From an uncultured Verrucomicrobiae bacterium (lineage in GTDB: Bacteria; Verrucomicrobiota; Verrucomicrobiia; Limisphaerales; Palsa-1400): a DNA stretch of 64,000 bases. Location of the stretch: positions 384,001 through 448,000 of the forward strand of contig CAVPOM010000012.1 of assembly GCA_963707025.1 (NCBI GenBank), written 5' to 3'. This document shows positions 1-64,000 of this stretch, piece by piece. The notes below the pieces were generated by a model that ran no database searches, had not been told where the DNA came from, and saw only the letters and a program-made list of their open reading frames with translations. Position 1 is the stretch's first letter; every line of letters starts with the position of its first letter. The position numbers and the translations under genes were made by a program.

Positions 1-1486
1 CACGATGTTGAACAGCGCGACCATTGAACTGGCGGGGGTGACGGGAGCGGGCTTTGGTTTGACGCTAAACAACACGGGCGTGGCGATGTTGAACGGGGCG
101 GAGAGCGGTTTGGGGACATTGACGGCCAGCGACAGCGGGACCCTGGTGGTGAACAATACGATTTCCGGGGCAGCGGTCAGCGACAACGAAGTGACGACGC
201 TGAACGGGACCGGCGGTGCCGAGACCATAACGACCACCGGGGGCGATCAGGACTACACGAAGACGGTGACCTTGGGAGGGGCCACGACTTTGAACAGCGG
301 GACTATTGAATTGGCGGGGGTGACGGGAGGGGCCCATAACTTGACGCTGAACAACACGGGCGCGGCGACGTTGAGCGGGGCGGAGAGCGGATTGGGGACG
401 CTGACGGCCAGCGGGAGCGGGACCCTGGTGGTGGACAACACGATTTCCGGCGCAGCGGTGAACGACGGCGAAGTGACGAAGCTGAACGGGACCGGCGGCA
501 GCGAAAACATCACCACAAGCGGAGGAGGCCAGACTTATGGCGCTGCGGTGACCCTGGGCGCCAACACCACGGTCAATGACACCGGCAGCGGGAATATAAC
601 CTTTGGCGGGAAAGTGGACGCGGACCTCGCGGCAAATGACCGGACACTGACGGTGGAAAGCGCAGGGACCACGACGTTCAAGGATCAGGTCGGCGGAGTG
701 CAGGCTTTGCAAAGTTTGACGGTGGACGACCTGCCGGGGGACGCGGGCGGGGCGATCACGCTGGGCAACGCGGCGACCGACTTGGCGATGGCGGTCACGA
801 CGCAGGGTGGCGGGCAGCAATACGGCGAAAACAGCGCCTCGCCGCAAGACCCGGCGAACCGGCTCAACCCGGTCAACCATGCCAATCCGGTCACTTTGGG
901 AGCCAACACCACGCTCAGTGACAGTGCTGGCGGCAATATCGTTTTTGACGGGAAGGTGGACGCCGCCGCGGCGGGCGCCCAAGGGCTGGCGGTGAATACT
1001 GCGGGGACCACCGAAGCCACGGGGAATACGATCTTCAATGATCAAGTCGGGAGCGTGCAGCCGCTCGCGAGTTTGTCGGTGGATGCTCATGTCAGCGGGG
1101 AGATCATCCTGGGCAACCCGAATACCGGCACGGCGATGCTGGTGGATGTGGCGGGCGCGGTGACGGTGGGGCAGTCGGCCAGCGTGGATGTGCAAGCGGT
1201 GCCGGGCGTGGTTGTTCGCAGTGGTCTTACGGGTTCACAGTCCTACCCCCCCGCACCGGGTTCATGGGAAACTTCCAATCCGTTGGTGCAGGAGCCTGAC
1301 GGCCTGGCTATCAATAACCAGGGCGAAGTGAACCTGGAAAACGTCATCAAAGGTATTTATAATACCAAGCGGGAGAAGATCGTTGTCACCCCCAAGGCCG
1401 TCGTGCAAAACCAAAAGGCCACAGAAGTTCCACCCGGGGAATTCCTAACGCGAAGTGGCAACATTAAAAACGCGCCGCAGCCCTGA
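1..1486 (+). CDS. C-terminal part of a filamentous haemagglutinin-like TpsA exoprotein (5' end outside window)
   Basis: G/T/N/A-rich beta-helix-type repeats (LTLNNTG, QTYGAAVTLGANTT); frame open from the window start; directly upstream of a TpsB gene. Confidence 0.8.
   Translation, partial: TMLNSATIELAGVTGAGFGLTLNNTGVAMLNGAESGLGTLTASDSGTLVVNNTISGAAVSDNEVTTLNGTGGAETITTTGGDQDYTKTVTLGGATTLNSGTIELAGVTGGAHNLTLNNTGAATLSGAESGLGTLTASGSGTLVVDNTISGAAVNDGEVTKLNGTGGSENITTSGGGQTYGAAVTLGANTTVNDTGSGNITFGGKVDADLAANDRTLTVESAGTTTFKDQVGGVQALQSLTVDDLPGDAGGAITLGNAATDLAMAVTTQGGGQQYGENSASPQDPANRLNPVNHANPVTLGANTTLSDSAGGNIVFDGKVDAAAAGAQGLAVNTAGTTEATGNTIFNDQVGSVQPLASLSVDAHVSGEIILGNPNTGTAMLVDVAGAVTVGQSASVDVQAVPGVVVRSGLTGSQSYPPAPGSWETSNPLVQEPDGLAINNQGEVNLENVIKGIYNTKREKIVVTPKAVVQNQKATEVPPGEFLTRSGNIKNAPQP
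8..571 (+). repeat. Two tandem ~282-bp (94-aa) intragenic repeats in TpsA
   Basis: ttgaacagcgcgaccattgaactggcgggggtgacggga at 8 recurs as ttgaacagcgggactattgaattggcgggggtgacggga at 290. Confidence 0.85.
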
Positions 1487-1519
1487 TCGCACCATCTTGC
1501 TACTAAGGAACCAAACAGC

Positions 1520-3271
1520 ATGCTTATTAAGAACTTATTAATAATCGTTGGACTCGTTTCGATTTTGCAACCGGCGGCGGGGTTGGCCCAGAATTCCCCC
1601 GCGCCTGAAGACAGGCCGTTGCCCGGATTGGAGCAGCTCAAGGGAATTATCGTCCTTGGTTCCACCAACGATTTCAAGGCTGAAGGCGTTTCCGGGGTGA
1701 CGGGCATATTGGTCAAAGGCCCCGCCTTTCTGAAGGAGCGCCAGGCGCTGGTTTCCAAAACCTTGGAGCACTATTTTGGCAAACCGCTGACCCCCTCGGC
1801 CATGACGAACCTCCAAACCGATTTGGTCGTGCTCTGCCGCGTTTTGGATCGTCCGGTGGTGGATGTCTTCTTTCCGGGCGACCGCCAGGAGATCAAGGAC
1901 GCCACGGTGCAGATCATGGTCTATGAAGGAAAAGTGGACCGTGTCGTTGTCAAGCATGAAGGCAAAGCGTGGTTTAGCGACCGGATGTTGACCAATCGCA
2001 TCCGATTGAAACCGGGCGACAGCATCGCCCAGGGCGAATTGCTCAAGGATGTCGGCCGGTTGAACCTCAATCCTCAGTTCCGTGAAGTCAACGTCGCCTA
2101 TGAGCAAGCGTCCTGGACCGACCAGTCCGCCGACGGTCATGGGACGACCACGGTGGATTTGGATGTCAAGGAGCGTTTTCCCTTCCGGTTTTTTGCGGGC
2201 TATGACGACTACGGCCTGAAGATTCTCGGTGAAGACCAGATCTTCGCCGGGTTCAATTACGGCAATGTTTTTGGAAAGGACCAGCAGCTCAATTATCAAT
2301 ACACGACTGATTTGAGCCTTGATCGGTTGCAGGGGCACTCCGCCAGCTATGTGATTCCCCTGCCGTGGTGGGGGAACACTTTCAGGTTTTTCGGCAACTA
2401 TAACAGTGTCAAACCGGATCTGGCCCAGATCGGCTTTCCGGCCATCACCTATAATAATGGGCGGACCTACCAGGCCAGCCTGCGCTACACCGTTCCATTG
2501 CCGGGCTGGATTGGACTCAAACAAGATATTTCCGTTGGATTTGACTATAAAAGCGCGAACACGCCTGCGTTATTTGGAAAGGTGGTGCTCAATCCCTACA
2601 AGGCTGATGTAGATCAAGCGGCCGTGGACTATAACGCCTATTTGAAGGATCGGCTGGGTTACTCCCAGGTTTCCGGGAGCGGCTATTATAGCCCGGGAGG
2701 ACTGTTGGGCGCGAATAAGGACAGCGACTATGCCACCTTCGGGCCGCCGCTGAGATCCAGTTATTACTACGGGCGGATTGAGGGGGAGCGCGCCTTCAAC
2801 CTGCCATTGGGATTGCAGTTGCGCGGCAAGGCAGGCTGGCAGCAGGCCAGCACCGGCTTGCTGCCCAGCGAGCAGCTCTACCTCGGGGGCAACGCCTTGC
2901 TGCGGGGCTATCCGGAAAGCATAGAATCGGGCGATCAAGGATGGTTTGCCACCGCCGAGTTGCATTCGCCGCTCATCCCGACCGGCAATTTGACGCGGCA
3001 GCACAATCTTCCCAATGTTGACAATCTCCATCCCGATACCCTGGATGTTTTTGGTTTCATTGATTACGGTTCTGTCCAGCCGGTCAGCCCCAATCCCGGT
3101 TCCAGCGTCACCCTGAATTCCGCGGGCGGTGGGCTGGTCTGGCACATCAGCCAGTATTTCCTGGCCAATGTCGCCTACGGCTTCCAAATGAAGAGTCTGC
3201 CCGCCAACACGCCCGCACCCCTGAGCAAGGACAAGAGCAGACTGCACGTTTCCGCGACCATTTCATTCTGA
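1520..3271 (+). CDS. ShlB/FhaC/HecB-family two-partner secretion transporter (TpsB, Omp85 superfamily)
   Basis: Signal peptide, POTRA-like region, LLPSEQLYLGG..LRGY loop motif, C-terminal Phe (VSATISF). Confidence 0.9.
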   Translation: MLIKNLLIIVGLVSILQPAAGLAQNSPAPEDRPLPGLEQLKGIIVLGSTNDFKAEGVSGVTGILVKGPAFLKERQALVSKTLEHYFGKPLTPSAMTNLQTDLVVLCRVLDRPVVDVFFPGDRQEIKDATVQIMVYEGKVDRVVVKHEGKAWFSDRMLTNRIRLKPGDSIAQGELLKDVGRLNLNPQFREVNVAYEQASWTDQSADGHGTTTVDLDVKERFPFRFFAGYDDYGLKILGEDQIFAGFNYGNVFGKDQQLNYQYTTDLSLDRLQGHSASYVIPLPWWGNTFRFFGNYNSVKPDLAQIGFPAITYNNGRTYQASLRYTVPLPGWIGLKQDISVGFDYKSANTPALFGKVVLNPYKADVDQAAVDYNAYLKDRLGYSQVSGSGYYSPGGLLGANKDSDYATFGPPLRSSYYYGRIEGERAFNLPLGLQLRGKAGWQQASTGLLPSEQLYLGGNALLRGYPESIESGDQGWFATAELHSPLIPTGNLTRQHNLPNVDNLHPDTLDVFGFIDYGSVQPVSPNPGSSVTLNSAGGGLVWHISQYFLANVAYGFQMKSLPANTPAPLSKDKSRLHVSATISF

Positions 3272-3366
3272 CGGGAATTCCTGTTGGTCCATGAGACCGC
3301 TTGCTTGAGCCAAACTAAAGATCAAATCAACCGCGATGCAAAAGTGCCGGTGCCGGGCAAGGTATT

Positions 3367-4212
3367 ATGAGTGAAACCATACTGAATGAAGCTGAGTGGG
3401 CTGAGTACTCGGCGGCGCGCCTCAAGGCGGTGTGGGTGGATTTTGCGGAGGCCGCGCCGGAGCAGCGCGCGCAGTATTTGAAGGAGGAACTATCCCGCGC
3501 CATCAAGCCGATACCCGGCGGTTACCGCAAGAACTACCTGGGGCGGTTGCGCATGAAGTTCCCGGCTTTTGCGCCGGCGGCGGCGCCGGCGCGGGCTGAG
3601 CCGGCCGACGACACCACGCCGGTGGAAACAGCCCCCTACGCGGAGCTTGTCCAGGCCTTGCTGCTTCGCATTGGCGCCATGAAGGCCGATGAAAAAGCAG
3701 ACTTGGCCCGGCAACTCGGACCGGTCCTGCCATTTCCAAAGCCCGCCCCGGTGGCGGCCCCGGCCCCGGCAGGCCACGCCAAGGATCGTGAAGCGCTGGA
3801 GGCGGCTTTGAACAATTTCGCGATGCTGGAAAACCTGGGCTGGAGAATCTGGAAGGAAATGGCCCCGCAAGGCGAGGTGAAGAAGGAGGGAGATCTTAGC
3901 AACCAGTCCATGGATTACTTCCGGGGCAAGAACGAGGTTCTTCCCCAGTTGAAAGAAACCATGGTCAGGAACCGGATGGTGATCGGAGCTCTGCTGATGG
4001 CGATCCCCGGAGGGCTGCAAAAATATGCCAACGATTTTTATGGCACTTTCAGTCCTGACTACATTACGGCCGCCTTCGGCACCAGCGAGAAGAAATGTTG
4101 GTCCGAGTATGTCAAGCTGGCCAAGCAAGACTTTCCGATCGCCCAGGCCATCAGCTTTAAAATCAGGGGCTATATCGGCCAGTATGCCGAGGGCGTGATG
4201 AAAAAATCCTGA
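3367..4212 (+). CDS. T6SS-associated protein resembling the C-terminal domain of TagH/Fha, no FHA domain
   Basis: First gene of the T6SS run, 2 bp from tssK; C-terminus ALLMAIPGGLQKYANDFYGTFSPDYI..KKCWSEYVKL resembles TagH C-termini by eye. Confidence 0.5.
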   Translation: MSETILNEAEWAEYSAARLKAVWVDFAEAAPEQRAQYLKEELSRAIKPIPGGYRKNYLGRLRMKFPAFAPAAAPARAEPADDTTPVETAPYAELVQALLLRIGAMKADEKADLARQLGPVLPFPKPAPVAAPAPAGHAKDREALEAALNNFAMLENLGWRIWKEMAPQGEVKKEGDLSNQSMDYFRGKNEVLPQLKETMVRNRMVIGALLMAIPGGLQKYANDFYGTFSPDYITAAFGTSEKKCWSEYVKLAKQDFPIAQAISFKIRGYIGQYAEGVMKKS

Positions 4213-4214
4213 TT

Positions 4215-5582
4215 ATGTCACCACAAATTCACTGGCACGAGGGACTGTTCTTGCAACCCCATCATTTGCAAATGATGCAGCGGGGCATCGGGCTGCGGGC
4301 CGAGTCGGAATGGAAACTGGTCTGGCCCTACGCTTACGGGGTGGTGGAAGCGACTTTGTTGCGTGACGATTTGGAGGACATGCGGGTGCGTTTTGCCAAG
4401 TTGCGCGTCATCATGCCCGGCGGGACGGAGGTCAGTTTCCCCGAGGCCGCCGAATTGCCGGCCTTGGACATACGGCCCATGTTTGCCCGGCCCGGCATCA
4501 AGTTTTTCGATGTCTTTTTGGGAGTGCCGCTGTGGATGAAGGATCGAGCCAACACCTTCCGGCCCGAACAGCAGGCTGATCCCCGCGTGAAGCTGCTCTA
4601 CCGCCTCAAGGAGGCTTCCTGCCCGGATGAAAACACCGGGGAGAATCCAAAGGACATCCAGTTTAGAATGGTCAACGCCCGTTTGATGTTTGATTTTGAG
4701 GACCGGAGCGACATGGAGGTTTTGCCGTTGCTGCGCATCAAGAAAGGCGTGGGAGATGACGAGGGCCGGCCGCGGCTGGATCCGGAGTTTGCCTACCCCT
4801 CGCTGGTGCTCAATGCGTCGCCGGTTTTGCGCGACTTGGTTCGCGCCTTGACCAGCCAGGTGGATGCCACCCGGGACGAACTGGACCGGCAATTGCACAA
4901 GGGTGGCATCGGGCTGGAACAAAAGGTGGAAATGACCGCGCGGCTGATGCTGTTGAGCCGGTTCTCGGCCAAAATGCTGTCGCTGGTCGAGGCTCCCAAC
5001 GTGCCGCTTTATGGCGTTTACCTGGAACTGCGGACGTTTCTGGCGGAGTTGGCGGCTTTTCGGCCGGGCCAGGCCGTGTTTGCGGCGGCGGCCTATGATC
5101 ACGAGAATCCGTATCCGGTTTTCAAGGAATTAGACATAAAAATCCGGCGCGAGATCAAACCGGCGGGGGGTGTGTTTCTCAAGGTGCCCTTTGAGATGAC
5201 GGCGCAGAAGACGGCGCAGATCCCCGTGGCCAAGCTGACGAGCGAGCACTTTACCAAACCCAACGCCTATTACCTGGCGGTCAAGACCAAGGCGGATCCG
5301 ACCGCCCTGGCGCGGTATGTCGAGGACGGCCACAAGTTTAAGCTGATGCCCTTGAGCATGTGGAGCGCGGCGATCTTTGGCATCACCCTGCAGGAGCAGC
5401 GGATTCCGCCGCTGGAATTTCCCAGCCAGGCGGGCCTCTACTACTTCCTTTTGCAGGTCAAGGACAACGCGGCGCGCTGGGATCAGATTCAGAACGAAAT
5501 GGCCATGGCCATCAATTATAAACAGGCGGACTTGAATCTTTCGGACGCGGAATTTACTTTATACATGACGGTGCCATCCTGA
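4215..5582 (+). CDS. tssK: T6SS baseplate subunit TssK
   Basis: IHWHEGLFLQPHHLQ N-terminal motif, YDHENP motif, position before tssL. Confidence 0.93.
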   Translation: MSPQIHWHEGLFLQPHHLQMMQRGIGLRAESEWKLVWPYAYGVVEATLLRDDLEDMRVRFAKLRVIMPGGTEVSFPEAAELPALDIRPMFARPGIKFFDVFLGVPLWMKDRANTFRPEQQADPRVKLLYRLKEASCPDENTGENPKDIQFRMVNARLMFDFEDRSDMEVLPLLRIKKGVGDDEGRPRLDPEFAYPSLVLNASPVLRDLVRALTSQVDATRDELDRQLHKGGIGLEQKVEMTARLMLLSRFSAKMLSLVEAPNVPLYGVYLELRTFLAELAAFRPGQAVFAAAAYDHENPYPVFKELDIKIRREIKPAGGVFLKVPFEMTAQKTAQIPVAKLTSEHFTKPNAYYLAVKTKADPTALARYVEDGHKFKLMPLSMWSAAIFGITLQEQRIPPLEFPSQAGLYYFLLQVKDNAARWDQIQNEMAMAINYKQADLNLSDAEFTLYMTVPS

Positions 5583-5614
5583 GCAGGGGCATCTGTCTGC
5601 CGCCGGCGCGACGA

Positions 5615-6406
5615 GTGAAAACTGAGCAACCATTTGATTGGGGAGGACAGGAAGGGCGCAAGGAATCGGCCGCACCCCGCAGGCGCCCGGCGCGGGAGGA
5701 GGAGAGTCCCGCGCCCTCCTATGTGGATCTGGTGGAGCCTCTCTTCCAGTATATCTGCAAGGTGAACCGGGGCGCGAAATCGGTGAGTCCGGTCACGGGG
5801 AACCTGGCGGTGGTGCGGGGCGATGTCGAGAACATTCTGCAGAAAATATCGGCCAAGGCCAACAAGGACGTGACTCTGGCCCGGCTGCACGCGAAAATGG
5901 AAAAGCCGCTGGTGTATTATGTGGATTCGGTCATTGAGCAGAGCAACCTGACGATTGCGGCGGAATGGGGCCAGCAGCGGCTGGCGGCGATTCGCTGGAA
6001 CGATCTGGCCGGCGACCAGGCTTTTTTCAATCTCTTGGATGCGGAGTTGGCGGCGCAATCGGAAAGTTCGGAGCAGGCTCTGGCCGTATTCTATCTCTGT
6101 CTGTGCCTTGGGTTCACCGGCATGCACGCCGGCCAGCCCGTCGCCATTAACGGCCTCATCAGCCGGATCGCGCCGCGCATTCGTTCGCTGGTGGAGAGCG
6201 ACCTGAACGCGCGGATTTGCGAGTTGGCGTATGAGGTGCATCGGCCCTTGCCGGCGCCGGTGGGCAGCCGCATCGGGATTATCGTGCTGGTCTTTGTCTT
6301 CGTCACCATCTCGGTGTTGGTGGTGTATTATTCACTCTATATTTCGGCGACCAGCGACTTGCGCACTGCCGTGGATGCCGTCATCGCTCACTCCCCCCCG
6401 TCCTGA
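5615..6406 (+). CDS. tssL: T6SS membrane subunit TssL (DotU), no OmpA domain
   Basis: AGDQAFF..L, VFYLCLCLGFTG motifs, C-terminal TM helix. Confidence 0.9.
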   Translation: MKTEQPFDWGGQEGRKESAAPRRRPAREEESPAPSYVDLVEPLFQYICKVNRGAKSVSPVTGNLAVVRGDVENILQKISAKANKDVTLARLHAKMEKPLVYYVDSVIEQSNLTIAAEWGQQRLAAIRWNDLAGDQAFFNLLDAELAAQSESSEQALAVFYLCLCLGFTGMHAGQPVAINGLISRIAPRIRSLVESDLNARICELAYEVHRPLPAPVGSRIGIIVLVFVFVTISVLVVYYSLYISATSDLRTAVDAVIAHSPPS

Positions 6407-6433
6407 GCGCCGATTGACTCACTTTTGAATTCC

Positions 6434-9400
6434 ATGGACGAACAAAAACCAGGCCCCGTTGAATGGTCCGTCGGCAGCGGTTTGGGCGTTGCTGCCGTGC
6501 TGACTGCCGGCTTGACCCGGAAGTGGTGGATCAGCTTGATTTTGCTGGGATTGCTCCTGCTGGTGGTGGTGGGCTACATTGCCTGGCGCCTGTGGAAACG
6601 CCGCCGCAATGAACAAAAGTTTTCCGGCGACATGGAGCAGCAGTCCGGCAATGCCAATGTGCGCAAGGCGGAGCAAAAGGCGCAGTTGGACCAATTGCGG
6701 CGCGCTTTCCAGCAAGGCATCCTCGTTTACAAGCAACGCAAAAAAGACATCTATTCGGTTCCCTGGTATCTCATGATCGGGACGCCCGGCAGTGGAAAAA
6801 CCGAAGCGATCCGGCATTCCGAAATTGGTTTTCCGCCGGGTTTGACGGATCCGATGACCGGGGTTGGCGGGACGATCAACATGAATTGGTGGTTCACCAA
6901 TTATGGAGTCATCCTGGACACCGCCGGCAAAATGGTGTTCCCGGAGGCGGGCGGCGGCGGCCAGAGCAACGAATGGGACGAATTCCTCCGGCTGCTGCGC
7001 AAGCATCGCCCGGCCTGTCCGATTAACGGCCTGTTCCTGGCGCTGGATGTGGACAAGATGATCAAGGACACGGGCGAGGCCATCTCCAAAAAGGCCAGCC
7101 AGGTGGCCCAACAATTGGATCGGGTGCAGCGGGCGCTGGACGTGCGTTTTCCGGTTTATGTGCTGGTGACCAAGAGTGATTTTCTGACGGGCTTCAAGGA
7201 ATACTTCGACGGGATTGACGATCCGCAACTGCAAAATCAAATATTGGGCTGGTCCAATCAAGCTCCGCTGGACGCTCCGGTGGACACCGATGCCATCGAA
7301 GGGTACCTCCGGGAATTGGTGGAAATCATCAAACGCCGCCGCCTGGCGGTCATTCGCGCCCCCGTCAACCTGGATCTGCGAGAGAACCGGCGCCTGGACT
7401 GCACCGACGCGATGTTTGCCTTTGCGGAGAGTCTGGAGCGGCTGATTCCGCGTTTAAAACGTTACCTGCAAATCATCTTTTCCTCGGGCGAGTTTTCGGC
7501 CAAACCGGTCTTTTTGCGGGGCATCTATTTCACCTCCTCCATGCAGCAGAACGGCGATTTGGACGAAGCTTTGGCGGAATTCATGGGCATCAAAGTGACC
7601 GAACTGCCCCCGGCCAATGTCCAGGAAAAGGAAAAGTCCTATTTTCTGAGAGACGTGTTTATTGACAAGGCGTTTCAGGAGCGATTGGTGACCAGCGCTT
7701 CCAACACCCGCCGCATGCGTCGCAACCGCCTGTTGATTCTGTCCGGCCTGACGGTCCTGATCCTGGGATCCCTGGTGACTTTCTCCCTGCTGGGTCATGG
7801 CGCGTTGGACCGGAGTGTGGGCAAGGACAAAGTGATCTGGGACGAAGCCACCAACCAATGGGTGCTGCCGCCCTGGGCCCCCGGATCGAGTTTTTGGCAT
7901 CCGGTGGTTGATTTGTCCAATGGCAATGACTGGCGCTACACGGGCGGCGAACCGCTTTCGTCCAAGTTGACCAACAGCCTGGTGGATTTCCTTGGCATGG
8001 TCAAGGACCGTGTTAGCCTGGCCGTCCAGCAACATTCCCTTGATCTTCCGGCCCTTGCGCGGACTGCGGGGAGACCTGAAATTCCCGGAAGGCCAGCGGG
8101 TGCTGGTGGAACGCAGCGTGGTGCTGCCGTTGCTGGAGGGCGCGCGTTACAAAATGTCCCGCCTGGAGGTTTCCGCCCCCCAAGACACCGAAGGGGTCAT
8201 CCGGTTGCGCAAAGCGCTCGAGTGCCTGGTGCAAACTCAGGCGGATATTGACGCCGGGCTGGGTTCTTTGTCCAATGCGGTGGTGCAGGAGAAGCTGGCC
8301 TCTTTCGTTACGCCCCTGCTCCAGTTTGTCGTGAACACGAACCTCCCCATCAATTCCAGTTTGCTGGAGGCGTGCGCGTGGACTTACTCCAGCAGCGGCG
8401 CCGGAGCCAAGTCCTGGCCGCCCAAAGCCTTGTCGGGCGGCACCAATTTGGCTTCCGATTTGGCCATCAACACCGGATTGGATTGCCTGATCGCCCAAGT
8501 CCGCAAGAACCAGCAGCAAGTGGAAGGGCACGCTCAATTGCTCGCCGCCGTTTGCGCCAGTTTATCAGCGTTGGCGCAGGCGGAAGACACGTTGAACGCC
8601 GACGCCGTCAACGATTGCGCGTTGACCCGGGAGCATTTTGAGGCCTGGCAGGCGGCGGTGAAAGATCTGCGCTCGGCCCAGAAGGAGGCTGCGCAGCAGC
8701 GCGTGTTGGACATTTCCGCCTCCGCCGGCCTTCTGCGGGCGGCCGCCAACAAGATTGAACTGGAAAACGGCGCTGCCTCCGGCGAGGCCTTTAAGGAAAT
8801 ACGGCGGGGCGCGGACGCCGGGGCCAAGACGGACAAGCGTCCGTTGTTCGGCGAGATTACCAACAAGTGCCAGGTCGCGGTGGGCGGCATGCAAAGCAAG
8901 GTGGAGAGCACGCTGGCCAAATACATGGGATCCCTGTCCAATTGGGATAACGATTTCCTGGCCACCGGCAGCAGCGGGGTCAAACCCTATTTTGAGCAAC
9001 GCGACGATCTTTATCAGAACGCCTTTGTTCTGCGCAATCCCACCGCGGCGGTGCCGGTCGGAACGCTTCAGAAGACGCTGGTCAACTGGCGCCAGGGGCG
9101 GGACAGCATCAGCGCGCAAATTGAAAGCTATAAAGGGCCGTTAAAGCCCCAGTTGCAGCGGGTCTGTCAATGCGCGATTGACGAGTCGGACAAGCGGGGT
9201 CTGGACGGTTTATTGTCCAACTACTGCGCCAGGGCCGAGGCGAATTTGAGCGATTACTTTAATGCCAGCACGGTTTCCTTTGACCGGATCACCGAGGCGC
9301 ACGCCTTTTTCACCAATCTGGACAGCGATCTTGGATTGCAGAGTTTCCGGGAATTGCCGCCCAGATGGCAGGACAAACTGCAAAAACTCCACAACGACGA

Positions 9401-10295
9401 CGCCGACGCCACCAAAAAATCGGTCAGCAAAGCCTACACCAACTGGCTGGCGGGCCAATTGTCCGCCCGCGGCGGCGGACCCGACAGCGACAACCCGCTG
9501 CAGCCCTACCTCGACTTCCGCAAGCGATGGGATAATGTCACCAATCAATTCAACAGCGATGCCGTCAAGTATTTTTCCAAGGAATTGGGCGAGCAATTCC
9601 CGCAATGGGCGGCGAAAGAGGCGAGAAACCGCCTGGATGAGGGCGTCAAGTTTTGCAACGACTGGCTCAACCAGAACACGGGTTTTCCGGTGCTCCTCGG
9701 CAGCGCCACGCCAAGGACCCCGGAACAAGTCGCCTTGCTGAAGAGGCAACTGGACCTGCGCGCCAACGAATTCAAGCAGGTTCAGGACGGTGACCAAACC
9801 CTCGCTTTTAAGAGCTTCGCCAATCGCGTGTCGGTGCTGTCGCAGGTTGTCGCCGTGCTGGTGCCGGACCCCGGGCGTCCGGCCAGGCATACCGTGGACA
9901 TCCACCCCGTCACCGGTGACGCCGCCAACCAATGTCCCTACCTCTACCTGACCACCTCGGGAGCCAAAGCCCAGCGCTTGACCCTCGGCCGGAAACGCGA
10001 TCCATCGGTCGCGCTGTCCGACTTGACCGGGGCCTTGGAGATCAAAGTGACGAGCGGTCCGGATCCGGACACCCCCGGGGCCGGGGTTTTTTACATCAAC
10101 GAATGGAAGAGTTGGGGGGCGTTGAATCTCATCAATCTGGCCAACGTGCGATTTGAAGGTGGCAAGTGGATCGTGCCGATTCCTGTCAAGAATTCCGACG
10201 GCTCCGACATTGGCGCCGTTCACGTCGAATTGGAATTCAATCCCCCGCTGCCTTCCCCGGAACAGTGGCAGCGCCTGAACCCGCCGCCGCCATGA
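6434..10295 (+). CDS. tssM: T6SS membrane subunit TssM/IcmF, split by a +1 frameshift near 8021
   Basis: PWYLMIGTPGSGKT Walker A, WWF, LDTAG, FPVYVLVTKSD, FLRGIYFTS; ORFs 6425-8251 and 7992-10295 join on removing one G in ctggccg. Confidence 0.88.
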
Positions 10296-13200
10296 GCGAT
10301 TTCTACAAGGATTTTCTGCGCGAACCCGGCCGCCTGCCCAGTCAGACGCCGGGGCCGCGCATTACTTTGGGAGCGCTGGGCAAGCATCCCGGCTGGGACG
10401 ACCACATTGACGGTTTGCTGGGCACCGAAACGCTCGCGCTCTTCAAGAATTTTTTTTATATCCAGGGCATCGGGCGGGAAATTGACTCGGGCGCGTGGGA
10501 CAAGCCGGAAATCGCCGGCGACCTGATTGCTTTTGATCATTTCCTGATGTGGGTTCGCGGCGACCAGTTCCTGCTGGGGCGCCTCTGGGCCTCGTCCGAC
10601 GGCCGCGGACGGACCAAGTATCCCATGATCCTCTGCGCCCAATGCAACGGACTGCCTTTGGGCTGGGCGTTGCAACACATCCTCCCCAAGCTCGACCAAA
10701 TGCGCGACGCCTGCCGGAGCGCCCGGACCGCCGATGAAGTGCGCCAGATCATCCTGAGCGCGCAGGCCGAATTGCGGGAGAGGGCCGCCTTCGGGCCCAT
10801 TGGCCCCGAAGCAGAAGCGTCCCTTGATCGGGCGGCATTCCTGGCCGGGCCGGAGCTGGGGCCGGAGCGCATGGGTTTGATGCGGATTCTGCACGAGTTG
10901 GACTCCAATTTTTTCGCTTACAAGAGGGCCAGGTCCGGCAAGACCATCGGCGCCGACGTGCGCCCCCAGCACATCCGGGTTCCTCGCAATGCCGGGTCTC
11001 CGGCGGAATCGCTCTGGGCTTGGCGGGAGTTTTTTAATTTGCTGTTCCGACGAGACCTGCCGATGCTCTTCGTGGCGCCGGCAGGCAAATCGTGGCTGGA
11101 TATTTGCGCGGGGGAGCCGTCGCTCAACGAAATCTATCCATTGCGGGTCCAGTCGGTCGGCCTTGCCAGCAGCGTTCCCTATGAAATTGGCCCTGAAATC
11201 AAATCCTCCTGCGCCGAACTGGCCAGCCAGTTTGAGACGGGCCATGTCGTGCCGTCGGGGCAGACCGAAATCATCAGAAAAGCGGACCTCAAGCCAGCCG
11301 CCCCAAGCGGAACCTGGGACACGGCGCCAGCCGCGAAGCGATTCAACTGGAAAATCCTCGGCGCAGGAGGCGGAGGGCTGATTCTGCTGCTGCTGGTTTG
11401 CGTCCTTTGGCCCGGGCGCGGCAAGCATCCAACAACCCTGTCACCACCGCAGAAAGTGGAAACCAACCAACCGCCAGCGCCAAAGGCGCCTCCTCCGGAT
11501 ATGACCCCCCCGGTGGCTGTGTCCAAGACAGTTGGGGCTGTGGCAGGGAACCCGGTGCCCGTCAATCTGGAAGGAACGGATCCCAAAGGCCGTCCTGTCA
11601 CCTTTCAGATCGTCGCTCCGCCGTCGCACGGTCGCTTGAGCGGCGATCCGCCGAGTCTTCGCTATTCGCCGGAACCCAATTTCACGGGAACCGATTTTTT
11701 CACTTTCAAAGCGGTGCGCGACAAGGTCGTTTCCGAGCGGCGACCATTACCGTGCGCGTTGCTTCCCGCCCCCTGCCGCCGCAGTTGTCGGCTATGAAAG
11801 ACCAAACGATTGAGACGGGCGACAGCTTCAAGCCGTTGCCGTTCACGGTGACCGGCGACAAGACTCCCGCGGAACGGTTGACCACCAGGCTGGAGTCATC
11901 GGATCCCCTCTGGCTGCCGGCCAGTTCGTTAAGTTTGGATCGCAACGGCAGCAATTGGGCCGTGCGCATCAATCCTTCTCCGAGCCGCGCGGGCGCGGCC
12001 GATCTGGCCATTATCGCCTCGGACGGGGACGGCAACAGCGCCACCAACCATGTTCGGGTGGCGGTCACCTCGGCGGCTTGGTCTGCGCCCACCCTTGTAC
12101 TGCAGGGACCGGCACGGCAAGTCATCCGGGCCGGTTCGGAAATCGCCCCTGTTTCCTTCCAGGCGTCGGACACCAAGACCCCGGTTGACCGGTTAACCTG
12201 GTCGTTCGAGTCGTCCAACCCGGCGCTGCTTCCGGCGGCCGGGATTCAAGTCCGTCAGGAAGGGGCGGTGTGGCGGGTGGCGGCGGCGGCGGCGCCCGGA
12301 CAAACGGGAACCGCGTCGGTTACGGTGAGCTTGAAAAATGAGGGCGGTTTGGCCGCTACCAATCAGTTTCTGCTCGTGGTGCGAAAGCCGCCGGCCTTCA
12401 ATCAGGCCTTGGAAAAGGTGCAAATTGCGCGGGGCCAAACTTATCGCGGGGCCGTCAAAGCGAGCGACGCGGATCTTCCGGCGGCGCAACTCCAATTGAA
12501 GGCGCGCGTGGAACCCCTCGCTTGGGTCGCCCCCAACGTGCTCGGAGACGGCGCGGAATGGACCGTGGAGCTGGCCGCCCGCGACGCCGCCCCAGGGCGC
12601 GGCAAACTGATCCTGGAGTTGAGCGACGGCGAATTAACAGCCACCAACGAGTCCGTCATCGAAGTGGTCCCGCCGGAAGCGCCAGTGTTTGTCACCGCTC
12701 CGCAGGGGATCACGGAAATCCCGGCGGGAAAAACCTCGCCGCCCCTTGCCTTTGTCATCTCCAACAAGAATGGCACTCCAGACCAGATCCAATTTTCCGT
12801 TTCCTCCAACGATAAAAAGGCCATCCCGGACGAACATTTAACAGTCAGTTACGACGGCGGCTCCTGGCATTTGCAGATTACCCCCAATGACGGGGCCGCC
12901 GGACAGATCAGCTTGGACGCGGTGGCGAGCGACAACCTTGGAACGTCCGCCACCAACCGCTTCACCGTTGCAGTGGCTGCGTCCTCCGGGGTTCTTCGCA
13001 ATTCGCTGGGAATGGAGTTCGTTTGGGTGGACAACCTGCCCGGCACGGCGAAAGCGGGTTGGGACGCCGGACATCAAGGAGGCGGCTGGGTGGCCAAGTA
13101 CTTGGTCACGCAAAAAGACTTTTCAACCGTGATGCATGCCAATCCAAGCGCCTACAAAAGCGGAGGGGACTCGGCTCCTGTCGAAAGCATGAGTGCGGCG

Positions 13201-13593
13201 GATGTGGACGAATTCTGTCACAAATTGGCGGCTCAAGATCAAAGCAGCCGGCCTTGGCCGGCGGGGTGGTCCTGCCAGTTATTGACGCTGGAACAATGGA
13301 AATTCTGCGCTGCCAGCTCCCATGACGCCGATTGCATCCTGAGCACGCCGGACTTGAAGCGCCAGCATCCCGAGCGCGTCGGGTCTCTCGGCCCCAATGC
13401 ATTGGGACTCTTTGACGCCATCGGTAATGTCTATGAGGTCACTCTCGGCCCGGACAATGGCAAGCTGGTGGCCGGGGCCTGGTACTCGCAACCAAAGACG
13501 GCGGCGCTGGCCCTTAAATTCAGCTACCCGTTCACCCCGGGTTATTGGGCTGGCTTCCGCATCGCCATCCTGCCGGCCGTCCAAACTCCGTAG
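10292..13593 (+). CDS. TagF-like domain + TM + cadherin/Ig-like repeats + FGE-sulfatase-like domain; frameshift near 11737
   Basis: ATGA overlap with tssM; GALGKHPGWDD and SSDGRGR.KYP (TagF-like); TM LILLLLVCVLW; Ig-like repeats; NSLGMEFVWV..VTQ..PVE..PNALGLFDAIGNVYE..GFRI (FGE); frames join as VVSE-AATITVRV. Confidence 0.72.
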
Positions 13594-13598
13594 AACTT

Positions 13599-14721
13599 AT
13601 GAGCGCACCGTCCCAATACCTCGAACCTGTTTCTTCAGACGCCCCCTGCGGGGACGCCACCTCCGTCGGCAACCTGTGGCAACTGGATGGTCTGTTTACG
13701 CCTTCGGGGGCCGACTTGCTCAATTGGAAACCGGATTGGAAGGAAGTGACGAAAGTGGCGGAGAGGCTGCTGCCGAATTGCAAGCATGTCAAACTTGCCC
13801 TGATTTTTGGCGGCATGGCCATGCAAAAGGAGGGTCTGGGCGGTTTTCGGGACGGGCTGGGATTATTGCTGGGCTGGCTGGAGCGGTACTGGGACCATTT
13901 GTATCCCCAGTTGGACAAGGAACTGGCCGATCCTTACGAGCAAATGCTGGAAAGAATCAACGAATTGCGCAACCTGACCAACCAGGGCATCGGGGGCATC
14001 TCCGTGCTGGCTTGGCTCTATGGGACCACCATTTGCCGCTCCCGTTCCTTTGGCAACCTGAGTCTCCGGGCCGTGGCCATCGTTGCAGGCTCTGTCAAGC
14101 CGGTGGAAGGGGAAGCCGTGCCGACGGCGGGGGACACGCCGATGACGGCGGCCCAACTGGACGCGGCCTTCCGCGAGTTCCAGGAGGCCGAGCCGGATGA
14201 ACTGGCGGCGCAGATTCAGGCGGTCAAGGAATCCCAGGAAATCCTGGGCAAACTGGACGCGTTTATTTCGGAGAAGGCCGGTCCCGGGCGCGGTCCCAGC
14301 CTGGGCCCATTGGACCAGGCGCTGGAGTTGCTGGAGAAATGTCTGGGCTCGCAGGCCGGGGAGGCGGCTCCGGCGGCCGGGGCGGCCCCCGTGGCCGCCG
14401 GGGCGCGGCCAGCGGAGGCTCCGGCGGCCGGGGGAAAGATCAGTTCGCGCGGGGAGGCGCTGAAATCCATCGCGGCCATCTGCGAGTATTATCGGCGCTG
14501 CGAGCCCCTCCAGCCCGGTGCCGCTGCTGTTGCAACGGGCCGGGCGCCTGATCGAAATGGACTTTTTGCAAATTGTGGAGGATTTGTCCATTGAAGGCGG
14601 CGACCAGGCCCGGCGCCTGTTGGTGGGGGCCAAAAAAGGAGCCGGAAGAAAGCGCGAAATCTTGAAGAAATTGCTTGCAATTGACAACAGTTGCTGCCAA
14701 AGTATGGCTTATCGTATTTAA
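13599..14721 (+). CDS. tssA: T6SS TssA (ImpA_N, short type), frameshifted near 14507; true stop may be 14665
   Basis: YLEPVSSDAPCG, LERYWDHLYP, YYRRCEPSSPVPLLLQRA restored by deleting one C in gagcccctcc. Confidence 0.88.
14681..14708 (+). promoter_or_regulatory. Possible sigma70-type promoter upstream of tssB
   Basis: TTGACA at 14681, 16-bp spacer, weak -10 TATGGC in an AT-rich patch. Confidence 0.3.
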
Positions 14722-14794
14722 CTGGCAGTGCGGTCGTTTGGCGCGCCTTGAGTGAGACGCGCCGGTCCACAGTCAACAATCAGATTGTCTTATT

Positions 14795-15304
14795 ATGGCC
14801 AAAAGTCAAAAATTCATCGAGAGGAACCGCGCCCCGCGGGTTCAAATTGCCTACGACATCGAAACCTTTGACGGGGCAAAGCGTGTGGAACTGCCCTTCA
14901 TTGTGGGCGTGATGGCCGATCTGTCGGGCAAGCCGGAGGACCCGCTGGCGCCGGTGGCGGACCGGAAATTCAGCGAAATAGACATGGACAACTTTGATGA
15001 CACGCTCAAGGCGGCCAAGCCGCGGGTGGCCTTTCAAGTGCCCAACACCCTGACCAAGGAAGGCAACCTGAGCGTGGCCATCACCTTTGACCGCATGGAG
15101 GATTTTTCGCCGGCGGCGGTGGCGCGCAAGGTGGAACCGCTGCGCAAGCTCTTCGAGGCGCGGCAGCGGCTGGACAATCTGCTCAGCTATGTGGACGGCA
15201 AGGCGGACGCCGAACAACTCCTGGCCGACATATTGGACAACAAGGCGCTGATGCAGGCGCTCTGCGCCGCCCCCAATCCGGCGAAAGAAGAAGAGAAAAA
15301 ATAG
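14795..15304 (+). CDS. tssB: T6SS sheath small subunit TssB/VipA
   Basis: NRAPRVQIAYD, ELPFIVGVMADLSG, DFSPAAVARKV. Confidence 0.97.
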   Translation: MAKSQKFIERNRAPRVQIAYDIETFDGAKRVELPFIVGVMADLSGKPEDPLAPVADRKFSEIDMDNFDDTLKAAKPRVAFQVPNTLTKEGNLSVAITFDRMEDFSPAAVARKVEPLRKLFEARQRLDNLLSYVDGKADAEQLLADILDNKALMQALCAAPNPAKEEEKK

Positions 15305-15319
15305 CCACGAGGAGATTTT

Positions 15320-16819
15320 ATGGCAACCAACACGAAACTTCAAAAAGCGGCGGAGTCCCTGCAACAAGGAGACAGCAACCCGTTCGAGCAGCTTGTCAAA
15401 GGAACGGTCAAACCGCGGGGCGACGCCGAGTTGACGGCTGTCAAACAGGCGGTGCAAACCCTGGCAGAAAAGGCGCTGGAAGGGGTGGCGCTGGTCCCCG
15501 GCGACGCCATCCGCACCATCAAGTCCATCATCGCGGAAATTGACGCCAAACTATCCGAGCAGATCAACCAAATCATTCACCATCCTGATTTTCAGGCCCT
15601 GGAGAGCACCTGGCGGGGGCTGCACCACCTGGTGTTCAACACGGAGACGGACACGATGTTGAAGATCCGGGTGCTGAACGTTTCCAAGAAGGACGCCGCC
15701 AAGGACCTGAAACGATTCCCCGGCGCGGCCTGGGACCAAAGCCCGCTGTTCAAAAAGATCTACGGGGCGGAGTACGACATGCTGGGCGGCACGCCTTACG
15801 GCTGCCTGGTGGGGGACTATTTTATTGACAATACGCCCGAGGACATTGGATTTCTCTCCGACATGGCGAAAATCGCGGCGGCGGCGCACGCCCCGTTCCT
15901 GTGCGCGGCGGATCCGGGGATGGTGCGCATGGAGTCGTGGCAGGAATTGAGCCAGCCGCGGGACCTGGCCAAAATCTTCGACAGCCCGGCCCACGCGCAG
16001 TGGGCGGCCTTCCGCAAACAAGAGGATGCGGCCTATGTCGGGCTGGCCATGCCGCGGTTCCTGGGGCGGCTGCCCTACGGCACCAAGGCCAAGAACCCGC
16101 TGGATGAATTCGCCTTTGAAGAGGACACCGACGGCAAGGACCATGCCAAATTTCTTTGGAGCAATTCGGCCTTTGCCATGGCGGCGAACATTACCCGGTC
16201 CTTCAAGCAGTTTGGCTGGTGCACCCGCATTCGGGGCGTGGAGTCGGGGGGCACGGTGTCGGAGCTTCCCTGCTACACCTTTCCCACCGACGACGGGGGC
16301 ACGGACATGAAATGCCCGACGGAATTAGGCATCGGAGACCGGCGGGGAGCGGAGCTGGACAAGCTGGGTTTTATACCGCTCTACCATCGCAAGGGCACGA
16401 CGGACGCGACCTTTATCGGGGCGCAGTCGGTGTTTCAGCCGGGCAAGTATTATGATCCGGATGCGGAGGCCAATTCCAATTTGACGGCGCGGCTCTATTA
16501 TATGTTTCCCATCTGCCGGTTTGCGCATTATCTCAAGACGATGGTGCGGGACAAGATCGGGGCCTTCAAGGAACGGTCGGACATGGAGGCCTGGCTGAAC
16601 AATTGGATCGCCAATTACGTGCTGCTCAACCCGGACGCGGGGGAGCAGGCCAAGGCGGAAAAGCCGCTCTCCGCCGCGGAGGTGAAGGTGCAGGAAGTGC
16701 CGGGCAATCCCGGCTATTACACCGCGCAGTTCTGGCTGCGGCCCCATTATCAACTGGAGGGATTGAACGTATCCCTGCGGCTGACCTCCAAGCTGCCGTC
16801 GGTCAAGGCGGGCGGGTGA
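15320..16819 (+). CDS. tssC: T6SS sheath large subunit TssC/VipB
   Basis: FQALESTWRGL, IAAAAHAPF, PRFLGRLPYG, RFAHYLK, LRPHYQLEG. Confidence 0.97.
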   Translation: MATNTKLQKAAESLQQGDSNPFEQLVKGTVKPRGDAELTAVKQAVQTLAEKALEGVALVPGDAIRTIKSIIAEIDAKLSEQINQIIHHPDFQALESTWRGLHHLVFNTETDTMLKIRVLNVSKKDAAKDLKRFPGAAWDQSPLFKKIYGAEYDMLGGTPYGCLVGDYFIDNTPEDIGFLSDMAKIAAAAHAPFLCAADPGMVRMESWQELSQPRDLAKIFDSPAHAQWAAFRKQEDAAYVGLAMPRFLGRLPYGTKAKNPLDEFAFEEDTDGKDHAKFLWSNSAFAMAANITRSFKQFGWCTRIRGVESGGTVSELPCYTFPTDDGGTDMKCPTELGIGDRRGAELDKLGFIPLYHRKGTTDATFIGAQSVFQPGKYYDPDAEANSNLTARLYYMFPICRFAHYLKTMVRDKIGAFKERSDMEAWLNNWIANYVLLNPDAGEQAKAEKPLSAAEVKVQEVPGNPGYYTAQFWLRPHYQLEGLNVSLRLTSKLPSVKAGG

Positions 16820-16920
16820 TCGCGCCGGAGATTTTCCGCTTGCGGTGCGAGGCGGGAAGGAAAAAACAACGATGCCTGCACCAGCATCGCAGCAAATCAG
16901 CAAAAGAAAGGCGGTAATTT

Positions 16921-17421
16921 ATGGCATTTAGTGCTTATCTTAAAATAGCAACGATCGAAGGCGAGGCCACGGCCAAGGGATACGAGAAAACCATTGAGTG
17001 TGATTCCTACAGCCATCTTCTGTCCCAGCACAGTGGCGGGAGCATGTCCGCCGCCGGCGGGCTGAGCGGCGGACGCGCCGATCATGGCGAGTTTGTCATC
17101 ACCCATTCGCTGGACAAATCGTCCCCGAAATTCAACTTGGCCTGCTGCACTGGCGAACCTCTCAAGGAGATCAACGTGGATGTCTTGCGGGCGACGGGCG
17201 AAGGGGCGGGGACAAAATTCATGAATTACAAAATGAGCGACGTGATCGTCAGTTCGGTTTCCCTGGCCGGCAACTCCAGGGGAGGCGAACCGCTGCCCAA
17301 GGAAGAGGTTCATTTCGCCTACGGCAAGATTGAATGGACCTACACGGAAATCGGCCACGATGGCAAGAAGAAGGGCGATGTCAAGACTGGCTGGAGCGTG
17401 ACCCAAGGCACCAAGGTCTAG
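16921..17421 (+). CDS. hcp: T6SS tube protein Hcp
   Basis: AYLKIATIEGE, LDKSSPK, EEVHFAYGKIEWTY; follows tssC. Confidence 0.95.
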   Translation: MAFSAYLKIATIEGEATAKGYEKTIECDSYSHLLSQHSGGSMSAAGGLSGGRADHGEFVITHSLDKSSPKFNLACCTGEPLKEINVDVLRATGEGAGTKFMNYKMSDVIVSSVSLAGNSRGGEPLPKEEVHFAYGKIEWTYTEIGHDGKKKGDVKTGWSVTQGTKV

Positions 17422-17474
17422 CGGGTGGCGGAGGCCCTCACAAGCAGGGGTGAAAGGCCCGACCCGCACCGAAT

Positions 17475-18293
17475 ATGGATGCCGCCAGTCATCTCAAAGA
17501 AGGCCGGTTGGAAGAGAGCCTGGCCGGCCTGCTGGAGGATATTCGCCGGAAACCGGAAGATGTCACCCTTCGTTTGTTCCTGTTCCAACTGGCCGCGGTT
17601 TTGGGGCAGTGGGACCGGTGCCAGACGCAATTGCGCCTGGTGGAAACGCTGGGGCCGGAGACGCAATGGCTGGGCAAGGTCTTTCAGCAAGTGGTGCAGG
17701 CGGAGTTTGTGCGCTCGCAGGTGTTTGCGGGCAAACTGGCGCCGTTGTTGTTTGGCGAGCCGGAAGAATGGATGGGATGGTTTGTCCAGGCGCTCACACT
17801 GGTCAACCAGGGCAGTCTGGCCCAAGCCAAAGCGTTGCGCGAGCAGGCCCTCGAGGCCGCCCCCGCCAATGCCGGCACGGTCAACGGCCGTGCGTTTGCC
17901 TGGATCATGGACGCCGACCCCAGGATGGGACCGTTCCTGGAAGTCATTATTGGCGGTTCCTACTATTGGGTTCCCTTCAGCCGCATCCGCCAAATTCGCG
18001 CGGAGAAGCCAAACGACTTGCGGGATTTGGTGTGGATGCCGGCCAATTTTACCTGGGCCAACGGCGGGGAAATGGGCGGTCATATTCCGGTGCGCTATGC
18101 GGGGACCGAGCTGCAAAGCGACAACGAGCTGAAACTGGCGCGCCGCACCGACTGGATCGCCCAAGCCGACGGCAGCCAGTTCGGCCTGGGCCAGCGCCTC
18201 CTGGCCACGGACAACGAAGATGTGGCGCTTTTGGAAATGCGCCATGTGGAATTAGTTGCGCCGCCGGGCGCCGACCAGCCATGCCCGACCTGA
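17475..18293 (+). CDS. tagJ: T6SS accessory TagJ/ImpE (SciE)
   Basis: LFQLAAVLGQWDR, DADPRMGP, RDLVWMPA, IPVRY, LARRTDW, GLGQR. Confidence 0.92.
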   Translation: MDAASHLKEGRLEESLAGLLEDIRRKPEDVTLRLFLFQLAAVLGQWDRCQTQLRLVETLGPETQWLGKVFQQVVQAEFVRSQVFAGKLAPLLFGEPEEWMGWFVQALTLVNQGSLAQAKALREQALEAAPANAGTVNGRAFAWIMDADPRMGPFLEVIIGGSYYWVPFSRIRQIRAEKPNDLRDLVWMPANFTWANGGEMGGHIPVRYAGTELQSDNELKLARRTDWIAQADGSQFGLGQRLLATDNEDVALLEMRHVELVAPPGADQPCPT

Positions 18294-18781
18294 CCCCTTT
18301 CGAGAAACTGCAGCCTTGCCTGCTGGATCGTTTGAGCGACGAGGCGCCGGGTCATTTGCAAGAGAGCCGCAGCGAACGGGTCATTTCGCTGATACGTTAC
18401 AAGGAATCGGTCATGCGGGACTTGCTCTGGCTGTTCAACACGACCGCCTATCCGCCCGACTCGGAGATTTATGAGTTTCCCGCCGCCGCCTCTTCGGTCA
18501 TGAATTATGGCTGCCGCAACTTGTGCGGCATGACCCTGGGCACGATTGATCTGGTGGAATGGGAACGCCATCTGCTGACGGTCGTGCGCAATTTTGAGCC
18601 GCGCATCATTCCGCAGACCGCGTCGGTGCATGCCTCGGTTGACCAATGGAACCGGCATCCCTTGACCTTCGATATCCGCGGCGAATTGTGGGCCAAACCC
18701 ATCCCCGAGCATATTTGGTTGAAAACGGCGGTTGACCTGGATACCGGCCGATTCTTGTTTGGGGACCGGCTGCATGAATAG
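18281..18781 (+). CDS. tssE: T6SS baseplate TssE (gp25-like)
   Basis: LQPCLLDRL, VMRDLLWLFNT, SSVMNYG, NFEPRI, FDIRGELW. Confidence 0.93.
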   Translation: MPDLTPFEKLQPCLLDRLSDEAPGHLQESRSERVISLIRYKESVMRDLLWLFNTTAYPPDSEIYEFPAAASSVMNYGCRNLCGMTLGTIDLVEWERHLLTVVRNFEPRIIPQTASVHASVDQWNRHPLTFDIRGELWAKPIPEHIWLKTAVDLDTGRFLFGDRLHE

Positions 18782-20663
18782 AAAATTTCTGCAATACTAC
18801 GAGCAGGAGCTGCTCTTCGTGCGTCAGATGGCGGGCGAGTTTGCCCGCGAGCATCCCAAAATCGCCGGTCGCCTGGCGTTGGACAGCGAGGGCAATGAGG
18901 CCTGTCCGGATCCTTTTGTGGAGCGTCTGCTCGAAGGATTCGCCTTCTTGTCCGCGCGCATCAACCTGAAGCTGGATGCCGAATTTCCGCGCTTCACCCA
19001 GGCGCTCTTGGAAACGGTGTTTCCGCATTTTTTGGCCCCGCTGCCCTCCCTGGGCATTGTGCGGTTCCAACCCGAGCCGGATGCCCCCGGAGAAGGGTTT
19101 GTCATTGAGCGGGGCGCCGTGCTGCGCAGCATTCCCGGCGGGGGCAGGGAAAAGGGGGAAGTGTTCACTTCCTGCGCCTTTCGCACCGCCCATGCCGTGC
19201 GCCTGCTGCCGTTGCGCGTCCTCCAGGCGCAATACTACACGCGCGACCTGAGCGAATTGGAGTTGCCCCAGGATGCCGCGGTGGCGGCGGCCCTGCGCCT
19301 GCGCTTGCAAACCCTGGGCAATCAACCGGTGGCGGAGGTGGATTACAACGCCCTGACTTTCTTCCTGGCCGGCGGCGAATTGGGGCCGATGCTGTACGAG
19401 CAATTATTTGGCCGGGCCCTCAACGTCCTGGTGCGCCCGGTCGGAATTCGTTCCTCCAATGTTCCGCTCCTGCCCTCCGGGGTGATCAGGCCGGTGGGCT
19501 TTGGCGAAGAAGAGGCTCTGCTGCCACCGACCCCGCGCAGTTACGACGGCTATCGCCTGCTGCGGGAGTACTTCACGCTGCCGGAGCGTTTTCTGTTTTT
19601 CCAACTCAACGGGTTGAAAGGGGCGGCGCTGCCGGGGGATCAGTTGGACATCATCATCACCTTCAAGGCCCGGGAAGCCCGGCTGGAACGGCGGGTGCAG
19701 CCGGCCTGTTTTGAACTGGGCTGCACGCCGGTGGTGAATCTTTTTTCCAAACAACTGGATGAGATTCATTTGACAGATCAGTTTTCCGAGTTCCTCGCCG
19801 TCCCGGATCGCACCCGGCCGCTGGATTTTGAGGTTTATGACATCGAGCAAGTCACCGGGGTGGGGGAGCTGGCCGGCCAGGAGCAGACCTTCCGGCCGTT
19901 TTACTGGTCCAAGGACGACGGCACCGGCGGGGAGCCTTACTACACCCTCAACCGGGTGGAACGCCAACTGACCGTGCGCGAGAAGAGACTCGGCGCCCGC
20001 TCGGATTATGTCGGCTCCGACGTTTTCCTCTCGCTCTGTGACGGCAACTCGGCGCCGTATAATTCCCGCCAGGCGGAGTTGATCAGCCCTTACAACAAGC
20101 TGCGCTTGCGCGCGCTGTGCAGCAACCGCCACCTCCCCATCCAAATGACGGTGGGCGAGGGGCACACCGACTTCGACATCATCTCCGGACCGGTTCAGTC
20201 CATTCGCTGCATTGTCGGGCCGACGCCCCCCAAGCCGTCTTGCGCCAACGGAGAGTTCGCCTGGCGGCTGGTCAGCCATTTGTCCTTGAATTATCTGTCG
20301 CTGTTGGACAAGGGGGACGAAGGGGCGGCTCCCCTGCGCGAGCTGCTGGGCCTCTACGTGCAGGACGGGGATGCCGCGGCGGAAAAGCAAATCCAGGGCT
20401 TGCGCTCGGTCCAGTCCAAACCGACGGTGCGCCGGGTGGAGGTGCCCGGGCCGATTTCATTTGCGCGCGGACTGGAAATCACGCTGCTTTTTGATGAAGA
20501 TGCCTTTCACGGCGCCGGAGTGTTTCTCTTCGGGGCGGTGCTGCAGCGATTTTTCGCGCGCTACGTGTCGCTCAATTCGTTCACAGAAACCGTCATCACC
20601 TCATTGCAAAGAAAGGAGATCATGCGATGGCCCCCCCAACTGGGCAGACGACCGATGCTTTGA
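18774..20663 (+). CDS. tssF: T6SS baseplate TssF
   Basis: YYEQEL..EFAREHPKIA, DPFVERLLEGFAFL, WRLVSHLSLNYLSL, YVSLNSFT. Confidence 0.96.
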   Translation: MNRKFLQYYEQELLFVRQMAGEFAREHPKIAGRLALDSEGNEACPDPFVERLLEGFAFLSARINLKLDAEFPRFTQALLETVFPHFLAPLPSLGIVRFQPEPDAPGEGFVIERGAVLRSIPGGGREKGEVFTSCAFRTAHAVRLLPLRVLQAQYYTRDLSELELPQDAAVAAALRLRLQTLGNQPVAEVDYNALTFFLAGGELGPMLYEQLFGRALNVLVRPVGIRSSNVPLLPSGVIRPVGFGEEEALLPPTPRSYDGYRLLREYFTLPERFLFFQLNGLKGAALPGDQLDIIITFKAREARLERRVQPACFELGCTPVVNLFSKQLDEIHLTDQFSEFLAVPDRTRPLDFEVYDIEQVTGVGELAGQEQTFRPFYWSKDDGTGGEPYYTLNRVERQLTVREKRLGARSDYVGSDVFLSLCDGNSAPYNSRQAELISPYNKLRLRALCSNRHLPIQMTVGEGHTDFDIISGPVQSIRCIVGPTPPKPSCANGEFAWRLVSHLSLNYLSLLDKGDEGAAPLRELLGLYVQDGDAAAEKQIQGLRSVQSKPTVRRVEVPGPISFARGLEITLLFDEDAFHGAGVFLFGAVLQRFFARYVSLNSFTETVITSLQRKEIMRWPPQLGRRPML

Positions 20664-22838
20664 TCCGCCTTTTGCGCGAGCCTGAGGATGACGGGACGGA
20701 ACGATTCTATAAGATCGACTTTTTCCGCCTGATCCGCCTTCTGGAGGGCGCGCGGCCGGATTTGCCGCGGGTGGGATTGTCGCGCGTGCCAGCCCAGGAC
20801 TTGGTCCGTTTCTCGCAAAAGCCTTACCAAAACTTCGCCGCCTCATCGGTCCAGGATTTGGAGGCTGGTGAGGGCCGGCCGCCGCGAGTCAGCATCGCCT
20901 TCTTTGGAATGTTTGGGCCCTGTGGCGCCCTGCCCCTTTGTTATACCGAGCATGCTTTGCAACGGCTGGGGCCCAGCCGGGGCGGAGCCAAACCGGCGGA
21001 GTCGTCGAGTGACGGAAGGTTGAAGGCATCCGATTTTCACGATTTACAGGGCTGGGTGCGGCGCCTGCGCCGCCATGAGGACCCGATGAGCCGGCTGCTC
21101 TGGGAGCAGTTGCCATTGTCCCTGCGGCAAAAAGTTCAAGATTTGAACCCGGCCGCCTTCCAGGTTCCGCCCTTGCGCGACGAGTTTATCCGGGAAGTTG
21201 GCCAAGCGATGGCGGAGGCTGACTTGTGGCCTGCGGCGGCGGAGATGGGGCTTGCACCGCCGGCTGAGGTGGCGGAATTGGCGGGGAAACGCGCTGCCAA
21301 GGCTGATTTTTTCCGTGTGAACCGCTATTTGCTTGGTTTGGCGTTCAAAGCGGAGGTGGTGTTCGTCCGGCGATTGGCGGCCAGCCCGTGGGATTTCGAG
21401 TCCTGGCATTTCACCGATCTGACCGGCGTGGTCCGGCAGTGCCGGGACGGAACGGACGTCTTTACGCGCACCCTGCGGGATGAATTGCCGGCCCGAATCC
21501 GCCATTTGCTGGCTAATTTCTCTCCGGGACAATTTGTGGTGGAGCCTTTGTTGAGCGACTTCCTGGGAGCGATCAATGAACTGATCGCCACGGTAGATTT
21601 AATCGGCCTGGGCGCCCGCGCCGAAATGAATCTGCCGCAGGAAATGCGCGATTTAGCCGCCAGCAAACCTTCCGGAGCGGTGTTGGCCAGGCTCAACCGC
21701 TCTTTGGTGGTGCAGGGTTTTAGCGGCAAGATTACGGCCGGTTTCGGCGAGATGCAGCGGGATCGGACCCTGACCCGGTTTTTGGACATCTTTCAGCATC
21801 GCATGGCCTGCCATTTTTACCGCGCCTGGGCGATCAACCAGAAATCAGCCGACTTGGACCGTCCGGACAATCCGAAAGCCGGGGAGCGGCAAAAGTTTCC
21901 CTTTTACCTTTCGTCTCTGCTGGGCGCCGGCCTGGATTCGTCGCCGGTGGACGACGGCATCTCTGCTTTCAGCCGCATTTATTATTCCGGTCATCTCTTG
22001 AGTCAGTCCAGAAGCATGGCTGGTTTGCGGGCCATCCTGGAGGATTACTTCGGGGTTCCGACCCGGCTGGTTCCTTTCGCGGGCCGCTGGCTGCCGTTGC
22101 CGGCGGAGAATCAGTGCCGGGTGGGCCAATGGCCTGCCACCGGAACGGTGGGCCGGTCCGTCATCGTGGGAAGCCGGTTATGGGATTGCAAATTGAGCTT
22201 CCGCATCCGGATGGGGCCGATGGGGCTGGGCGACTTTACCCGCCTGCTCCCGCAACGGCAGATCATTTGCAGCCGGTGCCGCCAGCCGCTCGAGCCGGCA
22301 AGCCGCCAGCAGGCTTTGCTTAACAGGCTGCCGGAAAGCGTGACCAACGCCCTCTCCAGCCAAGGCGGATGTCCCCACTGCCACTACACCGGGCCGGAGG
22401 ACTGGGACACGGAGATGCACCTGGCCGGGGGCGGCCCGGCCGGGGGCTCCAAGAGAATCGTCTGCAAGAAATGCCGCACTCCCTTCGGTCCGGAGGAGCT
22501 GCAAAGCGAGCTGCAAAGCCTGGCGGCCGGGCAGGTGGCCGCCCGCCTGGCCAGGAGCGCCCGGCTGTGCCGCGTGCCTGGCCAGCCGGGGCCGGGATTG
22601 GCGGGTGGTGGAAGTGGGATCCTTCCACCGATTGAAATCATGGATCAAGAATTATTTTGGGGATGAGTATTTTTGGGACCTGCAATTGATCCTGCGCAAG
22701 GAGGAGGCGCCGGCCGCGCAACTGGGCCGCGCGGGGCGTTTGGGGCAGACGATATGGTGCCAGGGCGCTCCCCCCGAAATGGATTTGGAGGACATGATCA
22801 TCGCACCGGAAGACAACTGGCAGCCCGGGAACAACTAG
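20627..22838 (+). CDS. tssG: T6SS baseplate TssG with two large insertions; +1 frameshift near 22561
   Basis: DFFRLIRLLE, FFGMFGPCGALPLCYTE, FLDIFQHR..FYRAW, FRIRMGPM, LGRAGRLGQTIW. Confidence 0.88.
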
Positions 22839-22868
22839 AAAACCGCAACCCCTCAACCCCAGACCCGC

Positions 22869-25583
22869 ATGGCAGAAATTCAACGCGCAACCCTCTTCGG
22901 CAAACTCAACAGCGTCGGCTACAAATCGGCGGAATCGGCCACCGTGTTTTGCAAGCTGCGGGGCAATCCTTATGTCGAGCTGGTCCACTGGCTGCACCAG
23001 ATTCTTCAACTCCAGGATTCGGATTTTCATCATGTCATCCGCTTTTTTTCCCTGGACCCTTCGCGTCTGGCCGCCGATCTGACGGCGGCGCTGGATCGTT
23101 TGCCCCGCGGGGCCACCTCCATCCAGGACTTCTCCCCGCACCTGGAGGAGGCGATCGAACGGGGCTGGGTTTACGCCACCCTGCTCTTTGGCGAGGCCCA
23201 GGTGCGGACCGGCCATGTGATTTATGCCTTGCTGGAAACGCCTTCGGTCAAAGGTGTTTTTCTCGGTCTTTCACGGGAGCTGGCCAAAATCAAGGCCGAA
23301 CGGCTGGCCGATGAATTCGCCGCGGTCACGGCCGGCTCGCCGGAGGAATCCATGGCCGCCTCCGACGGCTCGGGCTTGAGCGCCGGGGCCGCGCCGGGGG
23401 ATGTGGCCGGGGCGCTGGCGCCGGCGGCCATGGGCAAACAGGAGGCCCTGGCCCGGTTTTCCGTTGACTTGACAGAAAAGGCGCGGCAGGGGGAGATTGA
23501 TCCGATCGTCGGGCGGGACGAGGAAATCCGCCAGTTGGTGGATGTGCTGATGCGCCGCCGCCAGAACAACCCCATCCTGACCGGCGAGGCGGGAGTGGGC
23601 AAGACGGCGGTGGTGGACGGCTTCGCCCTGCGCATCGCGGCCGGGGATGTGCCGCCGGCGCTGAAGGGCGTCTCGATCCGCAGTTTGGACACCGGCGCCC
23701 TCCAAGCCGGAGCCAGCATGAAGGGGGAATTCGAGCAACGGTTGCGCCAGGTCATAGAAGAGGCCCAGAAATCGCCCAAGCCGGTCATACTTTTTATTGA
23801 TGAAGTTCATGTGCTGCTCGGGGCCGGCGGCTCCGGCGACGCGGCCAATCTGCTCAAGCCGGCCCTGGCGCGCGGCACCTTGCGCACCATTGCCGCCACC
23901 ACCTGGGACGAATACAAAAAACACATTGAGAAAGACCCCGCCCTCACGCGGCGATTCCAAGTGGTCAAAGTGGAGGAACCCTCCGAAGCCAAAACGGTGC
24001 TGATGATGCGGGGCATCGTGGCGCCCTTTGAAAAGCACCACCGCGTGCAGATTCTCGATGAAGCGATCGAGGCGGCGGTCAAGCTTTCCCATCGTTACAT
24101 CCCCTCCCGCCAGCTTCCCGACAAGGCGGTGAGTCTGATTGACACCGCCTCCGCGCGCGTGGCGGTCAGCCAGCACGCCGTGCCGGCGGCCGTGGATGAC
24201 AACCGGCGGCGCATCCAGGCCTTGGAGACCGAGCAGGGAATTCTACAGCGGGAAACGGCGGTCGGCTCCGACCACGCCGCCCGCCTGGCGGGCCTGGCCG
24301 AGGCACTCGCCCGCGAGCGGACCCAGCTCGCCGAGCTGGAAAAGCGATGGAACGAGGAAAAGGGGCTGGTCAGTCAAATCCTGGAATTACGCGCGCAACT
24401 TACCGGCAAAGACAGCCCGGCGGATTCGCCCGCAGCCGCGGCCGGGACCGGGGCCGCGGCGGGCGGTGACAAAGAGAGCGCGCCCGGCGCCACCGGCGAG
24501 ACGAAGCTGGGGCAATTGCGCCAATGCCAGGAGAAGCTGGCCGCCTTTCAAGGGGAAGCGCCGCTGATTTTTCCCAGCGTGGACCAAAACGCCATCGCGG
24601 CGGTGGTGGCCGATTGGACCGGAATTCCCGTGGGGCGCATGGTCAAAAACGAAATCGAGCAAGTGCTCAAGCTGGCCGACGTGCTGGAACGGCGCGTCAT
24701 CGGCCAGCGGCACGCCTTGGAAACGATCGCCCGCCGCATCCAAACCAGCCGGGCGCGTCTGGACAATCCCAGCAAGCCGGTTGGGGTCTTCATGCTGGTC
24801 GGCCCCAGCGGCACGGGCAAGACGGAAACCGCCCTGACCTTGGCGGAAGCCCTTTACGGCGGCGAACACAACCTGATCACGATCAACATGAGTGAATTTC
24901 AGGAAGCCCACACCGTCAGCACCCTGAAAGGCTCGCCGCCGGGTTATGTCGGCTACGGCGAAGGCGGGGTGCTGACCGAAGCCGTCCGCCGCCGCCCCTA
25001 CAGCGTGGTGTTGCTGGATGAAGTGGAAAAAGCGCATCCCGACGTTCACGAGATCTTCTTCCAGGTCTTTGACAAGGGCCACATGGAAGACGCGGAGGGC
25101 CGGGACATTGACTTCAAAAACACCATCATTATCTTGACTAGCAACGCCGCGCAGGACATCATTATCAACATGTGCAAAGACCCCGACCTGATGCCCAACG
25201 CCGAGGGTATGGAAAAAGCCATGCGCGGCCCTCTGACCAAGGTGTTTCCCGACGCCCTGCTCAACCGCCTGGTCGTGGTGCCCTATTACCCGATCAGCAA
25301 GGAAATGCTCAAACGGATCATCCAACTCAACTTAAAGCGCGTGGAAAAGCGGGTCCTGGAGAACCACGAAGTTCCCTTCACCTACGAGGCCAGCGTGCCG
25401 GAACTGATTGCCAAGCGTTGCAGCGAGCTGGAGCGCGGCGCGCGCATGGTGGATGCGCTCATCACCAACACCCTCCTGCCGGAGATCGGCCGCGAATTTC
25501 TCAACCGCCTCTTCACGGGCGGCGAGATCAAGCGGGTGCATGTCAATGTGAAGGAGGACAATTTCGCGTTTGCCTTTGAGTGA
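22869..25583 (+). CDS. clpV: T6SS ATPase TssH/ClpV
   Basis: [41 protein letters not shown]; ClpV-type N-terminus. Confidence 0.97.
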
Positions 25584-25589
25584 GACCGT

Positions 25590-26450
25590 ATGAGCGATAG
25601 CACCGATGTGTTAGTCAGTTCGCTGAAGCCGTCCTTGGAGAGTTTCGAAGGCCGTTCGCCTTGGCTGTATCTGGACTTTCTGGGACACTTGACCATTGGC
25701 ATCGGCCACTTGGTTCACAAAAAGGGAGGCACACCGCAAGCGCTGGAATCAGGTATAAAACTGGTTTGGTCTTACGGAATGACCCAGATTCGCGCGGATG
25801 CGGGATTTGCCAAAGAATATCTGAGTGTTTGCCGCTCGGCGCCTCCCGGGCCGGTGACAGGCGAGTCACATGCCGCTGTTTACAACCGAACGATGAAAGC
25901 CGCGATTACGCATCTTGGTTCAATAGCATCGTATGGCTCTCTCTTAACGCGGATTGGAGAGAGCACCGGCGCGATAGCGGCTGCTGCTGCGGATAATCCC
26001 CTCGTGCCTGGAGTTTGGGGCTACCCTCTTCCGGCCTCGACGTGCGATCAACAGAATATTAGGGTATTGATTCAGGAGGCGCAAAGCATCGAGCAACTGC
26101 CCGTCGGTTGGAAGCTGCCGGTAGATTATTTCGAATGTTTCAATAGTTTTAAGCTGACTGCTCCGGCGGTTGATAAATTGTTGCAGGACGATATCGGCAA
26201 AAAGATTGTCGAAGTCAAAGGTGAGCCCAGCTTTAAGGAATTTGATGGTTTTCCTGTCCCTGCGCAAGTTGCCGTGCTTGATTTATCATTCCAATATGGC
26301 GCCTGCGGTTTGTCTCATCAGACGGCTTTCGCTGCCGCAGTTAAAAATAAGGAATGGCTGGCGGCTGAGAAAGCATGTCCGACTAATGATGCTCAAGCCG
26401 ACCGCACCAAATTTAGAAAGAACAATCTCCATCAGGCCGCGAAACCGTAA
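25590..26450 (+). CDS. Phage-type (GH24/T4-like) lysozyme, putative T6SS effector or wall hydrolase
   Basis: FEGRSPWLYLDFLGHLTIGIGH gives an E-x8-D-x5-T triad; AQVAVLDLSFQYG; between clpV and vgrG. Confidence 0.75.
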   Translation: MSDSTDVLVSSLKPSLESFEGRSPWLYLDFLGHLTIGIGHLVHKKGGTPQALESGIKLVWSYGMTQIRADAGFAKEYLSVCRSAPPGPVTGESHAAVYNRTMKAAITHLGSIASYGSLLTRIGESTGAIAAAAADNPLVPGVWGYPLPASTCDQQNIRVLIQEAQSIEQLPVGWKLPVDYFECFNSFKLTAPAVDKLLQDDIGKKIVEVKGEPSFKEFDGFPVPAQVAVLDLSFQYGACGLSHQTAFAAAVKNKEWLAAEKACPTNDAQADRTKFRKNNLHQAAKP

Positions 26451-26464
26451 CCAAGGCAACACCC

Positions 26465-28541
26465 ATGCCCGCCACCCAAACACAACGCAACGTAGCCATC
26501 GGCACCGCGCTGGGCGATGATGTGCTGCTCGTCAAATCGGTTGCCATCACGGAACGGCTCGGACGGCTGTTTCAAATCGAGGCGGACCTGGCCAGCGAAC
26601 AGGGATCGGTCAACTTTGACGATATTCTGGGTAAAAACGCCACCATTCGCCTGGAGCTGCCCAATCAGAAAACCCGCTATTTCAACGGCAACGTCAGCCG
26701 CTTTGTGCAGACGCGCATGGAAGGCCGCTACGCCCATTATCGGGCCACGCTGGTTCCCTGGCTCTGGTTCCTCACCCGCACGGCCGATTGCCGCATCTTC
26801 CAGAGCATGAAGGTGCCGGACATTGTCAAACAGGTCTTCCGCGACCAGGGTTTCGCCGATGTTCGCGACGCGCTGACCGGCAGTTATTTGACCTGGGATT
26901 ACTGCGTGCAATACCGCGAGACGGACTTTAATTTTGTCAGCCGCCTCATGGAGCAGGAAGGCATCTACTATTTCTTCGAGCACGAAAACGGCAAGCACAC
27001 CCTCGTCCTGGCCGACGACAAATCCGCCCACAAGCCGTTCCCGGATTACGCCACCATCAACTATCGCGCCGAAGTCACCGGGGTGCGCACGGAGGAATAC
27101 ATTTCCGACTGGATTTTGCAAAAGGAGGTGCAAACCGGCGTCTATAGCCTGAACGATTTCAATTTTACCACGCCGAAAAGTTCCTTGCTGGCCAAGTCGC
27201 AAGTGAGCCAGGCTCATGCCCAATCCAACTTCGAAATCTACGATTACCCTGGTGAATACGACGACCAAGGGGAGGGGCAAAGCCTTTACTCCAAGCTCCG
27301 CATCCAGGAACACCAGGCGCAACACGAAGTCGCCCAGGGCCACGGCAATGCCCGCGGCCTGGCCAGCGGCGCCATCTTCACCCTCGACCTCTTTCCGCGC
27401 AGCGATCAGAACCGCGATTACCTGATCACCGAAACCTACATCCACATCACGGGCGACATCTACGAGGGCCGCGGCGGCGGCGGCCGCGGCGAGTTTTACA
27501 CTTGCGCCTTCAGCGCCATACCGTCGGATGTTCCCTATCGCCCCCCCCGGCTGACGCCCAAACCGCTCATCCAAGGGCCGCAAACCGCCATGGTGGTCGG
27601 AACCAAAGGGGAGGAAATAATGACCGATAAATACGGCCGGGTCAAGCTCCAGTTCCACTGGGACCGCTATAGCAAAGGGGACGAGAACTCCTCCTGTTGG
27701 GTGAGGGTTTCGCAGGCCTGGGCCGGGAAGAACTGGGGAGCCATCTACATTCCGCGCATCGGCCAGGAAGTCATCGTGGAATTCCTCGAGGGGGACCCCG
27801 ACCAGCCGATCATCACCGGCCGGGTTTACAACGCCGTGGCCATGCCGCCCTATGCTTTGCCGGGAGAAATGACTAAGAGGTACTGTCAAGACCAATTCCA
27901 CCAAAGGCGGGCAGGGCTTCAATGAAATCCGCTTTGAGGACAAGAAGGGGGCGGAACAAATCTTCATCCACGGCGAGAAGAACCAGGACATTCGCATCAA
28001 GAGCGATTGCTTCGAATGGATTGGCAACAACCGCCATTTGGTGGTCACGAAGGACCAACTCGAGCACGTCGAAAACAACCGCAATGAAACGGTGGATGCC
28101 GACCACAAGGAGCAAATCGGCAAGGACAGGCATTTGAACGTCACGGGCAAAGAGGCGGTGGCGATTGGCGGCAGCAAATCCCTCACCGTGGGGGGCGACG
28201 TCATTGAGGTGTTCAAAGGCAACCATTCCGAGCAGGTCACCAGCGATTATTATCTCAAGGCCGACAACATCGTCATCGAAGGCATGACCAACGTGACGAT
28301 CAAGGTGGGGCAGTCCTACATTGCCATTGAGGCGGGGGGCATCTCCATCGGCACCAGTGGAACGATGGAGTTGAAGGACAGCGGCGGCTTGACCATCCAA
28401 TCCGACGCCACCGCCACCATCAAGTCCAGCGGAGCGCTCTCGGTCCAATCGCAGGCCTCGGCCGAGCTCAAGGCGCCGCAAACCAGCGTCAAGGGCGATG
28501 CCATGACGACCATCAAAGGCGGCGCCGTCATGATCAACTGA
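26465..28541 (+). CDS. vgrG: T6SS spike VgrG, +1 frameshift near 27880
   Basis: QYRETDFNFVSRLMEQEG, GPQTAMVVG, PRIGQEVIVEFLEGDPDQP; continues as TKSTVKTNSTKGGQGFNEIRFED after deleting one G; ends GAVMIN. Confidence 0.94.
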
Positions 28542-28560
28542 TCCCAAATCCAGCCCCGAC

Positions 28561-28965
28561 ATGCCCAGTCCAAAAAGTGGAAACGCCGGTTCGGCGGTCT
28601 CGCCCGCCGCTCCCGATGCGGCCGTGGACGCCGACGACGCGGTGGCCGGCGACGTTGACCAGGCCCAGGGCGCCTCGGCCACCAAGGCGGCGAGCAGCCA
28701 GGACTCCGTCAAGGTCAAGCCCTACAAACCGCCGCAAACCAAGGAGGAAAAAGCGCAAAAGCCAAGCTGGATCGAGATCGTGATGGTGGATGAACAAGGG
28801 AACCCGGTGCCAAGCCTGGCCTACAGCATCACCCTGCCCGACGGCGAAACCGTGGCCGAGGGCACCCTGGACGACAAGGGCTTTGCCCGCGTGGACGGCA
28901 TCGAACCAGGAACGTGCCAAATCACGTTTCCCGACCTGGACAAGGAAGCATGGGAGAAGGCCTGA
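28561..28965 (+). CDS. 134-aa standalone TTR/carboxypeptidase-regulatory-like protein, copy 1 (putative adaptor)
   Basis: WIEIVMVDEQGNPVP..YSITLPDG..EGTLDDKGFARVDGIEPGTCQITFP; near-identical copies at 33756 and 38083. Confidence 0.75.
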   Translation: MPSPKSGNAGSAVSPAAPDAAVDADDAVAGDVDQAQGASATKAASSQDSVKVKPYKPPQTKEEKAQKPSWIEIVMVDEQGNPVPSLAYSITLPDGETVAEGTLDDKGFARVDGIEPGTCQITFPDLDKEAWEKA

Positions 28966-29060
28966 CAACGCAGAATCTGGTTTGTAGGGAACCCTCGTGC
29001 CCGTCCCGCCCCCGCCCATAGGCGCGCCGGTGAAGTCCGAAAACGCGTCAGGAAAAATGC

Positions 29061-29088
29061 TTGCAAAAAGCCTGAAATGGGCCAAAAT
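29061..29088 (+). promoter_or_regulatory. Possible sigma70 promoter before the cassette-1 LysM gene
   Basis: TTGCAA-N16-CAAAAT. Confidence 0.3.
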
Positions 29089-29123
29089 CAGCCGCAGATT
29101 AGTCGCAGACGCTCTTGTTTTTT

Positions 29124-29867
29124 ATGTCTGAAGACTACGAAGTTCAGGAAGGTGACTGCATCAGCAGCATCGCCCACGAGCATGGTTTCCTCTGGGAAAC
29201 TTTGTGGAACCATTCTGCCAACTCAGGGCTGAACCAGCAGAGGAAGGACCCGAACATCTTAATGGAGGGCGATATTGTCCACATCCCCGACAAGACTAAA
29301 AAACAAGAAAGCGGCGCCACGGAAGCGAAGCACAAGTTCAAGCTCAAGGGTGTGCCAGCCAAGCTCAAGCTCAAACTGATGCGTCCCAAGGCTGGCAGCA
29401 GCCCGCCGGACGCGCCCGCGGCGGATGGTGGCGGCGGGGGTTCCCCCTCGAATGGGGCGGATCCAGATTACAAGGCACCCAAGAACGAGGAAGAACCGAT
29501 GAAGGCAGCGCCCTACGTGTTGGAGGTGGACGGCGCGCCCGTGGCCCAGGGCACCACGGATGGCGATGGTTGCGTGGAGATTCCGATCTTGCCCGACGCG
29601 CGCGCCGGGAAGTTGATCATCAACAAGGGCAGCCCCGACGAGAAAACCATCACGCTTGACCTTGGCGGCATGGACCCAATTGATGAGGTTGCCGGTGTGC
29701 GCAAGCGTCTTGGAAACCTCGGCTATTTCTGCGATGCCGAAGGCCCGGCGGATACATCGGATCTTAAGGACGCGCTGCGAGCATTCCAGGAGCGGAACTC
29801 TCTGGACATCACCGGCAATATCGATGATGCGACCAAAAACAAGCTCAAGGAAAGCCACGGCAGCTAA
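29124..29867 (+). CDS. LysM-like + TTR-like + PG_binding_1 protein, copy 1
   Basis: YEVQEGDCISSIA..DPNILMEGDIVHIP; GTTDGDG; VRKRLGNLGY..ALRAFQERNSLDITG. Confidence 0.8.
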   Translation: MSEDYEVQEGDCISSIAHEHGFLWETLWNHSANSGLNQQRKDPNILMEGDIVHIPDKTKKQESGATEAKHKFKLKGVPAKLKLKLMRPKAGSSPPDAPAADGGGGGSPSNGADPDYKAPKNEEEPMKAAPYVLEVDGAPVAQGTTDGDGCVEIPILPDARAGKLIINKGSPDEKTITLDLGGMDPIDEVAGVRKRLGNLGYFCDAEGPADTSDLKDALRAFQERNSLDITGNIDDATKNKLKESHGS

Positions 29868-29895
29868 ACCGAAATCACTCTCAAAGGATCTTTCC

Positions 29896-31758
29896 ATGCC
29901 TGTCAGCAAAATTAAGATTTCGTTCGTGAGCGTCGGCGTCGCCGATACCGCTGATATCTGGGGCGACGATACGTGGGGATTCTCGGCCAGCATCAACGGC
30001 GACTTCGTGGGCAATGTCATGGATGAGTTCACCGCCAGGGATAAGGGAATTATTGTCCTCCCCGCCAAATGGAGCGCGGAAATCGATGTCAGCCAACAAA
30101 CCAAGTTCATCTACGGTGTGAAAGTGAAGTTTGCCGTCATAAAGTTGGATGGTGTTGACAGTCTTGGAGAGGTCAGCTACGAGTTCAAATACCCTTTTGC
30201 CAGGGGCAAAACGATCTCCATCGATTCGCCCGTGCAGCACGGCCTTTTTGCGGATCACCAATATTACACCCTCCAAGTGAGATTGGATGTGCTGGAGGTG
30301 AAGTCATTTAAACCCAAATTCGGCTCGTGGCAAAACTTCGTGAAAGCCAGCCGCCAGAACAAAAAGAGCAAGACTTTTACGACGGTCTCAGTCAATCAGG
30401 TGCTTCCCCGCGTGGAGGTTTGCCCGGTGGTTCCCAGCCCGGAGTGGCCATCCATGATGCCCAAGCGGCCCGATATCGCCATTAAATCCGGACTGTGGCC
30501 CGGCTTGGATACGCCCCAGAACGCACCCGTCACGCTTTGGCCGCTGCCGCCTCTCAACTCGACCTATAATCCTTCATTAATCCCGATCATCCCCAAGACG
30601 GACCCGGACTTCGCAAAGAAAGTGGCCAAGCTGGCGGTCACCTATTTCGAGCCGGGCGACCTCGATTTGAGCAAGCTGACTTGGAAGGTAAAGACCGGAC
30701 CGTCGGAAATCGTCGGCAGCAACAAGGGCGTCAAGATTAAACTCCTGGGGACGGGGAGTGGCGCCAGCGATCAGTTGACCGAAGTCGAGGTCCGCTGGGA
30801 TGGCCGGAATGGCCCATTGCTCGCCACCTTCCGGGCCTGGGTCGGGAACATCAAGACGGCCATGTACCGCATCAACCTCATCAATGGTCCCACCCCCGCC
30901 ACTAGCGTGGCGTTCCCGCCGCAGGATTACAAAAACCAAGTCGAGATGGCGCGCTGCCTCTACTGGCAGGCAGGCATCGCCCTGGTCCCCGATACCGACA
31001 CGACTTGTTGGGATGGCGCCACCAGGACGGATCCTTCTACTGGTGCGGCGTTGCCCCCGGGAGTGTTTATTGTGCCCGTAACCGACCCAACCTTGACAGT
31101 CAATGTGAATAATTTCGCGCCGACGCCCGCCTCGCGCTTGAACTGCCGGCCCGGCGTTCTGCACGCCGTTTACGTTTGCTCCACGCCCGCCCCCATCCGT
31201 GCGGCGGCCACCGATATACAGGGTGTTGATGGACAGGACTATGCACTCGGCGGCACTCCAAGCTCTTCGTGGGGCCTGCCCAGCGGCGTGCCCCCCGACG
31301 ACCCGGCCGGAACCCTCACGATGAAGACGTTCGCCTCAAGCAATCGTCCATCCAAAAAAGCCGTGGGAGACGATGCTTACGTGACGGCGCGGCACGCCGT
31401 TGATCCGAGTTTCACCGCCGCTTCGATGGCAAAGATCTACGCAGCGGTGTTGCCTTCCGCCTGGACAACCGTTTTCGGGTCGGGCACCGACCCCAATGCC
31501 GGCGTCAACGTAGGTCACGAATTGGGCCATGTCCTTGGCCTCATGCACCGCGGCCACACCAATCAGAGTAAGAAAGGTCCGTTTGGTTCCGATGATAAGA
31601 TCGACTGTATGGGCATGGACGGCGTGGCGCGCGGACATCCATGGCACGAGAACATCATGACCTACGGCTACGCGGGAAATACCGGCGGCGTCACGCGCGC
31701 GCAGGACATTGACCTCCTCCAAACGGCGGTCATCCGCAAACACCCTGCCTGCAAGTGA
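29896..31758 (+). CDS. Putative T6SS effector with C-terminal metzincin metalloprotease motif
   Basis: HELGHVLGLMH (HExxHxxGxxH) and Met-turn ENIMTYG; no signal peptide. Confidence 0.7.
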   Translation: MPVSKIKISFVSVGVADTADIWGDDTWGFSASINGDFVGNVMDEFTARDKGIIVLPAKWSAEIDVSQQTKFIYGVKVKFAVIKLDGVDSLGEVSYEFKYPFARGKTISIDSPVQHGLFADHQYYTLQVRLDVLEVKSFKPKFGSWQNFVKASRQNKKSKTFTTVSVNQVLPRVEVCPVVPSPEWPSMMPKRPDIAIKSGLWPGLDTPQNAPVTLWPLPPLNSTYNPSLIPIIPKTDPDFAKKVAKLAVTYFEPGDLDLSKLTWKVKTGPSEIVGSNKGVKIKLLGTGSGASDQLTEVEVRWDGRNGPLLATFRAWVGNIKTAMYRINLINGPTPATSVAFPPQDYKNQVEMARCLYWQAGIALVPDTDTTCWDGATRTDPSTGAALPPGVFIVPVTDPTLTVNVNNFAPTPASRLNCRPGVLHAVYVCSTPAPIRAAATDIQGVDGQDYALGGTPSSSWGLPSGVPPDDPAGTLTMKTFASSNRPSKKAVGDDAYVTARHAVDPSFTAASMAKIYAAVLPSAWTTVFGSGTDPNAGVNVGHELGHVLGLMHRGHTNQSKKGPFGSDDKIDCMGMDGVARGHPWHENIMTYGYAGNTGGVTRAQDIDLLQTAVIRKHPACK

Positions 31759-31767
31759 ATTCAGCCC

Positions 31768-32579
31768 ATGCCTAAGGACGCTTCCATTTTTCAAACCTCG
31801 AGAGATCCAAAGTTGCTCGTGGACACCGCGGTTGAATTCGCCGCCAGCGAGCAGGCGTCCGACCAGGTGACCCTGGCCGGGGTGCTCAACTCGCCTGACT
31901 TTTTGCAACGTCTGAACACTCCGCACGAGTACGACACCCTGATCACCAAGCAGTTGAGAGTGGCCAGGGTGATCAGGGCTTTGCGCGACAGTCCGCACGA
32001 GGCCTCCAAGCAAACGCTGACCAGGCTTGCGCAAGGCGGCCCGTTTACCGACCACAATTGGCGGCGTCAGGAACTGCTCGTGCGTGCGCTCGTCAGCGTC
32101 CGCCCGGCCACCCCGCCATCTGTCAAGTATTGGGACGAGCAGAGCACACCCGCCGCGGTCAACCGCCATGTCACGATTGAAATGCTGTGTGACAACGGCA
32201 CCGGCCCGGCGTTGAGCTTGCTGGAAAGGAAACTTCTCGATCCCAAGCAGGAAAACATCTACAAGGTTTCATGGATCCATGCCTTCATGCTGCCACATCG
32301 CCACGACTTGCCATTGCTACAGGCGTCGGCGCGCATGTTGACCGGAAGTTTGCCTCCCGATCTCCGCTGCATATTACTGGAAACGTTGTGCGATTACGAC
32401 GAGCGTTGGTATCCTTGTTGTTACCACCCCCAACCCCCGTCGCGCCTGTTGATCAAGGAAGAGGCAAAGCAGGTGCTGCGCGGGATTTGCCGGGCATGCC
32501 CGTGGAAAACATGGAACTGACGCCAGCCTTGAAGCTGGCGGTGGAGAAAACGTTGTTGGAAATTGGCGATCCGAAATAG
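31768..32579 (+). CDS. Helical-repeat hypothetical protein, putative immunity 1a (cytoplasmic); frameshift near 32495
   Basis: Paralogous to 32641-33591; alternate-frame tail VENMELTPALKLAVEKTLL aligns with the paralog's C-terminus. Confidence 0.6.
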
Positions 32580-32640
32580 AAAACGGTTCATCCCGATGCC
32601 TCCCGCCTCTTGGCGCGACTGGCGCAAAAAAAACTTCCCA

Positions 32641-33591
32641 ATGAAAACACAAAGATGGCGCATCTGGAGTGACGATCATCGGCGTCCCGGGGCCTGGCGC
32701 GCGGCGTTTGTGCTTTACGCCATTGCTTGCATGGCGCAAGCTGCCGTCATGTGCTCTGGCGCTCCTCCTCCAACCGGATCTTCCGGCGGTCTCGCCGCTC
32801 CGCCCCTGTCCAACGGGCCGGTCACGCCGGAAACCGAAGCGTTGCTCAAACACCTCGCCTCCTTGGCCGACAGCCAAAGCAACCAAGCTCAGAGTGAGCT
32901 TGCCAAGCAGTTGGCGGACGTCGCCACGCTCGACCGGCTGGACGAGCCGAAAGAACGCAACCAACGAACACCACAGGATCTTCGGGTTGCCCGCGTGTTC
33001 GATCATTTGCGTGACAATCCGTCACACGCCGCCGCGAACACCCTTTCGGCACTCTCCCGCAGTGAGGTGTTCAATTCAGATTGGCGTCTCCAAGCACTGG
33101 TGATTCGCGCGCTGGGCACACAGCGTCCGTTGCTCGCTGAGTCCGCGGCTTTTCTGGATGCCCAAAGCCAGTCTAATTCGCTCAACTTGCAGAATGTAAT
33201 CATCACCCTCATTGAAAATGAGTCGGCCCCGGCGGCCGCACTGCTCGGTCGCAAGTTGGAGGACTCAAACCTCGACGATAATAACAAGATTTCCTGGATA
33301 CGCTACCAGCTCCTGCCCAAGCGCCGGTCGGCGCAATTGCTGTATGGCGTCGAAAAATGGCTTGCCGCCGGCAAGCTCGATGAGACGGTGCGAATCGCCT
33401 TGGTGGATGCTCTTTTTGATTACCGACCGCGCGAGTGGGGTGGCACGGATCTGCCGGCTCCTCCGAGCGAGAGTTCCACCAGTGCAGAGGCGGCCAAGGT
33501 TGTGCGCCGCATCGCGGAGTTGGTGCTGGCTTCCAATTATCCCTCGTCCGTGAGAGATTCCGTCCGTCAAACACTGACAAGATTGCCTTGA
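32641..33591 (+). CDS. Helical-repeat hypothetical protein, putative immunity 1b (N-terminal hydrophobic segment)
   Basis: LRVARV..LRD.P, W..Q.L..RAL...RP and KISWI shared with 31768; AAFVLYAIACMAQAAV segment; start uncertain. Confidence 0.6.
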   Translation: MKTQRWRIWSDDHRRPGAWRAAFVLYAIACMAQAAVMCSGAPPPTGSSGGLAAPPLSNGPVTPETEALLKHLASLADSQSNQAQSELAKQLADVATLDRLDEPKERNQRTPQDLRVARVFDHLRDNPSHAAANTLSALSRSEVFNSDWRLQALVIRALGTQRPLLAESAAFLDAQSQSNSLNLQNVIITLIENESAPAAALLGRKLEDSNLDDNNKISWIRYQLLPKRRSAQLLYGVEKWLAAGKLDETVRIALVDALFDYRPREWGGTDLPAPPSESSTSAEAAKVVRRIAELVLASNYPSSVRDSVRQTLTRLP

Positions 33592-33755
33592 CACCTTGCC
33601 CGGGCCATCACCCAGGAGTGGAATAGATGCTTGTTTGAAAACCCTTGAAGCCGGAATCGCTTCGGCTGAGCCGGCGGTCCGTTCTGGATTTCATTTGGCG
33701 CGGACCAAATGGCTTGACAAAACAAAATAATGGTTGACTTTATTGAACTTGATCT

Positions 33756-34160
33756 ATGCCCTCACCAAAAAGTGGAAATGCCGGTTCGACGGTTTCGCCC
33801 GCCGCTCCCGACACGGCTGCGGAGGCCGACGACGCCGTCGCCGGCGACGTTGACCAGGCCCAGGGCGGCTCGGCCACCAAGGCGGCGAGCAGCCAGGACT
33901 CCGCCCAGGTCAAGCCCTACAAACCCCCGCAAACGCAGGAGGAAAAAAAGAAAAAAACAAGCTGGATCGAGATCGAACTGGTGGATGCCCAAAACAACCC
34001 CGTGCCCGGCGAAGCCTACAGCATCACCCTGCCCGACGGCGAAACCGTCGCGGAGGGGACCCTGGACGAGAAAGGCTTCGCCCGCGTGGACGGCATCGAA
34101 CCGGGAACGTGCAAAGTCACTTTCCCGGAAATGGATGGGAGGTCTTGGACCAAGACGTGA
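33756..34160 (+). CDS. 134-aa TTR-like putative adaptor, copy 2
   Basis: Same length and near-identical sequence to 28561-28965. Confidence 0.78.
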   Translation: MPSPKSGNAGSTVSPAAPDTAAEADDAVAGDVDQAQGGSATKAASSQDSAQVKPYKPPQTQEEKKKKTSWIEIELVDAQNNPVPGEAYSITLPDGETVAEGTLDEKGFARVDGIEPGTCKVTFPEMDGRSWTKT

Positions 34161-34170
34161 ATTCCTTTCT

Positions 34171-34908
34171 ATGAGCAGAAGCAAACCGCCCGAAGACGGC
34201 AAACATCAAGTGGAGGACGGGGAGTGGGCCGGGAGCATTGCCGCCGCCTACGGTTATTTGGATTGGGAGCACGATGTCTGGAAACGGGGCGAAAATGCCG
34301 CCTTGCGTGAACGCCGCCCAAATCCGCGTGTTCTGGGCGAAGGGGATGTTCTGTTTATTCCACCATGGGAAGAGAAGAAAGAATCCTGCGCGACGGAGTT
34401 GAAGCACCGATTCAAGCTCAAGGCGCCCACCGAACTCCTGCGCATCCGGCTGCTGGACCTGGAGGGCAAACCGCTGAAGAACGAAGACTATGCGCTGCAG
34501 ATTGATTACGCTCCAGGCGGAGGCAAATACGAACAAAAAAACAAGCAAACCGATGGCGATGGCTTTCTGCAAGAGTGCATTCCTTCGACCGCGATGAAAG
34601 GCCTGCTCAGCTTTGCCAAAGCGCCGCAAAAGATCCTGCTGCGCCTGGGTTATCTCACTCCGATGGATCTGAATGACAACCCCAAATTGATCCGCGGAGC
34701 ACAGCAGCGCTTGCTGGCCATTGGCTTCGATCCCGGTTCCATTGATGGCTTGGATGGGCCCAGAACCCAAAGCGCCGTCACGGCCTTCCAGCAGTTCTGC
34801 GCCGACAACAAGAACCAGGGCAATGCCCGGATCATTGATGCCGGCCCCGTCAACGGAACCATCGGCAAGATGACCCGGGATGCCTTGTTAAAGTACTACG
34901 GCTGTTGA
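34171..34908 (+). CDS. LysM-like + TTR-like + PG_binding_1 protein, copy 2
   Basis: HQVEDGEWAGSIA..NPRVLGEGDVLFIP; LRIRLLD..GKPL; QTDGDG; QQRLLAIGFDPGSIDGLDGPRTQSAVTAFQ. Confidence 0.8.
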   Translation: MSRSKPPEDGKHQVEDGEWAGSIAAAYGYLDWEHDVWKRGENAALRERRPNPRVLGEGDVLFIPPWEEKKESCATELKHRFKLKAPTELLRIRLLDLEGKPLKNEDYALQIDYAPGGGKYEQKNKQTDGDGFLQECIPSTAMKGLLSFAKAPQKILLRLGYLTPMDLNDNPKLIRGAQQRLLAIGFDPGSIDGLDGPRTQSAVTAFQQFCADNKNQGNARIIDAGPVNGTIGKMTRDALLKYYGC

Positions 34909-34919
34909 ACAGGCTCGCC

Positions 34920-37157
34920 ATGCCCGACAATAACAAACTCCTTCAGGTCAAGATCACCATTGACGACCAGGGCAAAATCGGCAAGGTGGTGCATCCGGAC
35001 TGCAAACTAAACAGGGATGCCGATCTGCCATTTTCCGGAAGACAGTACGGATGGCGCCTGGCCGGTTATAATGACACGGGCCTGGATCTGAAAGCGTTCT
35101 TCGCCCAAGCAGTGGACGTGGCCACCAATTCGCCGGATAAGAAAGAAGATTTTAATACGATCCAATTCCGGGGTCCTGAATTGCTTAAGTTGGATGTTGG
35201 CCACTGGGGGGCCTACCACCGCTGGCGCGAGTACCCCGGCGGCCCGGATGCGGATGACGCTTCCAAGGAGAAAGGCATCCAGCGGGAGTTCGGCCTGATT
35301 GAAAACCATCATGTTTGGCTTTGCCGCTTCAACGGCCAGCAGGCCGTTCCTGCCACGCTCTCCAATTTTCAGTCCGCCAAGGCCACCTTGGCCGCTCAAA
35401 TCCTCAACAACCTGGCTCCGGGCTTTGGCATTGATATCGTCGCAGATGCTCCGGTCACCGATCCGCGCTCGGCCGAGTTGGACAACCAGACCCTTTACGT
35501 CATCTTTCCTGACTTGCACCTGCCCGAAACCCTGCCGGACTTTCCCCTCCCGGCGCAACGTCATCCGGTCGTCGCGGCGCGCCCGACTCCGCAACGCAAT
35601 CCGAACGCCGATGCGCGCAAGGCGTTGCGCAAGTTCCTGGTCAATGCGCAACACCAGCCGGGCTGGCTGGGCGCCAACCCGCTGGGCGAGAGCGACCAGC
35701 AAAAGGTGCAGGCTTATCTGGAAGCCATTCACGTTGAACCCGGGGCACCGCTGCCCGAACAGCCCCTTTGGCCGGTGAAACCAGGCCTGCTTGATTTTTG
35801 GAAGCCGGCGGATTTCTCCCCGGAGCAGTTTCTGGCGGAGAAAGCCATTGTGGACCGGGAAATCATGCTGACCGGCACCTGGTTTTACGCCCGGGGGCCG
35901 GGTTGGAAGAAGGAGGCCCAGACCGATCGCGATACTTGGGCCGCAGCCGACGATGACGGGGACCCTACGCCGGCGATTGAACTCGCCCACTTGCTTTGCG
36001 CCATCAAGAAGGCGCGCCAGGACTCCGCTGCCAACATCCAGGTCATTCAAGTCGGGGACCTTTACGAACTCTGGTTGAACCATGAGTTTCTTTATCGCGA
36101 CTTTCTCGTGGATACCTCCTTCAATGTGAGCGGGGCGGAGAAGCGCGCCTACTTCGGCATCTGGCAACAGGGCAGCAAATCGGATGACTATCAATACCGG
36201 TTGGATGCGGGCTTGCAGAATTCCGCCGGGGGCGGCTCCGCCAAAGAAAAGAGGTATGTTTATAATTATTGGCCCAAGGCGGACATGCTGTTGCGCTACA
36301 GGATCGGCGAACCAATGTATGCAGGACTCGACGACGATGATCTCCTGGAGGAGTTGTCCCTTCGGCCGCCGCAATTGCAGCGGGTGCAGGGCCTCTTGAA
36401 AGACCGGGTGGATCGGGTCCGCGCCTATTCGCTCCACCAACCCAACACGCCGGCTTGCGCGAGTCTTCTCGCCATGGATCCTGCCGTGCTCGATTTCAAG
36501 TATTTCTACCGCAGACAAAGGGACCTGAGGAAAGGCGGGACTGAATACGGCCCGGGCCAGGAGACGGAAAGGGAATATTTTATAGATCCGAATGGCCGCA
36601 AGGAGGTTTTTTGGAATGAAATGATCCTCAAACTTTTGGGTGACCTTGATTTCCGGAATATCGGCGGCAACCATGATGGTTATCGTTCGGATCCGTTGGT
36701 GAACGTGCTGCTGGATGACGTCGATCAGGCGGAGACGGTCATTAGCGAGCCGGGTTTGTGGATCGAACACAGCCATCGTTGGGACGAGTTCAACCGCGAT
36801 GGCATGGCCTTTGGCGCGGGCGCGGCCAACTACGTGTATTATTACTTCACCAGCCTCTGCTCCAAGAGCGCCGGCTGGTGGGAGGATATGCTCGGGCAGC
36901 AGGAGCAGAAATGCTTTGTTCCAGGCGCGGCCTTTTGGTTTGGGGTTGCCAATTTTGGGGACGACCTGAAATGGGCCGCCGACCAGGGCATTCCCGGCAG
37001 CGTCCAGCCTTTCGGCGTTTACGTTTCCGGCCACACCCACAGCGCCAGCCTGGCCCGCATCACCTTCGATTTGCCCCCCAAGTTAAAACAACCCAAACCC
37101 GCCGTGCCTGCTGCCCAGACCGCTGATCCCAACCAAACAGGTCCAACAGGGTGGTGA
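34920..37157 (+). CDS. Putative T6SS effector, calcineurin-like metallophosphoesterase with long insertions
   Basis: Ordered motifs PDLH, VGDLYELW, GNHD, EHSH..D, SGHTH. Confidence 0.7.
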   Translation: MPDNNKLLQVKITIDDQGKIGKVVHPDCKLNRDADLPFSGRQYGWRLAGYNDTGLDLKAFFAQAVDVATNSPDKKEDFNTIQFRGPELLKLDVGHWGAYHRWREYPGGPDADDASKEKGIQREFGLIENHHVWLCRFNGQQAVPATLSNFQSAKATLAAQILNNLAPGFGIDIVADAPVTDPRSAELDNQTLYVIFPDLHLPETLPDFPLPAQRHPVVAARPTPQRNPNADARKALRKFLVNAQHQPGWLGANPLGESDQQKVQAYLEAIHVEPGAPLPEQPLWPVKPGLLDFWKPADFSPEQFLAEKAIVDREIMLTGTWFYARGPGWKKEAQTDRDTWAAADDDGDPTPAIELAHLLCAIKKARQDSAANIQVIQVGDLYELWLNHEFLYRDFLVDTSFNVSGAEKRAYFGIWQQGSKSDDYQYRLDAGLQNSAGGGSAKEKRYVYNYWPKADMLLRYRIGEPMYAGLDDDDLLEELSLRPPQLQRVQGLLKDRVDRVRAYSLHQPNTPACASLLAMDPAVLDFKYFYRRQRDLRKGGTEYGPGQETEREYFIDPNGRKEVFWNEMILKLLGDLDFRNIGGNHDGYRSDPLVNVLLDDVDQAETVISEPGLWIEHSHRWDEFNRDGMAFGAGAANYVYYYFTSLCSKSAGWWEDMLGQQEQKCFVPGAAFWFGVANFGDDLKWAADQGIPGSVQPFGVYVSGHTHSASLARITFDLPPKLKQPKPAVPAAQTADPNQTGPTGW

Positions 37158-37205
37158 CATGCTTTAATCTCGACAAAACCGCTCTTTCATCTCCACATAT
37201 CAGCC

Positions 37206-38036
37206 ATGGATATTCCACACACCAACATAGTTTACCACTTCGAACAGCGCGTCGAAATCATGTATCGCGAATCCGAAAAGACCAGCCCGACCAACGAGGC
37301 CTATCAACGTCAAGGCCTGATCCTCCTCTCCACCGGAGTCGAAGACTCTCGTTGGAAACGGGAGATAGCAGAATACGAAGTCGCGCCGGCTGAACTCGAC
37401 AAAATCCGCCAGCGGGACAAGGTGGATCGTGCTGAACTCCAGAAGGCGCAGCTCAAGGCCCTGGGCGCCCGGCGCACCCCCTTTGGCCTGGACTTCTCCG
37501 TCGAGGTGGACTCTGACATGCACAATAAGGAGGTCGTTATGACGGGCACCCAGGGCGCGCCTCTCCGGCAAGACCTGCTCTACCTTCCCACACTCCTGCC
37601 GGCCGTCCCGGATAAGCGCCCGGAACCCGGGGATGAATGGAACGGCGCCATTGAGATTGCCGGCGGCCCCGCCAGATTCCGCGTTTCCTATACCGCAAAA
37701 ATGCTGGAACGAATAGGTGACGACCCCAAAATCAACGTGACGCTTCAGCCCCAAAGCGCCACCCAGACCGTCAAGGATTTCACTTTCACCCTTTCCCCGC
37801 AAGGCCACTTGGTAACCCTCATTGCCAAAGCCGGCGGTTCGCCGCTATCTTCCGAAGGAGACTTCCGCATCAGCATCCGGGCCAAATTCGACCGCGACGG
37901 CACCCCCGTTGACGTTGAGGTCTTGAACTGCCACCAAACATTCACTCTGACGCGCGTCCCCGCCTCTTTTAATGACGACACTTTCCTGCCGGCAGGATGG
38001 AAATTGCCCCCAGAAAAGAAGCCAAATCCGCCTTGA
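37206..38036 (+). CDS. Hypothetical protein, putative immunity for cassette 2
   Basis: Intact 276-aa ORF directly after the effector; function inferred from position only. Confidence 0.5.
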   Translation: MDIPHTNIVYHFEQRVEIMYRESEKTSPTNEAYQRQGLILLSTGVEDSRWKREIAEYEVAPAELDKIRQRDKVDRAELQKAQLKALGARRTPFGLDFSVEVDSDMHNKEVVMTGTQGAPLRQDLLYLPTLLPAVPDKRPEPGDEWNGAIEIAGGPARFRVSYTAKMLERIGDDPKINVTLQPQSATQTVKDFTFTLSPQGHLVTLIAKAGGSPLSSEGDFRISIRAKFDRDGTPVDVEVLNCHQTFTLTRVPASFNDDTFLPAGWKLPPEKKPNPP

Positions 38037-38082
38037 AAAATCTGTTCATTCCCCGTGGAATACTGACCATTAGATCAAACCT

Positions 38083-38487
38083 ATGCCCAGTCCAAAAAGT
38101 GGAAATGCCGGCACGGCGGTTTCGCCCGCCGCTCCCGACACGGCCGCGGAGGCCGACGACGCCGTCGCCGGCGACGTTGACCAGGCCCAGGGCGGCTCGG
38201 CCACCAGGGCGGCGAGCAGCCAGGACTCCGTCCTGGTCAAACCCTGCAAACGCCCGCAAACCCAGGAGGAAAAAGAGAAAAAACCAAGCTGGATTGAGAT
38301 CAAACCCGTGCATGAGCAGAACAACCCAGTGGCAGGCGAACCCTACAGCATCACCCTTCCCGACGGCGAAACCGTCGCCGAAGGCACGCTCTACGAGAAG
38401 GGTCTCGCCCGCGTGGACGGCATCGAACCGGGAACGTGCCGAATCACCTTTCCGCAACGGGATAAAGAAGCCTGGAAGAAGGCCTGA
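38083..38487 (+). CDS. 134-aa TTR-like putative adaptor, copy 3
   Basis: Same length and near-identical sequence to copies 1 and 2. Confidence 0.78.
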   Translation: MPSPKSGNAGTAVSPAAPDTAAEADDAVAGDVDQAQGGSATRAASSQDSVLVKPCKRPQTQEEKEKKPSWIEIKPVHEQNNPVAGEPYSITLPDGETVAEGTLYEKGLARVDGIEPGTCRITFPQRDKEAWKKA

Positions 38488-38508
38488 GCGCGCAGCATTT
38501 TGCCTTTT

Positions 38509-39180
38509 ATGGCTGAAGACTACACCGTGGAACCAGGCGACTGCATGAGCAGCATCGCCTATGAGCGCGGCTTCTTTTGGAAAACGCTGTGGAACGATTC
38601 CTCCAACGCCGAGCTCAAAGCCAGGCGCAAAAACCCAAATGTGCTGATGACCGGCGACGTCGTCCACATTCCCGACTTGACCGTCAAGAAGGAACCGGGC
38701 GCGACGGAAACCACCCACAAGTTCATGCTCAAGGGCGTGCCGGAGATATTGCGCATGAAACTGCTGGACGCCAACCATCAGCCGCGCGCCAACCTCGACT
38801 ACCTCATTGTCATCGAGGGCAACTCCCGGAAAGGCAAGACCGACGGCAACGGCGAGCTAAAAGAAAGCATCCCGCCCAACGCCAAGGCCGGCAAGCTCAC
38901 GTTCGCGACCTGTCCGGACAAGACCGGCAAGCCGATTCCGGGAAAGCCAAAAAACCAGGTCATGAACTTGCAGTTGGGCAACCTCAATCCCGTTTCCGAG
39001 GTGAGCGGCCTCAAGTCCAGATTGGCCAACCTGGGATTTTACAAAGGCCCGATTGACGATAATCTCGATAAGGCCGCCAAACAGGCCATTCGCGCTTTTC
39101 AGCGCCGGAAGGGCCTGCCGGTGACCGGCGTGGCCGATGAGGCCACCAAGGGCCAGTTACTAAAAATTCATGGCCACTGA
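38509..39180 (+). CDS. LysM-like + TTR-like + PG_binding_1 protein, copy 3
   Basis: YTVEPGDCMSSIA..NPNVLMTGDVVHIP; KTDGNG; LKSRLANLGFY..AIRAFQRRKGLPVTG. Confidence 0.82.
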   Translation: MAEDYTVEPGDCMSSIAYERGFFWKTLWNDSSNAELKARRKNPNVLMTGDVVHIPDLTVKKEPGATETTHKFMLKGVPEILRMKLLDANHQPRANLDYLIVIEGNSRKGKTDGNGELKESIPPNAKAGKLTFATCPDKTGKPIPGKPKNQVMNLQLGNLNPVSEVSGLKSRLANLGFYKGPIDDNLDKAAKQAIRAFQRRKGLPVTGVADEATKGQLLKIHGH

Positions 39181-39263
39181 ACCGGCTTGGCCAGGTGCCC
39201 GGTATGAAAGCGGGCAAATCGCCAAACGACAACAGATTTTGAGAAAATCACAAAAGTAAAAGT

Positions 39264-40661
39264 ATGCCTGATGACCCCGATGCCGGCGCACCGCAGGATG
39301 GTGGCGCACCGCAAGATGGTGGAGCGCCGCAGGATGCCGGAGCGCCGCAGGATGCAGGCGCGCCTGCCGGAGCGCCGCAGGATGGTGGCGCACCGCAAGA
39401 TGGTGGCGCACCGCAGGATGCCGCTGCGCCGCAGGATGCCGCCGCGCCACAGGATGTTGATGCGGCTCGGGGCGATGACACCAATACGACGGCAGATCCT
39501 GTCAATATCAGTCTGACCGTGCAATGCGGTCACACCACCAGCGGCCTCCGTCAGGTAGTCGGCAACCCGGGAGCGGACGGCAGGCTTCAGATTGTGCCGT
39601 CCGACGGGCAGAATAGCAATGCGGTGAGTCTAAAAATCGCGGCGCTCGTCCAAATACAAGGTCAAGAAAACACCGATGGAACCGATACCATTCAAGCCTC
39701 GATTACGGATAACTCCGGCAACGGAGTGCCCAACCCACAAATCGCGATTACCCAGGCCGATGCGCCCTCCGATGGCGACTGGCAGAGCGGCATGAGCGCG
39801 ACGTTGCCGCCCATTCCAAGCCCTGGGGACAACAGCACCGTTTGGCTGGCGGACGCCCAAGCCACCGTGTGGAACGTCTTCGCGGCGGGCAATCCGGATG
39901 ACACTCCCGTAAAAGTGCAAGTGGAGGCATTTCCCGCCTATGCCGTGCAGGGAGCGGTTAATCTGGATTTTTTAGGCGACGTCACCAAGAAGATCAACGA
40001 CGCTTGCAAGAATGTCATCAACCCACTGACCGGCGGGACCGTTACCATAGAACCGCAGTTTCAGTTGCCGCAAGGAACGCTGCAGGTCTCGTGCGGCTGG
40101 AAGGAAAACAGCGACTGGCAGGCCTATTACGGTTGGAGCGTCGCTGCCGGACTCAACCCATTTTTTGGCATGGGAGTGAAGTTTGGGGTGGACTTTGTGG
40201 CGATAATCGGACTCTGCGCGGACATCCCTCCCATGATAACCAAGTATGCAGCCTCCCTTGTCCTCAGTGTGAAGGTGAGCGGCCAGGTGGGCATCAGCGG
40301 CACGGTCAGTTGTAATGGACCGCTTAGTTTTACGGGAACATTAAATCCCAATGGACAGATTTCCGTGGAGTTGGCCCTGACCGCGAAGGTCGGAAATGAA
40401 AATGTGTTGAGCGCCTCCATCTCGGGGGGCTGCACGGCGGGGATCAAGTGGGCCGGGCAAATTCCCCAGCCGGCCTCGCCCGGCGGAAGCGTGGTCTTGA
40501 AGCACACCCTCAATTTCACCGGCATCGTCCTGACCGTGACGATTGTCACCACCGCCTTTTCATGTGAGATGACCAACACCCAAAACTCGGTGAGTTTAAT
40601 GTCCGCCGGTGATCCGGTGGCCTTGGATGACATCACCTTGATCGGCGCTGACAACAGTTAA
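39264..40661 (+). CDS. Hypothetical protein (putative cargo 3): acidic repeat N-terminus, beta/Gly-rich C-terminus
   Basis: 465-aa ORF in the effector slot of cassette 3; no recognisable catalytic motif. Confidence 0.55.
   Translation: MPDDPDAGAPQDGGAPQDGGAPQDAGAPQDAGAPAGAPQDGGAPQDGGAPQDAAAPQDAAAPQDVDAARGDDTNTTADPVNISLTVQCGHTTSGLRQVVGNPGADGRLQIVPSDGQNSNAVSLKIAALVQIQGQENTDGTDTIQASITDNSGNGVPNPQIAITQADAPSDGDWQSGMSATLPPIPSPGDNSTVWLADAQATVWNVFAAGNPDDTPVKVQVEAFPAYAVQGAVNLDFLGDVTKKINDACKNVINPLTGGTVTIEPQFQLPQGTLQVSCGWKENSDWQAYYGWSVAAGLNPFFGMGVKFGVDFVAIIGLCADIPPMITKYAASLVLSVKVSGQVGISGTVSCNGPLSFTGTLNPNGQISVELALTAKVGNENVLSASISGGCTAGIKWAGQIPQPASPGGSVVLKHTLNFTGIVLTVTIVTTAFSCEMTNTQNSVSLMSAGDPVALDDITLIGADNS
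39279..39455 (+). repeat. 18-bp tandem repeat encoding D(A/G)(G/A)APQ, about 9-10 units
   Basis: gatggtggcgcaccgcag-type units, in frame, no spacers. Confidence 0.9.
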
Positions 40662-40667
40662 AATTCC

Positions 40668-41438
40668 ATGATACATCATTTGCTTAAACTTGTCACCGGC
40701 GGGCTGACCGCCAGCGCCGGCATTAATGGCGCTCCCCTTTTGATTGATTCGACCGGCATCGGGCTGAATGGGACCATGCCGGCCAACCCCTGGCTCAAAC
40801 CCACGGGAAACACCCTCAGTATTTCTCTGGCCAGGCCGCCGGCCACGCCCAACGTCAACCTTGCCGAAGTCCAGGTTCGCGCCGAGGTTTACACCGTCCA
40901 GTCCGGTTCCCGCACCATGGAGCCGGAAACATGGCTGGCCAGATTCGCGTGGCATGCGGGCGATCCGGCCCCCTTGCCGGTGACTCGCGAGATTGCCTTT
41001 GAAATTGCGGCCCCGCCGCCGACCAGCCTGTGGGCCGAAGCGGCGCGGGTCAATGACCTTTCCGCGACGGACCAGCAACAGTTGAGGACGCTGATGCAAA
41101 AGCTGGCCGGGGCCATTCTAAGCCGCGACCTGGATGGCATCTCCGTTTTGCTGGATTACAAAACAATGGACTGCGCTTTGGCCAACGGCCAGGACCCGGA
41201 TCGCATGCGCCAGGTCATTCGCGAGCTGTACACAACCGACATGTTCTCCGAACCATCACTCCGGGTGGAAGGGGCTGGAGCAAACGAGTTGGAATTTAAG
41301 CTGGTCGCCGGAGGCCAGGCCGTCTGGGTATTCCAAGGTCCGGGCAAACCCGCCTTGGTGGTGGTGTCGCCCAACAAGCGGTTCGGCCTGACGGTCTTTG
41401 CCGCCAAAACCGCAGGCGCCTGGAGGATTGTCAGATGA
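40668..41438 (+). CDS. Hypothetical protein, putative immunity/partner of cassette 3
   Basis: Intact 256-aa ORF 6 bp after the cargo gene. Confidence 0.55.
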   Translation: MIHHLLKLVTGGLTASAGINGAPLLIDSTGIGLNGTMPANPWLKPTGNTLSISLARPPATPNVNLAEVQVRAEVYTVQSGSRTMEPETWLARFAWHAGDPAPLPVTREIAFEIAAPPPTSLWAEAARVNDLSATDQQQLRTLMQKLAGAILSRDLDGISVLLDYKTMDCALANGQDPDRMRQVIRELYTTDMFSEPSLRVEGAGANELEFKLVAGGQAVWVFQGPGKPALVVVSPNKRFGLTVFAAKTAGAWRIVR

Positions 41439-41504
41439 ACCGGGGAAAACAGCCTCGTGCCTGGACAACACCGAGTTGATAGTTCCCCAAAGAGCACCTC
41501 ATAT

Positions 41505-42239
41505 ATGATTCAAGCGCCACTCGTTAAAATCACCCAGCCTCCCAGCGAGGTTGCGGCCAAATACCAGCCGCATCCGGAAGCCAAGGCCTTGCTGCAGCCG
41601 GCGCAGACGCCGACGCAATACGCGGAGGCGTTGCAAAAGGGAAGCTTTTCGCACGACCAAATTCATTTCCTGGCGCACGGGATGCCGGAAAGGGAATCGG
41701 TCGGCTGGGCATGCAAAAGTTCCGCCAAAGTGTCCGATAAACTGGAACCGGCGGACAAGTCTGCCTTGGGCGCGGCCCAGGCATGGGTGAAAAATCCAAC
41801 GCCCGCCAACCAAGCGGCGGCGGCGGCGGCAGCCGCCAAAACAAATTATCAGGGGCCGGGCGCCTGGGCGGCGCAAGGCGCGGCTTGGGCCAAGGCTCCA
41901 GGCGCGCCGGCCGCGCCCGCGGCGCCGAATCTCACCGGCCACGCTGTGGCGGGTTCGGTCATGCTGGCGGCCGCCAAGTCCGCCGGCAAAATGCCGGCAA
42001 TCCAGCCTCCCGCGCTCGCGGCGCCAGCCATGCCGAAAGTTCCCACCCTCCAAGCGCCCCAGGTGGCCGCGCCGAAAGTTCCCGCGCTCCAACCGCCCCA
42101 GATGGCCCTGCCAAAGCCGCCGGCCCTCTCGCCCCCAAAGCCGCCCGCGCTGCCCGAACGGGTTGAAACTGCCAAAATCCACCAGCCCTTCATTGATCTG
42201 GGCCACGGCATCGCCAGCGGCCAGCACCCGTTTATTTGA
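41505..42239 (+). CDS. DUF6931-like T6SS-associated protein with Pro-rich insert
   Basis: FLAHGMPERESVGWAC, AAQAWVKNPT, PGAWAAQGAAW, FIDLG; next to PAAR. Confidence 0.65.
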   Translation: MIQAPLVKITQPPSEVAAKYQPHPEAKALLQPAQTPTQYAEALQKGSFSHDQIHFLAHGMPERESVGWACKSSAKVSDKLEPADKSALGAAQAWVKNPTPANQAAAAAAAAKTNYQGPGAWAAQGAAWAKAPGAPAAPAAPNLTGHAVAGSVMLAAAKSAGKMPAIQPPALAAPAMPKVPTLQAPQVAAPKVPALQPPQMALPKPPALSPPKPPALPERVETAKIHQPFIDLGHGIASGQHPFI

Positions 42240-42351
42240 TTTCGCCCGTCCAGCTCAGAACAACATTTTTGCCGCGACCATTTGCAGCTTTTGGGTAGTG
42301 TCCCGATTTGTTGCAGCGTCGAGCCTGTGGCTCGAAATCGGCGCACATCCC

Positions 42352-42377
42352 CCTGCGCCAAGGCTACGGCGGACAGG
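42352..42377. repeat. Short REP-like palindrome
   Basis: CCTG-CGCC-AAGGCTAC-GGCG-GA-CAGG hairpin in intergenic DNA; single copy here. Confidence 0.4.
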
Positions 42378-42428
42378 GCGCCGACACTGCAACAATCAAA
42401 TCAGCCCACTCCCAGCTTTTGGGAGCGC

Positions 42429-42457
42429 TTGACAGTCAGGCACAAATCCTCCATATT
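42429..42457 (+). promoter_or_regulatory. Sigma70-type promoter for the PAAR gene, probably leaderless
   Basis: TTGACA-N17-CATATT; ATG begins 7 nt after the -10. Confidence 0.5.
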
Positions 42458-42463
42458 CCAACC

Positions 42464-42763
42464 ATGCCGATGGCCGCTCGTTTAACCGACATGCATGTCT
42501 GCCCGATGGTGACGCCGGCTGTGCCGCCTGTTCCCCATGTCGGCGGCCCCATTACCGGCCCGGGCGCTCCCACCGTGTTGATCGGCGGCATGCCTGCGGC
42601 AGTGGTGGGTGACATGGTTGTTTGTGTCGGTCCGCCCGATACGATTGCCATGGGTTCAACCACGGTGTTGATTGGCGGCAAACCGGCCGCCCGCATGGGT
42701 GACCCCACTGCGCATGGCGGTTCGATTGTTCTTGGCTGTCCGACAGTGATGATTGGCGGATGA
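42464..42763 (+). CDS. PAAR spike-tip protein without C-terminal extension
   Basis: MAARLTD.HVCP, GMPAAVVGD, GKPAARMGDPTAHGG. Confidence 0.95.
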   Translation: MPMAARLTDMHVCPMVTPAVPPVPHVGGPITGPGAPTVLIGGMPAAVVGDMVVCVGPPDTIAMGSTTVLIGGKPAARMGDPTAHGGSIVLGCPTVMIGG

Positions 42764-42819
42764 GCCGCCAGGACACCCTGGGTCCAACCCCGCACTTTCC
42801 TCCGACCTTGACTCGCGCC

Positions 42820-43505
42820 TAGAGCATTTTCTATTTAGATAGACGCATTCGGGGTTTGCTGCTATTTTCTGGTTATGAAAAGAGAATTATGCGTCCTTTG
42901 AGTCAGGATTTGCGTCAGCGGATCATTGCCGCGCGGGAGCGCGGGGAGGGCACTGGGGCAGTGTGCCAACGTTTTGGTGTCAGTCGTAAGAGCGTGGAGC
43001 GGTTTTGGAAACAGCACTGCCGGACGGGCGCGTGCGAGCCCAAACAGATTGGAGGTTACCGGCGCTCGCGCTTGGAAAAGCATGACCGAACCCTGTGCGG
43101 TTGGATTGCCGCTCAGTCGGACCTGACGTTGAGGGAGCTGCAAAAGCGGTGCCGGGAGCAACTGCATGTAGCCATCGGCATCACCGCGTTGTGGCACCGT
43201 TTGGAACGGCTCGGTCTGAGCTATAAAAAAAACGACGCGCGCCGCCGAGCAAGATCGGCCTGATGTCAAAGCCGCCCGGAGGCTTTGGCGCAGGCAACAG
43301 CCTGGCTGGGATGTCCGCCAGTTGGTATTTCTCGATGAAACCGGCTTGAACACCAAGATGGCCCGTCACTACGGGCACTGCCCGATGGGGCAGCGTTGCG
43401 CCAGCGCGGTCCCGCACGGTCACTGGCAAAGCTCCACCTTCCTGGCGGCCTTGCGCCACGAAAGCATCGAAGCGCCCTTCTTGGTCGAAGGGCCTGTCGA
43501 TGCCG
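42820..43505 (+). mobile_element. Truncated IS630-family element (orfA 42889-43263, A8 slippery site 43225-43232, partial DDE orfB)
   Basis: TAGAGCATTTT left end; PLSQDLRQRII, LGLSYKK, LVFLDETG, VPHGHW; 3' half and right end missing. Confidence 0.88.
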
Positions 43506-43558
43506 ATACCCTCGCCCTCACGCCGCACATGGGCTGGAACAGTTGGTATGTATGGGAG
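43505..43558 (+). pseudogene. Tiny remnant of a GH27 alpha-galactosidase gene
   Basis: DTLALTPHMGWNSWYVWE matches the GH27 TPPMGWNSW signature; in frame with the transposase stub. Confidence 0.65.
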
Positions 43559-43792
43559 AGCTGCTCATTGAGCCCGACGCAGTGAGTCAGCCGGCTTCGA
43601 TCCTTGTTCCGAGGATCAGCCAACCACTTGGGAGCGGATGGTGAAGGTGCGGCACCGGTTTGCGGCGCCAAAGGTAGAGAGCGTTTACTTTGCCGTTGAT
43701 ACGGACGATGAATGAGGTGGGCCGCGCATTTAGCCTTTGCCGCGCGCCATTGGAAATCCCACTTTCGAACGTTTCATCCTCCCGCCGGCCCC

Positions 43793-44551
43793 TTAAGCCG
43801 CCGCACGCGGAGCAGGCACGCACGTATGGAGTCCTTGTTGTCCCGGCCATTTCCAACAACAGAGGCGCGCGTAGCGGCATGTTGCAGCCAAAGCAGCCGT
43901 ATAGTGCAAAGCGGGCCTGAATGATTGCACCGACTATGGTGCGCCGCCGGATATATCGTGAGTAGATAAAAGATCTGTCTGGTCCATTCCTTCGCCGATG
44001 CCGTTGCCTTGTGCCTTCAACAAGGCTTCCTTCCGTGTCCAAGATCTGAAAAACGCATCGGTCTTTCTGTCGCTTGGAAGTGAATGCCATGGCGCACGTT
44101 CGCGTTCGTGGAAAAAATGCGCCACATTTTCCCCCGCCTCACAAACCGAATGGATGCGCTCGAGATCAACACCGACTTCGTGCGCGCTCGACACCGCATA
44201 AACAGCCAGGGCATCAGAATGCGCGAGCTTGAAATACAATCGATTCCGAGCGCCTGGCAGAGCAAGGCGGGGTTTGCCGTGGGTGCCATAGGAAAAAATC
44301 AATTGACCTGGGTTGGCGCGGAGCAACCAGGCAAGAATCTCCCGCAAAATTCCGCGGCCAGCCAGAAATCGTGTTTTGTGCCTTTCAAGATAAAACCGCG
44401 CAGCCTTCTCGCATTCATCGATTGATAATGTTTCTGCCAGGCGTTCAATTCGTGGGAGAGGCAAATCGAGGAGGGCGCAAAAGACATGGATCTCGTCCTT
44501 GATGAATTCCAAGTCTTCTGGCGGCGGGCCAAATAAAATGACCGGTATCAT
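43793..44551 (-). pseudogene. Sfp-type 4'-phosphopantetheinyl transferase with in-frame TAG at 43934-43936
   Basis: HGKP, VGVDLE, WTRKEALLKAQG; reading continues past the stop as SVQSFRPALHYTAALA..CWKW to TAA at 43793. Confidence 0.8.
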
Positions 44552-44600
44552 GCGTATTGGGTTAACTGGCTTTCTGCTTCCACCATGATATTTGTGGGGG

Positions 44601-47600
44601 TCAATGCGTGTTATACACCGGAGGCCGAGTCTCTTCCTCGCTCAATTGGCTGATTTCCTTGGCCAGCAATTCTTCGATCACTCTGGCCAACTTGGCGATG
44701 GTGGGCGAGGCGAAGAAGCGGCGGATCGGCAACTCGATCTGAAAGGCCTCACGCAAGCGCGAGATAATTTGCGTCATCAAGAGCGAATGGCCGCCCAGTT
44801 CAAAAAAGCTCTCGTGAAGGCCGACCCGTTCCAGATGCAGGACCTCGCGCCAAATCTCGGCCACCGCGATTTCGGTGGGTGTCTGTGGGGCGGCAAACGA
44901 TTCGTCCAATTCCGGCCGGGCTTGCTCCGGCACAGGCAGAGCCGTGCGGTCCAGCTTGCTGTTCGGCGTCAAAGGAAGCGCTTCGAGGAAAACGAACGCG
45001 GCCGGAATCATGTAGTCGGGCAGTTTTGTGTTCAGAAAGCGGCGCAGTTCGCTCAGCGCAGGGCTGGCCTGGTCAGGCTCGGCCACGACATAACCGACCA
45101 GCCGCCTGTCACCGGGGGAATCTTCGCGCAGCACCACGACGCACTCGCTCACCGCCGGATGTTCCCTGAGGGCCGATTCCACCTCGCCCAGTTCGATGCG
45201 GTGCCCGCGAAGCTTCACCTGCCCGTCAGCCCGCCCCAAATATTCGATGTCGCCATCCGTCAGGCAGCGGGCGAGGTCGCCGGTTTTGTAGAGGCGCGCG
45301 CCTGGCTTATTGCGAAACGGATTGGGAATGAATCTTTCCGTTGTGAGTTCGGGACGATTCAGATAGCCGCGCGCCACACCGGAGCCGCCCACATACATTT
45401 CGCCCGGCAGGCCGATGGGGACAGGTTGCATCCTGGCGTCTAAAATATAAATTCGCAAATCGGGAATTGGTTGGCCAATGACGCTGCCGGATGCAAGGTC
45501 TTTGGCAAAGATGGGCCGATAGGTCACATGCACCGTGGTCTCGGTGATGCCATACATGTTGACCAGGCGCGGCTTCTGGTCACCGTGCTTGTCGAACCAC
45601 GGTTGCAGGCTTCTCATCTCGAGCGTCTCACCGCCAAAAATGACGTAGCGCAACGCAAGTTGGTGCGGACGCCCGCTGCGTTGATCGGCTTGGACCAGTT
45701 GCCGGAAAGCGGAAGGCGTCTGGTTCAACACCGTCACGCCTTCGCGCGCGAGCAGCTCGAGAAAATCTTCGGGCGAACGGCTTACCGGATGCGGCACAAT
45801 GACCAGCCGTCCGCCGTAGAGCAAGGCGCCCCAGATTTCCCAGACCGAGAAATCGAAGGCATAAGAATGAAAGAGAGTCCAAACGTCGCTCTCGTTGAAT
45901 TGATACCACGGCTGCGTCGCGTGAAGCAGGCGTGTGATGTTTTGGTGTGTGACCATAACCCCCTTCGGCTTGCCGGTCGAGCCGGAAGTGTAAATCACGT
46001 AAGCCAGATTCTCCAGGCTCACTTCGGTGCCGGGGTTGTTGTCCTGAGACGGGTCTTGAGAATCGAAAACATCCTCCACGCAGACGACTTGATTTTGAAA
46101 GGCAGGGAACTTGGCCACAAAGGCCCGCTCGGTCACCAGCACTCGTGCGTTGGCATCCTGCAACACGAATTCCAGCCGTTCAGCCGGATAAGCTGGATCC
46201 ATCGGCACATAAGCCGCACCGGCCTTCAAAACACCGAGGATGCCGACGACCATCTCGACCGAGCGTTCCTGGCAAAGTCCGACCATGTCCTCTGGACCGA
46301 CCCCGAGCGAGCGCAAGCGATGCGCCAGGCGGTTGGCGCGACGATTCAATTCGCCATAACTTAACCGCTGTTCTTCCAAGCTCACTGCCACCGCTTCTGG
46401 CGTCCGCGCCACCTGCTCTTCAAAAAGTTGATGAACACACTTGGGGCATGGAAAATCAGCCTGTCCACCGCTCCAGTCATGCAGAATTCTGCGTCTATCT
46501 TCCGAGGACAGCAGTGAAAGATTGGATACTTCTTGCTGCGGATCGGCGGCGATATTTTCGAGCAAGGCGCGGAAATGTCCAAGCCAGCACCGCATGGTCG
46601 GGGCTGAAAACAGCCTGGTGTTGTAACGGCAATCGAGTTGTAAGGCGCCGTCGATTTCGGTCAGGTTTAGGCCAAGATCAAAATGGGTGTGGGCATGGGG
46701 ATTGGGCTGGAGACTCGGTTTCCAGGCCAAGGAATTTCAATGGTTCGCCAAGCCGCTGCACGTTGAGGGTCACCGAGACCAGCGGCATTCGGCCGGCATC
46801 GCGCGGAAGGTTCAACTTCTGCACCAGGCGCCCGAACGGACAGTGCTGGTGGTCATAAGCATCGAGAAATTCTCTTTGCATCCCGGCCAGAAAATCGGCG
46901 AAGGTTCCGCCGTTGACCCTGGCCCGCAGCGGAAGAAAGTTGACACAATGGCCGACGAGCGTGTCGCCGCCTTCCATGGCCCGGTCGGCCAACGGAATGC
47001 CGATCACCATTTCGTTTTGACCGCTCAACTTGTTGAGCCACACCGCGCAGCCAGCCAGCAAGGTGGTGAACAACGTGCCGCCGTGCCGTCCACTGAGGCG
47101 CTTCAAGGCGAGCCCGAGGCTTTCCGGCAGCAATAGACTTTCCATGGCTCCGTCGAAGGTCCATGCGGCAGGGCGCGGACCGTCGGTGGGCAATTCCAAA
47201 ACGGGCGCGCCCTGGCCGAATTGCTTCAGCCAAAAGGCCTCGTCCGCCAGTTGCCTGTCAAAATGTGGCGATTGCCGGCAGACGTATTCCCTCAATTGCA
47301 ATGGCGCGACCAATTCGACGCGTCCGCCCCGGCATTCGCCAGAATAAATTTCCGCCAACTCGCGCAGAACAATTCCAAGCGAATGGCCGTCACAAATGAT
47401 GTGGTGAACGGTAACCAGGAGAACGTGATGATCTTCGCCCAGGCTGATCAGGCGCGCGCGGAGCAGCGGGCCGTGGACTAAATCGAACGGTCGCGCGGAT
47501 TCTTCAGCTTGAATCGCGTCCAGGCGCGTCGCGCGCTCCTCTGGGCTAAGCTTCAACCAGTCCAGCATTGGAACTTCCATGTTCAAAGTGGGATGGACTT

Positions 47601-50600
47601 GCTGAGTGTTGCCATCGGGCGCCAAAGTGGTTCGCAGGGCCTGGTGTCGGTCCACCAATTTCCGCACAGCCCCGAGCAGCGCGTCCCGGTTCAAGGCTCC
47701 GCGCAAATGCAGCAGCCGGGATTCGTTGTAAGCGCAGGAAGCGGCGTCGCTCATTTGCGAGGCAAACCACAATTCCCGTTGCGCCTCCGTCAACGGAATG
47801 GTGACCATGTGTTTTGGCTCATTTTGGGCGGCCGCCGCCGTTTCCTTTGCGATGACGGCGGAATTTTTGTCCGTCGCGCTTGGCGGGGCTTTCGCCAGGC
47901 GGGCCGCCAGCGCGTTCAGGGTGGAAAATTCCTCGAGCAATTGCCGGAACGCGACGCGCACGCCGAACTTCTTTTCCATCATCACGGTGGCTTGGGTAAG
48001 GAACAGGGAATCGAAACCCATTTCGATGAACGTCGTCGTGCCGTTCATGGTCGCGAGGTTCAGCCCTGACAACTCGCCGAAAAGTTGGAGCAAGGTTGCC
48101 GCAATTTGATCTTCCCGCGTCGCCGGGCCAGTTGCGGTCGAATGATGAATAGGGATGACCACCGCTTCTTCCACCTCGCGATCCCGTGCCTGGGCCAGGG
48201 GTGCGATCGTTTGTTCCTGGATGGACTTCGCCGGCTCGACCCAAAAGCGCTTGCGCTCGAACGGATAGGCCGGCAAAGGCACACGGCGGCGCTTCTCGCT
48301 CGTGTAGAAAGATCTCCAATCTATTCTGACCCCAGAGAGCCACAGTTGGCCGAGCGCGCTCAACAGAATGTCCCAACCCGAAGCAGATTCTGTCGCGTGC
48401 CGCAGAGAAGGAATGCTGACGCCGCCGGCGTTCCATGCTGGATGCCGCCTCGCCAAATTACTCAAGGTCCGTCCCGGACCGACTTCCAAAAGAATTCGTC
48501 GCTCGTCTTTGCAGAGTTCGGCGACACCGTTGGCAAAGCGCACGGTCTGGCGCAGATGTGTCGCCCAATAATGGGGATCGGTGGCCTGCAAGGCTGAGAT
48601 CCAGGCGCCAGTGACATTTGAAATGTAAGGAATTTGCGGGGCGTGCAATTCCACTTTGCCAACGAGTTGGGCGAACGGTTCCAAAATCGCATCCATCATG
48701 GCCGAGTGAAACGCGTGCGAGGTTTGAAGGGGCGTCGAGGCGACGTTGCGCTGGGTCAACTCGCGCCGCATCCTTTCGACGGCCTCGGCCGGGCCGGAGA
48801 CGACGCAGAGAGAGGGCAAATTGATGGCGGCCAGGGAAATTCTATCGTTGAGAAATGGCACCACTTCGTTTTCAGGGAGACGCACCGCGAGCATCGTGCC
48901 GCCGGGCAACTGTTGCATCATGCGCCCGCGCGCGGCGATGAGCAAAAGCGCGTCCTGAAGTGAGAACACGCCGGCCAGACACGCCGCCACATATTCGCCG
49001 ACGCTGTGGCCGATCATCGCTTCCGGCCGCACTCCCCAACTGATCCACAGTTTCGCCAACGTGTACTCGATGACGAACAGCGCGGGTTGTGTGACCGCGG
49101 TTTGCGTGAGGCGGCTTTCAGCTTCCTCCATCTTATCCGCCGCTGGATAGAGCACAGCACGCAGATCCAATCCGAGGTGCGGATTTAGAATCGCGCCGCA
49201 GGCATCCACTTGCTCACGGAAGGTGGGTTCGTGTTCGTAGAGGTCCAAGCCCATGTTCACGTGCTGCGCGCCCTGGCCGGGAAACATGAACACGATGGGC
49301 GGATTGTCCTGCTTGGCGACACGTGTGAAAAGTCGTTTCGTGTCCGGGGCTTGCAATGCGTTCACAGCGTCGGTCGCGCCGCGGCAAACCAACATGCGGC
49401 GGTGCGCGAAATGATGACGGCCCACCTGCAAAGTGTAAGCCGCGTCGGCCAGGTTGACCGCGGGATTCTGTTGCAGATGCGCGGGCAGATTCGCCGTCGC
49501 CTTGGCCAGCGCCGTTTCCGTTTTGGCAGAGAGCAGAAGCAACTGCGCCTGGCCGTGTCCGGACAGGAGATGGCGGCGCCGGCGCTTCTTCCAGAACGAC
49601 ATGAGCGTTGGTGCCGCCGATGCCAAACGAACTGACGCCAGCGCGGCGCGGGGCCGCCCCGGCTTTCCATTCGGCCAGCTCTCCATTGACGTAAAAGGGA
49701 CTGTTGGCGAAATCAATTTTTGGATTGGGCGACTCGAAATGCAAGCTGGGCGGCAGCTTCTTGTGATGCAGCGCCAGCGCGGTTTTGATCAAGCCAGCGA
49801 CGCCGGCGGCCGTGTCAAGATGACCGATGTTGGATTTAAGCGAACCGACCGCACAGTAATTTTTGGCAGGCGAACGGGCGCGAAAGGCCCTGGTCAGCGC
49901 TTCGATTTCAATGGGATCTCCCAGCGGCGTGCCCGTGCCGTGGGCTTCGATGTAACTGATGGTCTCGGGCGCGAAGCCAGCCATGGCCTGCGCGGTGGCG
50001 ATGACCTCGGCCTGGCCTTCAACGCCCGGCGCAGTGTAGCCAATTTTATTGGAACCGTCGTTGTTGATGGCGAAACCCTTGATGACGGCGTAGATCGTGT
50101 CCCCATCCGTCAGCGCGTCTTCGAGCCGCTTCAAGAGGACGATGCCGACGCCATCGCCTGGCACCGTACCCGCAGCCTGCGCGTCGAACGCGCGGCAGTG
50201 CCCATCCGGGGACCCAATTCCGCCTTCTTGGAAAAAATAACCGCGCTTTTGCGGAAAGGTGATGGAGACGGCGCCCGCCAGCGCCATGTCGCACTCGTAA
50301 TTGAGCAAATTTTGGCACGCCACACAGACCGCGACGAGCGAAGTGGAGCAGGCGGTCTGGATGGTCAGGCTGGGTCCGCGCAGGTTCAGCTTGTAGGAAA
50401 CGCGCGTGGGCAAAAAGTCCTTGTCGTTGCCGAACATCACCTGATGTTCACTCAGTTGCGCCATTAGTTCCGGGCGGGTGAGCAGGTTTTGCGCAAGGTA
50501 AGTGTTCATGCTCATGCCGGCGAAGACGCCGATGGCGCCGTTGAACCTGGCGGGATCGTAGCCGGCGCTTTCCAACGTCTCCCAGGCGCATTCGAGGAAG

Positions 50601-50887
50601 ACGCGATGCTGTGGGTCGAGCACTTCGGCTTCGCGCGGATTCAACCCAAAAAATGCGGCGTCGAACAAATCGGCTTCTTCGAGAATGCCGCGCGCTTTGA
50701 CATAATTTGCATTGTCTTTCGGCGCTCCCACGCCCGCCGCTGCCAGTTCCTCGTCGGTGAAGAAGGAAATGGCATCAACGCCCTGGCATAAATTGCGCCA
50801 GAACTCATCCATGCTCTTTGCCTTCGGAAAACGTCCGGCCATCCCAATGATGGCCAGGCCATGTTCGGTGCTGGGTCGGGGATTCAT
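44601..50887 (-). CDS. Hybrid PKS-NRPS KS-AT-ACP-C-A(Thr)-PCP; frameshifts near 49548 and 46714
   Basis: TACSTS, EAHGTGT, KSNIGH (KS); GHSVG, HAFHS (malonyl AT); GFDSL (ACP); HHIICDG (C); A code read as DFWNIGMVHK; GGHSL (PCP). Confidence 0.9.
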
Positions 50888-53800
50888 GCCGTCACTTCGG
50901 GTTTGCGCTTCTGATGCTGGTTGAAGATGGCTTGTTTTAGGCGGCCACGATCGGGTGTCTTGCCTGGAGAAGTGGGTTCGCTTTGGTCGAGAAATCCGGC
51001 CAGGGCGTTGATGGTGGGGTACTGAAATAATTTGACCACGGGCAAGGTGCGGCCCAGAGCCTCACCCAAACGGGCTTGCGCCTGCACGACCAGCAGGGAA
51101 TTGCCACCCAGATCAAAGAAATTGTCATGCAAACCTGCTTGCTCGACGCCCAGCAGTTCCCGCCAAACTTTGGCGATCGTTTTCTCGATCCTGCTGCGGG
51201 GCGCGAGGTAAGCCGTATCCAATTCCGGCCGGCGACCCTCGGGCACGGGCAAGGCGACGCGATTGACTTTGCCGTTGGGCGTCAAGGGCAGCGCGTCGAG
51301 AAACACAAACGCGGAAGGGATCATGGCTTCAGGCAGGGTCGCTTGGGCAAAGCGGCGCAGTTCGGATGCGGTCGGTTTTGTATTCGAAGCGGCCACAACG
51401 TATGCAACCAGTCGTTTGTCACCGGGCGAATCTTCGCGGGCGACCACGACCATTTCCCGCACCGCTGCATGGCGGCTGAGCGCCAGCTCGATTTCGCTCA
51501 ACTCGATGCGATGGCCGCGAATCTTCACTTGATGATCAAGACGCCCCAGAAATTCAATGGTCCCGTCGGCGCCAAAACGGCCCAGGTCCCCTGTGCGATA
51601 GAGGCGCGCGCGGGCATCGGCGCTGAACGGATGGCGTATGAATTTTTCCTCCGTTAATTCGGGGCGATTGAGATAGCCGCGCGCGACTCCTTCGCCGCCG
51701 ATGAGAATTTCTCCCGGCACGCCGATAGGCACGGGACGGAGATGTGGATCGAGAATGTAGATTTCGGTATTGGCCAGCGGCCGGCCAATCGGAACGATTG
51801 GGTCCCTTCCATCCAGGCGATGGACGGTGGACCAAACGGTGGTTTCCGTTGGGCCATACATATTGAGGATCTCGCCGCGCATGATTTCGCGCAGCCGCTT
51901 GGCCAGGGAATTAGGCAGCGCCTCCCCACCGACCAGCAATGTTTCCAGTTGCCGCATGGCCTGCGACGCCTCCGGCGCCAGGACCAGCATTTTCGCCAAA
52001 GAGGGAGTGCATTGCAGGTGGGTGGCGCCGTGGCGGCGGATTTGCTCCGGCACGGATCGCCCGGCGGTACGGCTGGAGGCTGGGGCGTTGCTCAATTCCA
52101 GGAGTCGCTGAAGCTCCGGCAAACTGTCTATGACCGAATGGTGATCGACGCCGAAATTGATTAGGCAGGCGACTTCATCCACGCCGATGGATTTGAGTTG
52201 GTTGATGAGCGGTTGGCAGCTTTCCGGCGTCCCCAGCAGGCCAAAGCGCGTGAAATAGCGGTCAAAGGCGCGTTGCGCCATGGCATCGAGGTCATGCTCG
52301 GCAACATTCTTTAAATCACTTCCCTCGCCCGATCCATCGCGGCCCAGACTTTTTAGCAGGTCGGTCGAGGATTTCAGATAATCACAGAAAGGCTTGCGCA
52401 CTTTTTCGCGGACGGCATTCAGGTCCTGACCCACGAAGGTGTGCAGCATGAGGGCGACTCTGCCTTCGCCCTCGTGATGTTCCGCCCGCGCCGCGCGGTA
52501 AATCCGGATTTTTGCGGCCAGCTCTTCCAGGCTCTGGCCGAGCAAATGCGTGAGCAAATTCGCCCCCAGTTCGCCCGCTTTGCGAAAGGTCTCCTGCTGG
52601 CCCGAGCCCGTGATCCAGACCGGCAATTCCGTTTGCACAGGCCGGGGGAAAGTCCTGATCTCTGTTTCCACGCCCGCGCCGGTCAGGCAGCGCACGGTCT
52701 CACCACGCCAGAGTTTGCGGACAGTTTCGATGCCGTCGAACATGATCTTCTTGCGGCTCTCATAATTTACCGGGGCGAACGCAAAATCCCGATCATGCCA
52801 TCCAGAAGCGAACGAAACGGCGATGCGACCATTGGATAGATTATCCACCACCGACCATTCCTCGGCGATGCGAATAGGATGATGGAGCGGGAGCACGACG
52901 CTGCCAGCGCGAATCTGAATTCGCTTCGTCACCATTGCAAGGGCCGCGCTGGTGACCGATGCGTTCGGAAACAGCGCGCCAAAAGCATGAAAATGCCGTT
53001 CCGGAGTCCACACCGCGGCAAATCCGTGCTCGTCGGCAAATTTAGCGCCTTCGATGAGCAATCGGTATTTGTCCCCGTTTCCATTTCCGGCGTCGTTCGC
53101 GAAATAAAACAAGCTGAAATCCAACTTCTTGTCTGGGGCCTCTCCGCCCGGCGCTGAAGTTGGAACGCGGTCGTCCTCGGACTGGATGATGACCTTGAAT
53201 CCGCGGGCGAGCGTCCAAAAAAGTTCCAGCACGGAAATGTCGAAGGAAATACTTGTGACCGCCAGCCAGACGCCAGGGTCTGTTCCCAACACCGCATCGA
53301 TGCCGGCAAAAAAATTGACCACGTTGCGGTGCGTCACCATGACGCCCTTGGGCTTGCCGGTCGAACCGGATGTGTACATCACATAGGCTAAATTCTCCGG
53401 CTTTACGTCAGTCTGCCGGGTGGCGGCGGGGTTGGCGCCGGGCGCCTTGGGGTGTGGCGCGTCAAGGCAGAGCAGTTTGAGATTTGGCGCCTCTAATTTC
53501 AATTCATCCCGCAACTTCTCCTGGGTGAGCAGCACCGGCACTTGCGCGTCTTGGAGCATGAATGCCAGACGCTCCTTCGGATAAGCCGGGTCGAGTGGCA
53601 CGTAACAGCCGCCCGCTTTGAGAATGGCCAGCAGTCCGACCATCATGTCGAGCGAACGTCTCACACAAATGCCGACGCGCGTGTCAGGCCCGACGCCGAG
53701 GCTTTGCAACTCCATCGCCAAATGATTCGCGCCATCGTTCAGTGCGCGATAAGTGAGCGGCTTATCTTCAAAGACCACTGCCACGGCGTCGGGCCTCCCT

Positions 53801-56800
53801 TCCGCTTGCTCCTCGAAAAGCTGGTGAACACATTGATCTTGCGCGAATTCAGCTCGCGTATCATTCCACTCGGTGAGAATCTTCTTTTGTTCGACTTCGG
53901 TTAGCAGCGGCAGTTGCGAAACGCGTTGCTCCACATCGGCGGCGATGCCTTCGAGCAGCCTTTGATAATGCCCCAGCAGCCGCGCGATGGTTTCCCGCTG
54001 GAACAAGTCCGTGTTGTATTCGATAAAACCGCCCAAACCGCCGGCCATTTCCTCCAGCGAAAGCATGAAATCGAACTTCGCCGTGCCGCTGTGCGTCGGA
54101 AGGAGCGTGAGCTTCAGCCCGGCAAGCTCCAGCGGCTGCATCGGCTCGTTTTGCAGAACGAACATGACTTGGAAGAGAGGTGGGCGACTCAAATCGCGCC
54201 CGGGTTGCAGCGCATCAACGATTTTTTCAAAGGGCACTTCCTGATGGGCATAAGCATCCAGCGCCACGCGCCGGTTCCGTCTCAACAATTCCCGGAATGT
54301 CGCATCGCCGGTCAAATCGCCTCGCAGCACAACGGTGTTGAGGAAAAGGCCGATGAGGCATTCCGTCTCAACGCGCGTTCGTCCTGCAACAGGCGAGCCA
54401 ATAAGAATGTCCTGTTGTCCCGTGTAACGATGCAATAAGGCCTGAAACGCTGAGAGCAGAAGCATGAACAGCGTGACGTCCTCTCTCCGACTCAATTGCC
54501 GCAGTTCCTCCAGCAGGTTCGCTGGCAGCGCGAAGTGTTGTGTCGCGCCGCGATAGGTCTGCATAGGCGCACGCGGGTAATCGGTGGGCAAAGCAAGCGC
54601 TGTGGCCGCGCCCTGGAGTTGTTTTATCCAGAAGTTGAGTTGTTTTTCAAGGGCGCCGCCTTGCAGGCGCTCGCGCTGCCAGCGTGCGAAGTCCGCGTAA
54701 TCAAATTTCAATTCCGGCAGCGGCGAGGGTTTTTCATTTGAGAAAGCCTGGTAAAGGGCCGAAAATTCGCGATAGAACACACCCATGGACCAGCCGTCGC
54801 AAACGATGTGGTGCGTGGTCAGCAGGAGCAGATGCTGGGCCTCAGCGAGCCGAATCAACGTTGCCCGGAGCAACGGCCTTTTTGCCAGATCAAACGGTCG
54901 CCGCGCCTCTTCCAACATGCATCGCTTTGCCCTGTCCTCCTGCGCCGTGGCCGTCAACAAACTCAGGTCAACGATGGGAATGGCGACGGCCGCTGCGGGG
55001 ACAACCACAGCCACAGGTCGGCCACCGGCGTCCTTGAAGGAGGTTCGCAATGGTTTGTGACGGCGGACCATTTCCGCCATCGCACGCTCCAACGCCGACA
55101 GGTTGAGCGCGCCTTCCATCCGGAAGGCAACCGGAATATTGTTGAACGGCTGGCCCGGCTCGAGCTGCTCCATAAACCAGAGCCGTTCCTGCGCGAATGA
55201 GAGCGGAGATGCGCCGTTGCGCTCCGGGGGCGCGGGCGCGGGGCCTGCCGGCGGCGTGGCGTGGCTTAAGGCCTCCATCTTTTCCGCCAACTCCGCCACG
55301 GTGGGCGAACTGAATAAATCCTGGAGCGGCAGATCAACCTGAAAGGCGTTGCGCGCCCGCAAGACCACCTGGGTGGCCGTGAGTGAGTGGCCGCCGATGG
55401 CAAAAAAATCATCATGCACCCCGACTTCTTTGCGGCCGAGAACTTCGCTCCAGATTTGAGCCAGCGCTGTTTCAGCCGGCGTTCGCGGCGCGACAAATGA
55501 TTTCTCCGAATCGGCCGAAAAATCCGGCGGCGGCAGAGCTCTGCGGTCCACTTTCCCGTTCGGTGACAGCGGCAGCGCGTCCAGCAGCACGAAAGCTGAA
55601 GGCACCATGGCTCCGGGCAGTATCTGTTTCAGAAATTCGCGCAAAACGCCGGGAGTCAAGGACGGCCCCGGCGCCGGCACCACGTAAGCCGCCAGACGAT
55701 TCTCTCCGCGCGCATCCGCACACGCGACGACGACGGATTCACGCACGCCGACATGCCGGAGAAGAGTGGCTTCGACTTCACCCAGTTCGATGCGCTGACC
55801 GCGAACCTTGACCTGATAGTCCAAGCGACCGAGGAACTCGATTTGGCCGTCCGGCCGCCAGCGGACCAGGTCGCCTGTTTTATACAGACGCGCCTGGGGA
55901 TTTCTGTGGAACGGGTTGGGAATGAATTTCTCGGCCGTGAGTTCAGGGCGGTTGTGGTAGCCGCGCGCCAGGCCAACGCCGCCGATGTGCAACTCGCCCG
56001 GCACGCCAAGGGGCACGGGTTGGGCGTGCCGGTCCAGAATGAAAACCTGCGTGTTGGCAATAGGCCGGCCGATGGGCGGTGGCTTGGCCGGGGCCTCCTG
56101 CGCAGGAACCAAAGCCGAGGTTGCCACCACCGTGCTCTCGGTCGGCCCATAGTGGTTAATCAAACCACAGGGCAGATCTGGCCGCGGGCCATGGTGCAGC
56201 TTGTCGCCCCCGGTCAGCAAGGCCCGCAACGCGCTTTGCCCCGGCCACGATCCGTTGAGCATCGCTTCGGCCAGGGGGGTGGGCACGAACGCCAGCGTGA
56301 TGTTGTTGGCGGCCAGCCAAGCCGGAAGCTTCTCCGGCGAAAGGCGGGTTTCTTGGTCGGGAATATGGATGCTGGCGCCCGCCGTCAGATACGGCCACAA
56401 TTCCCAAACGGAAGCATCGAAGGCCGGCGTGGCGATCTGACTGGCGCGATCGGCGGGCGTCACTCTGTAAGTGCGCTGGTGCCAGGCGATCAGATTGACC
56501 AGGCTGGCGTGTTCGATCTCCACGCCTTTGGGCGCGCCGGTGGAGCCGGAAGTGTAAATGACATAGGCCAGATGGGTTGGAGATGGATTGGCCGCGCGCG
56601 AGTTGCAGCCCTCTTCGGGCGGTGCGGCTGGCGGCGCGGCATCAAGAGAATCCACGCAGACAAATTTTAGATTTGACCTCTCGAAATTCAGTGTCTGGCT
56701 CCAGGATTGCCGCGTGATCAGCACGGGCGTTCTGGCGTCTTCCAGCATGAACTTGAGCCTTTCGTTTGGAGAGGCCGGGTCGAGTGGCACGCAAGCTCCG

Positions 56801-58422
56801 CCGGCTTTCCATACGGCCAGCCAGGCCACCACCATTTCGGCCGAGCGTTCCAGGCACACTCCCACGCAAACATCCGGTCCAACTCCGAACCTTCGCAATT
56901 CCGCGGCCAACCAGTTGGCGCGAGCATTCAATTCGCAGTAGCTCAACCGCGTTGATGGATCTGCCACGGCCAGCGCGTCCGGAGTGCGCCCGGCTTGTTC
57001 CTGGAAGAGTTGATGGACGCATTTGTCTTTTGGAAAATCAGCGCGTGTATTATTCCATTTGACGAGCAACTGATGGCGCTCGCTCTCGCTCAACATGGGC
57101 AGCTCGGAAACCTTCCCTCCCGCATCCGCCGCCATGCCTTCGAGCAGCGTTCTGAAATGGGTCAGCATCCGCGTGATGGCCTCGTCGTCAAAACGGGTGC
57201 GGTGGTAAAGAATCTTGATCAACACCGTTTCGTCGCCGTAGGCGTCCACGACCAGAGGATAGTTGGATTGGCTGCATATTCCGAACTCGCGTGCCGTCCA
57301 CGGGCCGCCTTGCGCGCGCAAGGCGGCGTCCCAGGACGGGGCTTGGAAATTCAAAATGCTCTCGAACAACGGCTGGCCTCGGGGCGCCTCACTCCAGCTC
57401 TGGATGTCCACCAGCGGTGTATGCTCAAATTCGCGCAACTCGACCCACTGGCTTCTTAACTCCGTCAGCCAGCGCACAACCTCGCTGTCCGCCCTCACCT
57501 GAACCCGCAGCGGGACGGTGTTGATGCAAAGCCCGACCAGGGATTCCGCCTCTTCGATGGTGGCATGACGGCAGGCCCGGACCACGCCGAAGACCACGTC
57601 TTCCTCGCCGCTGTAGCGGCTCAGCAGAAGAGCCCACGCGCCTTGGACCAGAGTGTTCAGCGTCAATTTATTTGTTTTGGCGAAGGACTTGAGCGCCGAG
57701 GTGGTCAGTTCGGACAACTGGATTTGCTGCTCGCCACGAATTCTACCAGCTTCGTCCTCACCACTTGCGTTGCGGGCCACGACCAATGATGTCGGCGTGT
57801 TGAAGCCTTTGAGGTGCTGCCGCCAAAAAACTTCTGCCTTGGCCCTGTCCCTTTTCCGCACCCAATCAATAAAACCGCGGTAGGAACGAGGCGGAGGCAG
57901 TTCCAAATCTGCACCGCGACTGAAGGCTTCGTAGGAGGCGAAAACTTCGTTGAGTAAGATGACCACGGCGCGGCCATCGAGCAAAAGATGGTGGAAAGTC
58001 CAAAGAAACTGCCATGCCTGCTCGCCAAGGCGGAAGATCGCCAGGCGCATCAGTGGCGCAGTGGCCAGATCAAAACCGCGTTTGCGCTCGGTTTCGAGCC
58101 AATCGGAGAACAGCTCTTTCCGTTCGGTATCGGAAAGGCCGCGCCAGTCTTGCTGGGAGAACTCAATTTCGGCTTGGGGATGAACTTCCTGCCACGGCTC
58201 GGTGGATTGGTGCCAGTGAAAGCTTGTGCGCAGCACGGCATGGCGGGCCACCGCGCGCCGCCAAGCCGATTGGAAGGCCGCCACATTCAAGTCCTCGTGC
58301 AACGCGCAGAATATCTGTTCCACATCCACGCCTGCCGCGGGCGTGGAGGACAGGCTGTGGAAGAGCATCCCCTGCTGCATAGGAGAGAGTGGATAAGAGT
58401 CTGTTGTCAGTTCCGTGCTCAT
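50884..58422 (-). CDS. NRPS C-A(Leu)-PCP-C-A(Gly, interrupted by luciferase-like monooxygenase)-PCP
   Basis: HHLLLDG, HHIVCDG, two YTSGSTG.PKG, GGHSL/GGNSL; A codes read as DAWFLGHVVK and DILQLGMVWK; insert FSLFYF..WTPERHFH..AEEWSVVDNLSNGR. Confidence 0.93.
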   Translation of the reverse strand: MSTELTTDSYPLSPMQQGMLFHSLSSTPAAGVDVEQIFCALHEDLNVAAFQSAWRRAVARHAVLRTSFHWHQSTEPWQEVHPQAEIEFSQQDWRGLSDTERKELFSDWLETERKRGFDLATAPLMRLAIFRLGEQAWQFLWTFHHLLLDGRAVVILLNEVFASYEAFSRGADLELPPPRSYRGFIDWVRKRDRAKAEVFWRQHLKGFNTPTSLVVARNASGEDEAGRIRGEQQIQLSELTTSALKSFAKTNKLTLNTLVQGAWALLLSRYSGEEDVVFGVVRACRHATIEEAESLVGLCINTVPLRVQVRADSEVVRWLTELRSQWVELREFEHTPLVDIQSWSEAPRGQPLFESILNFQAPSWDAALRAQGGPWTAREFGICSQSNYPLVVDAYGDETVLIKILYHRTRFDDEAITRMLTHFRTLLEGMAADAGGKVSELPMLSESERHQLLVKWNNTRADFPKDKCVHQLFQEQAGRTPDALAVADPSTRLSYCELNARANWLAAELRRFGVGPDVCVGVCLERSAEMVVAWLAVWKAGGACVPLDPASPNERLKFMLEDARTPVLITRQSWSQTLNFERSNLKFVCVDSLDAAPPAAPPEEGCNSRAANPSPTHLAYVIYTSGSTGAPKGVEIEHASLVNLIAWHQRTYRVTPADRASQIATPAFDASVWELWPYLTAGASIHIPDQETRLSPEKLPAWLAANNITLAFVPTPLAEAMLNGSWPGQSALRALLTGGDKLHHGPRPDLPCGLINHYGPTESTVVATSALVPAQEAPAKPPPIGRPIANTQVFILDRHAQPVPLGVPGELHIGGVGLARGYHNRPELTAEKFIPNPFHRNPQARLYKTGDLVRWRPDGQIEFLGRLDYQVKVRGQRIELGEVEATLLRHVGVRESVVVACADARGENRLAAYVVPAPGPSLTPGVLREFLKQILPGAMVPSAFVLLDALPLSPNGKVDRRALPPPDFSADSEKSFVAPRTPAETALAQIWSEVLGRKEVGVHDDFFAIGGHSLTATQVVLRARNAFQVDLPLQDLFSSPTVAELAEKMEALSHATPPAGPAPAPPERNGASPLSFAQERLWFMEQLEPGQPFNNIPVAFRMEGALNLSALERAMAEMVRRHKPLRTSFKDAGGRPVAVVVPAAAVAIPIVDLSLLTATAQEDRAKRCMLEEARRPFDLAKRPLLRATLIRLAEAQHLLLLTTHHIVCDGWSMGVFYREFSALYQAFSNEKPSPLPELKFDYADFARWQRERLQGGALEKQLNFWIKQLQGAATALALPTDYPRAPMQTYRGATQHFALPANLLEELRQLSRREDVTLFMLLLSAFQALLHRYTGQQDILIGSPVAGRTRVETECLIGLFLNTVVLRGDLTGDATFRELLRRNRRVALDAYAHQEVPFEKIVDALQPGRDLSRPPLFQVMFVLQNEPMQPLELAGLKLTLLPTHSGTAKFDFMLSLEEMAGGLGGFIEYNTDLFQRETIARLLGHYQRLLEGIAADVEQRVSQLPLLTEVEQKKILTEWNDTRAEFAQDQCVHQLFEEQAEGRPDAVAVVFEDKPLTYRALNDGANHLAMELQSLGVGPDTRVGICVRRSLDMMVGLLAILKAGGCYVPLDPAYPKERLAFMLQDAQVPVLLTQEKLRDELKLEAPNLKLLCLDAPHPKAPGANPAATRQTDVKPENLAYVMYTSGSTGKPKGVMVTHRNVVNFFAGIDAVLGTDPGVWLAVTSISFDISVLELFWTLARGFKVIIQSEDDRVPTSAPGGEAPDKKLDFSLFYFANDAGNGNGDKYRLLIEGAKFADEHGFAAVWTPERHFHAFGALFPNASVTSAALAMVTKRIQIRAGSVVLPLHHPIRIAEEWSVVDNLSNGRIAVSFASGWHDRDFAFAPVNYESRKKIMFDGIETVRKLWRGETVRCLTGAGVETEIRTFPRPVQTELPVWITGSGQQETFRKAGELGANLLTHLLGQSLEELAAKIRIYRAARAEHHEGEGRVALMLHTFVGQDLNAVREKVRKPFCDYLKSSTDLLKSLGRDGSGEGSDLKNVAEHDLDAMAQRAFDRYFTRFGLLGTPESCQPLINQLKSIGVDEVACLINFGVDHHSVIDSLPELQRLLELSNAPASSRTAGRSVPEQIRRHGATHLQCTPSLAKMLVLAPEASQAMRQLETLLVGGEALPNSLAKRLREIMRGEILNMYGPTETTVWSTVHRLDGRDPIVPIGRPLANTEIYILDPHLRPVPIGVPGEILIGGEGVARGYLNRPELTEEKFIRHPFSADARARLYRTGDLGRFGADGTIEFLGRLDHQVKIRGHRIELSEIELALSRHAAVREMVVVAREDSPGDKRLVAYVVAASNTKPTASELRRFAQATLPEAMIPSAFVFLDALPLTPNGKVNRVALPVPEGRRPELDTAYLAPRSRIEKTIAKVWRELLGVEQAGLHDNFFDLGGNSLLVVQAQARLGEALGRTLPVVKLFQYPTINALAGFLDQSEPTSPGKTPDRGRLKQAIFNQHQKRKPEVTA

Positions 58423-58838
58423 TTGGCCGTTTAAAACATGCCGCAACGTTAAACGAGCCAGCGCCGGGAGTATAAGTGGGTGAAAACCTCTAATGAGGCG
58501 GATGAACACCCCAGTCAGTGACACCACATTGTAACAGTCGCTGAAAAGAGAGGGCCATCAATCCATGTCGCCGCACGGCTTTGGCGCGTTATTAATCAAT
58601 CATGCCGGCAACGACTTTATCATTCAGGAGGACGCGCGGCGTGGGATTACGCCGGACGAAGTTCGGCTCCCCAGCCCGCCTCCAAATCAAGAAAGTGTCT
58701 GACAAAATCAAACCCGGCGCATGGGGTTGATTACCCCGAGGTTTTCCGGGTTTCACCCATCTATTAAAAAAATTCAGCCGCCGTAAGGTTGGCGGCGACA
58801 TGAGTAGATTAAACAAGGAAAAATTCGCCTTATGAATT

Positions 58839-61800
58839 ATGAAAACAGGAAAAACACTTTCGCACGCAACCGACCTTCTCCGGACACGGTGGCCTCGGCC
58901 CATTATCATCGGCGCCACACTGCTGCTGGGCCTTTGGGCGCCAACGCAAGTCCGCGCCCAAACCAGCGTCAATACCAAATTGACCGCGAGTGTGAGCGGC
59001 GGCCAGGTTCAATTGCGACTGCAAGGTCAGGCCAACCAAACCTATCTCGTTCAGGTCTCCTCGGACTTGAAAAACTGGACGACTGTCGCCAGAGGGCAGA
59101 CGGCAGGCGATGGCAGCATGACCGTTACGGACACGTGGGCCACGCGTGTTCAAGGGCGATATTACCGCTCCGTGCTGTTGGGTTTCCCGACCGGCAATGC
59201 GTCGGCGAGCCTGTACCGGCCGGATCGAATCCTGGTCAAACCCAAAGCGGGCGTGAATTTGGGCGGGCTGAACCTGACCCTGGGTGTGAATATGTTGCAG
59301 GAATTCCCTGCCATCGGACATTTGCAAGTTCTACAAGTGCCGCCCGGCAAGACGGCGGATCTGCTCATCGCCTCTTTTCAAGCCAGCGGTCAGGTTCAAT
59401 ACGCCGAACACGATTACATCGTGCATGCGCTGGTGACGCCCAACGATTTTTATTACAACGACGATGACACGCTTTGGGGATTGCACAACGACGGTTCAAA
59501 CGGCGGCCTCACCAATGCCGATATCCACGCACCGGAAGCCTGGGACATTCAGAACACTGCCAGCAACGTGACCGTGGCCGTCATTGATACGGGCGTGCGC
59601 TACACCCACGAAGACCTGGCCTCCAACATGTGGGTCAATCCCAACGATGGCAGTCACGGCCTCAATACCGTGACCAACGGCAATGCCGCCAACGACCCCA
59701 ACGACGATTACGGTCACGGCTCACACGTGGCTGGCATCCTTGGCGCCGTGGGCGACAATTTCGTCGGCGTGGTCGGAGTGGCCTGGAGTGTGCCGATCAT
59801 GGCCTGCTGTTTCCTGGATTCCACCGGCAACGGCACCATTTCCGACGCCATCGCCTGCATGGACTACGCCCGCACCAACGGCGCGGAAATTGTCAACGCC
59901 AGTTGGGGCACCACCAATTTCGATTCGCAGGCCCTGTATGATGCCATTGATAATTTGCGCCAGGCCGGAATTATTTTTGTGGCGGCCGCCGGCAATTCGT
60001 CCTACGACAACGATATGACCCCCATTTATCCCGCTAGCTACAACCTGGACAATATTATCGCCGTGGCCGCCACAACGCGCAGCGATCAATTGGCCAGCTT
60101 TTCGGATTACGGACCGACCAACGTGGCCCTCGGCGCGCCCGGCGTGGACATTGAGTCGTGCTGGAACGGGTCCGACCACGATTACGAAAGCCAATCCGGA
60201 ACGTCCATGGCCGCCGCCTATGTTTCGGGTGCGTGCGCCATCTTGCGCGCGCATTTTCCCAACGAGGATTATCACCAGATCATCAGCCAAATTTTAACCA
60301 ACGTCGATCAGGTGCCCAGCCTGCAAGGCCAATGCCGCAGCGGCGGTCGCCTGAATCTGTACAGAGCGCTGACGTCCGGCTCTCCGGCGCATCCTCCCTT
60401 GGCGGCCAATTTCACGGCCAGTCCAACCAACGGCCAGGCGCCGTTAGCCGTCCAATTCACCGACACGTCCACCGGCAGCCCGACGGCGTGGGATTGGAAT
60501 TTTGGCGACGGCTCGACGGACAGCACAACGGAGAATCCGTCGCACATTTACACCAATGCGGGAACTTTCACGGTGACCTTGACCGTGACCGGCAGCGGCG
60601 GCGCGACCAGCAGCGCGAGTGGAACGATTACGGCCACCAACACGAGTCCGCCGCCTCCGCCTCCCTTGGCGGCCAGTTTCACGGCCAGTCCAACCAACGG
60701 CCAGGCGCCATTAACCGTCCAATTCACCGACACGTCCATCGGCAGCCCGACGGCGTGGGATTGGAATTTTGGCGACGGCTCGACGGACGGCACAACGGAG
60801 AATCCGTCGCACATTTACACCAATGCGGGAACTTTCACGGTGACCTTGACCGTGACCGGCAGCGGCGGCGCGACCAGTAGCACGAGTGGAACGATTACGG
60901 CCACCAACGCCAGTCCGCCGCCTCCTCCACCCTTGGCGGCCAATTTCACGGCCAGTCCGACCAACGGCCAGGCGCCGTTAGCCGTCCAATTCACCGACAT
61001 GTCCACCGGCAGCCCGACGGCGTGGGATTGGAATTTTGGCGACGGCTCGACGGACAGTACAACGGGGAATCCGTCACATACCTTCACGAGCGCGGGCAAT
61101 TTCACCGTGACTTTGACCGTGAGCGGCAGCGCTGGGCAAACCAGCAGTGGCAGTCAATCCATCACCGTCACAAACCCACCGGCAGCAGTAACGGCGCAAT
61201 TCTCGGCGAACCCGGCTTCGGGCCAGGCGCCTTTGGCGGTGCAGTTCACCGATCAATCCACCGGACCGGTGACGGCCTGGAAGTGGAACTTCGGCGACGG
61301 CTCGACCAGTTCGGCGCAAAATCCGTCGCACACTTACAGCAGCGCGGGATCGTTCACCGCCATGTTGACCGTGAGCGGCAGCGCTGGGCAAACCAGCAGT
61401 GGCAGTCAATCCATCACCGTCACAAACCCACCGGCAGCCGTGACGGCTCAATTCTCGGCGAACCCGACTTCGGGCCAGGCGCCTTTGGCGGTGCAATTCA
61501 CCGATCAATCCACCGGACCGGTGACGGCCTGGAAGTGGAGCTTCGGCGACGGCTCGACCAGTTCGGCGCAAAATCCGTCGCACACTTACAGCAGCGCGGG
61601 ATCGTTCACCGCCATGTTGACCGTGAGCGGCAGCAGCCAACAGATTAGCAGCGCAAGTCAGACCATTACGGTCACCAATGCGCCACCGCCACCCATTGTG
61701 GTGACCGTGGTTACCTCGCAATCGTTGGCCACGACTTTGACCCCTGGAGCGTTCACCCTGACGCGCACCGGGAGCACCAGTTCGCCTCTGACAATCAACT

Positions 61801-62015
61801 ATGGTCTTGGCGGCACGGCGGTGAATGGAGTTAATTACGAGTCGTTGAGTGGTTCGGCGGTGATTCCTGCTGGCTCGTCCTCCGTCACGGTGCTGGTCGA
61901 GCCCATAGGGCTGCTGGACTTGTTGAGGACCGTCGTGCTGACCGTTTCGCCCGGCCAGGCTTACGCTGTGGGGTCGCCCGGTTCAGCCACGGTGACCATT
62001 GTGGTCTCCTTTTAA
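58839..62015 (+). CDS. Secreted S8 subtilase with five PKD domains and a Calx-beta-like C-terminus
   Basis: Signal peptide; VIDTG, HGSHVAG, AAAGN, GTSMAA; five W.W.FGDG repeats. Confidence 0.93.
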   Translation: MKTGKTLSHATDLLRTRWPRPIIIGATLLLGLWAPTQVRAQTSVNTKLTASVSGGQVQLRLQGQANQTYLVQVSSDLKNWTTVARGQTAGDGSMTVTDTWATRVQGRYYRSVLLGFPTGNASASLYRPDRILVKPKAGVNLGGLNLTLGVNMLQEFPAIGHLQVLQVPPGKTADLLIASFQASGQVQYAEHDYIVHALVTPNDFYYNDDDTLWGLHNDGSNGGLTNADIHAPEAWDIQNTASNVTVAVIDTGVRYTHEDLASNMWVNPNDGSHGLNTVTNGNAANDPNDDYGHGSHVAGILGAVGDNFVGVVGVAWSVPIMACCFLDSTGNGTISDAIACMDYARTNGAEIVNASWGTTNFDSQALYDAIDNLRQAGIIFVAAAGNSSYDNDMTPIYPASYNLDNIIAVAATTRSDQLASFSDYGPTNVALGAPGVDIESCWNGSDHDYESQSGTSMAAAYVSGACAILRAHFPNEDYHQIISQILTNVDQVPSLQGQCRSGGRLNLYRALTSGSPAHPPLAANFTASPTNGQAPLAVQFTDTSTGSPTAWDWNFGDGSTDSTTENPSHIYTNAGTFTVTLTVTGSGGATSSASGTITATNTSPPPPPPLAASFTASPTNGQAPLTVQFTDTSIGSPTAWDWNFGDGSTDGTTENPSHIYTNAGTFTVTLTVTGSGGATSSTSGTITATNASPPPPPPLAANFTASPTNGQAPLAVQFTDMSTGSPTAWDWNFGDGSTDSTTGNPSHTFTSAGNFTVTLTVSGSAGQTSSGSQSITVTNPPAAVTAQFSANPASGQAPLAVQFTDQSTGPVTAWKWNFGDGSTSSAQNPSHTYSSAGSFTAMLTVSGSAGQTSSGSQSITVTNPPAAVTAQFSANPTSGQAPLAVQFTDQSTGPVTAWKWSFGDGSTSSAQNPSHTYSSAGSFTAMLTVSGSSQQISSASQTITVTNAPPPPIVVTVVTSQSLATTLTPGAFTLTRTGSTSSPLTINYGLGGTAVNGVNYESLSGSAVIPAGSSSVTVLVEPIGLLDLLRTVVLTVSPGQAYAVGSPGSATVTIVVSF
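60395..61680 (+). repeat. Near-identical PKD-coding tandem repeats (3 x 267 bp, then 252-bp units)
   Basis: ggcggcca.tttcacggccagtcc at 60401, 60668, 60935; gtgagcggcagcgctgggcaaacc at 61119 and 61371. Confidence 0.9.
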
Positions 62016-62097
62016 CTGGGGGAGGAAACCAGGAATGAGAAGGTTTTGGACGATGACAACGGCCGCTCCTGACATCCAGGTGACGCGGGGCCAAATA

Positions 62098-62121
62098 ACC
62101 GGTGTTCAACCCACCGGTTTT
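62098..62121 (+). terminator. Possible intrinsic terminator after the subtilase gene
   Basis: accggtg-ttcaacc-caccggt stem-loop followed by a short T run. Confidence 0.3.
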
Positions 62122-62181
62122 AGGGTGTTCACCCACTTTCCAACGGCGGGAGGCGTTCTATGCAGAAAATAAATTGTGTTT

Positions 62182-64000
62182 GTGAAAAAGGAGATACGCG
62201 TTCTATGTGTGGAAGACACGCCGGCTGACGTGGTGATGCTGAATCGTGCCTTGCGCCGAGGCGGCTTCAATTTTCGCTTGAAGCGGGTCGAAACCAAAGA
62301 GGTGTTTCTCGATGAATTGGAGCATCAACCGCCGGATTTGATCCTGTCCGATCACGGTTTGCCCACTTTTGACGGCTTCACGGCGCTGGAGATAGCGCGC
62401 CAAAGATGCCCAGACATTCCCTTCATTTTTGTCGCCGGCGCGCTGGGCGAGGAGAAGACGATCGAGACCTTTGAACGCGGCGCCACGGGTTACATCCTCA
62501 AAAAGGATCTTTCCAAACTTGTGCCGGCGGTCGAGCGCGCCTTGCAGGCGGCCGAGGAGCGGAAGGCGCTCAAACTTAAAGAGCAGCAATTGCGCGAAAG
62601 CGAGGAGCGCTACCGCCGGTTGATTGAATTCTGCCCGGATGCCTTCCTGGTCGAATGCGACCGGCACATTTTGTTTGCCAACATGGCCGCCGCCCGTTTG
62701 TTCGGCGTCGAAAACGCCGAACAACTCGTCGGCCAACCGATCCAGAACGTCGTCCACCCGGATTCCTGGCAAGTGCTTGAACAACAGATGGCCCGCCTGC
62801 GCGAAAATGGCACCACCTTCTTCTGGAGAAGAATTGCCAGGGGCAACGTCCAAAGCCTCGGTAATCAGGGCACCATTGTCCCGTTCATGGAGGCCAGATT
62901 CATCCGCCAGGACGGCTCGGTGGTGGAGGTGGAAGTGGCGGCCACGCCCATGACCCTGCGCCAGCGCCAGGCCGTTCAAATCATGGTCCGCAACATCACC
63001 GAGCGCAAAGAAACCGTGGAAAAATTGCGCCGCAGCGAGAGCATAAAAGCACTCATTCTGGAAACCGCGCTCGACGCCATTTTATTCATTGACTCCGAAG
63101 GGAGAGTCCAGGAATGGAACTCCGCCGCGCAGAAAATGTTCGGTTACAGTCGTGACCAGGCCGTGGGACAATTGATGGATGAATTGATCATTCCGCCCGC
63201 GCTGCGGGAAGTCCATCACGACGGCTTGACCAATTACCTGATGACCGGCGCGGGCAGCTTGATTGGGCGGCCCATCGAATTGACGCTTCGTCGCAAGGAC
63301 GGCCGCGAATTCCGCGCGGAAATCGGCATCAGCCGCATTTTGACGGAAGATTCCACGCACTGCACCGTGCTCATCCGCGACATCACCGAACGCAAGCAGG
63401 CCGAGGCCTCCTTGCGCGAAAGTGAGGAACGGTCCCGTTTGCTCTTGGAAAACGTGAAGGACTATGCCATCTACATGCTCGACTCACAAGGCAACGTCGT
63501 GACCTGGAACGCGGGGGCGGAGCAGGTCGAAGGTTTTCGGGCCGGGGAAATTATCGGAAAACATCTCTCCGCATTTTTCACTCCGGACGACGTGGCGCGC
63601 GGCGTGCCGCAGGAGGCGTTGCAACGCGCGGAACGCGAAGGCCGGGTTCTTAGCGAAGGCTGGCGCGTGCGCAAGGACGGCTCGCGCTTTTGGTTGCAGG
63701 GCGTCATCACCGCCTTGTACGATGAAGCGGGTCATCTGCAGGGTTTTTCCAAGATCGCCCACAACGTCACCAAAGAGAAGGAAGCGGAGGAAAAAATCCG
63801 TCAGATCAACGAGGAGTTGGAACAGCGCGTCCGCCACCGCACGGCGCAACTGGAAGCCGCCAACAGGGAACTGGAGGCCTTCAGCTATTCGATTTCGCAC
63901 GATTTGCGCGCGCCCTTGCGCCACATCACCCGCCACGTGGAAATCCTGCAAAACGAACTGGCGGCCAGCTTGGACGAAACCCGCCGCCAATACCTCCAAA
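62182..64000 (+). CDS. REC-PAS-PAS-PAS-HisKA sensor histidine kinase (3' end outside window; absent from ORF track)
   Basis: GTG start; RVLCVED..DLILSDHGLPTFDG (REC); three PAS segments; ELEAFSYSISHDLRAPLRHI (H-box). Confidence 0.92.
   Translation, partial: MKKEIRVLCVEDTPADVVMLNRALRRGGFNFRLKRVETKEVFLDELEHQPPDLILSDHGLPTFDGFTALEIARQRCPDIPFIFVAGALGEEKTIETFERGATGYILKKDLSKLVPAVERALQAAEERKALKLKEQQLRESEERYRRLIEFCPDAFLVECDRHILFANMAAARLFGVENAEQLVGQPIQNVVHPDSWQVLEQQMARLRENGTTFFWRRIARGNVQSLGNQGTIVPFMEARFIRQDGSVVEVEVAATPMTLRQRQAVQIMVRNITERKETVEKLRRSESIKALILETALDAILFIDSEGRVQEWNSAAQKMFGYSRDQAVGQLMDELIIPPALREVHHDGLTNYLMTGAGSLIGRPIELTLRRKDGREFRAEIGISRILTEDSTHCTVLIRDITERKQAEASLRESEERSRLLLENVKDYAIYMLDSQGNVVTWNAGAEQVEGFRAGEIIGKHLSAFFTPDDVARGVPQEALQRAEREGRVLSEGWRVRKDGSRFWLQGVITALYDEAGHLQGFSKIAHNVTKEKEAEEKIRQINEELEQRVRHRTAQLEAANRELEAFSYSISHDLRAPLRHITRHVEILQNELAASLDETRRQYLQ

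Follow-up and report, generated by a model that had tools for sequence, protein, structure and literature searches.

TagF is a brake on T6SS firing, and two of the described systems closest to the locus studied here involve it. The first is the threonine phosphorylation pathway of the P. aeruginosa H1-T6SS (TagQ-TagR-TagS/T, PpkA, PppA, Fha1, and TagF), in which TagR is a free, signal-peptide-exported, periplasmic protein of ~59 kDa that acts with TagQ and active PpkA; its FGE domain has been modelled to bind and dimerise PpkA, and a loop deletion abolishes duelling (PMC13713981). The available portion of a further study (PMC5995506) reports that the GK..D and S-D-R-P loop residues in TagF are needed for repression, and describes an Agrobacterium TagF-PppA fusion in which TagF is likewise the N-terminal module; it links two repressors in the cytoplasm, whereas the protein reported here is predicted to cross the membrane. 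The second system is the spike-loading checkpoint of Acinetobacter baylyi (PDB 9T0N), where an Fha-independent TagF binds Hcp weakly and depends on TagZ, a single-pass protein of which the TM helix is required but the periplasmic part dispensable (bioRxiv 10.64898/2025.12.08.692957). The same 2025 TagF preprint reports that the PpkA/PppA/Fha relay is absent from 22% of tagF clusters, and what sets the time and place of T6SS firing in bacteria lacking this relay is an open question in the field.

The window, by which we mean the whole 64,000-nucleotide stretch of DNA analysed, comes from an uncultured Verrucomicrobiae bacterium and contains a gene whose product joins a TagF head to a tip predicted to face the envelope. 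The features discussed below are as follows.

3367..4212, + strand: conserved 281-aa gene before tssK, with weak T6SS_FHA_C matches in some relatives and no FHA domain detected
6425..10295, + strand: tssM, frame-broken in the assembly, its stop overlapping the fusion-gene start
10292..13593, + strand: single gene of 1100 aa (TagF, TM helix, five Ig repeats, FGE), matching the intact homolog P0002 end to end, with a probable one-base indel at ~11737/11738 in the assembly
10292..11245, + strand: two-domain TagF head, residues 1-318, predicted to be cytoplasmic, from fold matches and conserved loops
11354..11410, + strand: single predicted TM helix, residues 355-373, at the one hydropathy peak, N-in by positive-inside bias
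11498..12981, + strand: stalk of five Ig/cadherin-like repeats (Pfam Big_9 and Cadherin_4; boundaries by eye), with the frame break in repeat 1
12982..13590, + strand: tip with an FGE-sulfatase (C-type-lectin-like) fold and no catalytic cysteine pair, a predicted periplasmic binding domain by Pfam, model, and fold matches

Results

In the assembly, the fusion gene is read as two open reading frames (10292-11797 and 11398-13593) in different frames, with the break at ~11737/11738, within a Big_9 Ig repeat. The homolog P0002, an unbroken protein of 1100 aa, can be aligned over its full length (residues 1-1100) at 65-75% identity with the window gene, translated with an X at the break. Further, a 151-nt contig from a public soil run matched positions 11738-11880 with no mismatches, and its eight loose letters correspond to one extra base at the break; this is a single contig, of depth 2, whose eight letters on one side fall below the 31-letter bridging standard. 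Because P0002 is intact and the public contig carries the extra base, the break very probably reflects an indel in the assembly of one real gene. The frame break in the assembly could also mean that the gene is truly split or decaying in the source strain, but the intact homolog, the extra base in an otherwise identical contig, and similar breaks in no fewer than five further genes there (tssM, tssA, tssG, vgrG, and an upstream sister gene) make this very unlikely, and the reading was rejected. Among public sequencing runs, one DNA run held a small share of the sequence, and no RNA runs were listed.

Sequence profiles see the head poorly. The window protein matches Pfam TagF_N (PF09867) at E 0.072 and 13.5 bits against a cut-off of 27; 23 of 44 family members reach E<=1 and none E<=0.01. 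TIGR03373 gives the homologs at most 20.5 bits against 41.2 and does not match the window protein, and a profile search of the PDB with the family returned only the FGE end and coiled-coil noise, without TagF. Given this weak profile evidence, TagF identity was decided by structure. The head model (AF2 pLDDT 89.7) placed A. baylyi TagF (9T0N, E 4.8e-8) at the top of a Foldseek search, followed by P. aeruginosa TagF, with TagF chains at all of ranks 1-5. The VIA comparison with A. baylyi TagF gave Z 17.0 over 273 residues (rmsd 3.8), the TagF Z values being 17.0 and 10.5 and the next unrelated one 6.6, and the top clusters of an Atlas search carried TagF_N. As its profile scores lie below the curated cut-offs, the protein family is, judged from sequence, a divergent TagF subfamily. 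Invariant columns concentrate in the head, the most conserved part of the protein. Specifically, the alpha/beta loop residues G30, K31, D37, S101, D103, R107, and P111 are invariant or nearly so across 87 aligned sequences and correspond to P. aeruginosa G8/K9/D15/S79/D81/R85/P88, a mapping made by motif spacing against the available portion of PMC5995506; the Phe following the loop Asp is His in the window protein. The head is TagF by fold, and it may repress T6SS by binding Fha or Hcp.

The helix that follows is flanked on both sides by low-complexity linkers (Pro-rich after the helix), and of 157 scored homologs, 113 have more K+R on its N side, 30 have equal counts on both sides, and 14 have fewer. 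The stalk comprises five beta-repeats of ~95 aa, counted by eye, only two of which are formal Big_9 matches. Among homologs, the stalk type is interchangeable (Ig, charged helix, TPR, or long helical), and protein lengths run from 607 to 1804 aa.

The tip matches PF03781 (E 4e-7) and was modelled at pLDDT 93.7. Its fold matches to FGE-fold proteins span Z 21.5-17.5, the best being TvpA, CarF, PvdO, and PorK (Z 17.5), with a variable ligand-binding protein at the top; a PDB search with the single tip sequence gave no matches. The preliminary description had called this domain TagR-like, which stands at the level of the FGE family only, and the domain is a ~200-aa C-terminal tip rather than a free exported protein. 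Catalytic formylglycine-generating enzymes carry a copper-binding cysteine pair near the C-terminus. The corresponding CxxxxC, with spacing taken from a PDB alignment, occurs in the last 150 aa of 1/168 long TagF fusions and in 0/102 pseudokinase fusions; the reading as an active FGE enzyme was rejected. Of the complete long metagenome copies, 36 of 39 keep the tip, as do 72 of 105 long representatives. Tsi3 immunity proteins, PorK/GldK, and TvpA have the same fold without the cysteines, but they are separate proteins and not tips of a TagF-bearing chain.

The TagF-family gene is encoded within the T6SS core cluster, among core assembly genes, and is conserved in T6SS clusters of Verrucomicrobiota and Planctomycetota. 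Its ATG at 10292 overlaps the tssM stop (ATGA), and tssM is the immediate upstream neighbour in 46 of the 50 metagenome loci that could be scored. Among 64 complete metagenome copies, 36 are fusions and 23 are stand-alone TagF, and many complete T6SS loci carry the stand-alone form; a single-protein scan of genome contigs, an insensitive query, gave one marginal locus. A basic amphipathic C-terminal helix, by an ad hoc score made for this analysis, ends stand-alone members in 6/9 genome copies, 9/27 longer, and 2/17 shorter representatives (controls, 21/311). Since stand-alone TagFs often end this way, membrane tethering looks, from these sequences, like a recurring need in the family. No match to the TssJ family was found in the 31 window ORFs scanned or in upstream ORFs. 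The preliminary description had given the gene's coordinates and its anatomy of a TagF domain, one TM helix, about five repeats, and an FGE domain, and fold matches, hydropathy, Pfam, and repeats by eye bear it out. It had also proposed coupling to tssM, which the ATGA overlap upholds, and a frameshift inside an Ig repeat that reads through once repaired, as the P0002 alignment confirms. It held that a missing TagF fold, or homologs always encoded as two genes, would count against it; the Foldseek search and the frequency of one-gene homologs in other T6SS loci agree with it on both points.

Lying 6-11 kb upstream of the window, the frame-broken sister gene has the same TM-stalk-FGE body with a kinase-fold head (PDB profile E 5e-11; Atlas agrees), and one TM helix with an extracytoplasmic C-terminus is predicted from its sequence. 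It is conserved in at least 103 sequences. In the 103 homologs scored, the catalytic Asp occurs in none, a DFG-like motif in one, and APE in none, and an FGE tip occurs in 101; in the pseudokinase alignment, catalytic motifs were found in 0/11. Seven of eight fusion-bearing genomes examined encode a homolog, most with the same TM-stalk-tip body, and in a 400-genome phylum sample all seven strong matches (three of them seeds) fell within the 10 TagF-positive genomes. There was no strong match in the stand-alone-TagF genomes G122, G228, and G446, nor in the fragmented fusion genome G028, and in G023 TagF has an FGE tip and the pseudokinase no detectable one. A conserved lipoprotein gene precedes the pseudokinase in eight loci; it was tried as TssJ or TagQ, and neither assignment was supported. 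In quick trees of the tips, TagF-fusion and pseudokinase sequences interleave, with a single TagF clade rejected (AU p 3e-71; 55 rows, after 9/72 gave no extractable FGE region and 8 long or gappy rows were dropped), and the two tips of one contig (L089) are sisters (SH-aLRT 99). The pseudokinase is likely a PpkA counterpart. Partial source text on EssB/YukC of T7SSb (PMC12599244) describes a protein like the sister, namely a pseudokinase that crosses the membrane once, has degraded motifs and an activation loop cut short, and serves a secretion machine, but it belongs to another secretion system, with no TagF or FGE, and the likeness noted here is in the kinase fold.

T6SS_FHA_C (PF20232) gives weak matches, at E<=1 (best 2.8e-6), to 16 of 38 members of the 281-aa family and none to the other 22, the window copy included, and no FHA domain stands among the families listed (25 of 26) for these 38 members. 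The protein is likely, on these weak matches in its relatives, an Fha C-terminal-domain protein without the phosphothreonine-binding FHA domain. In five of five genomes, neither PF20232 nor a T6SS-type Fha passed its cut-off, and the four FHA matches of this genome lie outside the locus. The preliminary description had suggested looking for ppkA elsewhere in the genome, which has 24 Pkinase matches, but none is on this 495-kb contig; the one PP2C match is on another contig, and the locus has no PppA. In genome G055, a real kinase fragment lies ~17 kb upstream, beyond unrelated genes. An HRD-type kinase motif was absent from the 730,556 bases of 80 loci, and an active PpkA in the locus was rejected given this absence and a kinase-fold gene without the catalytic Asp. 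Two ORFs with PP2C-like motifs in relatives' loci had no Pfam match and were rejected as phosphatases.

Discussion

The window system resembles the A. baylyi checkpoint in its two-domain TagF fold of ~320 aa and its conserved alpha/beta loops, in a locus that lacks an active kinase or phosphatase, and in a single-pass element that, here by prediction, holds TagF at the inner membrane. Here, by contrast, anchor and TagF form one chain that terminates in a folded FGE domain, the identity is 12-15%, no TagZ/TagX/TagN/TslA/TsmK family came up in general Pfam scans, and the system also includes a pseudokinase sister along with a likely Fha remnant. At the family level, the P. aeruginosa pathway has counterparts of TagF, the FGE-family envelope domain, the single-pass kinase-fold protein, the Fha-related protein, and the lipoprotein gene. 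However, the kinase here lacks the catalytic Asp and activation segment, the Fha-like protein has no detected FHA, there is no PppA in the locus, and in place of a free TagR an FGE domain is joined to TagF as well as to the kinase-fold protein. This context suggests a kinase relay whose writer, reader, and eraser were lost together, with the scaffold parts kept. Because the TagF fusion usually sits beside a similarly built kinase without its catalytic residue, the T6SS weapons here are likely controlled without the phosphorylation of well-studied bacteria.

These comparisons also bear on the preliminary description, which had proposed a one-component, kinase-independent switch and reported no kinase or phosphatase in the window. 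The latter is true, but the kinase-fold gene just outside was missed, and its presence in seven of eight fusion-bearing genomes speaks against a single component, while independence from an active kinase in the locus agrees with the 80 loci. The switch, as stated, is not supported: because the stalk is interchangeable and 23 of 64 copies are stand-alone, tethering or clustering fits better than a conserved conformational relay. The other proposal of the preliminary description, a periplasm-spanning accessory of the membrane complex, may still apply.

We consider it about an even chance that the fusion restrains T6SS assembly as a membrane-tethered TagF brake or checkpoint, within a pathway that has likely lost phosphorylation. 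First, the TM helix would play in cis the part that TagZ plays in trans in A. baylyi and gather a weakly binding TagF at the inner membrane. Second, the conserved alpha/beta loops might keep hold of Hcp or the Fha remnant there as long as baseplate and spike are not ready. Third, the stalked tip may bind an envelope partner (the sister tip, the lipoprotein, or TssM) and so place the brake at the assembly site. Finally, the pseudokinase could act by clustering or scaffolding and not by phosphoryl transfer. Several observations pull the other way: the kinase matches and FHA genes elsewhere in the genome could act in trans, against a phosphorylation-free reading; G055 has its real kinase fragment; the matches behind the Fha remnant are weak; four genomes gave no strong pseudokinase match, and the pseudokinase of G023 has no detectable tip; and retention of the FGE tip is left unexplained by pure tethering. 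More tentatively, the T6SSs of Verrucomicrobiota and Planctomycetota may run a phosphate-free descendant of TagQ-TagR-PpkA-Fha-TagF, in which a dead-kinase receptor (activator or scaffold) and a TagF receptor (brake), with exchangeable periplasm-spanning stalks and FGE tips, would switch through tip pairing or clustering and act on an Fha without a phosphothreonine reader.

A two-protein transmembrane switch is the alternative that survives best, although we doubt it. In such a switch, resembling TagQ/TagR/PpkA without the phosphate, an envelope cue (damage, contact, or lipoprotein release) would cluster or separate the tips, take TagF off its target, and permit firing. The related tips on both sisters, their retention in the long copies, the lipoprotein gene, and the modelled binding of PpkA by TagR (PMC13713981) are consistent with it, but the stalks differ widely in type and length, the TM helix sits between flexible linkers, stand-alone TagF is frequent, and the periplasmic domain of TagZ is dispensable. 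It is unlikely that the protein is instead mainly a structural periplasmic accessory, with TagF riding along, in clusters that have no recognisable TssJ; its stalk and tip would then brace the TssM channel or form a ring around it, in the way of the FGE-fold proteins PorK/GldK in type IX secretion. The coupling and adjacency to tssM, the lack of a TssJ match in the window or upstream ORFs, PorK among the top fold matches, and the T7SS pseudokinase EssB/YukC as a structural hub (in the part of PMC12599244 at hand) would suit a brace, yet the TagF head is the most conserved part, and many complete loci have stand-alone TagF; the fused stalk is therefore dispensable in some such systems.

It is very unlikely that the tip, in the manner of an immunity protein, traps or senses effectors arriving in the periplasm, with binding of an attacker's toxin relieving TagF in a tit-for-tat manner. 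The precedent is FGE-like Tsi3, which the portion of bioRxiv 10.1101/2021.05.21.445229 at hand presents as non-catalytic T6SS immunity proteins that act by binding, and a variable ligand-binding protein heads the fold matches; against it, the gene lies among core assembly genes with no adjoining effector, and the pseudokinase has the tip as well. Ordinary phosphorylation by a kinase encoded elsewhere, with the fusion merely tethering TagF and the pseudokinase a passenger, has only a slim chance of being correct: the genome's kinase, FHA, and PP2C matches would allow it, but all of them lie unlinked to the locus and none reaches the cut-off for a T6SS Fha, and the pseudokinase is conserved in at least 103 sequences.

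We found no published description of the fusion and pseudokinase architecture in the literature. As a natural fusion of TagF with an anchor, the membrane-tethered brake favoured here offers a direct test of the TagZ tethering model. If true, our reading would mean that two phyla abundant in soil and water share a T6SS regulatory architecture not described before, and a family of pseudokinases would join the known T6SS proteins.

A single-gene TagF–FGE fusion

The source genome (6.96 Mb, 18 contigs, 88% complete) carries one T6SS cluster detectable by tblastn, which lies in the window (C12:384001–448000) and is ordered tssK, L, M, fusion gene, tssA, B, C, hcp, tagJ, tssE, F, G, clpV, vgrG. The start of the fusion gene, at 10292, overlaps the stop of tssM, in line with the coupling proposed in the preliminary description. 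Its frame changes at about 11737/11738; translated with an X at the break, however, the product (1100 aa) aligns over residues 1–1100 with the intact homolog P0002 (1100 aa), as expected of the single repaired gene envisaged there. Further, a 151-nt contig in the public soil run X1 agrees at every position of 11738–11880, and its 8 loose letters amount to one extra base at the break, although this contig, being single, of depth 2 and with a short overhang, is weak evidence alone. Third, the sister gene upstream shows the same kind of frame break, as do tssM, tssA, tssG and vgrG. Together these results make the break very likely an assembly indel; a real gene split has a negligible probability.

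Although profile searches with the N-terminal 318 aa scored under the TagF cut-offs, its predicted fold (pLDDT 89.7) best matches TagF structures. Specifically, Foldseek placed A. baylyi TagF first (9T0N, E 4.8e-8) and P. aeruginosa TagF second, and VIA aligned 273 residues at Z 17.0 and 170 at Z 10.5, against 6.6 for the next unrelated structure. The modelled head is thus of the two-domain TagF type, and the loop residues reported in PMC5995506 (accessible text) as necessary for repression have invariant counterparts, assigned by motif spacing. As initially described, one predicted TM helix (residues 355–373) follows, then five Ig-like repeats and a 200-aa FGE-fold domain. Of 157 homologs scored for positive-inside bias, 113 favor an N-in topology, 30 are equal and 14 reversed. 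The "TagR-like" label stands only at the level of the FGE family; the best fold matches are TvpA, CarF, PvdO and PorK. The catalytic cysteine pair is absent from the tip and present in 1 of 168 long homologs.

The fusion is genuine and occurs widely, though not universally. Among the best 150 of the 866 representatives (50% identity clusters) matched by the TagF head, custom HMMs class 72 as long with an FGE tip, 33 as long without and 45, some surely fragments, as short; among 86 long homologs, PF03781 is precomputed in 50 and custom FGE HMMs match 81. The 80 metagenome loci came from a search alignment enriched in short forms, and 16 of their ORFs are cut; the 64 uncut copies comprise 36 FGE fusions, 3 long forms without FGE, 2 short forms with a TM helix and 23 stand-alone forms. 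The architecture thus recurs in other T6SS loci, and its homologs are not always two separate genes. In 46 of the 50 metagenome loci that could be scored, tssM is the gene immediately before it. The gene occurs in 6 of 60 relatives, each time in a long open frame, and in 10 of 400 genomes of a phylum sample (9 stand-alone, 1 long). Homologs with a source name come from Opitutae or Phycisphaerales/Planctomycetota, except one labelled Leptolyngbya.

Stalks across the family are of Ig, charged-helix, TPR or long helical type. Among stand-alone forms a basic amphipathic C-terminal helix is frequent: an ad hoc score that is positive in 21 of 311 control C-termini picks it out in 6 of 9 genome copies and, among the representatives, in 9 of 27 longer and 2 of 17 shorter ones. 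A helical region takes the place of FGE at the C-terminus of some 30 long TagF fusions and of a single pseudokinase (P0017, P0104, P0116 and about 25 more; L018:11368–14238); with a C-terminal motif apparently common to many, this ending is a second, unnamed tip type. In P0090 (1023 aa) the TagF domain begins at residue 437, hence an extra N-terminal fusion.

A pseudokinase sister gene

Features upstream of the fusion gene (L008, locus numbering on C12)
L008:3975–8336: secreted-type protein of 1454 aa with Ig repeats, immediately 5' of the lipoprotein gene
L008:8343–8828: lipoprotein gene (~160–190 aa), directly before the pseudokinase; conserved in 8 loci (L008 and 7 homologs)
C12:373423–378331 (L008:8923–13831), same strand as the fusion, 6–11 kb before the window: sister gene with kinase-like head, TM helix, Ig repeats and FGE tip
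L008:14123–19999 and window 5–3271: two-partner secretion pair, giant haemagglutinin-type TpsA and ShlB/TpsB

The sister gene is broken near its own start, and its outer part shares 29% identity with that of the fusion over 649 columns. Its head has a kinase fold (PDB profile E 5e-11; Atlas). The 103 sister homologs, mostly Opitutae-type, have an FGE tip in 101 cases and a DFG-like motif in 1; neither the catalytic Asp nor APE occurs in any of them. The sister family has many members in Opitutae and is also represented in Phycisphaerales. Seven of 8 fusion-bearing genomes have a sister homolog: in the same locus in G000 (the source genome), G015, G023 and G210, on another contig in G025 and G055, and as a 243-aa ORF at a distance of 22 kb in G043; the fragmented G028 yielded none. 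All 7 strong pseudokinase matches in the phylum sample (E<=1e-21; 3 are seeds) fall among the 10 TagF-positive genomes, of which G122, G228 and G446 have no strong match; the 12 weaker matches inspected retain the catalytic Asp.

In quick FGE trees, from which 8 long or gappy rows were dropped, the tips of TagF and pseudokinase fusions interleave, strong branches force at least 4–5 label changes, and the AU test rejects grouping all TagF tips in one clade (p 3e-71). Outer parts have thus been swapped or copied between the two sisters repeatedly. The lipoprotein, which had no match in a family search, is a candidate stand-in for TssJ, TagQ or TssW.

Other features of the cluster

The TpsA/TpsB pair lies inside the T6SS cluster, flanked by the pseudokinase and Fha-like genes, and may couple adhesion to firing; TpsB holds the same position in many related loci and follows tagF in some stand-alone loci. 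tssG (window 20627–22830) has two insertions relative to homologs, one of ~230 aa with no type assigned (about 20968–21674) and one Cys-rich and zinc-ribbon-like (about 22252–22620). SAM-dependent methyltransferase genes, absent from the window's own cluster, recur in related ones.

Methyltransferase genes in related T6SS loci
L011:11935–13494, L013:14817–16376, L016:3557–5116: PF10119/PKMT-type, between tssA and tssB
L082:1309–2850, L092:7742–9256, L095:6874–8367: second type, directly 3' of stand-alone tagF

Beyond clpV/vgrG, window 25590–42239 encodes peptidoglycan-binding proteins and has a lysozyme-like ORF along with several ORFs that lack annotation; these are likely genes for effectors, immunity proteins and adaptors. 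At 44601–62015 lie a PKD-repeat subtilase and a hybrid NRPS-PKS cluster; the latter includes a luciferase-like monooxygenase domain, and overlaps among its ORFs point to additional indels.

Probable loss of phosphorylation and a proposed tethered brake

The Fha-like family before tssK weakly matches the Fha C-terminal domain in 16 of 38 members (best E 2.8e-6), and the FHA domain is absent from the Pfam families listed for it. No active-kinase motif occurs in the 730,556 bases of the 80 metagenome loci, and T6SS-type Fha exceeded the cut-off in none of 5 genomes. The genome's 4 FHA matches lie about 340 kb away or farther, and its 24 kinase matches and one PP2C match are all on other contigs, bearing out the earlier remark that the window has neither enzyme; control by a trans-acting kinase is very improbable.

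Architecture, genomic context and loss of catalytic motifs are observed, and the mechanism built on them is inferred; the accessible text of several studies offers parallels. In A. baylyi, where the Kd of TagF for Hcp is about 30 uM, TagF functions only once the single-pass TagZ has brought it to the membrane (bioRxiv 10.64898/2025.12.08.692957). The fusion looks like a TagF with a built-in tether. The FGE domain of P. aeruginosa TagR is modelled to bind PpkA, and a loop deletion there abolishes duelling (PMC13713981). PpkA of Acidovorax plays a structural part as well (PMC12607579); in the same genus, assembly requires the C-terminal helix of Fha, and foci are reduced when the FHA domain is lost (10.1101/2023.12.21.572528). 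On these grounds we favor, at about an even chance, a TagF brake that would be tethered at the membrane by its own TM helix, be placed by the FGE tip and work in what is left of the PpkA/Fha/TagF module once phosphorylation is gone. The periplasmic part of TagZ is dispensable in A. baylyi (bioRxiv 10.64898/2025.12.08.692957). For the fusion, a true clustering switch is a minority reading, a structural brace is rather unlikely, and an effector sensor is improbable.

A full-text literature search, mostly of papers outside subscription, found neither a TagF-TM-FGE fusion nor a T6SS pseudokinase described, and no account of how T6SSs are regulated in Verrucomicrobiota/Planctomycetota. The accessible text of a 2026 T6SS accessory-factor review (PMC13584744) does not mention such proteins, nor does that of a bacterial pseudokinase review (PMC12599244) mention a T6SS pseudokinase; TagF-PppA was the only TagF fusion met in the literature covered, and the 655-sequence TagF set of bioRxiv 10.64898/2025.12.08.692957 might hold long forms. 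Each part of the fusion belongs to a known family; the arrangement and the apparent joint loss of phosphorylation are new.

Follow-up and report, generated by a model that had tools for sequence, protein, structure and literature searches.

A detached VgrG tail and its predicted docking partner in three tandem T6SS cargo cassettes of an uncultured Verrucomicrobiae bacterium

In the VgrG1-Tle1 pair of EAEC (PDB 6SJL) and the VgrG17-Tae17 pair of A. baumannii, the TTR-like end of the VgrG extension binds a strand of the partner (PMC10433429, PMC11796386). The RIX-TTR adaptor of Vibrio (WP_157622110.1, paired with Rte1) is a small protein encoded on its own, in which a trafficking part precedes the C-terminal TTR domain (residues 73-134); the N-terminal strand of the partner completes this domain, and the module also occurs fused to VgrG or PAAR (PMC10435454). 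Genes for LysM, PG_binding_1 and DUF2345 domains, stand-alone or fused, are found between vgrG and toxin; a split DUF2345 serves as a bridge from VgrG to the toxin, and PG_binding_1 was noted in Chromatiaceae (PMC10673891). In binary effector and MIX co-effector systems, a secreted non-toxic partner is needed for loading the effector on VgrG (PMC10433429). In addition, V. cholerae possesses arrays in which the effector modules located behind conserved T6SS genes vary, partly through homologous recombination (PMC5361080).

Here we analysed a 64,000-nucleotide stretch of contig CAVPOM010000012.1 (the window), in which three cargo cassettes sit between the only vgrG and the only PAAR gene of the genome (Table 1). 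Genes 1 and 2 are present in three copies each, the only copies in this genome, which is 88% complete. The layout described by a sequence-only reading of the window, with a single vgrG and a single bare PAAR flanking three repeats, was confirmed together with its coordinates. The order of gene 1 and gene 2 recurs as described, but the gene count is not fixed, as cassette 1 has five genes, the last two of which are paralogous. Genes 3 and 4 are indeed unrelated between the cassettes, blastp giving no match at E values under 0.7. The usual adaptors DUF4123/Tap-1, DUF1795/Eag (DcrB) and DUF2169, which that reading did not recognise, are matched by no cassette gene at E 0.05 in Pfam and NCBIfam. 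In the core cluster, tssL, tagF, tagJ and tssE are presumptive assignments from position and appearance only. The frameshift of vgrG near 27880 is likely an assembly error, because a one-base indel distinguishes the assembly at this site from one short-read contig of run X1 (depth 2). The Tvp complexes (PMC13373197) and the DUF4123/helix-turn-helix adaptors (PMC11582642) were set aside as different families, going by the available parts of these reports.

Table 1. Features of the cassette locus and its surroundings (window coordinates).
Feature	Position	Strand	Remarks
T6SS core cluster	4215..25583	+	tssK, tssM, tssA, tssB, tssC, hcp, tssF, tssG, tssH matched (incl. NCBIfam)
vgrG	26465..28541	+	short type, ends ...MIN-stop, without C-terminal extension; frameshifted near 27880
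gene 1a	28561..28965	+	TTR-like domain (about 67-134) behind a disordered tail (1-52) and a helix
TTR-like socket of gene 1a, residues 69-134	28765..28962	+	predicted
gene 2a	29124..29867	+	LysM-like domain and PG_binding_1, with docking segment and TTR-like domain in between
docking segment of gene 2a, residues 57-78	29292..29357	+	consensus KxExxATExxHxF; predicted gene 1 contact
gene 3a, putative effector	29896..31758	+	metzincin-type zinc motif and Met-turn
gene 4a, putative immunity	31768..32520	+	frame change near 32500 relative to homologue, at a site without read cover
gene 5a	32641..33591	+	paralogue of 4a (35%), hydrophobic N-terminal stretch, start codon uncertain
gene 1b	33756..34160	+	405 bp
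gene 2b	34171..34908	+	29-35% blastp identity to 2a and 2c
gene 3b, putative effector	34920..37157	+	calcineurin-like metallophosphoesterase motifs; candidate docking hairpin residues 66-83
gene 4b, putative immunity	37206..38036	+	
gene 1c	38083..38487	+	405 bp
gene 2c	38509..39180	+	
gene 3c, putative effector	39264..40661	+	no assigned family; N-terminal 18-nt repeat linker
gene 4c, putative immunity	40668..41438	+	no family match
DUF6931 protein	41505..42239	+	E 6.6e-28
bare PAAR protein, without extension	42464..42763	+	

At the sequence level, gene 1 corresponds to the C-terminal extension of VgrG, a conserved tail plus a TTR-like domain, encoded as a gene of its own. It is homologous over its full length to this extension, and among the best 120 of 831 longer matches, 109 contain VgrG C-terminal repeats together with the whole of gene 1. 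The junction sequence is common to the fused and split forms, and split vgrGs terminate about where gene 1 begins. In the window, vgrG stops at 28541 and gene 1 starts 19 bases downstream, so that it is not covalently part of VgrG. The sequence-only reading had recognised gene 1 as TTR-like but overlooked that it is VgrG's own tail, split off. Its description of the copies as nearly identical was also too strong: all three have 405 bp, but they share 80-81% protein and 84-86% DNA identity. The family comprises 1533 clusters without a family name, labelled 'hypothetical', 'VgrG' or 'amidase', labels that are shared with gene 2.

The predicted structure of gene 1 revealed an all-beta TTR-like domain with pLDDT above 80, preceded by 52 N-terminal residues with pLDDT under 50. 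The fold is prealbumin/TTR-like, and Foldseek lists the TTR domain of VgrG1 (6SJL) as its second match (E 9e-3); comparison with 6SJL by VIA yields a Z of 5.8 and an rmsd of 3.1 with 57 aligned. The top fold matches, including 6SJL, are of CnaB/TTR type at a non-specific Z of 5.8-6.8, no match reaching Z 8 and no Foldseek E falling under 0.001. A sequence-level search of the PDB gave no match (best E 0.02). PIPY (DUF4150), a PAAR-like cone requiring DUF2169 (PMC11883445), was rejected as an identity for gene 1, which has no DUF4150 match and a beta-sandwich fold rather than that of this spike-tip domain.

Similar to the VgrG TTR internal adaptors, gene 1 is TTR-like in fold, and many genomes carry it as a VgrG fusion; unlike them, it is separate here, occurs in three copies, and has a second adaptor instead of a toxin as predicted partner. 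It also resembles the RIX-TTR adaptors, as described in the available part of that report, in being small and stand-alone, with an N-terminal part, a C-terminal TTR domain and fused VgrG forms. However, its N-terminus is the VgrG tail and not an arginine-rich helical RIX domain: going by composition and model, residues 1-55 hold 0-1 arginine and no helices, and in sequence they match the tail of VgrG. In addition, gene 1 lies inside the main T6SS cluster and outside Vibrionaceae, with a second adaptor interposed.

This putative second adaptor, gene 2, keeps its domain order while its sequence diverges, as was noted from the sequence alone; blastp identity is 29-35% for 2b against 2a and 2c. 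PG_binding_1 is above the cut-off in all three copies, whereas the LysM match is weak, the best LysM match in the PDB being the phage tail tube initiator 9g8s (E 8e-4). No signal-like N-terminus was found in gene 2. Its family comprises 426 clusters without a family name and is present in Thiodictyon (Chromatiaceae). Like the genes of PMC10673891, its domains are encoded alone between vgrG and the toxin position and also occur fused to a toxin or a spike component; the available part of that description mentions neither the LysM-segment-TTR-PG architecture nor the gene 1 family, and no docking segment or tandem arrays. Stand-alone LysM/PG-binding and TTR adaptors had thus already been reported at T6SS loci (PMC10673891, PMC10435454), which the sequence-only reading missed.

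Co-folding of gene 1 with gene 2, which were among the partners that reading proposed to co-fold with VgrG or PAAR and the effector, gave a predicted complex with a score of 0.81 for the cassette 1 pair, the best of three controls scoring 0.00. The mark used for this score is reached by 116 of 157 solved pairs versus 2 of 215 mismatched pairs. The runs share at least 96% of contacts, and the partner pLDDT is at least 86. In the predicted interface, residues 57-78 of gene 2 lie on residues 69-80 and 114-134 of gene 1 and complete its TTR beta-sandwich. This docking segment had been singled out before the complex was predicted and then formed the predicted interface. The score of the model may nevertheless echo solved TTR-strand complexes such as 6SJL. 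The segment is also found after the LysM-like domain where this is fused to large proteins; gene 2-type domains occur fused in G081, L093, P0481 and P0444, the last being one protein in which Hcp is fused to a whole gene 2. Moreover, the segment stands at the N-terminus of 3 of 2367 ORFs, all from one family that lies behind gene 1 and lacks LysM (9-14 bits); these matches are at most suggestive, because three chance matches of the profile among 15088 genome ORFs reach 5.7-8.5 bits.

The genes behind gene 2 are called effector and immunity from their position. The metzincin and metallophosphoesterase motifs reported earlier are present, HELGHVLGLMH and MTY in 3a and DLH, GDLY, GNHD, EHSH and GHTH in 3b, the latter set suggesting a calcineurin-like metallophosphoesterase. 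None of the genes at effector or immunity positions has a Pfam, NCBIfam or PHROGs match, and no known toxin family was matched by the three cargo genes of the window. PDB matches were weak for 3a (E about 0.09), none was found for 3b, and the search with the 4a family gave nothing interpretable. Homologues of 3a come after gene 2 in three other loci (G081, L031, L075), where the 3a/4a pair is kept together, as is 3b/4b in L015. Overall, the putative cargo encoded behind gene 2 or gene 1 includes amidase, M23, PAD-like, OmpA-like, LysM and reprolysin-like proteins.

A hairpin motif, NT[LIV], was found in 7 of 24 cargo families versus a background of 3.3% (Bonferroni 0.2; motif chosen post hoc). 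By leave-one-family-out analysis, the same site was recovered at p <=0.02 in 6 of 10 hand-picked families, compared with 0 of 14 other proteins; it failed for the gene 3a family and for gene 3c itself. A de novo 3-mer test did not survive correction.

Among 83 distinct gene 1 cores, 42 lie directly behind vgrG and 2 are fused to it. They are followed by a gene-2-type ORF in 49 cases, by unlabelled genes in 16, by a contig edge in 11 and by PAAR in 6. The module spans several phyla, and T6SS genes are present in 25 of the 26 loci of >=7 kb. The one exception, L047, has no T6SS gene within the sequence searched; L047 and L051 are apparent orphans, and four metagenome records were searched only in part. 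The orphan cassette of Eleftheria has a vgrG elsewhere on the same plasmid. In an order-level sample of 401 genomes, gene 1 was found in 7, all among the 35 with vgrG, and the phylum sample scan gave 2 of 401 genomes. Scanning genome contigs with the three-copy alignment yielded only one locus because the patterns are narrow. The two-protein loading module suggested earlier is supported by the T6SS linkage, the predicted interface and the tracking of cargo by gene 2 (below), but the pair is not obligatory: gene-2-type genes outnumber gene 1 in 6 of the 26 long loci, and gene 1 lacks gene 2 in another count of 6 of 26. Gene order is rearranged in L001 and L061. All loci were picked via gene 1, so that gene 2 without gene 1 is not fairly sampled.

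In the gene 2 tree, 5 changes of cargo family are needed versus 13.1 after shuffling (0 of 200 shuffles), and the nearest neighbour has the same cargo family in 17 of 23 cases, although linkage alone makes adjacent genes co-cluster. Tree agreement thus shows that gene 2 travels with the family of its downstream gene. The gene 2 copies of the window fall into three different clades, whereas those of gene 1 group together in a single clade (support 85). At other multi-copy loci, gene 1 copies are 57-73% identical in 4 of 5 and 99% identical in L044. DNA homology between the gene 1 copies of the window ends at the ORF ends. The earlier idea that gene 1 may be a recombination anchor fits these sharp borders and the clustered copies. 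The V. cholerae arrays, as far as the available part of the report describes them, displace old effectors and leave immunity genes, whereas whole cassettes are kept in tandem here (PMC5361080).

With moderate confidence, we propose that the separate VgrG tail (gene 1) rides on the spike and grips the predicted segment of gene 2, which in turn likely binds the enzyme of its own cassette, making a secreted two-tier adaptor chain from VgrG through gene 1 and gene 2 to the effector. The conserved N-terminal tail of gene 1 would bind the spike non-covalently, and its TTR domain is predicted to grip residues 57-78 of gene 2. The TTR domain of gene 2 itself would bind an N-terminal hairpin of the cargo (V-A-R...N-T-L/I-like), and its LysM-like and PG-binding domains may hold the cargo in the target periplasm, with gene 4 presumably conferring immunity. 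Gene 1 would serve as a generic socket while gene 2 would provide the specificity, and cassettes were likely gained or shuffled via recombination within gene 1. With such a chain leading to a different enzyme in each cassette, one spike could therefore likely deliver several unrelated toxins. Compared with MIX co-effector modules, no MIX match is found here, and two or three chained partners would be involved instead of one.

A different reading holds that gene 2 loads on VgrG or the baseplate directly by its LysM-like domain, as reported for a stand-alone LysM protein of Ketobacter, with gene 1 as an optional helper or stabiliser. A stand-alone LysM protein does bridge VgrG and toxin by co-IP (PMC10673891), and the surplus of gene 2 in some long loci and the resemblance to 9g8s point the same way. 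However, the predicted interface involves the segment after LysM and not LysM, the segment is found without LysM behind gene 1, and surplus gene 2 copies can use one common gene 1 socket; we regard direct loading as unlikely. It is quite improbable that only the first gene 1 is functional, the others being scars of cassette capture by recombination, with later cassettes using the first socket or being stored or silent. Homology confined to the gene 1 ORF, clustering of the copies, many loci repeating gene 2 and cargo without gene 1, and amino-acid-changing codon differences about as frequent as silent ones (26-27 versus 18-24 per pair) would all suit such scars, yet none of the three copies is truncated, the conserved residues of the family are largely intact in them, and 5 of the 26 other long loci also repeat intact gene 1 copies.

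Classical adaptors such as Tap and Eag are described as non-secreted (PMC10433429), and genes 1 and 2 might likewise be cytoplasmic chaperones that fold and load the cargo and are removed before firing. We rate this as very improbable: gene 1 is often fused to VgrG and gene 2 once to Hcp, both of which are ejected, and two wall-binding-type domains would make little sense in the cytoplasm. Lastly, the cargo could be non-toxic, consisting of secreted or surface enzymes with accessory partners, wall-anchored by gene 2. The lack of toxin or immunity family matches for the cargo and partner genes of the window and the OmpA-like proteins among downstream genes would agree with this, but enzyme and small partner stay together across genomes between vgrG and PAAR, wall amidases and M23 peptidases are among the cargo, and gene 2 has no signal-like N-terminus, so we hold it to be scarcely credible.

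Our preferred two-tier chain has a precedent for every part, in VgrG-TTR/Tle1, the secreted RIX-TTR adaptors and the stand-alone LysM bridging proteins. No published description of a split, repeated VgrG tail or of chained sockets was found in a literature search from whose coverage subscription journals were mostly absent. More tentatively, and with considerable doubt, the chain might be extended to a plug-and-socket code, in which up to three different tail copies sit on the three faces of the VgrG trimer, each starting a chain of 2-3 TTR sockets closed by short hairpin plugs, which would run from gene 1 over gene 2, and in some cases over a further small TTR/PG-binding protein, to the enzyme, with gene 1 as the recombination site for adding cassettes; such a code might be used in Planctomycetota, Acidobacteriota, Myxococcota, Nitrospirota and Proteobacteria.

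These observations touch on the question of how several unrelated cargoes can be carried when a T6SS has a single VgrG and a single bare PAAR. Known solutions are several VgrG or PAAR paralogues, or one adaptor per effector. If true, a free, repeated VgrG tail combined with a second adaptor specific for each cargo would solve multi-cargo loading in another way. Genes 1 and 2 may also serve as markers for many uncharacterised effector candidates in little-studied phyla of soil and sediment.

The sequence-only reading had placed three cargo cassettes between a sole vgrG and a sole PAAR, and this arrangement is real. In addition to a T6SS cluster, the window carries a single vgrG, the three cassettes, a DUF6931 gene and a PAAR gene of the bare type. 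No further copies of vgrG, PAAR, gene 1 or gene 2 were found in the genome, an assembly of 6.96 Mb in 18 contigs that is 88% complete. Genes 3 (putative effectors) and 4 (putative immunity genes) are mutually unrelated across the cassettes, and cassette 1 has an additional gene 4 paralogue. The vgrG reading frame is broken near 27880 in the assembly, which is likely an assembly error, as one contig of the short-read run X1 (23 of 48 contigs match the window at ≥99%) differs there by a one-base indel.

Other features of the region are listed in the table. The frame change in tssM is possibly another assembly indel. Several related loci have an unassigned gene of 230-310 aa at the position of the lysozyme/endolysin-like gene, and a DUF6931 gene is also found near PAAR or behind cassettes in the loci L080, L020, L031, L087, L090, L093 and L094. 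The T6SS cluster of the relative G081 likewise contains large unusual accessory genes, and is flanked by a pair similar to the repeat protein and the following gene, which resembles outer-membrane transporters for two-partner secretion. The transposase-like fragments, which we take to be IS630-like, are followed by an NRPS/PKS-like cluster on the minus strand.

Locations of cassette genes and neighbouring features
Feature	Location	Strand	Observation
Gene 1a, 1b, 1c	window:28561-28965, 33756-34160, 38083-38487		
Gene 2a, 2b, 2c	window:29124-29867, 34171-34908, 38509-39180		
Large repeat protein end, then next gene	window:1-3271	+	
tssM	window:6434-10295	+	two overlapping ORFs, frame change near 8150-8250
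Ig-like (Big_9) and FGE-sulfatase-like domains	window:10292-13593	+	in T6SS cluster genes
TssG	window:20627-22666	+	679 aa, unusually long against about 340 in most relatives; Cys-rich, zinc-finger-like stretch close to its end
Lysozyme/endolysin-like gene	window:25590-26450	+	weak Pfam and PHROG matches; between tssH and vgrG
DUF6931 gene	window:41505-42239	+	upstream of PAAR
Transposase-like fragments	window:42856-43585	+	directly behind PAAR
Small PG-binding protein, 160-225 aa	L020:14494-15015, L044:11041-11565, L083:7746-8285, L098:12654-13163		
Orphan cassette, Eleftheria terrae plasmid	L097:11409-15431		

Gene 1 is 405 bp in all three copies, which share pairwise identities of 80-81% in protein and 84-86% in DNA, and falls into a family that has no name and comprises 1533 clusters of comparable length. 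Among the best 120 of 831 longer-protein matches, 109 have the complete gene 1 sequence as the end of VgrG. In the fused forms the VgrG terminal motif continues uninterrupted into the gene 1 tail; in the split forms VgrG ends at this motif and gene 1 begins shortly afterwards. Judged by sequence, gene 1 is the tail of VgrG in detached form. Its predicted structure comprises 52 disordered N-terminal residues and a confident beta-sandwich of prealbumin/TTR-like (transthyretin-like) fold, with matches that include the VgrG1 TTR domain (6SJL), but with non-specific scores. Residues 1-32 are kept conserved in the split forms (mean column conservation 0.74), suggesting that the disordered tail still binds something, for which the spike would be the partner. 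Three to six gene-1-type TTR domains stand in tandem in the proteins P0241-P0246, P0251, P0265 and P0351, one of which also carries an FHA domain and the LysM-plus-docking segment.

The three gene 1 copies form one clade (FastTree, 134 columns, support 85), and their DNA identity falls to background right outside the ORF. Two copies in L044 are 99% identical, each ahead of a different cargo; copies within G081, L020, L083 and L092 are merely 57-73% identical. The pattern would fit either a duplication or conversion event inside gene 1 or a capture from close relatives.

The gene 2 copies are 29-41% identical pairwise (blastp). In the gene 2 model, which has a pLDDT of 86, a LysM-like domain is followed by a conserved segment of lower confidence, then by a TTR-like domain and PG_binding_1. 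Hcp is fused to the whole of gene 2 in one protein. The LysM-plus-segment unit is also fused onto large unrelated proteins, and the segment alone (residues 57-78) forms the N-terminus of one LysM-less family behind gene 1 (3/2367 ORFs, 9-14 bits, with chance matches up to 8.5 bits); on these two grounds it was expected beforehand to dock on gene 1. Complex prediction of gene 1a (residues 45-134) with gene 2a yielded a score of 0.81 versus 0.00 for the best control, with ≥96% of contacts agreeing between runs and a partner pLDDT of ≥86. Of 157 solved pairs, 116 reach this score mark, as do 2 of the 215 mismatched ones; these rates are approximate for the alignments used here. The predicted interface packs the docking segment against gene 1 residues 69-80 and 114-134, which supports a putative binding of gene 2 to gene 1 through this segment, and the score may reflect a resemblance to TTR-strand complexes of solved structure.

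Directly behind full gene 2 are 42 distinct proteins of 24 families. Scanning of 60 neighbouring proteins gave amidase, M23, PAD, OmpA-like, lipase, reprolysin-like, LysM and HEAT among the matches, and no family match for about half. The gene 2 tree tracks the downstream family (5 changes versus 13.1 shuffled, 0/200; 23 labelled of 42 rows), a clustering that can arise from linkage alone, and the gene 2 proteins of the window fall into three different clades. Many cargoes share an N-terminal V-A-R...N-T-L/I-like stretch, a motif defined post hoc. Its three-letter form was lost after multiple-test correction; the four-letter form was found in 5 of the 24 families at a nominal p of 1e-9. When one family was left out at a time, 6 of the 10 families chosen by hand showed the stretch at p ≤0.02, with gene 3b of the window among them; the gene 3a family, gene 3c and 14 other proteins did not reach this level. 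It is a lead for a putative gene 2 contact. The small PG-binding protein, preceded by gene 2 and followed by a ~390 aa protein (reprolysin-like in L083) and a HEAT protein, is a possible third adaptor tier.

All loci except two plasmids were sampled via gene 1, and the locus counts are therefore biased. The context sample, made up of 79 loci from metagenomes, one from Nitrospirales and G081, gave 83 distinct gene 1 cores, with exact duplicates merged and near-duplicates retained. Upstream are vgrG (42), fusions (2), contig edges (9) and other or unlabelled sequence (30); downstream are gene-2-type ORFs (49), PAAR (6), a second TTR (1), edges (11) and unlabelled sequence (16). Among 26 loci of ≥7 kb (near-duplicates L049 and L077 left out), T6SS genes are found in 25, vgrG in 23 and a gene-2-type ORF in 20, with at least two copies of gene 1 in 5 and of gene 2 in 10. 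The cassette feature is real, widespread and T6SS-linked. Gene 1 occurs in 7 of 401 genomes of the order, all among the 35 with vgrG, so most vgrG-bearing relatives there lack it. In G081, gene 1 is present three times, and one cassette there is homologous to cassette 1. The Ca. Thiodictyon plasmid carries a VgrG-gene 1 fusion, gene 2, a small PG-binding protein, an unannotated 390-aa protein and a HEAT protein, and the Eleftheria plasmid has the module as an orphan cassette. The first gene of the latter has the gene 1 TTR domain after a different N-terminus, followed by gene 2 and a 924 aa protein of no known family; vgrG lies distant on the same plasmid.

According to the available sections of the respective papers, VgrG TTR extensions bind cargo (PMC10433429, PMC11796386, PMC11148199), RIX-TTR proteins act as secreted adaptors encoded on their own, with their module occurring on VgrG and PAAR as well (PMC10435454), and stand-alone LysM, PG_binding_1 and DUF2345 genes are known from vgrG loci, with co-IP for LysM and DUF2345 (PMC10673891), a published LysM/PG class that gene 2 may overlap. 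RIX, Tap, Eag, DUF2169 and PIPY identities were rejected for the module. The terms TTR, transthyretin and LysM are absent from the available text of a 2026 accessory-factor review (PMC13584744), and a literature search, mostly without subscription papers, found neither a free and repeated VgrG tail nor a chain of TTR adaptors described. The module would work like a secreted TTR adaptor. We infer the links of gene 1 to VgrG and of gene 2 to cargo, and the toxicity of the cargo. The cassettes are probably best explained by a two-tier secreted adaptor chain, in which the gene 1 tail would sit on the spike, the gene 1 TTR domain would hold gene 2, and gene 2 would carry the cargo.
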